64,000 bases of DNA from Marsupella aquatica (taxonomy: Eukaryota; Plantae; Marchantiophyta), in contig OZ316896.1 of NCBI GenBank assembly GCA_973895155.1, positions 12,876,549 to 12,940,548 on the forward strand, written 5' to 3'. The stretch's first letter is position 1; each line of letters starts with the position of its first letter. Below, in pieces: positions 1 to 64,000 of this stretch. The notes below the pieces were generated by a model. The model had not been told where the DNA came from, ran no database searches, and saw only the letters and a list, made by a program, of their open reading frames with translations. Made by a program: the position numbers and the translations under genes.

Positions 1-637
1 GCCTAACCACGCTTAGCACGCGCTGTAAGGGTATCTTAGGCCGTAATTATTAACGTAACGACAGTATTTAGGTAGCCATTATGAGTAGGAATCATTAGTC
101 AATAAGGGACATTCGTGTTCGGGCTGGCGATAGGTCGTTGTTTGCATGCCCGGGCTGCGAGCGTGTAATGGGCGCCTTTTCCCCCCTCCCTCTCGGGTCC
201 GTATAACAAACTCGGCGGCGGCCACTGACCAGCGGAGTGGCCAGTACACTCCAAGCGTGAAAGGCTCGGCCTATAAGCAACGAGGAGGCATCGGGCGACC
301 GACGAGCTCTCAGGGTATAAAAGGGGGCCGAACCTTTGCAGTGCGTTAGTTCTTCAGTCCACGCCCCAGCTTCGACCCCAGTTTTCTTGCTTATCCTTAG
401 TCGCCTTCTATCTCCTCTAAATGTCGCACACGATCCTTTCCAATTTGGCCATATGATTCTGGACGCAGTTCCTGTCTATCGGAGGGCACTTGGCCGACTT
501 GTTGAATCATGCCAACCCATGACGATACGAGATCGAACGCGAGTACGAGAGAGCCATCCGCCTAGCAGGCCGCCATCACTCTCCTTAACTTTGATTACCC
601 GTCCCAGAGCGAGCTTTACCGACCCGAAGAAATATCA
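1..637. mobile_element. LTR copy A (5' ~40 bp outside window), ends ...GAAGAAATATCA
   Basis: Colinear with high but imperfect similarity to 7021-7666. TATA-like GGTATAAAA near 313. CA terminus at 637; the other copy starts TG. Confidence 0.7.
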
Positions 638-721
638 GGGTACTTCTTCAACGGGGGCAAATACATCGGCCTCTGGGAGGCACTACTTTGGCTTCCAGAC
701 AAGGTCTTTGATATCCCGGGC

Positions 722-3027
722 ATGATAGACTTACAACGGCACCACTTTGACCACATCCCCGCTCGGGTTTGGGCCATCATCAACAGCGAGTCCAACACTA
801 CCCAGTCTACAAGGGCGTCTACACTTGCTTCGAAAAACCTCCACTGGCACTTGCAGAACTTCATGGCAACTACACCATCAACGACCGGTGCCGGCCCGCC
901 CGTGGCCGTACCCGCACACACACCCCCTCGGCCTCAGCCAAGCCGATACCCGCCACCGGTTGCACCACCTCTCCGAGTACAATCCGTGGTGAATGCAATG
1001 AATATTAGCTCCAAAGACAAGGAGGCTCATCCCCCTCTGAATTGGCGGCCGCGGGGTACGACGCTATAGTCGCCGAACAACCCGGCGCCACTCTAGCAAG
1101 CCCGAGGGGATAACACGGTGATTGTAGCAGCCCCGGCACCAATACTCACGGCAATAGCACTACCGCCACCAGATAGGGAGGATGGGGAATTCTCCCCCTC
1201 TTCCAGTCACCCCAGGAATCATTCCCGAGGAAGGAAGAGGAAGGAACCCGCAGCCGTATCCGAATTGCCTTTGGCCATGGTTGCGGTAGCCAAGCTGACC
1301 ATGCATCGCATGGGGGATAATGTTCACAAGAACATCCTCCACCCCAAGCATGCATGCTATCTGAAGACCCAAGGGTTTGAGCACCTCGCCTCTCTTCCTT
1401 GGAACGGAAGCAGGTACTATGGGTAGGATATGACGGAGTTCATTCAGAACTTCGACGAGGCACGTCAACAAATCCGAGCGCACGAGAGAATGATGTGTCT
1501 CAATGAGGCACGTTTGAAGATGATTTTTGGCCTACCCAAGGGGATAAACCAGGTAGAGTAGTGGGCTCCTGGGGGCAAGGGAGCTAAATACCAGTCTTCT
1601 AGCTGCCCGACCGAGGGAGCAGTGGACAACGGATTCTTGATGAGGACGTGCCTCATCCCAGAAGTGGCAGAACGCCTGGAGTTCCAACAGTATGCCCTCC
1701 ACATGATGGAACCCAAAGGCAAAATATCGGCCGCCCAGGTCATTCAGGTGGAGAACTATCGGCCCAGGAAGTGGGCGTCCTTCTTCGTCAAGAAGTTCCA
1801 TGAGGAGATGGAGCGGAGAAGAAAGACTTTATACCTTGGCGGAAAGGCGTACTTCGCTAGCCACATCGAAATCATCATTGAGTGGTACGCTCGTTTCGAC
1901 CGCCGCGGCCTCCCACGTATCAACGAGCCTGAGCTAACCCCATCAAAGTGGGTGTTTCCAGCCTAGGTGAGGCGATCGCAGCCCGAGGCCCAAAGTCTGG
2001 TAGCTGCAAGCCCTGCTACCCCGGCCCTGCAACCTGCCATTGCCGCCCCACCAAGCATACCCATGGACGTTATCGCGACCTTAGACGCGATCAATCGGGT
2101 CAACGCAATCGAAGTCGGGCCGGATGAAGCCATACCCGAACCAGATATCACGGTAGCCAAGGAGATTCTGCCACCCCCCACGGTTGTGCAGGAGACCCAC
2201 CTAGCTCCAGTGGAACCAGCCCCTTCGACCGACTTACCTCAAGGGCTGGATGTTTCCACTCCTACTCCCGCACGGGTTGGAGTCTGCTCGTGCCCAAATC
2301 TAGATGGACATAGTCTAGACCATCCGGAACTCTTTGCGCCGGGCACGTTTCTGAACGGGTTGTTGGGAGATTTCTCTCAAAAGATCTCATGGGACACCGG
2401 GGAATACATGGCCCAAAAGGTAGCCTACTTCTTCAACCAGGAGTTGGTTGTGGCTGTAAAGGCAGGACATGCGCAGGCGAAGATAGCGCAGAGAATAGAG
2501 CGATACCGGGCTGAGTCTGCCTACCTGAAGGACGAAGTGGCAACCTAGAGGCTAAACTCTAGCAACTGCGGCCTTAGGTAACGGCCACGGAGGACCAGGT
2601 TGCTGAGGCCAGGGCCCGAGCAACCTTAGCAGAACAGGCTGGGCTCGGAAAGGACGCCGACATTGCATGGCTCCGGACCAAGATCGATGGTTTGAAGGGA
2701 CAAACCATCATTTGGCAGAAGGATCTGGAAGAAGCTGACTCTCGGTCTCAACGGAACACAGCCGAGATTGACACCCTGAAGACAAAGGTGGCGCGGCTTC
2801 ATGGAGAAGCCACGAAGTAGGCCCAGTTGGTGGATAAGCTGATGAGCGACGCCCAGCAACTGGAGGAGGCATGCCAGGAGGCCGCGGAAGAGGCAGACAC
2901 GGCGAAGCGGAAGAACGAATCTCTGTTGGACCAGGTCCAGCTACTCAAGCAGGATGCCGATAGGCTCAGGAGGCAGCGGGATAGTCGCTCCCACTCAGGC
3001 GGCTTTGGCAAGCGTGTCAGGCATTAG
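722..3027 (+). pseudogene. Decayed ~770-aa retrotransposon accessory ORF (Pro-rich N-terminus, globular middle, C-terminal coiled coil), Gypsy/Tat-like extra ORF
   Basis: ORFs at 722, 1118, 1622 and 1967 share one frame and are separated by TAG stops. A coiled-coil tail (KLMSDAQQLEEACQEAAEEADTAKRKNESLLDQVQLLKQ) follows a frameshift. Adjacent to an LTR. The family assignment is inference. Confidence 0.55.
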
Positions 3028-3949
3028 TGGCAGAGTAGGATTAAAATAGAGTTAGGAATAGCTAAAACAGGCTATAGGAACAAGAGCCTGCCCTAGTTAA
3101 AGCGGCACTGCCATGTTGTCCGGCCTGCGTAGATTAGGATCTTCTAATAAGACAAGCCATTTTCCGGCCTGACAGTCAGCTTAGTTAGGATCTTAGTTAG
3201 CAAATCTTCGGGCACGAGGCCACTCTGGTCCTCGGCTTTTAGTATTTAGTGCACCCCTCGGTAGAGGCGGGGGGTTTTTGTTAGTCTCAAAGTGGGGCAT
3301 CCGCGGTATGTGCACGGAGTCCCAACCTCTGCGAGTGAAAGGGTACCAAGGGGAGGGGGTAGGACTAAGCTCATTGGGCAAGTGCGGAGCCGGGCTCCAT
3401 TGTAGTGTACACCCTCGGCCTTGGACCTGTTCATATGAGAGCTTTTGGGTCAACTAAGTGTACGTGTATGTCCCCTATGTAGTAAAATCCTTTCCCATTA
3501 TTTCCTTCGTGTAAATCGAGATTTTATGCTTGCATATGTGTGAATCTCGTGTACGGGTGCCAACGCTTGGCCGAACGCACTACCTGAGCCATGCACGGGG
3601 TGCAGCTTGCGGGTAAGTGGTTGCGAGCCCGGGTTGAGTGACCGTATCATCGAATCCGGATTGAAGGCGGACAGCACGAAGGCTTAAAATCCCGTAAGCC
3701 GGGGTCAATCTCACTATTGACTAAGGTACATTCCGGTGGCGGAACATAAACCATACCTAGGAGGTGTCCGTAAATGATAGTAGACACACTTAGCGCTAGT
3801 TTACGTGAGTTAGGTGCATTCCGGGCTTCCCTCCCTGCCCAAACCCTCATATTTACGAAGGATGTGCCTGTCTAAGCCAAAGCCCGGGTTAAGGCCTAGG
3901 CTGACGACGTGACACCCTCATTCCGGATCTTGTTTAGGGGGAGATTGAC

Positions 3950-4340
3950 CATGAGTTATATGATCAGAGAGAAAAGAAGGTGCTCCAAGCAAGGAGTTGG
4001 TTCATCTGCCATATGAATAAGATGAGTTTTTTAAGTTATTGAGAAGCAAGTGATTGCCTTTGAGCCTCAATTTGTACCAACAAACGTTGAACAATTGGAG
4101 TCATTGACTAGGAGAATATTTGGTTACACAGTATACGCTCTTCCCAGGTTTGGACAGTGAGTAGATTCATCTCAATTGCAAGAGGAGAATTTTGTTGTTG
4201 ATGATGATTGAGGGTGATATGTTGATTTTGGAAGAAGTGCTTCAAAGAAGAAGTAAAAGTGGACTACAACAATGCAAACAAAGATGCAATTACTAAAGGA
4301 CAACAAAACTTGGGACCTTTTCAAGCTACTTGAGGGCCCT
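3950..4340 (+). mobile_element. Ty1/Copia pol fragment (pre-RT region)
   Basis: 4257-4337 translates KWTTTMQTKMQLLKDNKTWDLFKLLEG, matching Copia W..AM..E...L..N.TW.LV.LP.G. Confidence 0.65.
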
Positions 4341-5105
4341 AACGGATTTTGAGTTCTTAGGGCTTGAGTGGGAGCTCTTTGTGAGCCCATTCAAGGCCAA
4401 CCATGGGTTACTTCATGTGCAACAGATGTCTAGCGCATGAGATACAGCATGACCCCAGTGCAACTATCTAGAACGGGGTCTGGGGGGCATGATCAGTCCC
4501 TCATTGCCATAGCTTCAAGAAGCTCCAAATGTCAATTCGGTAATCAACTCCAGAGAGGACTTCAATGAACAAACTATCAGAGAGCTTCAAGCAGCACCAA
4601 GCTGTACTCTCAGAGCAATCAATAGCTCACAATCTCCAATCTACCAACGGCTGATCTGACTTGAGCTACCACAAGTCAACCAGCAAGATCTAAACAATCC
4701 AAGCTACCATGGATCAACTCTGCAATACAGCAAGCTTCGAAACAACTTTGAATCAACCTGAAGTGATCTTTCAATGTAATCTTCAATGGATGAAATCAAA
4801 CAACGATCAGTGCTAATCCAATATCAATCCCGTCCGACGCGATCACACATATATGTCAAGCCCAACGCACCTTGTGCTTCAAGGAATCCACGTTACATGC
4901 ACACAACCTGGTCAGCCACACCATAGCCACCAAGCTCATGCTCAAAGGCTCAACATTGAAAGATGAGGCCTTTGAGCCAACACAAGGGGATAAATATCCT
5001 TCACACCAACTCAAACTAAACACAAAGTGCTCATATAGCACACATACAAAACCTCTATACCCTAAATAGTACGATATACTTTACTACCACTCTAAATGGT
5101 GTGAC

Positions 5106-6981
5106 AGCCCCAGGGCATTCGATTGATGATGGGTTTTGTGGCTCTAGGCATGAGCAATGGGATAGCCCGATCACAACGGGCTAAGACACGCCGCCTATGG
5201 ATGCCTAGCTAGAAAATTATGGGCATGACAAGTTAGTTGCGTGCCCACGCGTGTGGGATGGGGTACAGGTAGGGGGCCAGAATTTTGGGAACAAAGTAGG
5301 TATGGGGGTGTCAGGTCTCCACAAAGCATATATGAGGGGAGTGGTGTGTCCCTGGGGGCCAAGGGCGAGCCCAGGTCGTGGCCGGGAGACGCCAAACGGA
5401 AATGACAATAACTTCATGATGGGAAGTTTGTTTGACGACTTCTTGGGTGCGTTGCCTCCTGAGCTCAGATGGGTCTGGGGTGCCATGCATTCACGAGGAT
5501 TGCAGGGGCTATCTTGCCTGCTTGCCAAATCTTACCGAAACATGTGAAGTGCTCTAGTTCAGGGAATTCCAACCCCAAATAGTCTTAGCCCAAAAACCCA
5601 TCGCATTTGGTGTTATGATCTATTCAAACTCTCTTAATTCTTAAGATAACCAGCATTAATTAAGGACAAACAATAATTCCAGGATAAGACCAATTACAAT
5701 GTAGACTGTATTTGTATTTTAGTTCACAATCTTTAATGTTAAATTTCTAGAGAGTACCCTGACCTGGTTGTAATGTGTAGTGTGATCTTTGATATCGATT
5801 CTTTGAGTGTTGTTCCCATTGGGGACTACCTTGTCCTAGTTGTAATTTGGTTAGTGATCTATGATATTGAACATTTTTTTTAACTTGCTTCCAGAATATG
5901 GTAGGGGGCATTTTAATCTTTCCCAGCCAAAAGTTCTATGGATCTACTTCTTCTAGTATTTTATTTACACCTAGTGGAAGATATGCTGGCTGCCTATTTT
6001 AACAACCTGTTTCAATAGAAAACAAGTTTCCTGGTGCAGTTAGTCTCCCATTAAGCATTTAATTCGGCATGTCCAAGACTTGTCACTGAGCTGATGACTT
6101 TAGTCTATGTTGGTCCTAGTTTTTAGAACATTGAAAAAAATTTATATCAATTTTGTTGCTATTTTTTAATTTAATTTTTGCTTTCTTCCTCCTGCTTTTA
6201 TTTGTTAATTGCTTTTTGTTAAGAAAGAGCCACAAGTTTAAGGAAGTTTATGAATGGGTTCTTTTTTGAAGTTTTTTAGGAAGAATTGCACCAAAACAGT
6301 CATCATGTTTGCATATAGGTTGAGTATCTTTGCAACGTACCTTCCTATGCGGTTTACTCCGGAGCTCTATCAGGAGTTTCACTTCACCGCTCAGTAGGGT
6401 ATAAGTCTTCTCCGCTTTGTTGTAGGTTCCTTCTTTGTGTCATTGTTCCTTTGCTGTTATGGGGGACCCATCGGCTTGTTAGACCCTCTGGTCTTTTTGG
6501 ACCCTTTTTTGCTCCTCTCTCTCTCCTCTTCATTGGATTGTTTTGCTGGTGGGATCCTGTCTCCTGGTTTGGCATTCTTGCCCTTTGGCACGGTCATAGA
6601 TAGTGTCACAAATGTCATTTCTTCTTATTTCCCCGAACGGCTCACATACTGCACAACCCAATTTTTTTTAATATCAATTTTTTAGGATTAATTCTTGTTT
6701 GTGCCAACCTAATTGCAACAACAGCTCATTCATGCCATGCTACGATGTGGATGTAACATTTCTTGACACATAAACTTCTCCTCTCATTTCCTGCTTGAAG
6801 GCCACTAAATAGTAATGAAGATTGAGCAATTGGGGAAAATGAAATCACTGCTACCACTCATCTTGTAGCCTTATAGTGGTGAACCAAAGATGGGATAGTA
6901 GATCTTCTTGAAGACTGGTGGTTTGACTTTTGACCTACAAAGAGAAAAGAGGCGAATCCAAACCGACACCACATAGCTCCT
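5106..6981 (+). repeat. 1.87-kb segment, inverted duplicate of 31094-32959
   Basis: Reverse-complement match along the whole length. Mirrored ORFs: 5251-5547(+) vs 32521-32736(-), and 6384-6575(-) vs 31368-31688(+). Confidence 0.95.
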
Positions 6982-7666
6982 TGTGATGCCGCCGGTAAGG
7001 CGGGTAATGAGTGATTCGGCATAACAACGCTTATCACGCGCGTTAGGGGTATCTTAGGCCGTAATTATTAGCGTAACGACAGTATTTAGGTAGCCATTAT
7101 GAGTAGGAAATCATTAGTCAATAAGGGGCATCCGTGTTCGGCCCGGCGGCGGGTCGCCATTTGCACGCCCGGGTTGCGAGCGTGTAATGGGCCCCTTCCT
7201 CGGGTCCTATAACAAACTCAGGGAGGCGGCCACTGGACACACGTTGACCCAGACTAGCGGATTGTCCTGTACACTGCAAGCGTGAAAGGCTCAGCCTATA
7301 AGCGAAGAGGAGGCGTCGGGCGATCAACGAGCTCTCAGGGGTATAAAATGGGGGCCTATCCTTGGCAGGGCACCAGTTCTTCAGTTCACACGCCAGCTTT
7401 GACCCCAATTCTCTCAATCAGCCTTAGTCGCCGTCTATCTCCTCTGAATGTCACACACGATCCTTTCCAGTTTGGCCATACAATTCTGGACACAGTTCCT
7501 GTCTATCGGAGGGCACTTGGCCGACTCATTGAAACACGCCAACCCGCGCCGATACAAGATCGAACGCAAATACGAGAGAGCCATCCGCCTAGCAGGCCGC
7601 CACCACTATCTCCTTAACTTTGAGTACCCATCCTAGAGCGAGCTTTACCGACCCGAAGAGGTATCT
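6982..7666. mobile_element. LTR copy B (TGTGATGCC...GAAGAGGTATCT), no matching target-site duplication
   Basis: TG start; colinear with 1-637; left flank CTCCT differs from right flank ATATC. Confidence 0.7.
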
Positions 7667-7672
7667 ATATCA

Positions 7673-7781
7673 TGGAGATGAGGTTGCCACAAGGGAATGT
7701 GAAGCTCCATTGTGATAGTCAAAGTGCGCTCCACCATGTTGTGAACCAGGTGATGGACAATAGAGTGAAGCACATTGACGT
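7673..7781 (+). mobile_element. Ty1/Copia RNase H fragment, 5' part
   Basis: Translates MEMRLPQGNVKLHCDSQSALHHVVNQVMDNRVKHIDV (Copia CD.QSA...KHID motif). Confidence 0.85.
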
Positions 7782-10118
7782 GGGGGGCCTCACTCTAAAG
7801 GGGTCTCATAATATGCTCGATGTTTATAACTATTAAACACCCTAAAAAATAAGAAAAAATCACTTTGAGCTATTTTCTCACCCTATCATTTTGGAATATT
7901 CTCAAATATTTGTCAAGGAGCTTAAGTGACTTTTGTCCTAAAAAAACTACCTAATACCTGCTCCATGCCATACCAGAGTCACAAAGGATTGACAAAACTT
8001 CTGAAATATGCTTGCAAATTCTAATCACACCATACATAAGTAGTTTCAATTCTCCACTTCTAGAGAGATAGTCACATTGACTACTTTTGCACTCACACAC
8101 TTCCTCTCTCCTCTACTCCAATGAATAGCAAGAGGGATATCCACTCCAAGCTGTCACCCTAGAGTAGACCTTCATAAAAACACCCAAGAACCCAAAGTAT
8201 TTTCCTCTTCAAGCTTCAGTCCCCCTTAGACCTTCAAAGTAGTGTTATCCTTTGAACTTGCCTCCCTAGCCTTGGTTTGGGCCCACATATCCCCTTTGAA
8301 TACCCTAAGATACAATAATCTCTAAGTCCCAAAGTAGTGCTTCACCTTAACTTTGTCTTCCTGGCCTTGGTTGTGTACCAGCACATCGCCTTCAAGCTTA
8401 GACGAAGATTGCACCCTAACATGGACTCTTCTCTTGCTCTCATACACTTTAAATTTCCTCACACTTAATGGTCACAATGAAAATTGAGAAGACTTTTTTC
8501 ATTGCATACTCAATCCTTACAAAACAGATCTTCTACAAAATACTCACACTATGTATGGACCTCACCTCCTTCTCAAGCTTAGCCCCAACTTAGCAAGGTA
8601 GAGCCTCTACTTTGAGAACTAAGAATTTTGGGCCCTTAACAAAGGAAAACTTCTACCTTATATACTATTCTCCTTCTACACCACACCAAGCTCAACTTGG
8701 GGTCCAATTACACCTCCCCCAAGTCCTCCTCACACGCAAAATCCAGATCTATAGTTCATAGCCCACTCTACAACTTGCTCTTTGACTTCTTCCAAGCCCT
8801 GAAATATGCCATACATGAGTTGCATGCTTTGACCCCAAAACATTCTCCTATTTATGGTCCTCCTTGCTAGCTTTCCCACCCACTTGAAAGCTTGCAAAAA
8901 GAGTACCCAAGCCAAAAGTTATGCCTAGTCAAAGTTGGCTCCTTATTTACTAGTCCTTACCACCCTAAGTAAATTGCCTTATCCACTTACTTTCTTTACA
9001 CTAACGGCCGTGCATCTTTGCCCAAAGTTAAGTACCCTTTCCTAGAGCCTAACAAAAGTGGTACATGGGTGCAAGAAAGGTCAGCCGAGTTAATTTTGGT
9101 TTCATTCCCCTATGTCGGCTCCGGTTTGCAAGGTATCGGGACCCCCTCTTGGCCTCGCCTAAAAATATATTTGGATGTTTCTTTTCTTGGGTTTTTACCT
9201 TCACTAAGGGGTGCCTTACCTTCCCTTGACTCAACACAAAAACATTTGGGCCCCAATGGATGCTCCTAGCCCAAGTTATGTCCGTTTTCATTTGGCTATT
9301 TTGGGTGTAAAGTAGGTGTAAATTGCATCCCATTTACACTTAACCTTTACACGCCCCTTGTGGGGATTCCAAGTGTCACCAGGGGAGGACTCCTCACTAT
9401 TACTCAAGAATGTCGAGGCCAGTGAAGGGAGAAATTTCAAAAATTTCAGATTGTCCAAAAGGAAACAGCAGCCATAGCTTGTTGGTTCAGCAATCACTCT
9501 TGATTCTTAATGGTTGTGCTCTCTTGCTTTCCTCTCAAGAGAAAACGTTTGTACTGACCCCCCTTCATGACCATGCCAAAACTCACCCAAAGGGCCAAAA
9601 GTACTTCTTAGAATATCCCCTTGAATCCCTGGTCATAGGACTTGCTCCTAAATTGATCAAACTTGCTAAATAGTTCATAATGATTTTTCTAAAATTACCT
9701 AAGTTTGCTCAAATCTACAATGCGCACTACTTTTCCTCAACTTTGAAATGCTCCCAAAAAGTAAGAAAAGATGACCAAGTACTTCGAAGATATTCCATGG
9801 ATATTATGGGTTGTACTAAACTCAATTCTAAACTCGAACCCACAAAATTTAACCCTTAGCTATTTTCCCCAAGACCCGCTAATTAGTTATTTTAAGTTTT
9901 GCCAAAATACTCAGAACTCCTAGGTTCCAAAAATTATTTCTAAAATCCTATCTTCTCTTATAATTCTCAAAATTGGATTAAAAAAACCCCAATGTTCATT
10001 TCAAGGAAAAAAAACTAATGTTCTTCTACATACATTTAAAAATATTATTCTCAACCCAATAAACAAACCCTGTACTTACTTTCACATGATGGGAAGAAAA
10101 CAAATAAGTGAGGACATT
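7782..10118. mobile_element. ~2.3-kb non-autonomous TIR element (GGGG..TCACT family) inserted in the Copia RNase H
   Basis: Left end GGGGGGCCTCACT, right end AGTGAGGAC. Subterminal sequence resembles the short copies at 30246, 52916 and 54905. Copia coding resumes after it. Confidence 0.6.
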
Positions 10119-10815
10119 TGACATCAATTAATTTGTTTGAGCTAGTCAAGATTAATGATAGACTCAACTTGGCTAATGCCTTTACTAAAGTGATTCATTT
10201 GGAAAGGTTTTCCAGACACCGTGAGTTGTTGCAGATTTTACAATTGCATCATAAGTACTAGGGTTTTCTTAACATTTTTGTAATTACTGATATATGTTCT
10301 TGTTCATTCCTATATATCAACTACGACCTAGTTATGGTTTGTTCTAGTTAGAAAGGGAAATTGGTTTGGTTTTTGTCTAGAACTTTCTATTGAGTAATCA
10401 TCATAGGTTAGCAATATCACCCTCCCCTAGACCAAAGTCGATCAAGGGGAATTAGTGTAGGTAGAGCTAATCTGTAGAGTGTGTTCCCATGAACGTAGCC
10501 TCAATGAGGTGAACCACGTATCTCTTTATGTCGATTACTTGTGCAATGGATGATCACATCACGTGAATTAAACCAGGTATCACTCACTTGGATAGAAGGA
10601 ACTCAGGTTGCTCATGGTTATAGAGCTAATTGAGAGATAGGAGAACTCATATTGTGGAGATTCGGTATGGCCAATAGGCCTAGAGTGCAATAAAGCTTTT
10701 GTGTGTTCCCGTGGACGTAGCCTCAACTGAATTAAACCACGTATCACGTTGTGTTGACTACTTATGTGTTGGATGATGATGGGCTTGCCATTATGAATGT
10801 TGTCTTTGCTCAACA
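10119..10815 (+). mobile_element. Ty1/Copia RNase H C-terminus, polypurine tract and 3' LTR remnant
   Basis: Translates ELVKINDRLNLANAFTKVIHLERFSRHRELL (NLAD.FTK motif). PPT AAGGGGGAA at ~10444. LTR-like sequence ending CTCAACA is similar to 33630-33872. Confidence 0.7.
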
Positions 10816-10879
10816 CATAGGACCACATCTCCCCATCACTTGCGCATTGGCAGACCTATTGATCAATTTGCATTACTAA

Positions 10880-11430
10880 TCCAATATCAATGAGAAGGAT
10901 GGAACACATACCATATTTTCCTGCGTATTTGGAGACTAGCCCTGCTCATCTCAAGAAGATCCACGGCCCACTCAGAACAATGACTCACAAAGCAATAAGA
11001 ACACATCACTCCCAACCTGAAGATGTTGTGGGCCAATAAGTGGATAACTTGCAGGGCAGCAAAAAAATTTGTTTTTTTATGGCAACTGGTTTTTAGGATA
11101 CCAGCCACCCAACATTGGCACCTACCGACATTACCACCAACAGATCCCGGCACTTGGTGCACGAGGTCTACCCTTCATAGGTCAGCAAGAGGATCTGGTC
11201 CACGTACTACACCTAGAGTCGTCCAGTCTTGGAATCGGTCTGGTCCTAGGTCCAATCCATTCTACAACTGGCAGCCTCCACTAGCAGCACAGTAATCCAA
11301 CTCCAACCAAAGCACATTTTTGTTGGGGCTTCTCTACCTGAGTTTTGGGATGTACCCGGGAAACTATGGCACACCCTTTGTGCCATAGTTTGTTGGCACA
11401 TTTGCAAGGATCTCAGCTCCCATTTCATTG
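10880..11430 (+). mobile_element. L1-type LINE ORF2 C-terminal (zf-RVT) remnant
   Basis: Contains KKFVFLWQLVFRIPAT...WCTR...EDLVHVL and LWHTLCAIVCWHICKD (WHIWK.R motif), with frameshifts. Confidence 0.65.
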
Positions 11431-11538
11431 AGCTTACCAGATCGAAAGCCCTGTAATTCAGAAATCTTGGCATTGTCTTAGTGTCTACCTCCGTTGAGAT
11501 TGGACCAAACCTCGGGGGGTTGACTATCAACAATCTTA

Positions 11539-11770
11539 GGAACCACGTGCGATCCAAAATAGGTATTTTTCATATAAATTAGTTAAATTTTTAAAAAGCG
11601 TAGGAAGCAAAAGAAGGTATTATAAACCTATAAATATTGTAGAATATTGTCTAATTTATACCTTTTATAAAGTAAAATAGGTCATTAGTATTGAAAATAG
11701 AGAATAATTTTAAAATATTCCCATTATAAAATAGGTGTGTTTATATTAGGCTAGGATCGCACGTGGTACC
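11539..11770. mobile_element. MITE with 17-bp TIRs and AT-rich core
   Basis: GGAACCACGTGCGATCC (11539-11555) vs GGATCGCACGTGGTACC (11754-11770), one mismatch. TTA on the left. Confidence 0.75.
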
Positions 11771-12389
11771 CCAAAATATACACTAATTTAACCCCCCGAA
11801 GACCAAACACTAGTCCAGAATTTAGTCTGGCAAATCCTCTTAAGTAGGAAACACCTTCAACAACATGTCATTTAGCTATAGGACCTGGGCCAGGCAATGG
11901 GATATCCACGAGGAGATACTCCAAGTGCCACCAGTTCGTACATCCCCCCCCATATATGAATCCTCTCTATTCTTCAAGTTCAGGACCTGTGCAGGTTGGA
12001 ATCGACACTATATATTTAGCGGACACTATATATTTAGCGCCTGTATCATGGATCCAGTGATGGGTACCCCACCAGTCCCCTGTTCACTGGCCGGTCTCTT
12101 GGGGTTTTGCCGCTCCTTATACAGTGGTTAAATTTCTAGTTTAGCTCCCTTTCTGAACATTTGTGCTTCTTTCCTAGTGCCTGTCCCTCCGGTTTTGTGG
12201 CTTCCCGACCTTTTGGTCCACCTGGGTGCCGACCCCCTTTGTGGGCAACCCCTGTTGTGTGCTGGACTTTTTTTAATGTATTTCAGTTCATTTTTTGGGG
12301 GAAAAGACTATAGGCGAAAGGAAGTAAGGAAATTTTGCCAACCAGGCAGCTTGCATCCCACCCTAGCAATAGGTGCACTAAGTGGTAAA

Positions 12390-12680
12390 GTAGAGGTCAA
12401 AACCTCTTTGGTGGTGTGCTTGTATACTTTTTGCACAAACTCCACCCAAAGTGGAGTCTTCCGTTGTGCTTGTATACTTTTGGCACAAACATTACCCAAA
12501 GTGGAGTCTTCCGTTTCACCCGAAAAGTTCCATTGTTAGAGAATTTCAGCGGTGATTTTCACAACTTGACCTCTTCGGTGTTGTGCCCTTATACTTTTGC
12601 ACAAACTCTACCCAAAGTGGAGTCTTCATTTCACCAAAAAATTTCCATTGTTAGAGAATTTCAGCAGTGATTGTCACACC
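12390..12680. repeat. Degenerate tandem repeat (TATACTTTT.GCACAAAC..ACCCAAAGTGGAGTCTTC x3)
   Basis: Copies at ~12422, ~12471 and ~12590. Downstream TTCCATTGTTAGAGAATTTCAGC is also duplicated. Confidence 0.8.
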
Positions 12681-13069
12681 TCAGGAACTAAAGGGGTTGT
12701 ACCATGTGTGAGTTGATGGAGGTTGTTTGGTTTCACAGTCAATGCAACCATATAAATTTTCCCGAGGGCTTACTTGTCATGATAGGTGATGTATGAGATC
12801 AGTGGAGACTTCCCATGACTTTTTCACCTTTGTCAGGTGTTGAGGCTGCACTGCACACAGACCAATAATTTTAAAAACCCTTTCAGGGATCCACTAGAAG
12901 GAACCTCCCCGGAACTTGATCACTGGCCGGTCTTTAGGAGTGTGCTACTCCCATTGTAGTTTTAAACTGCTTGTTTAGTTGCCTCCTTATGAGGCTCAGT
13001 TTCTTCCCTGGTGCAGATCTCCTCGGTCTTAGCACATCTACCTTTGATCCTGTGGGATGGTGTCCCTCT

Positions 13070-13190
13070 CTTGGGCCCCCCTTTTTGTATGTTTGTTATT
13101 TGAATGGAATTCATTTGGTTGTTTTGGGGGCCCCCCTTTTTGTATGTTTGTTATTTGAATCGAATTCATTTGGTTGTTTTGGGGGCCTAA
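13070..13190. repeat. ~56-bp direct tandem duplication
   Basis: GGGCCCCCCTTTTTGTATGTTTGTTATTTGAAT.GAATTCATTTGGTTGTTTTGGGG x2. Confidence 0.85.
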
Positions 13191-13857
13191 GTTTGTAAAT
13201 GTAATTTGGGATGAAATTCCATTTACAAATTTAGAGCTCCATGAATTAGAATCCTTTGCTGCAGAATTGCCCCACTTCAATTTTTGTAGGAACAGTAAAT
13301 TGCATGCTAACATTTTGCGGTGTGCGTGTAGATGTCTAGTCTATTGTATAAGATTCACTTGGCTTGAGGGGAGAGGCAGTGATTAATTAAGTGATACGAG
13401 AGGGTACCTACTACCTAGCCTCCATAACCTCTCCCACGATGTTGCTTGCAGACCCATGACGTGGAGGGCCCAGCAAAGGGCCAGGCCAGGCCAGAAGACT
13501 GCCTTGATTTGTCTTCGCTGCCTTTAGTGTCTTCGCTGCCTCGCTGCCTCCCGTCGACTTATAGTGCATAAAAACAGTTATAATTATAGCAAACCCACGT
13601 GCAGAGAAGAGCGTACCATCTGTGGATTCCCAGGACTGCGTCCGATCCATTCATCCATTGGCCTGCGGTCGAACTCGCGAAGAAGATGGCCGACCAAGCG
13701 ACAAAGCCCTGCAATGCATTTGTCCGCGAGGGGGAGTGGTTAGGAGGAGTTATTATAATTACTGTCATCGACAAGATCTCGGTGAGCAGTGCACTACTAT
13801 GGACTCTCTCCACTTCGGCCATCATCAACGAGGTTGCTTTAGTGGACTCATCACTCT

Positions 13858-14016
13858 ATCAGTGCTTGCTCTGTTGCTCGTCTGATCAGTTGCCGTGGAC
13901 TCATCAGTGCTTGCTTGCTCTGTTTCTCGTCTGATCAGTGCTTGCTTGCTCGCTCTGTTGCTCGTCTGATCAGTGCTTGCTTGCTCGCTCTGTTGCTCGT
14001 CTGATCAGTTGCCGTG
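13858..14016. repeat. Tandem array of 27-35-bp units ATCAGTGCTTGC(TTGC)(TCGC)TCTGTTGCTCGTCTG
   Basis: Four units read directly; junctions form the CTGATCAG palindrome. Confidence 0.9.
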
Positions 14017-17000
14017 CTGCACACTGTAGCTTTCTGGTGTCCGTGGTGCTTTCTTCACTCCCGAGTCCTAACTTCCAGTCCTGACCCGCGAATGTCGCGA
14101 TAGCCTCGTTTCATTGGCCAGGCGCAATCGGTCTGACTGGCAAATCTTCACAGTACGTAGTCTCCATCCCGGTCGGCTCACGAGGCTCACGAGACAGGAC
14201 TAATCAAGACCTTGTGGGCACCTCCAGTAGTTTCTTTTCCATTTTGCTTCAAACTCTGTTCTTGCTGAGACAGAAGTAAGCCTTACCACTCTTCCCTTTT
14301 TCCTCTACGGAAATTAAAGAAACGGCGCATCCACCGAGATAGTTCGCAGTTGTCCCGTCAAGGTAGATGGATATGTTTTGTCCTGCAGTTTGTAGAGCAT
14401 GAACTCAAGGTCTTCATGCCAGTGTGATGTTGGGGTCCTCTAGGAAAATCTGGCCGGATTCAGGTGGAGCACTTGCGAAAGAAACTCGGGCTCACTGTTG
14501 TACTGGTAATCTTAAAAAACTGAAGAACGTTCATACTGAACTTCATACTACTTTCCGTTGACTTATGCTGTCTGTGCAGCTCAATGTAGTAGTGTCTTGA
14601 TCGAATTGTGTTGTCTGACAGACTCAAGCCAGCGTTCTAGAGAATTGGTAGTTCTGGCGTTTCGCTCCCTGATGGTGGATTGGATCGATGGCTCACCTGG
14701 CATCGGAATATCGTTTAGGGTCCAGCTACTGCAAGCTCGATCCTACCTGGGTGCACTGGTCGACCTTGTCAAGTCCGTCGCATCGGGATGGCTTGGCAAC
14801 TTTGCGTTACTGCAGCTAAAGCAACCTTGGCTTTGGCGATTTTGCCATAGGATAACTACTCCGACCTTGGCTCTACCTCGGTGCATTGGTACAGTTTCAT
14901 GACGCACGACTGTAGCACAGCGAGTTGGCTGAATTTGTGCTCTAATTTCACGAAATTGATACGCATCTGCCGTGGTTTAACTTCTATTTCTCAAATCTAC
15001 ATTAAATTTCATGTGATGGATGGACAGCTCTTGCGATTGTCCTCGTAAGCAACTATGATAATTGCTGCAATAAGGTAGCTGATGGAGCCGATGTCGAGTT
15101 AAGATGCTCTTTAAATCAATGGCGTTCATGAGAGAGGTTTATCAAATCAGCGCTGTAGAGCCCTCTCGCCGCTGTAGAGCACTCTCGCCCCGCTGTACAG
15201 TCACTAATCTACTGTAGTGGACCCGAGCCTGACCGTTCCCCCGCTTGCAAGAGTCCCGACATCGAACTGAAATGTATGATTGTCATGAACTGTACGGTCT
15301 ATGAATTAGATGCATGAGAAAGTGCTCACCGATAATCGAGACCTCTGATATTTCATAGACAGGGACAATAACGACACCGGCAACCTGGGAATGGGAAGAA
15401 ATATACAGTAGGGACGACCATTACGTCAGTCATTGTGCTGGGGGCAACGACCTTGTGAATAACAGGTCGGTTCTGAAAGGTGATTGCTTTTGACTGGCTA
15501 CCTTTCGGGACACCTTTGATCTGGACTTCAAGGTACCTGCACTCAGATCAAAGCAAGCTTAATATTGTCGTCAGAGTTTCCATGGACGTCCTATGTTACA
15601 TTGCCGAACAACTCTCTGCTAGGAACTACAGAACGAAAACTAATATCTGCTCTCATCCATTGAGTCGGAGTCCCGGGCCTAATCAGAGTCACTGTTCATG
15701 CCGAACATGTATCTTACACGTTTGTCAAACAAGTTTCCTGGGATTCAAGGGGCCGAGAATTGGACTCGTAGGCTTTGCTCCTTGGTTATAATACAGAGAT
15801 TGCTACGCACGTTACAACAAACGCCTGTTATCACCGAAAACTGTTTCGCGAGGACGCTGTCGCTGACCCCATTAAACATGACTTCATCGCACCACTTTGT
15901 GCAAAACTCTCCTAGTTATTTTGCAGCTCTCAGTGATCTGAAGTCCCCTTTGCATTGAACGAATACAACGACTTGATACTGATTCATCACTTCGCAAATT
16001 TCTCTGGTGTTCTGAGCACGTTAAATTTACGTGCTTGATGAAGTCTGATCATTGTGCGGAGAGATACTGTACTGACGTTCTTCAATTGTCCGCATCCTTA
16101 CCGTGGGTACTCTATGTGATTCCCTGACACTGCGGCTGAGCCTAAGTTGCCACCAGAGAAGGACTGTACGGTGGACAGTTACCATCACTTCTTTGCTTCT
16201 CAGGATAGTTTCCCTTTCGAAAGGAAATCTAAACTACCTCCGACGCCTCCGGTCCTCTTCGCGGGTGTCGCTCCCTTTCTGGGGCCCTCCCACTATGTAT
16301 GCTGTTTCTTAAACTGTACTTCTGTGAAATCGTCGTTCCGAGGCAAAAACAATAACTACTCCCACACGGTAGATCTTTGTTCCGAGGTAAAAACAATAAC
16401 TACTCCCACACGGGAGATGTTCCACAGACGGATTTCACAGTGCATTGATTTCCCATAAAATACAGTAACCTAACACGAGCAAATCCTCGAATGAAATTTA
16501 AATCCATTACTCACTGGGCAAGGGGGATTCCTACCGGTTTAGAAGATTTAACGAAACCTACTGAGAAGCCATCCAGTCTCTTAGTAGTCCTAATCAAGTT
16601 AGCGACAGATATACTAGCAGATTTATATTCACCAGCACTACCTCAGCATAACGATCTAATCAAACAATGGGGAGTTCCGAAAGGTTTTCTTCTAGGACAG
16701 AAATTGTTCTTGAATGAACGGAACAGTCAAAACTGCTCCGACACCTACGGCCACGAAAAATATAATGGCAATGCACGTCAAAGACATCCAGCCGAACCAT
16801 TCCTTACCGCAAACGTCCTGCCATTACCGTAATGAAATGCACACTGGCGGACAGAGATTGCTGGATACTCTTCGCAGCAGTGCATCGCACAGGCACGATC
16901 ATGCATGCATGTTACTGCTGGTCTTTAGCAGTCTTTAGCTGTCCCGCAGAACCACGATCTTGACCTTATTTATGGCGAGACTATCCGAGCTTTCCTCAAC

Positions 17001-17296
17001 TGGCAGCTCTCCCTGAATCACCAATGAGTGATGACCACACCTTTAGGAACTTCGTGAAGCTAGCGGTGAGAGTTAGTGGACATAACAGGGCTTTGTAGCC
17101 TGCTCGTTGTTATCTGTCCGAGAGTGTAGTTGATTGTGTTCAAAAAGAGTTGAAAAGTAGAGAATCTACACGTGGACAAGGACATCCCTTCCTGACTTCG
17201 GTTGTACTCACAATGGGGAAGTCGCCAACGACACTGCGTGTGTCCTGAAGTGCGAGCCACCGAACTTGTTGTATTTTGCATTGTACTCGTAACATT

Positions 17297-17490
17297 ACGA
17301 TTTCAATTTGCAAGATGTTGTCAAATGAGACTGTCTGCAACGCATGACAAGATATACGAAGGCCACTGTACATACTTGTGTCGGAGAATACGATTTCAAT
17401 TTGCACGATGCTGTCAAATGAGACTGTCTGCACTCTGCAAGGCATGACGAGATACATTACGAAGGCCACTTTACATACTTGTGTCGGAGA
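17297..17490. repeat. ~92-100-bp tandem duplication
   Basis: TACGATTTCAATTTGCA.GATG.TGTCAAATGAGACTGTCTGCA...ACATACTTGTGTCGGAGAA x2. Confidence 0.85.
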
Positions 17491-18827
17491 ACATAGAACT
17501 GATCTACATTAAGCCTGTCAGCAGTAAATCTCGACTAAAATTCTGACAATGATGAGAAAGTAATATCAAAGTAATAATATTGAGATAGATAATTGGTAGA
17601 GACTTCATCCACAAAGCAAGCACCATCTGAGAACCACACCCTTGCTATTATTTTGATGAGATCTTTGTATGCGTTACTGACTGACGCACTTGTTCGTCAC
17701 ATATGCCACACTGACCTTTTTGTGCAAATGCTCTTATAAAAAGGCTTCATGATAAACTAGGGAACAAGTAGAATCTTGACTTCGATTTGCGTAGTGCTTT
17801 TCCATTTCCCGTTCATTTGACTTCGACTTTCGTAGTGCTTTCATAGAATACTGTTCAGAAAGAGCCTGAACTACTGTACTCATGGAACGGAGAATAAAAC
17901 GTCAACCTAAGCTGCCACAACGATTATTACAGGTGGCCCCACCATTATTCCCTTCAAGTGTCATGACACTGCATCCCGAAAATAGGTTGTGAATTGGTCA
18001 CTCTCTAGTGCGGCGCAGCCAGCTAGCAACCATCCACTCTGGCTCTTCCTTAAGGATAGTTAGAAAACAAAATCAATGAGTCCTTTTTGCCAAAACCGGC
18101 CAAAGTAAATAACTGACTCTGACATAATGTGTCAGTCATGCAACTTGGACCATAAGTAGTGCAATCATCTACACAATCACACCAGCGAGAAGACGGGACC
18201 GCTGGCAACGAGACATCGAGAAATTCCCCTCCCTGCTAATGATAAGGAGTGATCCGGTGCAGTCGATTCACCAATGAGAAGGAAATGCTCAATCGCAGAC
18301 CAAGAAGAAAACCAGCTTCCGAATTCACGAAGCTGCGAAGAAATCGTCGCCAACTTAAAGCCGCCATCGCCGGGGACGATACGCCTTTCACCTCTTCCGG
18401 TGCGAACAAGTGACGCCTCTCACACTCGCATGGACCGCAACAGATAATGATTGCGTGCTTGCTCCTCACAGTCGTCCCTCCAGTGCTCCAGCCAGCTCCT
18501 CCAGGAAGTATTGTTCGACTCTGAACGCGGTCGCCATCAAAGTAGTCGCCCTCGTCTTCGCACTAAAATTCATTCATCCACAACCTTCCTGGCCGATCGA
18601 CCAACGAGCTCCCTCAAGTTCTCAACAAGACGTCTTCACAGGAGAGCGACGCAACATCGCATTAATCGTTAATGACCGAGTCCAGTAGTAGAACTCCCGT
18701 CCCGCGGCACCCCTCTGCCGAGTGCACGAGACCTCTCCCATCCCAACCCGACCTGCTTCACGCATCCTCGTCGAGCCCGCCAATTTTTTTTCCTTACTAC
18801 GACATAGGAGTATACGTATAGGGTAAG

Positions 18828-18964
18828 GATGGTCCAGCCGTCCATTACAGGGGCTTAGCGGAACCACCGGGCTCTGACACAGGCGTGACCGGCGAAAGCC
18901 AGGAGCCCCTAGGGAGGAAACTAGGAGGCCCGGTACACCCCAGTAATGGACGGCCAGGATCGTC
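18828..18964 (+). other. Multi-branched stem-loop (candidate structured RNA or cis element)
   Basis: Nested pairings: GATGGTCC/GGATCGTC, GCCGTCCATTAC/GTAATGGACGGC, GGGG/CCCC, ACCGGGCT/GGCCCGGT, GGC-GAAA-GCC, CCTAG/CTAGG. Confidence 0.55.
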
Positions 18965-19722
18965 ATTGGCACACCTAAATGCGATCTTGGTTGTAGGGCT
19001 ACCGGTCAGCGGAGGTGTGGAGATCTGGGACCATTCATTTGAATCTGCGACGCATCCCGACCGTCCATGCAATCATAGCCAAGTATCCTGCAAATAGGGC
19101 GGGTTGTGTCTGCTCATTGTCGTTGTTGTTTACGAGCGACTAAGCGTGAGTGGATTGCAGCAAAGCGCTGCGCGATTGCAACAAGCGGATTGCAGCAAGG
19201 CGCTGTGCGATCAAGCAATTGGGAGGCCCTACGAAGTCAAGCAATGGCGAGGCGCTGCTCTGAAGCTCATGGCGATGGTGGCGGGGTGGAGCATGGTGCG
19301 TTTGAGCAATTTCAAAACAGAATTTGATGATGCTATGATCACACGGGGTTTCTCCTTTTGAAATTTGTGTTGTGTTGTGCAAATCATGGAGAGCGAGGTA
19401 GAATCGCATGCAGCGTGGGATTGGAGTCTCGACAAGTGGCCCGACAAGTGGTCAGGTTGTTTCTTTCTGAGTTTCAGTATGTATGCATTGCTGTGGATGT
19501 TCAATCGTTGTTTAAACCACACCTGCCCCTACAAAGGGCTACATGTAACCCGTAGCTCTCATTCTAAGGAGGAGAAGTTCAGAAATGTGCTTTGAGCTCC
19601 ACAAAAGGTGCTGACTACAAAACCTTTTTTGGCAAGTACTCCACAAAACGTGCTAGTGTTCCACCTTTTATGGTGAGTAGGGAGACATGGAATGAGGCTT
19701 TTATAGTGGAAGGTGTGGTTTA

Positions 19723-21160
19723 ATGGTTGTAGCGGTCGAGCAGCTTGTGTCATTTGGAGTGATCTGTGAGCTAGCACAGGAGCTCGCTCAAGAGCATTGG
19801 TTTTGTAATAGCATTAGGATGGAGGCAGAGTTTAGTGACGGAGTTGTCCCTGACAGTTATTCAGATGTCGAGATGGATATGTTTCTTTTGGTTGATTTGA
19901 GTTGTGACAAGGAGGCATGCGATCTTTCTGAGTTCAATGCGGCTAGTGCATTTGATGAGGCATCTATCGAAGCTATTTCTATGGATGTGCTATCCACTTT
20001 ATCCGAGCCTGATGTCATTGGGGTTGAGTGTTGTGTGCAGGTTACTGAACATAGCAGTGTAGTTCAAGTTGATGGAAACTGTGTGTTGGGCTCGAGGAAG
20101 GATCATGTGGAAGTAAGCCTTTCGGGCTTGAGACTTCTACCTGATCTTGTGCTAGAGGAAGCAGGCCGAGGGTTGGAGAAGTTGTCGTCTGCTCACAATG
20201 ATCAGAGGGCTGTGAGGAGGGCTGACGGTTTGTGGAAGGGGATTGGGTGGGACTTAAGTGTTGCATTTGGGGACCTGCCGCTTGCGGAGGTGGACAAGTT
20301 ACTGAGCACTATTTTGCCCGTGAAGAAAGACAGTAATGTTTACCCATCATCTTCCCTCATGAATGAAATGAATGGCTTTAATCAAGTGTTGAGGCGTGGC
20401 AGTGACGTGAGGTCGCTTAAGGGCTCTACTTACATTTTTCCATGAGATTTCAACATCAACTCACATCCGGCCTTCACAAAAACTGGAATGGTGTTGAAAG
20501 CTGCCATCCATAAGTCTACGAAGGAAGGGGCTAACAAGAAACAAAAGAAGGTGAGAGTTGTGACTTTGCATTCTCTTTGAAGACTGTGTGCGCTTGCAGA
20601 TCTGCTTGACTGTTCTAACTTTCAGTTGATCTCATGCAGGTGAAGATACTAACTGAGGAGCATGAAAAAGCGATAATGACCGACATTGCCCACCAAGTGA
20701 CTATTAGTCATGGATGCCAGAAGCAGCTGGCATTTTACTGCTTGGTTTGGCTTGGCATTCGTGGAGGTGGCGAGCTCTATGATCTCCTCAGAGGCAACTT
20801 ATCTGTCTGTATTGATAAGGCGAGAAGAAGTCATGTGCAGTAAGTGTTCTTGGTTCAGCTGTATCTGTCTAATGAGATTTAGCTTTGTTGTATTTGTTTA
20901 TTGGTTGTCAGTGATACTAATAGATTGTAGTATTTGCAGGTTTGAGGAGCGCCAGAGTAAGAATAACTCTTACACTCTGGATTGGTACAATGAAGAGCAG
21001 TTTAGAAAGCAGTATCATAGTTATGAAGTTGATTTTGTTCTAACTGACAACCAGTACAAGCGCCACTTATGTCCGGAAGGAGAGTACATCAGCAAAACCG
21101 GACCTCTTCATGCAGGCGATCCAGAGTCCTGCTGGGAATGTGTGGTATAATGAGGTCCAC
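19723..21160 (+). pseudogene. Crypton/DUF3504-like tyrosine recombinase pseudogene; exons 19723-20550, 20640-20839, 20940-~21160; 3' truncated
   Basis: Spliced translation: DLPLAEVDKLLS..VKKDSNVYPSSSL...FNINSHPAFTKTGMVLKAAIHKSTKEG..|VKILTEEHEKAI...LAFYCLVWLGIRGGGELYDL...|FEERQSKNN...LFMQAI..GNVWY. GT-AG introns preserve the frame. One TGA at 20443 and one frameshift near 21100. Confidence 0.72.
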
Positions 21161-24100
21161 AAAGTCTCCTTTATATCCCATTAAGGGATAGCCCTGGTCC
21201 TTAACCATATACGAGTTACTCACGATAGCATTAGATCTTCTCAAATCTGACAAAATATGAGAATCAGCTATCTCACATGTATTATTTTGATAAAGTTTTT
21301 ATTTCTTACTCGTCCCATGCCCCTGTGTTGTCTCATGCATTATTTTGTAAACTTTTTATTTTTCACTTGTCCCATGCCCCTGTGGTTGTCTCAAAGCAAA
21401 TCAGCTATCTCACATGTATATATTATTTTGGTACAACTTTTATTTTGTATCGTCCTTGGCCCCTGCGTTTTCTCAGAACAAGGCATCTTCAAGGAGGGAA
21501 TTGAATCAAATGTCAAGGAGAAACAAAGATCTCAAACCTAGGCAAAGGTGTCAAACAAGATGTCAAAGCAAAGCCAAAGTGTGAAGAAAAGCAAAGAAAT
21601 CAAGATGAGACAAGAAGGTTGTATACATTTTGTAAAGAGACAACTTGTGAGGCCGGACCGAATTAGTGTTTGATTACCGGGTGCCTACTCTTTGAACGTA
21701 TTCCCATTTTGCACCCCCTCTAGACAATTGGCCCTGAATAGAAGTTTTCTATGGCATTGTCTAGTTAGATTCATTCCCAAATTTTTCTGGACATAAAGTT
21801 TAGGCTATTTTTTCTGCCAACAAAGGTACCCCATCAAGCTTCCCCTAAAATTTGGGGTTGACAGTGTGACCTCTTGGTTTCATGGGCCAAAGGTTTCCCA
21901 CTGAGCCTGTGCCTGGTTGATACTGCTTGATTGATACAAGACTGAGCTGGGTGGTATAATTGAAATTTTTGACATGTTATAACCCCAGCGGCTGGTTTTA
22001 AACTAGATGGCCGGTTTAAAAGACTTCTACATGAATCACAATGGTTAAAAACAACTAGGACGGGAGTCTACCCATGAGGCATTTTTTGTTCTTTAGCAGC
22101 TTGCTATATACAGATGGGCTCTCTAACAAGATATGTGTCTCAAGTAATTCTTTCCATTACAAAAGTAGACATTTTCAAGTCTCGAAAGGTGCTGGTCTAT
22201 CCATAGTAGTTACTTCATCAAATGTTGCAGTCCATCCTAGCATCAACTTATTTTATAATGCCAAAAGATCTTAGCCAATAAAGATGTGAGAGACCATTTT
22301 GGAATTGAACGACCCCATCCTACTTATCCACGGGCCCCCTAAATTGCTGATATAGAGCGAGGATCCTATATGCCCAAACATCAATAGGTAGGATTGGTAG
22401 ATCCCCTAACTTGCTCATGTAAAGTGAGGATTTGCATTGCTTTTTAAGTACTAGTCCTAATACGTGTGCATATGTCCTTCCTGTGCAAAGGTTGAGGTCA
22501 AACATTGTCTAAATATTAAAAAATATGTCACCAGAGAAATTATGGTCTACAGCCAAATGTGCATGCGTTGCACAGGTCATGTTGAGGCAAACCGAAGATC
22601 TCGAGCTGAGGCAAACATGACCAGGTGAGGCAAGGATGTCAAGGATATCAAGGCAAGGAAAAACTTTCAGGCAAGTTTAGATGTCCAGGTGATGCAAAGA
22701 TGTGGAGTATGGGACAAGTTCATAAAGCAAGGCAAAGATGTCATGGAGAGGCAAGGCCGGGAGGCAAGGAAAGAAAGCACCCCACTGCAGAGTCCAAGCA
22801 CAACAGCATGAAAGGAGGGAATATTTTTTGTTTGAATTTTCAATTTTTAAATAAAGAAATGTTTTCTGCATTTTTATTTATACTCAAAATATTTTTCAAA
22901 TTTTCCAAACCTAATATCCGTTTATTAAATTTAGATTTATTTATTTATTTTAATTTAATATTTTCATCTTGGGCAGGTTTGGGCAGCTCGAGCAGACCAA
23001 GGCAATTGAGATTTAAGGGGGTATGTATGGATTTGACTCAGCAAGAAAAACAATTTCTTGATAAATGGCTAGAACTGGTTCCCACTTTTTTGTGAATTTG
23101 TAAAAGGACGAAGGACATTGTGGTGAGATTATAGTAGTACTAGCTCAATACCAGTGAATTGCACAAAGTGCTAAAAATGATATACCCTTGATTCCTGTTG
23201 CGCAAAAATGTTCTAGTATAAGGTGTCATGGCACAAATTAGTTTGAGAACCCCTTGTTTATGTAAGTTTGTTTTATTTAACTATTTGAAGTCATGAAGAG
23301 TTGCAAATTGGAATAGATGGATGAGAAGATAAAAATTAAATGAAGGATTCTAAATGAAATGAATTTTAAAGGTAATTAGGAAAATTTCAATGAAGAAAAA
23401 TAGGAGTACACCATGGTAATAATGAGGGTAATTCTCCATGCAAAAACTTTCCCTTAGCACCGTTATGTCTATACAACATATGTAAAATTCCATATAGTTC
23501 ATGCAAAATGTTACTTTCTCCATTGTAGTTAAAAGGCCTTAGAGTCACTTGGTATTCCTCTACCCCTAGTAGTTATGATGTTTCTTCCATTTCCTTGTTA
23601 CTACTCTATCCATAGGGTTTCTTAAGTTCTCTTAGTATATGTTAGAGAAGTTTATTGGGTTTCTTTTGTTACCCTTGGTAAATGTTAGAGTAGTTGAAGA
23701 GTTCCTTTGTATTTGTAATTATTTCAAAACTGTGCATTAAATAGAAAGTTGAAATAGATTATTTACAAAAAAATATTAGTATGTCAATCACAACTCATCC
23801 AAATGTTATTTTCTTTCACCCCTACCTTACCATTTTCTTTGTTTACTTGAAAGGTTATTTGTCAATTTTCTATTGTTTTTACAGTTATAGAGTCTAATTA
23901 TTTTTCTTTGCCTTGCCTCAAACACGAATAGTCAAATTTGGTCTTGCTTGCAGACTAAAGGTTCTTGTTGAGATTCCTCAAACATGAATAGTCTAATTTT
24001 GTTTTTCTTGTATAACTAAAGGTTCTTATTGAGATTCTCCATTCTGTGTGTCTTTTTTGGGCTGTTTGTAGTTTCCCCCTTCCCATGGGGTTTTCTAGAT

Positions 24101-24699
24101 TAAAATTATATAAAAGATAAACCATTTTAATGAACTAAAGGTTCTTGTTTGTGACAAATCATGATGATGTAGTTAGATGTGCATCCAAGAAATTTGAAAG
24201 GAACTTCACATGGGGGTGAGTAAAGACTGGTGACAACAACCACAAAGTATCACTAGGTAAGAATGACTTTTGTCTTTGTTTTTTCAATTTTTATTAATTT
24301 CTTTTAAAGGTTAAGGCCTAGGTTCCATGAAGTAGAGGTGTGTACATTTGAGGAGCACGGTTTTTTTCCATACATTTTTGTTTGTTTTTGGATCCAATCC
24401 AAAATATTCATGTGGCAAGGGGAGTCCCTGGAAAAATTAGCGGGGTAGGGAGTGTGGGCTCCCCTCACATTCCTTGATTTCTACCCCTGAATACCGGGCC
24501 AATCGGTTCCTGAAGCCAAAACCGGCTGCATCGTATCGGTGCGCAGAATAAAAGAAGCCCGTCGTGACGCTATCGTGATAGTTCAATTATTCATGATGAA
24601 ATTACTATCACTACGTATATTATTAAATATATAAATTAGGTTTATATTTTACTACGGGATAACTAAATAGTTAGACTATTACTTATGTGTATGCAAAGT

Positions 24700-25030
24700 A
24701 AACAACTATGCAAGCCACAAGATGCATGCAGCACAAATTATTTAGATGCATATGCAAATTTTTTTATTTACATATATTAATTATTTTATGTGCATACAAG
24801 ATGAACAAATATGCAAGCCACAAGGTGTATACATAAATTATTTTAGATGCATACAAATTGAACAAATGTGCAAGCCACAAGGTACATGCACAAATTGTTT
24901 TATTTGCATGTCTTAGTTGTTTTATGCCCATGCAAGGTGAGAAAATATGCAACCCATAAGGTGCATGCATGCATAAATTGTTTTATGTGCATGAATTTAG
25001 TTATTTTACTTGCATGCATCAATTGTTTTG
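24700..25030. repeat. Degenerate ~59-bp AT-rich tandem repeat (ATGCAAGCCACAAGG..CAT)
   Basis: Four to five recurring units. Confidence 0.7.
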
Positions 25031-26413
25031 ATTGCAATAGTACTAACACACATTCTTACATTGGATGTGTGTCACTTGGCTTTCATCCAAACATTTGGGC
25101 GTAATCCATGTCATCTTGGATTCAATATAAATAAAGTGGTGAGGGGCACTCTCTCCTCATACCCATATTTTGATAATTTTCGCGTCTCTCATCTTTCCTT
25201 TCTATTCTTTGCCTTGTGTACATAGTAGTGGGGCATTCTTTGGCCCGGATAGCAAAGAAATGAGTGATAGACTTATAGATGGGACCTTAGAGAACAAGTT
25301 CTCTGTGGAAACTTATGGGTGGGGCATCCTTTGGCCCAGATAACAAAGGAACAAGACAGCCATTATGAATCCAGGAGGGAAAAATATCCCTAATCTTCCC
25401 CTTTGTAACCTATTTTTTGTTAGAGTCCATCTTTTAGACAAGCCATCCATGAGGCAACATTTAACCTATCACTTTGGAGCTCAATTTGCAGCTGTTGTTA
25501 TGATTTCTAATGAGCCAATACTATACCTAGTAGTGTCTTACCAAGGGGAGTGGGATTGCATTATCTTTATCCTCTATTGAAGTCATGGATCTAAATAGGA
25601 GTCCAGATGACATTCTTATTTTATTTTTTCTTGGAGATATTATGATCATATGTCGTAGAAAAATTAATTTTCGAGAGGTGTTGATCCCCAAATATGGTGA
25701 AATAAGATTTAATAGTATATGAATTTCACCTGAACCTCTCTTAATACCCACTACCCTTCTTACAAGAGTTATCATTTTGGTTTTAGTGTAGAACTTATGG
25801 GCATGCAAGATTGATTCATAAGAGCCAACATGCTCTTACTAGAAAACATGGTCACAACGCTACAAAGCCCTCCCCGATAGTTTCTTGTTCCTTTTGAGAT
25901 CACTTTCGCGAATGAGGAATTTTGAGCGTAGATGTGAATGTTGTTGATTTTGGAAGTTGATTTCACGAGAATGACCTACAAAGTTAATCAAAGCCATCTT
26001 GCAAGACTGACATTGCAATTCTTTTTTCTGAAGGTATGTAGAAATTTCCAATTCTTGAATCTATCGTCTCGTCTGTCAAGTCCATTGAAATGGAGAAGAA
26101 AATTTGTTCGAATTTCATTCTAGATAGAGGCTTGTCAATTTTGTAGCTTTGCTTCAATACTCATCCACAAATTACCTCTCGCAATGCAATGTTAATAAGG
26201 TTGCACTAGTGACCCTTTGCTATAGAATTTAACAATGCAAAGAACACCGCGAACGTGACCATTATTGCCACACAATAAATTTGAAGCCATTCACAAATGA
26301 AGTGGTGCTTGCAATTTTTCAAATGTTTTAGGGTGGCGTATCTTCAACTAGCTAAGCTTCAGCAAGGACGAGGTCATTGAATTATGCCAGAAGCATAGAA
26401 TCTGTCTTCAAGA

Positions 26414-26710
26414 TGGCAAATTGAAGAGGTCAATGCTCTCACTGCTGCCAAAAAGTTTCAGCAAGACCAGGCTACTCTTGACTCATCCAGGGATAAGGTT
26501 AGGACTGCTGAGACAAGGTGGAAAGAAGTGGAAATGATCTGTAGGGAGAGCAATGTGAAAAGGGATTGGAAGCAATGCAAGAAGAAGTGGGAGAAGTTGT
26601 TTACTGACTTTAAAAAGGTCAATGATTTCCAGAAGCAGACTCCTAGTGGCAGTAATGGCTACTTCGAGCTCTCACTAAAAAGGAAGGATTGAGGTCTTCC
26701 TCCTAAATTC
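26414..26710 (+). pseudogene. Trihelix / Myb-SANT-like DNA-binding domain fragment
   Basis: Translates WQIEEVNALTAAKK...AETRWKEVEMICRESNVKRDWKQCKKKWEKLFTDFKKVNDFQK...GYFELS...*GLPPKF, with the W..W..R...QC..KW..L trihelix signature. Flanked by stops, no start codon. Confidence 0.75.
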
Positions 26711-29700
26711 CTTGTTCCTCAATTCTCAAAGCTTTTACCAAATCTGGTAAGAGAACTTCCTTTCTCTAATGCAGCTACTCTAGTCCTCCTTGATCAGCTG
26801 CTGCTTGTAGCACTCGTAGCTTGTCAACTGATTGCCGCCCCAGGGCAGAACTTGGCCTTCTGATATATACAAGTTCTGTCCAATCTCCTCTTGGCAAAGT
26901 CAGGTTTGACTGTCCAACTCTTGTCTATCAATCTTCTGAAGTGCTAGGCGAGTGCTCGGTGCGTTAGGCAATTGTGCGAGAGATAGATAATGAGATGCTG
27001 AGAGGAATGAAAGACCAGCATGAGCAAAAGCGTCTTGTCCAGCTAGGTAGAAACATATAAATGTGACAGATGACAACTAATTGAGTGATAGAACTTGGGA
27101 TAGCTAGCTAGAAGTAAATGTGGCAGATGACAACTACGTGATACTTACTGATAGTCTCTGTCATCTACCCAATTGTAGGATGAATAGCAGAATGCATAAC
27201 GCAGAATGATGCATTCTAAATGGGGAAGGGAACAAAGACGGGCGAGGAGAGCAAAGAGAAGAGGAGAGGAGAGGAGGGGTTTGGGAGTCGGGCGATACTT
27301 GGGAGGAACTTCTTGTGAAGCAGCTGGAAAGGGAGGGATCGTGCAAAGACGACCTCTTTTATTTGCTGTAGAGCTGTAGTCCTGTAGACGAAGCATCTGC
27401 GGGAGGTGGGATGTCGAGGTACTGAATCGGTGGAACTTGTCGTTGCTCTCTCGTTGGTGACTTCATTATTGTTACTGCTCATCGATTTACTTGTTGCTAC
27501 TCGCTCAAAGAGAGAGCCGTCTTCATGCTCTGAATCGGTACCATAGCGTGTGAATGTTTTAGGATTGTGCTGCTTTTCTGAGTAATTTGTCTTTCCGCGA
27601 TTGAAGGTGCTGTGTTGTGTGCACGGGGCAAGCTAGCGTACAAGATTGGACAGAACTCATAGCTCACAGCCTCAATCAAAGCTTTGGGGTTTCTCTCGGG
27701 TTTCTTGTTCGTGGGCAGGTTTGTGGGTGCTGTTCGTGAGCAGGTTCGTGGAACCGGTTTCATTGTGAGAATGGGTACCGGGGAGTGGGGCGCGGAGGGA
27801 GTGCATGGGCCCAAAAATGCCCCTGCCCCCAAAATTGCAATGGTGGGCCCTGTGTGCATCCTTACTCCCCATCCGTACACGCCCCTGCTTCATGGAACCT
27901 AGGCCTAAGTCCCCCTTCCCACTTTTTCACTACTTTTTGGTTTGATTTTTCTTTATTACATTTATGCACTATCTTATTATTACTTATGTAATATTTGTAA
28001 TCAATTAAGTTCTCTTGTGACAAAGACTATCAGGGGGTACTTGATATAGCATGTTAGTTCTAAGACATAGCTATTTTAACTCATTGACAATAATGTCAAT
28101 TGTATCCTATGTAAACTACGAATTAATTTACATAGGTTATCAAATAGCAGCTATAGCATCAGTGATTCAAAGACATAAATGGAATAAAAGTGCACACCTT
28201 TAAAGTGAAGAAACTACCGTAATTTTTTGGTGAAAGACAAGTACATAATTTATAAGTCAATATACCCTAGGGGTATAGTATTTTCTGGTTGACAGAGAAA
28301 TACCCTAGCTTTGTACTTTAGCTTTGTACTCTATTTTTAGGCCCTATTGAGAGATTCACTATTTAGGTGACACCTGTTAACCTCTAAACCATAAGGGTTG
28401 GAAAATTTTTCACAAATGGAGATATAACCTACAGAGCATCGCTGGTGAGTTGGTGCATCCTGGTGAATCTAACCTTGTCATGCAATAGAGAAGGAATGAT
28501 AGCATAAGAATTTAATCATATACACAATAAGCTATTCATAGGAATTGAGATAATTAAAGGGGTTAGAAAAATTGCTAAATTCCAATACAAAGTGAGATGA
28601 TAGACTAGACCAGAATTAAAGGTAAATTTAGAACTTATTCTTCTAGTAAGACAAGATAGGGTAGAAGGTGTTTGCCATATAGCAGCTTCAATGAATGTCT
28701 ATGCATGGATGATTAAGGGAGGAGGGTTTACTCTGCCTGGATGGTACTGTGCAGGTGCATAAAGTACTTTATTCTAGTGCATTGGCAGTCCCCTTTATTT
28801 TGTGAGCTTGGAAAACTCGTCACTATTTCCTTCACAATAAAATTAAATATTTTTTGGTTTAATCCTTTTCTTTGTTCAGATTCACGGATCACTGCATAAA
28901 ATGACGGAACATTTTATTATAGTTCTTAATAGTAGATGGCTTGGGATCCACAGAGTAGGAACCGTAGACTTCGATCATGAATTACAGATAGATTGATTTA
29001 GCAATATTAGTTTATGGCCAGGGACATCGATTTACTGAAAAGGTCCAAACAAAGTACAATGGAATAACAACGAAAGAGGTTGAGGGGACAAAACGCCAAA
29101 CTCAAGGCAAGGGTATCAGCTTTCTCTAAATTTAATGGTGAGATCTACTGTAGGGCTCCGCTTCCATATCCTATTCTCCAAATTATCTCAAGGCAATGAT
29201 TGAGAATGTTAAAACTAGAATTACAGAATCTGAAAATGGACCGAGGGGTTTGATTATTTGTTCAGCCTATCCACATGGACTGCATAACACCGTCAGCCAG
29301 TTTTAACTTGGGACCAATAACTTTTGGAAGGACTTTTCAATGTTTAGATGGATATGGTGCCAAGTAAAATCAAGCACCCCAACCAAATGTAAACAGCTGG
29401 TTTTGGGTAGACTTGCGCATTTATTTGGATAACTTTTGGAGCACTCTTTAATCTCAACTTTTTCCAACATCTCCTATGCCCAATCTGTTACTTGACAAAG
29501 TTGGAGATGATTAGTAGATCATTTGTGTTTCATGTCCAATGAATGCAAAAATGAGTGACAAACTGTCATCTTTGGGAATGACGCTACACTTTTGTGAAGG
29601 ATGTCCTAAGTTAGTAGTTTGGGCACGAGCACAACTTGTCACTTTTCTGAAGGAAGGTCTGAGTTATTTTGGGCATGATCGAGTAGCAACTCTCCACCAC

Positions 29701-30245
29701 GTAAGATAATTAAAACCCATTGGAAATGGTCACATCCCCTTTTACAAGTGACATTTTCAGTCAAAGCTGCAAAAAGCGCTACTGGAGTCCTTCTAGATGT
29801 TTTTTGCCAGCCTATTTTAGCTTTGGAAATGCATTTGAGCTTCAAGAATTTGCCACTTAAAGAGCAGGTGAGAGAAATTTTCTAAGGAATTTTTTAAGGG
29901 GAAGTATGTGAAGGAAACAATCAGTCACAACATTTCAACACTAGACCTATGAGTCTCAACTCATGTGAGCTACCACATAACTATACCACATAGCAGGTGA
30001 GAGAGATTCTTGCCACCACTTCCTCAGGTTTTCCATAAGTGAGGTCCTGCCATGAGTTTACAATCAAAGGCTTCAAATGAGTGCTCAAATCCGCTCAATA
30101 TTTGCCTCCAACTGTGAATTGGACGAGTAATTGGGCAAGTAATATATTACCAAAACATCAAACTAAGCATAGTACTACAACCCAAAACCTTAATCAAAAC
30201 CTGTTAACAAAATAGAAACAAAAGCCATGAGACTATGAATTCTCA

Positions 30246-30488
30246 GGGGTCTCACTATATGGAGGCCTTCCCATCACCTGCAACGTTTTAAGGCCTCAGA
30301 TTCCCTAAAATGTAAGAAAAAATATTTTTCAACACCCATAAAGTTAGAATATTTTTGGAATATTCCCAAAATTGATTAACAAACACTATTGTTCTTCTGA
30401 GAAACTTCTTGATTCTTCCCTTGGAACTAATAAAATGAGTCTATACTTCGTCGCACGTGATGTGCCATTTTTGTGGAAGTGAAACCCC
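30246..30488. mobile_element. MITE, GGGG..TCACT / AGTGA..CCCC family
   Basis: GGGGTCTCACT...AGTGAAACCCC; colinear with 52916-53197. Confidence 0.75.
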
Positions 30489-31093
30489 CAAGGATGAATT
30501 GGGTGGCAGTTTCCAATGAATATAAAGAGTGATATCCCTTGAACCTTCCCCCCCCCCCCCCCCTTCCCCTGGATCTCAAATATGGAGCTTGACATGTTTG
30601 TTTCCTATTTAAGATGGCACTTCTAGGTTCATGCATGTCTTGGATGAAGTAGGCAAAACTATTCAAATTATCCATAATCTCTACACTCCACACCTTAGTT
30701 TGCCAACAATTCCTTGTGAAAGTTCAGTTTATCTCCCAAGCTTGCATCAAATGGGTTGAAAAAGTGGTGCACACATCTTTGATTGCAACAAGCGTCAGCA
30801 AAACTCAAATTCTAACTCATACCTACTAGGATTGCAGCCGTTCCCTATGCAATATAGCAAACCCTTCTGAGTGAATCAGGAAGTGAGTAATTAACATAGC
30901 TCCAGCCAAGTTTGATCACTATTTCTTGATAAGTTCCAGATGCTTGTGGCATTACAGACTGTTGGGTGAAAAGGATGATATGTATCCTTGTATGTATCAT
31001 CCACGATGCGGGGTAGCAATCAAGTTTTGTCTCTCTAAATTTTTTCCAAATTGGAAGCCAACTGAAATTCCTTGCCCACTTGCACAAACTGAC

Positions 31094-32959
31094 AGGAGCT
31101 ATGTGGTGTCGGTTTGGATTCGCCTCTTTTCTCTTTGTAGGTCAAAAGTCAAACCACCAGTCTTCAAGAAGATCTACTATCCCATCTTTGGTTCACCACT
31201 ATAAGGCTACAAGATGAGTGGTAGCAGTGATTTCATTTTCCCCAATTGCTCAATCTTCATTACTACTTAGTGGCCTTCAAGCAGGAAATGAGAGGAGAAG
31301 TTTATGTGTCAAGAAATGTTACATCCACATCGTAGCATGGCATGAATGAGCTGTTGTTGCAATTAGGTTGGCACAATCAAGAATTAATCCAAAAAAATTG
31401 ATAATAAAAAAAATGGGTTGTGCAGTATGTGAGCCGTTCGGGGAAATAAGAAGAAATGACATTTGTGACACTATCTATGACCTTGCCAAAGGGCAAGAAT
31501 GCCAAACCAGGAGACAGGATCCACCAGCAAAACAATCCAATGAAGAGGAGAGAGAGAGGAGCAAAAAGGGTCCAAGAAGACCAGAGGGTCTAACAAGCCA
31601 ATGGGTCCCCCATGACAGCAAAGGAACAATGACACAAAGAAGGAACCTACAACAAAGCGGAGAAGACTTATACCCTACTAAGGGGTGAAGTGAAACTCCT
31701 GATAGAGCTCCGGAGTAAACCGCATACGAAGGGACGTTGCAAAGATACTCAACCTATATGCAAACATGATGATTGTTTTGGTGCAATTCTTCCTAAAAAA
31801 CTTCAAAAAAGAATGCATTCATAAACTTCCTTAAACTTGTGGCTCTTTCTTAACAAAAAGCACTTAACAAATAAAAGCAGGAGGAAGAAAGCAAAAATTA
31901 AATTAAAAAATAGCAACAAAATTGATATAAAAGTTTTTCAATGTTCTAAAAACTAGGACCAACATAGACTAAAGTCATCAGCTCAGTGACAAGTCTTGTA
32001 CATGTCAAAATGCTTAATGGGAGACTAACTGCACCAGGAAACTTGTTTTCTATTGAAACAGGTTGTTAAAATAGGCAGCCAGCATATCTTTCACTAGGTG
32101 TAAATAAAATACTAGAAGAAGTAGATTTATAGAACTTTTGGCTGGGAAAGATTAAAATGGCCCCTACCATATTCTGGAAGCAAGTTAAAAAAAATGTTCA
32201 ATATCATAGATCACTAACCAAATTACAACTAGGACAAGGTAGTCCCCAAGGAGAACAACACTCAAAGAATCGATATTAAAGATCACACTACACATTACAA
32301 CCAGGTCAGGGTACTGTCTAGAAATTTAATATTAAAGATTGTGAACTAAAATACAAATACAGTCTTCATTGTAATCGGTCTTATCCTGGAATTATTGTTT
32401 GTCCTTAATTAATGTTGGTTATCTTAAGAATTAAGAGAGTTTGAATAGATCATAACACCAAATGCGATGGGTTTTCGGGCTAAGACTATTTGGGGTTGGA
32501 ATTCCCTGAACTAGAGCACTTCACATGTTTTGATAGGATTTGGCAAGCAGGCAAGATAGCCCCTGCAATCCTCGTGAATGCATGGCACCCCAGACCCATC
32601 TGAGCTCAGGAGGCAATGCACCGAAGAAGTCGTCAAACAAACTTCCCATCAGGAAGTTATTGTCGTTTCCGTTTGGCGTCTCCCGGCCGCGACCTGGGCT
32701 CGCCCTTGGCCCCCAGGGACACACCACTCCCCTCATATATGCTTATGGAGACCTGACACCCCCACACCTACTTTTTTGCCAAAATTCTGGCCCCCTACCT
32801 GTACCCCATCCCACACGCGTGGGCACGCAACTAACTTGTCATGCCCATAATTTTCTAGCTAGGCATCCATACGCGGCGTGCCTAAGCCTGTTGTGATTGG
32901 GCTATCCCATTGCTCATGGCTAGAGCCACAACCCATCGTCAATCGAGTGCCCTAGGGCG
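31094..32959 (-). repeat. Inverted duplicate of 5106-6981
   Basis: AGGAGCTATGTGG at 31094 is the reverse complement of the sequence ending at 6981; the match continues to ~32959. Confidence 0.95.
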
Positions 32960-33295
32960 GCCGCATTTGGGCCACGCCGTATCTCATGCGCCAAGCGTCC
33001 GTTGTGCATGAAGTAAACTCCGTTAGTCTTGGGCCCAAGAGGAACTCTCACTCAAGCCCTCAGAACTCAAAGTCCGTCCGGGGGTCCGGAGACACCTTGA
33101 GCCCGGCCCCTTCCCATGACCCGAACTTGCCCCTTAGTGTGTGCCACCAGCTTAACGCCTTCCCTTGGCTAGTGCAATGCCTTGTTGCCCAATAGTCTTT
33201 CCATACTTAGTCCTCACCGGATGGACCTTCAGGGCTTGGACCATAGAGGAGCTCGGCATCGGAGTTAGCAACGCCGGAGCTAAGTGTTCAGGTAT
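32960..33295 (-). repeat. Continuation of a dispersed ~0.8-kb repeat family (related pieces at 4340-4400, 5106-5560, 47090-47405, 52070-52880)
   Basis: Shared blocks GGGCCCAAGAGGAACTCTCACTCAAGCCCT and GAGGAGCTCGG...CGCCGGAGCTAAGTG. Confidence 0.75.
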
Positions 33296-33519
33296 TCGAG
33301 TTCCGTGCACGACTTCCATCATTAGATACAACCAAACTAGCTTGATGGAAAGAGACTTTGGTTTGCTTTTGCAATTTATTTTGATGTGGTTTATCTTGCC
33401 ATAATTCTAGCACTCCACACTCTTTGAATCCAAGGGTTTGGATCAAAAGTGTTGAGGATGGAGGATTTTGGTTTAAATCAAACTGCAAGTCTTGCAATAC
33501 ATAGCATACAAGTACAACA

Positions 33520-33872
33520 TGTTAGGCGTTTACTCTTAGGTCTAGGATTAGAGCTATAACCATAGTTAGGGCTGACCTTAGTGACGGACTAGGTTAGGTT
33601 AACTAGGTTGCACACTATATCCCAAACAATGTTTGTTTAGATAGAAGGAACTCAGACTCATTGTTACGAACTAGCCAATTGAGAGATAGCCTTGGAGATC
33701 TTGTATTGGGGAGACTTGGTATGGCCGACGAGCCTATAGTGTAGTAAAGCTCTTGTGTGTTCCCTTTGACGTAGCCTCAAGTTGAGGTGAACCATGAATC
33801 TCTCTCTGTTGACTATTTGTGCATTGAATGTTCATGGGCTTTCCTTTGTGGATGTTGTCTTTGCTGAAAACA
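33520..33872 (+). mobile_element. Copia-type solo LTR remnant (TGTTAGG...AAAACA)
   Basis: TG...CA ends; 33630-33872 is colinear with 10590-10815. Confidence 0.55.
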
Positions 33873-34579
33873 CCGACAAATAGATACTTGATTCACCCCT
33901 TTTGGGCTATGTCTACGGCCGCACCAAGAGCTTCACTATGAACACAAAATGTATATCACCATAGCTTCATGGTCCAAGCTCCATGGTCCAGGCTTTTTGA
34001 GCTCTCTCTCTCACACACACCAAGTTCTGGACTACCAAATTTTCTCTCCATGGGATACAAAAAGGTTTATCTTACCACAATAATACCCTATCCTGTCAAA
34101 AGTGGTGGGTGGTCTGTTTTACAAAATCACTTTTGGGGGGAACATTCCATGACAATTAATCCTAGTCTTTGATTAGTCTAAAACAATCTTTCTAACCCAA
34201 AGCAAACAAGACAAAGTATTCTGGTATGCACAAAGATTATGTAAGAGGGGCATGATGGCATAGGCCGTATGTGAGTGCCATGTGTTGCCATTGGAATGCA
34301 GGCACTTGGGACATCATTATACGGGGATAGGGACTTGGAGATAGGGACTAGGAGACATAAAGTTCAAAGTAGGGACTAGGGAGGGGAATTAATGATGCAC
34401 CCGTGGGTGAAGGGATGAATTGTATCATACCCTCCCATAAGTACAAGATAGGGGATGAGACAAAGTGGAGCAAAGGAAGGTGAATCAAAATAAAGAAAAT
34501 AATAATAAGGCAATAAGAGGGGAAAAGGAGGAGAAAAGGGACATCGTTTTGTTGCCTTGACATCTTTTAATCAACTCAA

Positions 34580-35060
34580 TGTCTTTTTCTCAGCTCAACA
34601 TCTTTTCTCTCCTCCATATCTTTTCTCTCCTCAACTTCTTTTGCACTCCTCAACATCATTTTCTCTCCTCAATATTTTTTCTCACCTCGACATTTTATCT
34701 TTTTTGCATCTCACCATCTATTTCTCACCTTGACATATTTTTATCTCATCTTGCCATCTTTTTCTCACCTTGACCTTTTCATCTCATCACAATATTTTTT
34801 CTCTCCTCGACAGCTTTTCTCACTTTGACTTCTTTTATCTGATCTTGACATCTTTTTCTCACCTGGATATCTATATCTCATCATGACATCTTTTTCTCTC
34901 CTCGACATTTTTTCCTCACCTTAACATATTTTTCTCACCTTGCCATCTCTTCTCTCCTGGCTTGACATTGTTTCTCACCTTGACTTCTCGCATCTTGACT
35001 TCTTTTCCTCACCTCAACATCTTTTTCACTTCAAGATCTTTTCTTCACCTTGACATCTTT
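34580..35060. repeat. Degenerate ~20-bp pyrimidine-rich minisatellite (TTTTCTCACCTTGACATC)
   Basis: More than 20 imperfect units. Confidence 0.8.
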
Positions 35061-38000
35061 TGTGCAACGCACAGGCATGGGGCTAGTGCTTTCATAAAGA
35101 GTCTATTTAAGTCATGTTAACTTTGGCTAACTTACTTTAGCTAATCTAGCCAAGCTTGAGTCAAAACCCTAACATTGTTGAGGCTCTGTTCCCCACCTGT
35201 AACTTTCCTTTCTCTAGTGATCTTGCGTGCATGGAACACACTCAATTCCCTAGCTATTAGAGGTGTGAGAGCAATGTCTTTTTTTATCTGTGCATTGAAA
35301 CCCTCTAACTATTGCTTGTCTGAAGTAGCTGTCTTTAAGATGAGACCTCCAAGTCAAAATCCCACACTGTGTTCTGCACAAACAGATATAGTATTACCTT
35401 AACCTTCCAAATTGTGTTTTGCACAAATGGGTTTAGTGTTACTCTAACTTTACTCCCGATGTTACTTAGTATGTTCTCAATAGTGTTCTGTCCATAATTC
35501 ACATTGGTAAGGTTGATTGAAGAGTAACCCTAAAAAAATCAAACTACACAAATACTCTAAACAAGACTAATTGGAGTGAGTATTGTAGGTCATGGTAGTC
35601 CCTAGGGGAACAATAGGTGGTCTCAAAGCTCAGAATTTGATGGGCCTTAAATCTGTAGTAAGGGGTTAAGGACACAAAAAAATAGACCAAATTCATACTC
35701 CATAACTTTATGCCATAAAGATTGGTAGTATGCCATTACCGTTAATTAGTTACTGTAGAGACTAGTGAAAAAGAGCCCATTTATAGAACCTTATGATTAA
35801 GTTACTACCATTAGTTTATGGCCCATCATCCGTAATGTTGAACGTTTAGACGCCCTAATACCCAGAACTGTACCAGGGACCACTAAGTTACTTAGTAATT
35901 GCCCCTTACCCTGTGCAGAATACGAGGCTTTAGTCAAGTGTGCACCCAGCTTGGATATTCAACTAGTCTTTGTCCACTGCACACCACCCATCTCCTACCT
36001 GTCCACGCCCTATTTGCGGATGCGGAATTGACCCGATATCTCTCAGTCCCAGGCACATTGCCATGGCCACATGGGCTAGCTCATCAGGTCCCACACAGGG
36101 TTTTCGCTTTGGGACTGCCCCTTTACCAGAAAATAATGATAAAATGAAAACCCACCACACAACGTGCTGTGGGGCAGGAGCGGATAACCTTACTTTTGAA
36201 AAAGAATAAAATTACAACCGCCATTTGGGACAAGCTAGATCTTTTCTGAATGCCCGGTGCATCTTTGCAGATACGCTTTCCTTCAGTTTTGAACGAATCA
36301 ATGCCACAATTCTCACTCCCAACAGGTAACCGGATAATATTCCTTCGGCTGAAATAGATAGAGAAACCTGTCCTTCCCAATCATGACCTGGTGTGATTTC
36401 TCTTCCCAAAATCCAATTCGCTTCCCCAATGATGAAACCGGTCACGGGTCACGGAAAGTCAAACCAAATGAGTGCGCTCAAACATAGATTCGTCAAATTT
36501 CATCCACTAAGGCAAGTTCTACTGTACTTATTAAATTGCATTGTCATTTCTATTTACACAAAGCCTGGTGTGTATTTGTGGGACAAAGAGGACCATTTGG
36601 GGCCACAAATGACATATGTGGCCCCGGTCAATCCGGCCTGGTGACAGGGTTGTGCCGGGAGGGTGTGGAGTCCGGGCGGGGGAGTCGGGGATCGGGCAGG
36701 CCGGGAGTCGGATGGGGACGGCCGGTTAGGGGGGCTGTGCCTTCTAGAGCCGAGCCAGGCCAGGACGAGACGGGTGGGTGTCTTAGGGGTTGCTTCAACC
36801 TTAAACATCCTTCCCCAATTGATAATAACAAGCTTCTAGTACTATGGTATCTAGATAAATGTACAACAAAAAATCTTTGAAACACTTAAAAGTGTGTGGA
36901 TACCCCCAAAAACAAAACAAAGTAGCTTGTCTTATAATGTTTTGGGTAAGAGTAGTTTTCATGTTCAAAAAATTATTAATCATTCATTTTAAGAGTAGAG
37001 GATTTTTTCTTTTGTACCACCTTAGAGCAAGTTGGGGCCACTTGGTACGTGTGCCGTCTTCTCATTGTTCATGTTGACAAGTGTTCGCCCCACTTTTATC
37101 CCCACATGTGTCATTTACATAACTACTTAGCTAGTAAAAGAGTATAAATCTCTATCAATAAAGTGGTGAGCCTGTCATGTTTATCTCATAATACTTTTGG
37201 TTAGTGACAGGGTAAGAGATAGGCTAGGGTTTAGGCATCTTAAGTGTATGAAATGTCAAGTTTAAGATAACTTAGTTAAAAACAAGGATACAAACGCAAT
37301 TTCAAAGTCCAACAATACAAAAGGTGCACCGTGTCTGAGGTGAATTGAAATAAAACTACATATCAAAAATCTCAATAACACAAAGTAACCAGTAGGCTCC
37401 CAAACAAGGTAACACCAGAAATTTGGGCAATTGTGTAGTCTTACAAGCAGGTACTCTTGTTTTTGTCTAGTCCTCTAAACCAGACTTGCTAGAGTGATGA
37501 TATTTTTAACATCAGTTTTGTCTCCCATAGATGCTTATTTCTGAAACGACTACTGTAGTTTGTCAATACTTTGTCAATGACAATCAAATGCTTTAAAATG
37601 AGGGATGTCATAATCTGGATGAAAATACGAGTAGAGAAGCTTATTAATGACCCAATACTAAACTAATTGTGCTTAAAGCACAACTACCCTTCAAAAGCTA
37701 CGGGTTACCCGTAGTTACCATTAAAAGGAAATTTTTTCTGAAATTGTGGAGTAAACTAGCATGCTAGAGGAGAAGAATGATTGAAATATGGAAAAATGGG
37801 GAGGTCTTGGACACTTCCCCTTATATAGGGGAAATTGTGATTTAAGGCGTGCGGGGGCCTCATATCGTAGTATCACCAGATTTGCTAGACAGTGTATTAG
37901 TGTAGCACCAATGTTTAAAATGATTTTATACCTCAGCTTTCTCTACGTGTATGCAACTTTTGTGCATAATTTGCCTAATTTGGTGCTTGTATTGAATGGA

Positions 38001-41000
38001 GACATGTGAGATATTTACAACTATAAGACTGTCGAAGGTAGAAAGCAAATAGTTCAAAGTAGGCGTACATAAGTAATACCTTAAAGGTTTCAGGTTTTCC
38101 TAACAATTAAAACACAATGCAATCTATGGGTCCTAAGCTCCAACATATCCTCCATCCAAACATTTCAACTCAGATAACATCCCAAAAAGGTAGTCATCTT
38201 AGAGTAAAGCTTTTCACTCTAGATCCATGTAGATTGTCTTTCACACTGTAGGTATAAAACGTTTCTTTCAAGATTGCTTTTACTGCCAGCGGTTAGTTTT
38301 AGCCTCCAAATGCACAAAGAAACGCACAAAGTTGGTCAGATTTATAATTTGGCCTAGTTCTCCTTGGCGTCCATCTCCAATTGGATAAAACCTGGGGTAT
38401 ACCAGGTACTAGTACTACAAACAGCCAAAACAATTTAGCGCCTGCTATAGATTTTATTCTATGAAATATAGATCTGCTTAATTTCTTACGTACATTGCTC
38501 CTAGGGATTTTATTTGGGTTTTTGAGGCTGACTATGACCCATATAAAGAAACATCATTGTTAAGAAGCTCGTGTGATGACTCGGATGGTATGTGCTAAGT
38601 GAGATAAAAGTCCATGGACTGTTGACCATCAATTTCTGTTGATATGGATCAGATTTTTGCACATCTTGAATTGTAGACTTAAACTAGAATTTGGGGCTGG
38701 CTATGTTGAGAACTACATGGTACAAATATTCTTGCTACATCCAAAGAGTAGACAACACCTTCCCACTAGAGTAACAGTAGCAGGTTACACACAATTTAAG
38801 GTCTTCTTATGTACTTCCAATGTGCGCTGTAGTGTACTGTGTGGGAACCATTGGCAAAGAGCCCGTTCATTTTGTACTTGACAAATATCTATATTGGCTG
38901 GGTCAGTTTTTGTTCTTTTTTATGGCCTGTGGGCTTGTGTTCTTTCCTTTGCCTTTTATTAAAAATGGAGGGTTTCCCCCTAGGAAACCTCTGGCCAGTG
39001 TGAATGGCTCTTCTGGTTGTGCAGGGTTTCCCGGCCTTTGCTTCCCCCACCCCCCAACAAAAAATGCAGAAAGGAAAAAAACACAAAAGATAGGCCATCC
39101 CAATAAAGAACGAGCTAAGGTGCCAACCAAACCAAGTAATTTACTGTGAAAGAGCATCTTAATCCCAAAGCTACCAGATACTAGCTCTTCAAAATCAGAG
39201 AGCGAGAGAGCATACTTACTTACTACACTAGAGGTGTACCATTAGCACGTCCACTATTGCAATGGTAGATTTCATTGTCTTATTTTCCCTGTCTCTAGGT
39301 CCTTTAAGTTTGCATTTGCCCTCTTCTTTTGAGCTCAATGTTCATCCTCACCTCTTTTGCTATCATGCCCTGTGTTTTGAGTGGCCCCTTTTAATCAATA
39401 ATTTGGTCTTTTTCCAGCATTGAAGGGATATGTTTTAATGTCATTTAGGTATTTAAGGAGGTTGAACTCAAATGACCAAAACCGATCATTGTGGATATAC
39501 TTCTTTGACAGACCAACACACATAAAACAGTGCCATTTGAACCTGTGCAATTATTATAAAATTTCCCCCAAAAGATTTTTTTTTAATATTCTGCTTGTGA
39601 GCCACAGAGCAAATGAAAAATCTTTTTTTTTGGTCCAAAACTAGGAATAACTATGATTTCAATAAAAAGAGAATAGTAAACAATTGAAAGGCAATGATTG
39701 GAAACACTCACTGAATGACCTTTTTTAGTTGAAAAGGAAGAAAGAATGATTTCTAAAAAAATATATTATTCTCTTGTATTGATAACACAACTCTAACAAA
39801 TTACGAAGATTAAAACAACCTCGCTTGCATTTAACTATGGGTAAGCCCCTTTCACCCTGAGAGATCATCCATAATGTGGAAAACAGGATGCTTAAAGGGA
39901 CTTATCCAATAAATTTGAATGGTGGGTCTTTTTTGCAAAGTTTGCAGTCAAGGGTCCAATTCAAATTGGATCCTTGACTGCCACATTCGCTAGGAATGAT
40001 GAGGACCTCGGTCCGCTTGGGTTAGTTTTAGTCTCTCTTTTTTGGTTTTTAGGGGTTCCCTATTGCTCATTTTTTACTTTTAGTTCCTCTTTCTTGGTGT
40101 TTAGTGGTTCCCTTTTGCTCACTTCTTTTTCGATTGGTTTTGTCCACTTGGGCCCTCTTTTGTTTGTTCATTTGTACTCTGATTGGTCCCTTGTATATAA
40201 AAAGTGTGTCTATTTTTTATTTTTTCTATTCAAATGGGTTCTCTTTGTTCTAATGCATTTTTTGGATAGCGGGATTTTGCTTTCTAAGGTTCCCCCTTTC
40301 CTCTATGTACCGCCTCCTCCCCATTGATAGTGTTGTCTGGTGGCTCCATCTTTTTCTTTTTCTTCTCTCTTGGCGCGCTCCTTTTCTTAGGGGCCTTTAA
40401 TTTGGTTATGTTCTCTCCTCCCTCCCCCTCCCAGGCAGGGTTCTCTGTATTGTTCTGGATCTCATGGTATAAAGTTTCATCCCCTGTAGGAGAGTTCCCT
40501 TAAAAAACATAAAAAATCAAAATAAAATAAATCTTGCATGTAGTAATAGGATATTGATAAGTAACCCAGATTTCCATGGCATATCTTCTTGGGCCAGGGG
40601 CCTCCACTAAATATGTAATTTAGTGATCCTTGTCCCATTTGGCTGTACCTACGTCAATCCAGAAGGGCAGTGTGCATGCACTGTGTTATTTTGATGTTTT
40701 GCTTGAAGAACAAATCACACACAAAGGCCCCTAAACTAAATTTATGACGAGTGAAGATTGAACAATAAAGAGAATGCGCTTTGAAATGACACGAAATTTT
40801 GATCCTTTGCTCACTTCAAGTATGTGAATTCAAATGAAAGTTCTGTATAACAGTCTGCATGGATGTATGTATAAGTGTATATACATCCATCCATGCATAC
40901 GTACACACACCCAGCTCATTTAGAAACATTAAACATAAGATGTCATGAAAGGCTCATTTCCATTGAGGACGCCTTACTATTATTTTAATCTGGAATCTTT

Positions 41001-41542
41001 GTTCTACAAAGGCATTGCAGGACATAAGACATGCAGGTCGACAAGGACAGCCATTCATCTATCAACTCGATAGGGTATTGAATGGTCAATGTAACTGTAT
41101 CACTAAAAAATATTTGAATAGTAAAAAAAGAAAGGAAATATAGATATAAAGTATGTCTTTGAGATCAAGCCAAGAGGCTCTAACGGCATAAAATCTCCCA
41201 ATAATCGAGACTAGATCAGCCAGATGTGAGGGAATCTTGCCATATTGCCGGCAAAATCTACCATGTGAAACTAAAATGAGTTGTGATGACGCAACGTGAG
41301 GATTTTACATGACCATATTTAGAAAGTCCTGGAAACACTGACCGATGACATGAGCCAACATGTGGAATTTGACACAGTGAACATGTCTTAGGAACAGTGG
41401 CAAGACTTTCAAAACCCGGTTATTATCACTACTAAGAAATACCTCAAATATTGGGAATATATTAAACCTCGTGATGGCCAACATGTATTAAAGATGGTGG
41501 CTTATGACATGACTGGAGAAACAGGGCTACAATAGCAACTAA

Positions 41543-41911
41543 GGGCATCTCCAAGGGTTATTGGGTTGGTCTACTATAAGCTATGTTGACCTAACCCAGT
41601 AAGGTTGAAGAAAAAGGCACCCCAATGGGTTACAATAACTCTATTCACTTTTGACCTACTGGGATTTTTGTTACTAGATCTATACATGAGATGCTTTATA
41701 GCCCATTGACTAAATAAAGGATTCATATCTAGGTTCTCCAAGATCTAATGATTAGCATCCAATGGGGCATATGTCAAGAGATACTAAAAAATCCAGTAAC
41801 CAATGGCTTGTTTTTTGACATATCATCCTTGCTATATGTAGTACACTAAAACGACAACCATTCACGCTGTGTTTACTGTATATAGTAAGCAATAGCATGT
41901 GGGAGATGCTC
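41543..41911. mobile_element. Tourist (PIF/Harbinger) MITE with TAA target-site duplication
   Basis: TAA|GGGCATCTCC...GGAGATGCTC|TAA. Confidence 0.85.
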
Positions 41912-44739
41912 TAAGACATACCTAAAAACAACTAAGAAAAATTCCTTGCATGTCTTATTAACAGACCCCCTTACAAGTGTCTTAAAAAACTTCCTGGCCT
42001 ATGGTTGAGCCGGGTCAGTGGTTTCCTCCACAAACACAAATAACAATGTTTGCAGCGACAAACAACCACGGCAGTTTGTGTTCTGGCGACGCCAGCAAAA
42101 GCGACTAGACCAGGGAACTGAAAAACTTTAGAAAGCTGAAAATCAACACACCAAATAACAAAGAGTTGGGACAACAAAGAAAATATGCCTGGACAAAACT
42201 GCAAAATGGTCACAAGAAGAGAATCATGTTGACAGATTTCTTGGATTGCTGATGAGATAAAATGTTGATAATTAAAGGTCATAGTGTGCACTATAAGCCG
42301 ACAGTACTTGAAGTTAGTCAGTTGTTCTTCTAGGGTTTTCATGATATTGTTTCTGTACTATTGGGGTACGTCAACATTCCAAAATGCAATCAAAAGAGAT
42401 ATTTTACGTTGATACCTAGCTTTGGGACCCACTTACTAAATACTCCTAAAGAAAATAGATTTTTCCAAACTTTCCAATGACCCTCATCAAACCAATCAAA
42501 TGGAAGAGATTGAAAGGGAAAAGCAAAAAGAAAAGTGAGATAGGATTGGGGACCAAAAATAAATAAGTGGAATGTTAGGGTGGGCAATGACAAAGAAATT
42601 TGGGGTTGGAAGTTTAGATTCAATAAATATGATGTATATATATTTTCCTCTCATTCAGCCGCTAAGAATGGCTTAACATGACATGATCATTGTCATTATT
42701 TTTAGACCAGGCCTGTTGCATGTCAATCAAATTCATGAGCTTAACTATGAGCTCATCTGGTTGGTTGTTAGAAACATTTAGGTTGAAGTGCCACCATATG
42801 ACATCAGGGCCTGAGTAGTAAGGTACAAAGGAGGTCTGCTCTGTCAATCCATGGTAAGACAAGGGACATGCTTGAGCAAGGAGTGAAAAATGAGCTTCAA
42901 CTATCTTTGTGGGAGAAAATGTATTAGTTTCCTCTCAAGCATTAAAGTAGAGGTCCATAAACTATTTATTGTATGGTGTATTCTCAATTTTTCGAGAGTA
43001 AAAAATGGTGTCCATGCACTAATGGCCCACCTATTTGCCTACATTTTAGTAAATTTTGGGTAGCTAGTCAGATTTGGTCTGTCAATGCAATGTTGTCTTG
43101 GATTGTCTGTAAAGATATATGGTAATTTGACGTTTTGGTTCAAATTGTGTGTGGATTCATGGGCCCTCTACCCTACAATTTTAACAACCCGCCAGAAGTA
43201 CTGCTTTTTCCAAATGTCATAGTGAATGCTCTTGCTTGGACAACTAAAATGATATTAGCCTATTAGTACTGAACACAAGGTGAATAGTGTCACTCCAGAA
43301 TTAATCTTAGTGGTAAGTCTATATGGAGCAACCTCCAAATTAGAGTTGGTAACACTATTTTGAATGGCACATGGTGCCTGCCATTTTTTGCATTTGACTC
43401 CCAAGAATAGGCCGTTCAACAAGCGGCTAGGTTGGAAGGGAGGGGGATAAAAGTTGCACAGCCACTCCATTAAATTTTGGTGCTACTTGTTCAATGTGCT
43501 TTTGACACTTGTATAAATATCGACTGAAAAAACATTGTGGATGAAAACTAGAAAGTAGGGAAGATACAGGATATTTGCTTTGCTTTTCACCCAAATCAAA
43601 GCTTAAGGATTCATTGACTCAATTCGTCAAGCCCTGATTGATTGACGAAAGATTCGTGTTATGGCCCTCATACTGTAATCTAGAACCCACTCCTGGTTGA
43701 CGTCATATTCGTACACAAATTGTCTGCATGGGCCCTAGGATGCTACTTAGCTGAATTTGGACAGGCGTGTCCAGACAAAAACTGAGGTGGGCCTTTTGAT
43801 TTTGCAATTTCCCAAAAGGAAAGACAGTACAATAGGTGGGCTCAAAGCAAACCCATCAGTGTGGCACTAAGTAGTTTAGAAAGAAGTAGCGTCCTAACTT
43901 ATTTCCATTTGCATTTTCCAACATCAATACTTAGAATCAATTCAATAGGATCCATAATGGTTATTTTTGAGTGGCCAAAACTGCGGTAGCCAAATTCCAC
44001 CTCCTCCCAAATCATTGCCAGTTTTGGTTCGCCGCTTTTAGGGTTAGCCATTTTCACACAATACCAGAGGGTCCCATCAGTCACAATTTGACAGTTCTGC
44101 TTAATAGTAAGATCGAATAGGGAAAAAAGAATTTTAACTGGTCAATTTAAAAATCCGGAAGCTCAAGTTCCCTTATAAAGTTGGGGCAACCCGTAGTACT
44201 GTACTTATTTTACAAATTTTATATGTAAAAGAACATATCTTATCTTATTAGATCTATTTTTCTTATGATGGAATTCATTCATTTGCATGAAGAGAAGTCA
44301 TATTTGGGTAAGGACAGGCGACAGTTTATCATTGGCACATGTGTCAGATATTCATAATTAGATTATATTTGTAAGTTTGTCCATGCTAAGGATAGTGTGC
44401 ATATTATGGGTTGGACTAGCTAAGCCAACGGTTTGGGTTTGGGGCAGTGCCTGGGAAGGCGGCAGGCTGGATGGGGTTATGTGGGTATGAGGGGGGGCTA
44501 TGTATCCTAGGTAAGTACCATTTGTTAGCAAAGATATGGCCCCTGCGGCTTGTTCTCAGCCATCTAACAGAGGGAGTGGGAATGGCCACTTTGATGAGGA
44601 GACTACATCGTATAAGTTCCGGTTTGAGCTGTCGGACGTGTTGTCGGACACGACAACTTGTCATTTGTCCGTTCGAAAATGAGACAAATGTTGGATATTC
44701 CTGTATATTCCCCGGCTGGGTCTCGATTTTTCCTGAACC

Positions 44740-45020
44740 CTCCCGGCCGGGTGGAGGGTCGGGCCAGGGAATAGAGGAGTCAAAGAATAGTGGTCGGGGC
44801 TGGGGATGGGTTGGGGCCGGGGGGAGTCGGGCCGGGGAGGGGTAGGGGAGGGGTCGGGGCCAGGTGGAGGGACGGGACCGGGGAGAGGTCGGGGCCGGGG
44901 AGAGGTCGGGGCCGGGGAGAAGGGTCGGGGCCAAGGAGGGAGTCGGGACGGGACGGGGCCTGGGAGAAGGGTCGAGACGGGGTCGGGGTGGCCAGGATTA
45001 GGTTTAGGGGTCGGGTGGTG
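44740..45020 (+). repeat. G-rich GGGTCGGGGCCGGGGA repeat tract (probable hAT subterminal repeats)
   Basis: Repeated motif upstream of a BED finger; a similar shorter tract lies at 36650-36780. Confidence 0.65.
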
Positions 45021-45941
45021 GCTAGTTGACTGGGCTGCGGTGAGTGTTAGGGTTCCAAGGGCTGGGTTTGAGTGGCTTTGGCAAGGGGATAGAAGGGGAC
45101 ACTCTTGATATTTTTTATCATTCTGCAACACTGCAACTGCAATTCTCACGCACCTTGGCTAATGGGGAGAAAAAGTAGAAAGATATGCTTTGGTTCAGAT
45201 TGAAGTTTTAATTTGTTTTAGTGTTGCTTATGCTTCCTTTTTGTGATGGTTTTATAATTCTCATTATGTCTATTATAAAATGGAGGGATATGTTCTAAAA
45301 AAATGGCGGGATATGTAAGAATTCTTGCACACAGGCTTGGAGCCTTGGCTCAGCTTGGGATATTTTGTACAAGAATGTTTTATATTGCCTTAACAACTTG
45401 ACATCATTTTTGTACTAAGTTGAATATTTTTCAGGATAGAGAAACTCATGTGGGTATACTTGGAGCCTTGGCTGGGTATATGATATTTCACACGTGTGTC
45501 ATGATTCCTTTAAAATACTTTCACTTGATAAAGAAATGGTTGTTAAGTTATACATATTCTATAAATTATGACAAAGTAGGGATGTAGGCAAGTATGAGAG
45601 ATCGGGAAACTTTGTTGTGCAATCTTGGAGTTTTGGCTCAGTTGGGATAATTCAACAAAGTATCCTACACTTTTATATTTGTTACAACCAAAAAATTTAA
45701 AAACAAAAATAATAGTCATATATGTCAGGTCCTTGAATTGTTGTGAAATGTGGTTGTTTTTCTTGCATGTATGTGTTATATAATGTTTTGACATGGACAG
45801 CTACACATGGAGCAAATATTTATTTTATAACATTGTTATATTTATTTAAATTCAGGGTGCGTTGGACAAGAGATGATGCTCTCATTCTATTTACGGTAGA
45901 GACTATAGAGTTTCAACTATGTACATACATCTTTATTTAGA

Positions 45942-46400
45942 ATGATGTCTTTGGATGAGGAAGAGTCTAGTGAATCTGGATATCATTCCACTACCCCTAG
46001 GCATGGTCCAAATCATTCTCGGGAGCATAGTGCAAAATTTTCTGTAGTGTGGAAATATTTTGAACAATGTGAAGCGCCGTCAACATGTAATGCTGTCAAC
46101 AATATCGATCTATCCAAAATGCAAGTTTTGCAAAACATATAATAATTTTTATGCAACATGAGCAAAGGCAGATTTGATGGGAAACATCATGAAAGGGGAT
46201 GCGCCACCATGCCTAGGACTCTATGGTCATGTCAACTTGGATGAAATCAATAGAATGTACAACGTCATCAAAGTTTCACCGGCAGTCAAGTGCCAACAAA
46301 GGGATGGAACACATATCTTGCGACATGCAAGAGTTTGTAGGCCAGATTTAATACTTCCAATTCACAAGCATCCACATAAGACTCCAACCATTTTCAAATG
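45942..46400 (+). pseudogene. hAT transposase N-terminal BED zinc finger remnant
   Basis: SVVWKYFEQ ... (frameshift) KCKFCK ... DGTHILRHARVC matches BED SxVWxYF/CxxC/GT..L.RH...C. Confidence 0.65.
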
Positions 46401-47689
46401 AAGGATGAGTCAAATATGACTGCTAGGGCTAGGGCAAGAAGTTTTTCCAACCCAATTATGGATGTTTATCAAATTCCAAATAGAACAAATTTTGACAAGC
46501 TTTGGGCAAATCCCCACATTGCACACAGGCTTCCAAAGTTGCACAGTCACCATTTCAAAATTGTTGGAGTACAATGCCATTAGAGACTTTGGTGTTGACA
46601 ATTCAACTGGAATTTTAGTTTCTCTTCCTTGACATGTGCGGCTATCCTAATGTGTTGCCACTTTGGTTTAAACTAAGGCAAGGCTCATTGCTATAGAAAA
46701 CTTCATCACAACAAGAGCATTTGACGGGGCATTTGAATACTTCACGCCTAGACTCATTGACTCCAAGTAACTCTAGATTAATGACCCTATGATCATTTGC
46801 TTTGATTGAGCCCAACAATAGCCAATATGAATGAATTGTTTACTTCTGATTTTGATTGAATTGGACTCTAAGCAAATAATGGGGATTGCACAAAGATAAA
46901 ATGCTATTGCCTGTTTTATTCCAAATGGGAGAAATGGACAAAGAAGAACAATTTACTCAAAATTGCAAGTAAGGTCCAGAGAGTTTTGGGTATAGAGAGA
47001 GTTAACGAGAATGGTTGGAAATAGTACACCAAAGGGAAACATGTAGATTTTCTTCCAAGTTCAACCTACAAGGAACATTCATCCCTTTGGAGTAAACTTC
47101 TTTGGCCTTGGGCCCAAGAGGAACTCTCACTCAAGCCCTCTAAAACTCAAAAAGTTTGTTTGGGGTCCAAACGCCCCCCCCCCCCTTAGCTTGGCCCTTC
47201 CTAGGACCCGACTGGCTCCCAATGTAAGTCTAAGTTCTTTGTGTGCACCACTAGCTTAGCGCATTGCCTTAATTTGTTAGTGCAATGCTTCATTGCCCAC
47301 AAGTTGCCCCATTCGTAGTCCCCATCGGATAGCCGTTCCGGAGGCTTGGACCTTAGAGGAGCTCGGTGTTGGAGTCAGCGACGCCGGAGCTAAGTGGTCT
47401 GGTAGTTGAGTTCCACAATTCACCTTCACTTTGATGTTGCTATTGCAAATAGACCTATCTAGCTCTTGACCGAACAACTCTTACATACTAGTCCTTAGGA
47501 GCCACTTGATTGACAATATTGGAGCAAGATACATGAGTTTAAGAACTTCATGCAACAAGAAAAATCAATACATTTGACGATATGGTTAACGGTGACCTTG
47601 GATGGAAGACTATTGAACATATCGAAGGTGCAACTAGACCGACCAGAAGCAATGTTCTAAGGATGCTAACACTGGTCATGGAGCTGATA

Positions 47690-48400
47690 CACACCTCCAA
47701 AGGGCACACTGAAGAGAATTTGAACAACACCAAAGGGTGGACATGGAGTTGGACCAATGGGGAGAAAGCATAATGGAATCTCTAGACTCAAACTTGGGCC
47801 TCGATGTTGCATCAACACAATCCCCATAGAGAAACTCAATCGAAGGTGGATTCCTTGGATCCTCAGGAGGTCAAAAGACGTCGTGGATACACTTATGGTT
47901 GGCTGGTCTTCTCGCCATGTCAGATTGGATTTTTGGAAGGTACCCAATGTTGGGCTCTTGTCCAATTTTCATGCTCTCAAGTGGGGATGATGGAGATGGG
48001 AAGTGCTATGTCTGTCAAGAGAACATGGTGACAATTGAACACATGCTTTTTGAGTGCCCAATGGAATCAATGTGAACTCTCTGCTGAGGGAACTGGGTTG
48101 CATGACGCAGCTGGCTGTTCCTTCTTTAGCAAGGTTGACACTACCATTTCGATCGGAAAACATAAACCCTGGAAGCTTCCTACTTCTCATCCACCAGATG
48201 ATCCACAACATCTGGACCCGCATCTAGATTGAGCGATGACATCATTCTTATCATGCAAACGCCAACCAATATCTCTGCAACTCAGTCTTGTTGGGGCCAG
48301 TGTGAATGTTCATGCTATGATGCAACGCACCAAAAGTGCCACCAAGGCACACAGTCTGCAAACTAAGGAGACTTACTGAAATGATGATTGATAAAGTTGT
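47690..48400 (+). mobile_element. Highly decayed L1 LINE zf-RVT remnant
   Basis: KLNRRW and RLDFWKV..GLLSNFHALKWG motifs parallel those in 49840-50391. Confidence 0.5.
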
Positions 48401-49229
48401 AATAAGATATTACAACCCTCCCGATATCATTAGTGATGTATGAAAATTGCATTAGACAATGCAAGCTATATATGCCTCTAGTACTGTCCTGGGGATATGC
48501 CTCTAGTACACAAATTTGAAAGTGGCAAGTCTGGTCTTTATTGGGCACACAACTGGAGGAATCTTCACAATTGGGAATCAAAAGTCTTGTCTTCCCTTCA
48601 CTATACTGCTGACAACACACAGAATTGTGAGTCATTCAAAATTGAAAGCGATAGGTACCCCAATATCAAGGATGATAGGACTGCGCATCCGATTGATTGG
48701 ATTAGCTATTGGACTCACGGTCTTTATGTGCACCGCTGGTTAATCACTCCCGCACCAAGATTAGTTAGTTTTGCCTTTGGGGCCTGTCACTATGTTATCG
48801 CATTGCAGCATTTTGGTGGCTCATGCATTGGTCCATTGGGTTTTTTATGGGGTTTGCCGTTGCCCCTAAAGCCCGTCTTTCTCTTCCTCTACTGGTTCTT
48901 GTTGTGGTGGCCTTTCAAAGTCATCTTGCGCACTGTCACTTTACATTTAAACAAAATTAATTTTTACATACAGATCTAGTAACGTAAACCCCTATCCCTA
49001 AAAACCCAATAACATGAGAGCAAATGGGTTGCAGGTCTCACCTTTTGGAATTTCTTTACTGGGTTTGGTCAACACCCTTGTAGAGCATTCCCATAGTTTC
49101 CCTTCCATGGTTGCGAAAACAAGGTGTGGGTGTTGTTGTGGCTCAGGGTACCTTACCCTTTTCGGATGGAGATGGGAGCCGATACATTTGTCAACATCCA
49201 AGTGGAGGGAGCAAAATCTCTTTAGTTTC

Positions 49230-50855
49230 AGGCCATGTAGGGTGGGTTGTGCATCATGTCTCATTATGGGAGGCGTGTAATGGGCCTCAACTCTGGTCAG
49301 GGCAAGAAGGAGCAAAGAAGGTGGACTGTTACTGAAGCCTTGTTGCAGGGTGATGAGCTAAAGATCCAGGGCTCCCCTACACTGCGGGGTCTGCTTAAGG
49401 GTTGGAACAATGCTTAAGGGCTCGAACAATGCCACCTTCTTTTCAGGTTTGGAGAAGGGAAGCTTCCATCCCATCTCTCTATTGAACAAGTTGTGCTATT
49501 GTACCTGTGCAACCACGGCACAACAAGGTATGGACTTGAGGAGGTTTATGGCTAATCGTAGAATTAAGACACTGCTTGATCTCAGGTCTCAGCTTGGCAG
49601 GTGGATCCTGGAGGATGAGATCTGTTGTCGGACCCGGAGCACTAGGAGGATTGGTAACGAAGCTTTCAGCATTTTCTATAGCAAGCTACAATGTTTTTCG
49701 GAAATTGCCATGGTTGAGCTGCAGGACTGTGCCGGTTGGCAATGGGACTTGGGGGGGGGGGGGAAGAATAGAGGCTGGTCATTCCCCACTAGGACTTGGA
49801 GCCAATGCAACGTAACCATGGAGCTTGATGTCACTAAGCTGAACCGACGTTGGGGACAGGTCAGCTCCTCACAGCATATATTGGCAGCAGCACTGGAAGA
49901 AAATCTGGGGAGGCTGGTCTTTCCCCAAGGTTAGATTTTTTCTGTGGAGACTGTTGAATCATGGATTCTTCACCAATGGTAGGGCTAGTCACTGGGGCAT
50001 TTCGGATGGCCTATGTGCTAAGTGTAAAACTCAATTCGAGCACACGGAGCACATGTTCTTCAGCTGTCCTACTGTTACTGTAAGATGGAGAGAGGTGCAA
50101 CGTCTTCTGCAACGAGCTAAAGATTGGAAGACCTCACAAGGATCTCTGTATGAAGCGGTCATTATTGCTGTGCAGATGCATAAAAGGAAACCTGGCCCGG
50201 TGGTTTTGATTATGGAGATGTGCTCCAGCATTTGGAAAGAACGGAATGACGCTACTTACTCTCAATTTTTGGGTCACCTCCCCGGTTGGGTCATCCTACG
50301 ACAAACTGAAACTCATCTCAGGGCTATGATTGACATCTGCAATTCTGAGAAGAAACGAAGACAATTGTGTAGTGCTATTGACCAACTCTAGGATGTACTT
50401 AAGCCATGAGAGACTGTCGATATGCCGCTTGCCCTTAACACTGATGAAACTGAAGATTGACTGCCAGCTCATCATTGCGAGGGATGCGGGGCGACAGCAG
50501 GGCACTTGGCTCTGCAACCTCGTGGACTTTAAGGAGGGTAGGAGACTGATTTTTAGGAACCTTACTAAGGTTGGCAGTAGGCAGAGGATTTCTTTGGACT
50601 ATTGAGGTAGTATTCAGCCACATCATAGGATCAACCCGAGAAGGGGACACCAGCAGAAGAACCAGACTTTCACCTAGAGACGTGATATGGCCCCGGGCAG
50701 GGGGGGTTTCAGGCCTCCATGGCCGGATTAGGGCTGGTTTGTGGGGTGTGTGTGGTGTTTTGGCTTGGGTGTTGGGCCCTTGGGTGGCTTTCGTCCCCTT
50801 GCGTGATATGGACGGGTCTCTGCGCCCCTTTCCCCCCCAAAAAGAAAGAAAGAAG
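49230..50855 (+). mobile_element. L1-type LINE 3' portion (ORF2 zf-RVT, 3' UTR, A-rich tail)
   Basis: FLWRLLNHGFFTNGRASHWGISDGLCAKCKTQFEHTEHMFFSC...IWKERN. A-rich end AAAAAGAAAGAAAGAAG at ~50840. Confidence 0.8.
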
Positions 50856-52069
50856 GGAGGCGTGTAATTGGTGGTGGCTTGGACACATGTGACTTGTACC
50901 ATCATCTTCCTAGATACGGAAAACTGCTAGATAAGCAAATACGTTATGAAAGAAGTAAGGAAGCTTACAAATGTAGTCTAAATGTACATATAGGGCATTC
51001 CCTTTTGTGTGAATTGTTTTTACTCAAATATAATCAAAACTAGCCAATATTAACCAATTGCCCCAAAACTATTTTAATAACTAGTACATTACCCCTTAAA
51101 TGCCGCAGACCCATCTTGCAACTACTCTAAGCCAAGGAAACTAAGGCATGGTAGTACCATCGTGGGAAGTTGGTTGGAAGTATACCCCGTAACCTAGAGA
51201 TGAGCACCTAGTTGGCCCAATCAAAACGCCCTAAAATACATCCGCAATAGACTTTGGGATCTGATTATGCTATGACTAAATGAAAGTTAGGACATACTTA
51301 GGCAAAACACCCGGACTTGGGAGCCACAACACACCTAGCTAGACCCATTTCTAGGGGCCAGAGCAGTAACAGGGAGTGTAAGCCGGGCCTGAGAACAACT
51401 GCACATAGACTCGTCTGTACCTGAGTAACAGTCATGCGCGTTGGATGCCTGGACCAAGTCCCAAGCATTAAAGGGAGCATAACTTCTGGCCCCAAAATCA
51501 GTTCAAAGCCATGTCTGAGACCTCATTGCAATCAGCATTCTGGCGCCTACGTGCATGTAAGAGGGCAGGTCAAACCAACATTGTTAAGCCCTTCAATCCA
51601 GGGCCAAATTATAGCAGACGGAGTTGGTCCAATGGCTATAGGTCTCCAAAAGCATACATGAGGGGGTACCCTCACTTGGCCATCAAAGAGTTTGCAATGA
51701 AGTTGTCAATCCCCTTTGAGTGGCTACTTGGATTAATAAGCTGGCTACTTGGATTAATAAGCTGGCTACTTGGAGGGACCTTAAGTTGGTAGTCTAAGTG
51801 GAAGCATCGGGAGGTTGGTTGGCCTTGAAAGCTTTTAAGTCATCCTAGGGGGCGGTGATCTTGAGGGGCCTTAGTTCTGCTATGCTCTAAGGAGGGGCCT
51901 ATTGTCAAATCAATATCTAAGCCGTTGGACCTGTATGTGAGTTGCCCAATTTGAAAGCTTGAGTCATAGGATATAAGGCAAAATGGATCCTTGAAAGGAT
52001 GATGGTGCGCAACACCAAAATTGCATAAGACTTAACTTTGCTCATATACAGTAGCAGAACTTGACTACC

Positions 52070-52880
52070 TTGACACTTAGCTCCGGCATTGCTGACTCCA
52101 ATGCCCAGCTCCTCTATGGTCCAAGCCCCCAAAATGGCCATCCAATGGGGACTAAGTATAGGGACACTAGTGGGCGATGAGACATTGCACTAGTGAGGGT
52201 AAGGCGCTAAGCTAGTGACGCACACTACGGACTTTGACTAGATTGGGGCTGGTCGGGTCATGGGCAAGGGCTGGGCTCAGGGTGGACCGTTTGGACCCCC
52301 AAATGAACTTTGAGTTATGAGGGCTTGAGTGAGAGTTCCTCTTGGGCCCAAGGCTAACGAAGCTTACTTCATGCGTAATGGAAGCTTGGCACTTTATGAG
52401 ATATGGCACAGATGACAGGGACCCCCAAGTGACAACCGGTTCTGAGGGCCTTGGCAACGGCACTGGTCCGGCCCAATCACAATGGGCTAAGGCACTCCGC
52501 TTACGGACGTCTAGCTAGAAAGTTATGGACATAGTAAATTAGTGCGTGCCCATGCAGGTGGGTTGGAGTCCAGGTGGGGGGCCAAAATATGGGGACCAAA
52601 GTAGGTCTCCATAAGCATACATGAGGGGAGTGGTGTCTCTCTTGGGGGCCAAGGGCAAGCCCAAGTTGTGAGTCGCGGCGGTTGTGACACCAACTAAAAG
52701 GAGACGCCAAACGAAAATGATGATATATTTTTAATGAGAGGTCTGTTGGGGGACTTCTTGGATGCGTTGGAAATTTCTTGAGAAAGACTATATCCTCCTG
52801 AGTTCATCTTGGTCTTGGGGTACCATGGATTCTTGGGATTTGCGGGGGCTATCTCGTGCGCTTGCCAAAATCTCCCAAAA
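52070..52880 (+). repeat. Dispersed repeat family copy (related to 5106-5560 and 32520-33295)
   Basis: Colinear with the reverse complement of 32520-33295. Confidence 0.75.
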
Positions 52881-52915
52881 TAGCAACCAAGTTGTGTTAG
52901 TCTCCTATGAGAACT

Positions 52916-53197
52916 GGGGGTTCTCATTATATGGATGCCTTGCCATCCCGTGCCACGTTTTTCTGCCTCAGACCCCCCAAAACGTAAGAATTTTTTTCAA
53001 CCTTGTAAAGTTGGAATATTCTTGGAATATTCCAAAATTTTGTTTAGATAGACCCTAATGTTATTATAAGTCTCAAAATTGAATTTAAAAGACCCTATTG
53101 TTCTTCTGCAAAAATTCTTAAGTCTTCCTTTCAAACCAATAAAATGACCCTATCTTTCGTCGCACATGATGTGCCATTTTTGTGGAAGTGAAACCCC
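52916..53197. mobile_element. MITE, GGGG..TCACT family
   Basis: GGGGGTTCTCATT...GAAGTGAAACCCC; colinear with 30246-30488. Confidence 0.75.
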
Positions 53198-54904
53198 TGA
53201 GTATGAGAAGTTGTGTTAGGGAGGCAAAGTAGAGTAGGCATGAAGGTTGAGTTTGGCCCCTAGACTATCAATTGGGTGTGAACCTTGGAGATGGTTGCTA
53301 GAGTTGGCCAATCTGGCCCCGAAGTTTAGAGTTGGCCAATCATGTCCGAAAGAGTCATGCAAGGCCAAGACTTGCAGCACAAGCCATTCCTGAGCTAGCA
53401 GCACAGGCTGCACCTGGCCAAGAAGCCCAATTATGACTGGGCATAGCTTTTGCCCCAAATCCCATTTTCAGATTGTGAAATTAATTCCGTCACATACAAA
53501 ATTTGAGTGTCGAGTCCAACAGACCTGATTAATTTCTTTGGTTGCCAGAGCCAACTTAAAAGGGGCCAAAGTTTTTCCAGGGTTGCATATCCCCGTAAGC
53601 ATAGAAAAGGGGAGCACCTTCACCTGGCTATCAAGAGCAAGAGATCATGGTGAGATCCACGGAAATTAAGTCTACCAATGGAGTGGAGTCGGGAGTGGCT
53701 GGAGTGTCCTTGTGACTGTGACATAGGAATTGCGGCACATATGGGGAAGCACAGGGTGGTTGGAACTTGGCTTCTTGTTTTAATAAGTCAGCCTAAGGGA
53801 TAATTTTAGCGAGATGTATGTCTGATTCCTTTTGGCATTATTAAGACACAATCACTACGAGAATCACCAGCTGAGCATCTAAGGGGTGTCACTATATGAA
53901 GGCCCTGCATCACCTGTGAAATTGTAGGGATTAAACACCTAAAAACTAAAAGAAGAAATCGTTGGCGGATTTTGTTACCTCAGCCTCTGAAGTGGTTTTT
54001 GAAGTAAACCCTATCCGTGTTTATAAGTCTCAAAATTGGATTTAAAATACCCTAATGTTCATTCATGCACATAAATATATAATTTTCTTTGAAATGAACT
54101 TGTGACAATGTATAGTTACTATTTCCTTCCTGCCTCCCACTGTCTAGAGTGATATTTTCATTTGTTGTCCAAGTTAAGCTTGTTCTTTCAAAATTAGTTG
54201 GCTCTTTGGGACCTATTTTTCTTCCTTTCCCAAAGTTGCTCACCTTTCATTCCCCTCCCCCCACAGCAGCACACCGACATGTTGAAATCAGCCCAGTGGT
54301 CCAGCAGGTGCCCCCCGCCTACTGTGTTTCCCAAAAGCTTATCATGTGCCGTACTTGGCATGGCTCTTCCCCCACCCCCGTGGCCCCCATTAGAATGACT
54401 CATAAGGCCAGAAAAGAATGATCCAAACATAATCAGATGTTACAAACTTGGTTTTCCTTTTTTCATGTCATATGGCAACCTTGGGAAATTCCTGAGGAGA
54501 TCATTGTGTGGAGGGCCATACATAACGTGTGATGGTTTGGGTTATTTATGACACCTCTATATATTTAAATAAAATACAACATCAATCAAATCATGACCTG
54601 TGACATTGTCAATTAAAAACCATTTTTCTTTCACTAAATTCTAAAAAATAATATACAAAAAGGTTTGAAAGACCTTATATTTTGTTGCACAACTGAAAAT
54701 TGTTATCCCCTGGGAATTTAGAGGCAAGATTGCATATTATAGTATTGTAGATAGATAGATATAGATAGGCAGGTACTTTCCTGCATGAAAATTAATTAGA
54801 TAAGAAATAAAATAAGTGAAATTGCTGAGCTACAATACCTGCATAATATGAATGCAAATTTAATCACAAGCAACAACAAACAAGGTAAGTTGCTTGTTTA
54901 AGCC

Positions 54905-55233
54905 GGGGGGGGGGGGGGGTCACTTCCACGGAAGTGACACATCACGTGCGACGAAGTATAGGCCCATTTAAATGGGTGTGGCGAAAGATTTCTAAAGTTT
55001 GGTGGAAGAACACATAGGGCATGTTTTATTGACTGGTTGACCTTAAAGAACACATAAGCTTATTTAATTGTAAAAAATATGTTCTTTAAATTTTTAAGGG
55101 TTTTTTAGTAAAAAATGATAAAATTTAAAGAAAGAAAGAGTTTTGCAAAAAAATATTTTTCACTTATAAGTTAGGGGGGTCAAACCCTAAAACGTCGCAT
55201 GCGATGTATGGCCCTCCATATAGTGACCCCCCC
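54905..55233. mobile_element. MITE, GGGG..TCACT family (opposite orientation, perfect TIRs)
   Basis: GGGGGGGTCACT ... AGTGACCCCCCC. Confidence 0.8.
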
Positions 55234-57519
55234 GAGATTTAAGCCCACCTTCAGGAGAGAGAAAGTGGAATTGCTCAAGTCCGCCACCTGTGTAACTCGC
55301 TGTGTAATATGAATGCAAATCCATCACAAGCAACTGAGGAAAGTTAATTATGAGGTGTTGCATAAAGAGAATGATGCACCAACACTAGAATTATCACATA
55401 GTACTCCTTTGAAATTGTTGGAGCTCTGAAGAGTTAAATTAAAGTGGAAGAAATGGATAGAAATTTCAATGGTAAATATGCCCTGACCATGGCTGTAACA
55501 TTGACACACAAGTACTCTTTAATGCTGTGGGAGCACCTAGGAGGTGGAATTACATGGCTAATAATATGTCACCTCTGTATATGGTTGAATGTCTATGAGA
55601 AAGTTGGCTGATATCTTCTACTGCATTGCCCATTTCAGTAAAGTTGGCATTTTAAAAAGAAGACCATCCCTTGCCTCATCGGTCCTCCCAAAAAGCTGGT
55701 ACAACATGAGGCAATAGATTAAAACTAAACTAGTGGTTTGTTGAACAAAATCAGGAGTCAGATAAAATCATCGCAATATGCAATTACATTAGGACCATAG
55801 CATGCTCGCTAACGCAGAGTATCGAAGGGAAGAAACATTCTCCAGTTACAAGATCTTCAAGAAAAGTAACTCTTCAAGCCATCATCCACCTCCCAACCCT
55901 CCCGACGCATGCCCTCATTAGACACTACCATCTAAGCTGACCAGTCTCATCCACTTTTCTCAAATTAAGTCAAAACAACTTTTCACCTTCAATCCATGAA
56001 CTGACTCTCCTTCTCTTACATCCCTCACACCATCTGACAGTGCTTAGATGCAAGATCCAGGGGAGTTGGAATTGCTTGAACATTGAAGTTAGTTAGCTAG
56101 GGCCTCCATAAGACATCTAAGGCGCCTACCTCCTGGCCTGCAACCGAGCTTGCAAACACACACACACACACACTCACACGGGAGGGAAACTATATCTTGT
56201 CATGGCAACTTACTAACAAACACACGGGACTGGTAGGCGGAAAATTGGACCCTGGGACCCACAATGGTAGAGGTGGGGTGGCACAGTTAGATGTAAACTG
56301 AGATTTGCTACCTTGTTACCCTTCTTAGGCCAAATTACTAGTTTGCCACTATTTTTATTTAATAGATTAGAATGCCAGTGTTTCCCCAAGACTAACCCAG
56401 GTTACTTTTCTTGTTAGAAATAGCTTGAATTGCCTCCCTCTACCCTTAGAAATGGTCCTGAATGCATCTTGCATTCTCGTGTGGACCTCGTCACTCTCTA
56501 TACGTTCCCGTCCTGTCCATGCATCGTTTTGTATATGAGTCCCTGTGTTCCCACTACGATTTCCTGTCCTCAAGGCATGTTTTAATTTATTTTATGGGCA
56601 AAGCCCACTGACTTCCTCTGGGGATGAAGGTAAAACCTGTTGTTTCACAGGCAGAACCCCCGGCAGAACTTGTCCCGTCGGGATACACCCAATGCCACAA
56701 TTATTCTTCAGTCAACTTGGTACTTGAAGTGTATCAGATTTCCGTGTAACACCCTAAAAGTAAGCAATATGCCTTGTGAGAATGTAAGGAGGCAAGTTGA
56801 GGCCGCACCCAAAATGGTTATGACCTCGAGGTTCCCATGCAGAAGTTTGGGTCAGCGGTATACCACTCAAGCTGTGATTCAAAATGTGCTCGACCTTAGG
56901 TTTAAACCAATAAATTGTTTTTTTTAACTGTATAAAGTTTTTCCTCACAACTGTTTTTGTCTGCCCTCTACACTTTGTGGCGGGCAGCAGTTTTTCTAAT
57001 AATGGGTTCATCAACTTCTCTAACTTCCCATACATATTGCCCACACCCCGGACATATGGGTGCCACTTTTGATTTAGGTTTGACTGATTTCAATTTCATT
57101 CTGGTTGAGAGTCCAAAATTTCAGCTCTCTGTGAAGTGGGATTGCAATTTTGTTTTAGTTGACAGTTCCAAATTTGAACTCCATGTGAAGTGGGAATGCT
57201 TGTTTCAGTTGAGCTGGTGTTAAATTTAGTTCAGTAGCCCGTCGAGTGCCTCACATAATATCACAAGGAGTACTCCCTACCACACTACCGCTGCCAAAAG
57301 TATATCCAAGGAGTACATAGTAAGCGCAACTTGAGTACTGGTGAGTTATTAGTTAAGAGCTCTAAGGGGAGTACTCAGGGTTACTCTTTTTTGGGCACTC
57401 ACTATAATTTTCTCAGTTGCCTGTACATTTTCTGGGCATCCTGTACATTTACTTATAACTCTCATTAATTTGAATATTTTTGTACCAAATGTTGTCAAAC
57501 CATATTGTTGAGCCTATTG

Positions 57520-57885
57520 TGACCACATGGGTTTGGTAGCAAGCCTGGTTATGTCAGTAAGGATGCAATCCAGACCGTTAGTAGATGGTTGAAGAGAACA
57601 ATCTGGGTGGTTGATGAAAACGGATATAACTCGCTGAGAATTTTGGAAAGTGAAATAGATCATCACACTTTTGACGTTGTAGATCTTTATTCTAGTGTTT
57701 ACTGTAGGTTCTTGCGCGGTCTGCCTTTGCACCCTTATGAGTTTGGCATTTGTCCTGTCTACATTCAACCCTTTTGCTTTTACTATTGTGCTTTGTGCGG
57801 GCCTTTTCAGTAAAGCGGGACTTTTTATGTCCACCTACATTGCGGCAACGGAACAACACATTTCACTCCATGCAAAAACCTTCTA
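57520..57885 (-). pseudogene. Possible MULE/FAR1-type transposase N-terminal zinc-finger remnant
   Basis: Minus-strand VLFRCRNVGGHKKSRFTEKARTKHNSKSKRVEC resembles FAR1 F.C...G...R...S.R.GC; stops present. Confidence 0.35.
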
Positions 57886-58099
57886 AATTATGTCCTACTA
57901 CGGTAGAGTATTTTATTGCAAGTCCAGTCACACGCCACCGTATTTTCACTGTACAAATAATGTACTGTAGGTATCACGATTGTTGCAGCGGGCTGAGCGG
58001 GGTGTCTCTTGTCTGACAGTCTGAATCAGTGATCCTGGGAACGGAAAAGGTTTACAGTCCCGATGAGAGACTTAAAACCGTCAGATGAAGATCTCAACG

Positions 58100-58880
58100 C
58101 CTCACATCCGATCGGATTGGTGGGGATTGATTGGTTGTCAGTAGTGACCAATCAGAGTTGTCTCTGAGGTCCTTTTACCGGCATCATTCTGATGGGAGCG
58201 CGGACCGTAAAGGTATTTTTCCCCTTGGGGTTGTGTCAGTCCGCCTGGGGTGTCGTAAAGACTACGAGGAAAAGTGAGCCTCCCTATATGTTGAGTTATC
58301 GAGAGTACCATAAACCGTTTTGAGGCTTGGCTGTAATGATGACACCTATAAAGAAGGCCGCCAGGCAGAGGTTCCAGTGAACCGGGATTTATGAAATCCG
58401 CCTGAAAAGGGCGAAGACGGGGGAAGAATGTGGTCGGGGTATCATTCTCGTTGTTCTGCTGGATCGTTACCGGTGGGATCTCCGGGAGGCTCTCGTCCTA
58501 TACGCCCCGTCGTGTACGGGAGAGTATGGGACGTCGTCCTGTACAATAGTACAAGCTCGACGTGAGGTACAGTACGGGGCGAGATAGGTAGCGCCAGTTG
58601 AATCATGAGGAAGAATTTATCTTCGGTTTCGGACTCCGCAATTTGGTTGTCGTAGTTGACAGGTAGAGTAGTGGTCTAGGAGTGCAGGGTTTTTATCCGG
58701 TTTCCTATCCTGCGCCTCGTCGTTCGCTCGATGTCGGAGGCAGGACTGGTACGAGTGCCTGAGTGCCATGTACTACACACGCAGCTGCACGGCTGAGCTC
58801 CTGTCTCCTCCTCCTCCTCTCGCCCCGCCCCGCCCCGCCCCGCCCCGCCTCTCCTCTCCTCTCCTCTCCTCTCCTCTTCA
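58100..58880 (+). promoter_or_regulatory. Putative promoter / transcription-start region of the carboxypeptidase gene
   Basis: ATTGG/CCAAT boxes at ~58117-58152, CpG-rich sequence, and (CCCGC)n/(CTCTC)n pyrimidine tract at 58800-58878 typical of plant 5' leaders. Confidence 0.4.
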
Positions 58881-59851
58881 ATTCGTTTGGTCCTACTGTC
58901 CTATTCGCGCCGCTCTATTATTACCACATGTCACGCTGCATTCTGCCTCCTGGCGGCCCATTTGTGAGCTGCCCGAGTGCCCCGCCCCGCTCTCCACTCC
59001 GCCCCAGACGAGTTGATCGTCGAGTCTCGTGACTTCTGTGGATCGGATCGGAACAATAACAAACTAGTAGACTGCAGGAGCGGCAGTGCTGCGGCAGAAG
59101 AAGTAGAGAGTGTAGTACTACGAGGAAGAGGCGGCTCTTTTCTCCCTTCTCGGGCAAAGCGTTGCGTAGATCGGGAATTTGTTGCATAGTGCGTACGAAC
59201 GAACGAAATAACTTTTTCCTTTTGCTCCCCCGGTGTAGGGAATTTGGAGCTGGCGTAGGAGTTGCAGATCGCCTTTTCTTTCCCCCCGTCGTCAGAAGTC
59301 CTCTCTGGGCCTTGTCGCGGATCTTCTTTAGAGTTGGTGGTGATGTCTATTTCCTAGTACAATGATGCCTTTCTGGATGGAGTTTGTGGTTCGGGAGTGA
59401 GCACTTCGGAGGGTGGAGGTTTGTGGTTCGGGACTGAGCTGTTGACATGCGAGGTCTCATATATTTGTTAAGATGCTAGTGCGGACAGGTTTGTCCGAGC
59501 CAGGAGAGTACTATCTTTGAGCAGTGGCGAGGTTGGTTGAGTACTATCTCTTGATCAGTGGCGAGGTTGATCTCTGGCATGTGGGTGGAGGAATGCGTAC
59601 TTGGAGGGCGTGAATTCGGCCCTAGTTGCTTAAGGAGCTGCGATTCGGATCTATCTGGTTGCACCGGCTTTGAAGTGAAGTGTAGTCCACAGCCGTTACT
59701 TGTTTGCGGGAGTTCCGCTTGTTCGACTCTACACCGGTCCGTCTTACTGGTCATCATGCGGACCACCGCCAGTCCTTAGGGCTTGATTTACTCTCGGGCT
59801 CAAAGGAACGCTCGAGTTTATCGTTTTTACTCTTCTTCGTAGACCACAGAA

Positions 59852-62800
59852 ATGAAGGTCTCAATGCCGCTGTCCAAGTCGTGGGAGAGGTGCATTTCGG
59901 CGAGCACACAGCCCGAGGCGCTTCTATATAGTGAGAATGGCGGCCCTCGAATTAGGCTGGACATGTCGTCCGCTCCGTTCCGACTGCCGCTGAGTCCAAT
60001 GTCCACTAGAAGTCGATGTCGCTGTGGCAGTTTCTTTGGTGTGCTCTTCGGGACCCTCCTGTTCGTGGTCTTATTTCTGATTTTTAAGAACCTCGTCCAG
60101 TCGTGGCCGGATGGCGGAGCTGGCTACAGACACTATGAGGAGATGTTCAAGGAGGGAGTCTGCAACAAGAGTATCAGTCTTCATTTGAAGGAATTAACGA
60201 GAAACCCCCACGTCGCCGGTACAGCTGAAAATTTGTACACAGCAGACTATGTTTACTCTAGCTTTGTGAGCTACGGGATCAATACGCACTACAAAGATTA
60301 CGAGGTGTTGCTCTCCTATCCAGAGCACCGCTCTCTAATTTTGAGCGGTACAGATGGTTTTGACGGACCATTTGCACTGGAGGAAGATGACATCGACGAA
60401 GATCCATACACGAAGAATAACAAAATTATTTCGACATTTCACGGTTATGCTCCCTCTGGGAACGTAAGCGGGGAAGTAGTTTACGCCAACTTCGGCCGCG
60501 AGGCGGATTTCGATCAGCTTGTCACATGGGAAGTGAACGTCAAGGGTAGTATTGTCATCGCTAGGTATGGTGAGATCTATCGAGGCGATATTGTCGCCAA
60601 TGCCGCGAGCAGAGGCGCTATCGGCGTTGTGATTTTCTCTGATCCGCGTGACTGGGCAGCCAATGGTACTGAAGGGTACTACCCAGAGTCCGAGTGGCTT
60701 CCTCCGAGTGGTGTGCAACGAGGGTCGGTCTTTCAGGGAATAGGTGATCCCCTCACACCCGGTTGGGCAAGTACCTACGGAGCAGAAAAGATTGACTTAA
60801 AGGATGCGAATTTGCCAACGATCCCTTCCTTGCCAATATCGGGGCGCGACGCTGAGAGGATTCTCAGAGGTTTAGGAGGTGACGAGGCTCCGCTGGATTG
60901 GCGTGGTGGCTTGCATCAGGATTGCTACACTATTGGAAGAGGACCTGCGCGATTGAACCTCACTTATCAGGTGGGCGTCTGTATTGCTGAAATTTAGTCT
61001 TGCCAGCTCCTCGCTTGACTACCACCTTCTGGTTTAGAAGATCTATCGAATTTCCGCCTTAATTTATTTTGGTCTCTGAACTCCCAGGCCAAACAAGGTC
61101 CTTATCGTATTCGCAACGTTATGGGAGTCATCGAAGGCTCGGAGGAGCCAGACAGATACGTTGTTTTGGGCAATCACCGTGATGCTTGGGTGTTCGGAGC
61201 TGTTGATCCTAATAGTGGAACTGCGTCTCTGTTGGAGGTAGGCATTCTCTTCGATCAGCTCGTCTCCTTTTTTTCTGTCAGGATTTTCTTTCTCACGCAT
61301 CCCGTCGTCCAAGTTTCAGTCCAAGTTGGAACTTGGAAGGACGGAAGGATGTGCCTTTTATGATGCAATTTCTGTAACTTATTGTTCATGTCCATGGTTT
61401 GTTGGGACAGGTCGCACGTGGCCTTGGTGCTCTCCTTCATCGCGGATGGAAGCCACGACGGTCAATCATTCTGGCGAGTTGGGACGCCGAGGAATATGGA
61501 ATGGTACGATCCGTCGTCTGGTACAAGCCCCTGCACGGGTAGTTGTTTAGTCGAGATGCATGTTGTCAATGCGAGATTGCTGTCTGATACTACCGTAGTG
61601 TATTTCGAGTAAAGGCCTAAATTTGTAGCTGAAGCTTCCAGATTCTTTGTGAAGAACAAGGATTACGGGTCCTGTGTATTAATATGGTACGCGCTGGCCT
61701 GCACGATGGTTATTTTGCAGCTTGGATCGACGGAGTGGGTCGAGGAAAACATGGGAATGCTTGGTGCGCGAGCAGTCGCTTACATCAATGTAGACTGCGC
61801 TGTAGCTGGTCCCGGATTTGGAGCTGCTGCGACTCCTCAGCTCGATGAACTCATCCGACAGGTCACGAAAGAGGTGCAAGCTTGAACCTCGTCCATGTCC
61901 TGTGTGTGCTGAAGTACTTTCCCGCGTGAAAGCGCTTTACACGTCATCCGAACGCTTGATTTCCTTCATCTTTCGCCGAGTGTGAGATCATGAGGTCGAT
62001 GCTTGTGGATGTGGAGTGGTGTATAGTTCTCATCCATTTATCTTTCATTGCAGGTGAATGACCCCGAGGGACAGTACCCCACAGTTTTTGATGCCTGGAA
62101 AGCCGCCTCACATGGTGGAATTCCTCTGGTTTGTTTCTTCGTTCCCTTGCCTAAGATTTCTCGTTTGACCTGCGTGGAGGTCATTGGTCACTACCTGACC
62201 GTGGTGATTCGCCTGTGTGTGAGCTTTTTCTCGTCCGTGGCCTTGATCGTCTGTGCCGTCGTAGCTGTTGCACCCTTACACATCTCTCTTACCTTCGCGA
62301 CGTGAGGTTCTTAGGTCATCAGGGTCAACTAGTTTACACCCTATCCAGCACTAGTACATTTCACCACTTGTTGATTATCGTTGGCAGATGAGGAGTTCCC
62401 TCGTTTTGAGAGCTTGCATGGGATGCTTAACGTGACCTTAGTTTACCTCACAGATTTCAAGACTAGGAGGCGGAGCATCTGATTTCGCCGCGTTCCTTCA
62501 GCATGCGGGAATTCCGGCTGTAGATCTGCAATTTGGTGACGGTAAGTGGCTTTTGTCTCCTGACGCTGACATGAGTGTTAACCACTGAGTCCATTTGCCC
62601 CTGCTTGCGCCTTTTCTAAGTGTGTATTGATTGAGCTTGGTTAGAGTTACTCGGATGTTGCAGCGTGTCCTTGGTGTGATTTGTTTGACTGAGCGGTCCC
62701 TCCCATTCTGTTGTCTTGATTCATGGCAGCCTACCCGGTATACCATTCGGAGTACGACAACTATCACTGGATGGTGAAGTTTGGAGATCCTTTGTTTCAT

Positions 62801-63637
62801 CGTCATGCAGCCAGTAAGATCCATCGTCTCCAAACGTCTTGATTTCACTTTTTCGCAAGTTTGTTTAAGTAAATGTCCTGTTACACAGCCTGTCTCTTGT
62901 AGTCCCCTTCGAAGGAGGATTTCGCGTGCTCTACTTAGTGTCCTAGCTGGTGACGAGAACTAATGATGTCCTCTGTTTGTTTATGTATGCGAGTCGAATT
63001 CTGAAACTATCGTCCGTCTTGGTTTGCAGTGACTACCATATGGGGCCTTATTGCACTACGTCTTGCAGATGAGGCAGTGTTGCCTTTTGACTATTCTACC
63101 TATGCGAAGGAACTGCAGGTAATGCCACATGTTAAGATCTTTAGTACTTCCAAGAATTTATGGCTAATGGAACCATAAGATCAAGTCGACTTGGATGTGT
63201 GGATTCCTTGAACGTTTATTATTATGGTAGACCCTCTGAAAGTATTCACTACGTGACCACGATGCGAAAGCGGATGTCCAGACCCTACCTCTGTTTTCGC
63301 AGGAGATGTCGGGTAGGAATGTCTGCTCACGGAAATGTTCCTTTGTTGATATGTGTAGAACTATGCCCATCAAATCCAGGTCGAGCTGGAGAAAGTTAAG
63401 GCCTTCTCAGACGTTGTGATTACTCCTCTCGTTACTGCGATAAATGATCTATCTAAAGCAGCTTCTCATATCCGGCAAGATTCGAAGGTGTTCCAGAGCT
63501 TCAGACCAGACGCAAGCGACATTTTTTACTTTCTCCTTCGGCGTAGAGCCATCAATGATAGACTGATGCTAGCAGAGCGTGCCTTTTTAGATTCTGATGG
63601 GTTACCAGGCCCAGGAAGGCAGTGGTACAAACATCTG
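59852..63637 (+). CDS. AMP1: Glutamate carboxypeptidase II family (M28B; AMP1/LAMP1-like). Exons 59852-60970, 61088-61237, 61411-61503, 61721-61873, 62054-62128, 62454-62541, 62730-62813, 63030-63118, 63359-63637; last exon(s) beyond window
   Basis: N-terminal TM helix and PA domain ([35 protein letters not shown]). Zn-ligand motifs GNHRDAW, DPNSGTA, WDAEEYG, YINVDC and YPVYHS are all present. TfR-like dimerisation region [19 protein letters not shown]. All introns GT-AG and frame-consistent. AMP1 vs LAMP1 orthology is unresolved. Confidence 0.95.
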
Positions 63638-63869
63638 GTGAGTGGCTCTTTATTTCAGACATCCCTGGTTCTGCATCATGTCAGTCGAACGGGTTTCTAC
63701 TGTGTTAGCTCCTTCGCTTCACTCATACCTTCACCCGACAATCGGTGGGATGCAGTGCAATGCAGTCTGCATGGTGCCTGGATTCCCTGTAGGAGTAGTC
63801 GATAGTGGTTCTGTAATGTCTTGATTCAAGTCTGACATTGAATCCTTGATGGATTGGTATTTTAGTCAA

Positions 63870-63962
63870 AAGCTTTTTTGTTTTTAGGTCCTCTGTTTAG
63901 CAAAAGTTTTTTGTTTCTAGGTCTGTTTAGCAACAGATTTTTTGTTTCTAGGTCTGTTTAGC
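63870..63962. repeat. ~30-bp intronic tandem repeat (TTTTTGTTTCTAGGTCTGTTTAGCAA) x3
   Basis: Read directly. Confidence 0.8.
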
Positions 63963-64000
63963 TGTCTGTCTAGTTTTAACTTAGCTTGTCTTGTCTGCCT

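Follow-up and report, generated by a model that had tools for sequence, protein, structure and literature searches.

A probable Crypton-type tyrosine-recombinase transposon, dead and internally deleted, in a 64-kb stretch of the liverwort Marsupella aquatica

The segment between positions 18811 and 21213 of the window, by which we mean the whole stretch of 64,000 nucleotides analysed here, is, with a probability of about 0.8, what remains of a low-copy transposon, in a copy that is dead and has lost an internal part: its gene, split by introns, is a relative of the Cre-like tyrosine recombinases, and the element was likely mobilised through recombination at the TATACG found at both of its ends, likely by way of an excised DNA circle. 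The element lies on the + strand and is 2403 bp long, including a miniature element (MITE) that sits inside it; its limits are drawn from the direct repeat at both ends and from contig depth. The way of working would be that of a Crypton, of a plant lineage not described so far. The initial annotation had reported an intron-containing recombinase at 19723-21160: the gene is indeed there, but the element around it is larger, extending over approximately 18811-21213.

The gene consists of three exons on the + strand. Exon 1 (19723-20550) codes for an acidic N-terminal region followed by the core-binding domain, and aligns at 38% with residues 47-339 of P0021, a protein of the liverwort Calypogeia fissa. 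With exon 2 (20640-20839) the catalytic domain begins, its first arginine lying in the motif GIRGG (20760-20762); the exon is identified by its features in the Atlas and by a phmmer match to a second Calypogeia fissa protein, P0003, at 62% with an E-value of 5e-15. Exon 3 (20940-21169) holds the lysine motif SKN (20959-20961) and is broken by one frameshift, so that it aligns in two frames with residues 400-460 and 433-476 of P0021. The two GT-AG introns stand exactly where they had been placed, at 20551-20639 (89 nt, AAG/GTGAGA...TGCAG/GTG) and at 20840-20939 (100 nt, CA/GTAAGT...TGCAG/G): the boundaries can be read directly, and the alignment to relatives runs across them free of gaps. Once spliced, the product can be aligned with P0003 (62% over 143 amino acids, E = 3e-57) and with P0021 (45% over 410 amino acids, E = 6e-103), and neither alignment has a gap at a splice, which confirms both introns independently; the predicted splice model is better than chance. 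The motifs that had been listed in Crypton order are also present, namely EVDKLL..KKD..VYPSSSL, FNINSHPAFTKTGMVLKAAIHKSTKEG, LTEEHE, FYCLVWLGIRGGGELYDL, ERQSKN and, in the shifted frame, VWY.

The joined frame, 19723-21150, has 413 codons and one internal stop, the TGA at 20443-20445, which is codon 241 of the 413. This is the only internal stop, as had been proposed, and a single frameshift is found, whose best position is at about 21079-21094. As an account of the decay of the gene, one stop and one frameshift are correct but incomplete: there is also a deletion of two codons near 20307-20316. Homology ends at 21169, the equivalent of residue 476 of the 711 of P0021, ahead of the residues of boxes II and III. 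The gene had been described as cut off before the catalytic H-x-x-R/H/Y, and homology does stop there; the cause, however, is not the loss of an end but an internal deletion beside an intact right end, which removed the catalytic half between 21169 and 21174, 40 bp inside that end. Of the catalytic residues the window copy keeps the first arginine and the lysine only, and it cannot make an active enzyme.

At the other extremity of the gene, the true start is uncertain, because the proposed ATG (19723) coincides in part with the right TTAA of the MITE, and homology begins at about 19729. One frame was checked in the upstream segment 18813-19511, and it has no similarity to P0021. Our guess from the sequence is that there may be an extra upstream exon, whose intron would span the MITE and end at the acceptor AG at 19731-19732.

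A HMMER search with exon 2 yields 18 proteins at E <= 0.001, 13 of which form one family; the five other phmmer matches (P0004, P0012, P0014, P0017 and P0019) were dropped, being unrelated repeat-rich proteins according to Pfam. Two of the 13 are named, both from Calypogeia fissa (P0003 and P0005), and the others are JGI or Logan records. Searching with the core of P0003 adds P0021, also from Calypogeia, on a contig of 27 Mb. Calypogeia has at least three divergent copies of the family, and it is on the Calypogeia records that the occurrence of this family in land plants rests. Four of the relatives that were called as open reading frames, P0007, P0008, P0011 and P0013, end at the position of intron 2, and three of these, P0007, P0011 and P0013, read through the position of intron 1 as a single frame: thus intron 2 looks common to the family, and intron 1 variable.

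The comparison with PF12012 and the phage-integrase profiles of Pfam, which the initial annotation had proposed, gives no match, either for the exons of the window (E up to 1) or for P0021 and P0003, which at E up to 10 have no relevant match of any kind (no PF12012, PF00589, ALOG or GCR1_C); nor does Pfam match any of the 13 proteins of the recombinase family. The nearest relatives of this plant family are CryptonA and the DUF3504 elements; given the lack of a profile match to PF12012, it may or may not belong to CryptonA in the strict sense.

The first suggestion, a tyrosine recombinase close to the Crypton/DUF3504 group, is supported by an integrase profile, by language-model features and predicted structure in the Atlas, and by fold matches to Cre and QRICH1. 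The integrase family PHROG 1 matches P0021 with an E-value of 2.5e-5 and P0003 with 1.3e-4. By Atlas features, exon 2 is nearest to a DUF3504-bearing cluster, with a score of 0.97, the top cluster having 33% PF12012; the core of P0003 is nearest to DUF3504-bearing clusters as well (0.96), which occupy ranks 1 and 2. By Atlas structure, the model of residues 185-445 of P0003 is closest to a DUF3504 cluster, with a TM-score of 0.68 over 233 residues; the first two rows are DUF3504-bearing, and the best 10 rows listed are all DUF3504 or integrase clusters. In a wide fold search, the N-terminal helical domain of the P0021 core model, the counterpart of exon 1, matches Cre (Z 10.2, rmsd 3.2, 95 residues aligned), one chain of 9hjt, the SEPHS1:QRICH1 complex (Z 8.7, rmsd 3.6, 107 aligned) and, in third place, ALOG (Z 6.9), the same three being on top in both searches; the AlphaFold models have low confidence (pLDDT 42 and 58), and values of Z of 8-10 for a helical bundle are not decisive by themselves. 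The gene for QRICH1 arose by domestication of a DUF3504 gene (PMC3212892). Foldseek finds no match at E <= 0.001; Cre entries lead both of its lists, the best Cre-type match being at 0.021. Sequence searches of the PDB with P0003 and with alignment A2, and word-index searches with pieces of the exons, return no match.

Going by the expected motif spacing, we take the catalytic residues of P0021 to be R375, K408, R504, H527 and Y536. On the same assumption, both full-length Calypogeia proteins have an arginine (R501) where the box II histidine of H-x-x-R is expected, so that none of the relatives compared has the full canonical catalytic set. P0021 and P0003 also have long N- and C-terminal extensions, with about 175 amino acids after the tyrosine.

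The limits of the element were sought in four sets of DNA contigs, X1 to X4, from two organisms and two studies, matched to positions 17500-22500 at 80% identity. The depth of the X1 contigs is 24-27 in the flanks, 55.5 in the bin of the left end, 53-115 in the gene bins 20005-21173, and 210.5 in the bin 21174-21340, summed contig depth being no measure of copy number; the profile has the same shape in X2, X3 and X4, raised at the ends and the gene over single-copy flanks. In all four runs, many paralogous contigs with 80-99% identity cover the gene and the ends but spare the flanks. Among the matches listed in X2, two contigs diverge from the window directly behind 21213, and one joins it at 21174. 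In both X3 and X4, a paralogous contig starts at about 18815, and no match listed in any of the four sets has a loose end at the left limit. The departures of contigs at 21213, together with the recurrence of TATACG at 18811-18816, by the edge of the raised bin on the left, thus lead us to read the element as 18811-21213. Confidence is lower for the left limit than for the right one, because the former is based on the repeat and on the paralogous contig that begins at about 18815, within the matches listed.

Between these limits we find no frame for a reverse transcriptase (RT), for RNase H, for gag or for a DDE transposase, in a copy that is itself deleted; an undeleted copy of the family could carry genes beyond those that are visible here. 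The contig joints listed in X1-X4 include neither an empty site nor a circle junction. In X4, record 30 matches 21183-21559 exactly, at a depth of 30.5, and record 31, of 452 letters and depth 24.3, has the same end point (21559) but matches from 21234 only, with 125 letters unplaced; a contig of equal depth, 24.3, lies in the left flank at 18783. Record 31 and the contig at 18783 would possibly fit a second haplotype that lacks the element, the basis being their equal depth values. Also among the paralogous contigs is a diverged sister subfamily, a contig of 3363 letters in X1 (2089 in X2), which is about 82% identical to the left end and to parts of the gene within 18871-20540; the same contig differs over 18954-20152, with joints from 18953 to 20153 and from 20235 to 20321.

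There is no second copy of the element elsewhere in the 64-kb window, no related locus in the metagenome contigs, viral contigs and plasmids searched, and no Rfam match within 18000-22500. The rest of the window holds other repeats. Two inverted copies of a 1.87-kb repeat, at 5107-6981 and 31094-32958, are 96.5% identical and have no notable frame; older relatives of it lie near 47088-47413 and 52057-52880. At 1-636 and 7019-7665, 7 kb apart, stand two direct repeats of about 640 bp that share 83% identity, in the manner of LTRs or of a split-repeat element, and the open frames that they enclose, at 566-2548, have no Pfam match. A zf-RVT fragment of a LINE lies at 49362-50391 (match at 49843), and there are degenerate tandem arrays at 34540-35061 and 24669-25038 (a 19-bp unit repeated 27 times; units of 57 and 22 bp). 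A host gene of the glutamate carboxypeptidase II type, with a PA domain and an E-value of 2e-44 to solved GCPII, occupies 59843-63805; its label is presumably AMP1-like. This gene, the zf-RVT fragment, the GT-AG introns and the liverwort relatives of the recombinase are all in keeping with a land plant as host.

The MITE that interrupts the element is a high-copy, non-coding insertion at 19512-19723, with a body of 204 bp (19516-19719) between two TTAA and a terminal inverted repeat of 29 nt. Its inverted ends read ACCACACC, and TTAA stands on both sides in many unrelated flanks. The depth of its bins is 6208-43535, against 24-27 in the X1 flanks, and the sequences before 19512 and behind 19723 are varied. 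It is missing from paralogous contigs of X1, X2 and X4, which have a joint from 19501 to 19723. The MITE is a later insertion by another family, and, as to its superfamily, a duplication of TTAA and one of TA would both fit.

We now turn to the ends of the element. The left TATACG (18811-18816, + strand), which we infer to be the crossover core, and the right one (21208-21213) form a terminal direct repeat of 6 bp, within the Crypton-type range of 4-6 bp. The motif occurs 7 times on the + strand of the 64-kb window, or 1.1e-4 per position, and its right copy coincides with the contig break at 21213. This right copy closes the 40 bp that were kept after the deletion (21174-21213, + strand), an end recognised by the loose letters of X2 and by the depth of 210 in X1; a small second palindrome, TATCCC-ATTAA-GGGATA, stands at its inner edge, at the deletion point (21174-21190). 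When the two ends are joined, they read TCCTTAACCA-TATACGTATA-GGGTAAGGA, an imperfect palindrome around TATACGTATA. Its inverted arms are 15-16 bp long and overlap the direct repeat, the left one at 18815-18829 (+ strand) pairing with 21198-21213. They match in 14 of 16 columns, a score equalled by 13 of 20000 random 25-mers of the window; without the shared 6-mer, 487 of 20000 random 19-mers score as high. Terminal inverted repeats are not expected of Cryptons; these imperfect inverted ends are probably the arms of a recombinase site rather than the terminal inverted repeats of a DDE-type transposon. The site of a tyrosine recombinase (YR) is made of two inverted arms around a core of 6-8 bp, and the direct repeats of Cryptons measure 4-6 bp (PMC3212892); the ends of the element fit both the published repeats and the two-arm site.

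By what is published on Cryptons and on Cre (PMC3212892, PMC9977147), the element would move as follows. Its recombinase would bind the two inverted arms; a crossover within TATACG would free a circle with the junction TCCTTAACCA-TATACGTATA-GGGTAAGGA; and the circle would then insert at a genomic TATACG. Excision as a circle followed by reinsertion at a matching target has been proposed for Cryptons in general, and is supported for CryptonF-1_cRei (PMC9977147). The window copy could, in principle, still be mobilised by an intact sister, since both of its ends are present.

The left end has further structure, which opens the way to another account of movement. A subterminal hairpin (18837-18954, + strand) has arms of 25 nt at 18837-18861 and 18930-18954 that are 84% complementary, a score reached by none of 300 shuffles. 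A paralogous contig differs from the first arm at its 4 mismatches and at the base that follows; of these 5 differences, 4 would allow pairing with the second arm of the window copy, the paralog's own second arm not being in view. Directly behind the hairpin, on the + strand, lies a weak mirror of the joined-end junction (18955-19001, tested to 19005), similar to an internal complementary region (ICR), which carries AGGGCTA, the complement of TAGCCCT in the right end. In integron attC sites and in the internal complementary region of DIRS elements, the recombination substrate is built on one strand. By analogy, the joined ends of the circle would pair with the mirror to form such a substrate, and copy-out would be allowed instead of plain excision. 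We consider this account unlikely, even if several observations lean its way. With G-T pairs included, the duplex of the mirror with the joined ends favours the top strand (-16.7 against -10.6 kcal/mol), a result matched by 21 of 2000 shuffled right ends and by 34 of 5772 window 29-mers, for a region that was chosen after looking; the joined ends are predicted to fold into four arms closed by TAGCCCT/AGGGCTA, with z = -4.8; the differences of the paralog would repair 4 of 5 hairpin positions; and Cryptons of Chlamydomonas gained copies despite clean excision (PMC9977147). However, almost as strong a fold (z = -4.4) is predicted for the linear left end together with its flank, so that the signal comes mostly from the hairpins of the left end. 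Strict complementarity between the right end and the mirror, without G-T pairs, is not significant (152 of 1000); the forced rod is 12 kcal/mol worse than the best fold, with constraints that are possibly off register; the strand asymmetry of the whole fold is small (-52.1 against -48.8); and the windows were picked after looking, in one copy only. The mirror is thus a lead rather than a result.

The same mirror could be taken as the ICR, and the hairpin as inverted repeats, of a DIRS-type or ALOG-DIRS retroelement that has lost its RT, and an ALOG/integrase cluster does come fifth by Atlas features, as ALOG comes third by fold (Z 6.9). This origin is very improbable: two spliceosomal introns interrupt the gene, the ends enclose no RT, RNase H or gag, and the stretch ahead of the MITE measures only about 700 bp. 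DUF3504 clusters outrank ALOG in the Atlas, Pfam gives no ALOG match, and the recombinases of DIRS and Ngaro are reported to have no DUF3504 match (PMC3212892). The initial annotation had named an RT-linked recombinase as an outcome that would speak against a Crypton; neither RT nor RNase H is found within 18811-21213, and the sole RT-associated match of the window, the zf-RVT, is about 29 kb off. It had likewise named a conserved single-copy host gene. We give slightly less credit still to the related idea that the locus derives by decay from a domesticated gene of recombinase type kept by the host, comparable to ZMYM and QRICH1 in animals. QRICH1 is among the best fold matches, and the Calypogeia proteins, with their arginine in place of the box II histidine and their long N- and C-terminal extensions, would suit such a gene. 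Against it stand the many diverged paralogous contigs, the transposon-like ends, the stop, frameshift and deletion of the window copy, and the presence of at least three divergent copies in Calypogeia; both the lesions and the number of paralogous contigs depart from what a single-copy host gene would give.

If the element is a Crypton-type transposon, the family widens the known host range of Cryptons to land plants. The hosts described in the available literature are fungi, animals, stramenopiles and one green alga, with ends that are hard to define. We found no description of Cryptons or DUF3504 elements in land plants, in a search that leaves room for subscription journals and Repbase entries; an automatic repeat table for Dracaena has 24 matches labelled Crypton, for a total of 1.7 kb (PMC6294377). 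The value of the locus is limited by the fact that the copy is broken. Even dead, it offers TATACG as a concrete candidate for the crossover core, along with a junction that is palindromic and a subterminal structure, all of which are directly testable; as a tool, a recombinase of plant origin whose site is short and defined would also be of interest. A more ambitious picture, which we regard as doubtful, is that seedless land plants hold a Crypton lineage of their own outside the PF12012 profile; that its ends would be made for folding, the joined ends and the internal mirror forming a four-arm, single-strand substrate; that movement would be strand-specific in the manner of integrons, a mode undescribed for eukaryotic DNA transposons; and that this 2.4-kb deleted copy, which one haplotype may lack, would serve as a mobilisable mini-element from which the sites needed in cis can be defined.

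Among known systems, DIRS1 and its relatives, including the ALOG-bearing DIRS (PMC3537659), share with the element a tyrosine recombinase and, inside the left end, a complementarity to the joined ends that is weak here; they differ from it in that the element has introns and is devoid of RT, RNase H, gag and methylase. The Glomhoppers, CryptonA elements of Glomeromycota (PMC13465315), are similar in having a recombinase on the DUF3504 side, often intron-bearing or truncated, and in residing in repeat-rich regions. They are fungal, whereas no fungal protein is among the named matches of the window family, and, in that study, they showed no repeats and had ends that could not be defined.

The animal Cryptons of the CryptonA/DUF3504 type (PMC3212892) are the nearest by language-model features and by predicted structure, and resemble the element in their single recombinase gene and in the absence of GCR1_C. 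Their proteins match DUF3504 with E-values of 8e-12 or less, whereas the window family has no match to PF12012; and they are described in that article as having neither terminal repeats nor a C-terminal domain, whereas here there are a 6-bp repeat and imperfect inverted ends, and the liverwort relatives continue for about 175 amino acids after the tyrosine. CryptonF-1_cRei of Chlamydomonas (PMC9977147) and the CryptonF and CryptonS elements of fungi and oomycetes have other cores, CAYCG and TATGG as against TATACG, and CryptonF has a GCR1_C that was not found in the liverwort relatives. It is with them, however, that the element shares a short direct repeat that equals the target, and the model of site-specific recombination that goes with it.
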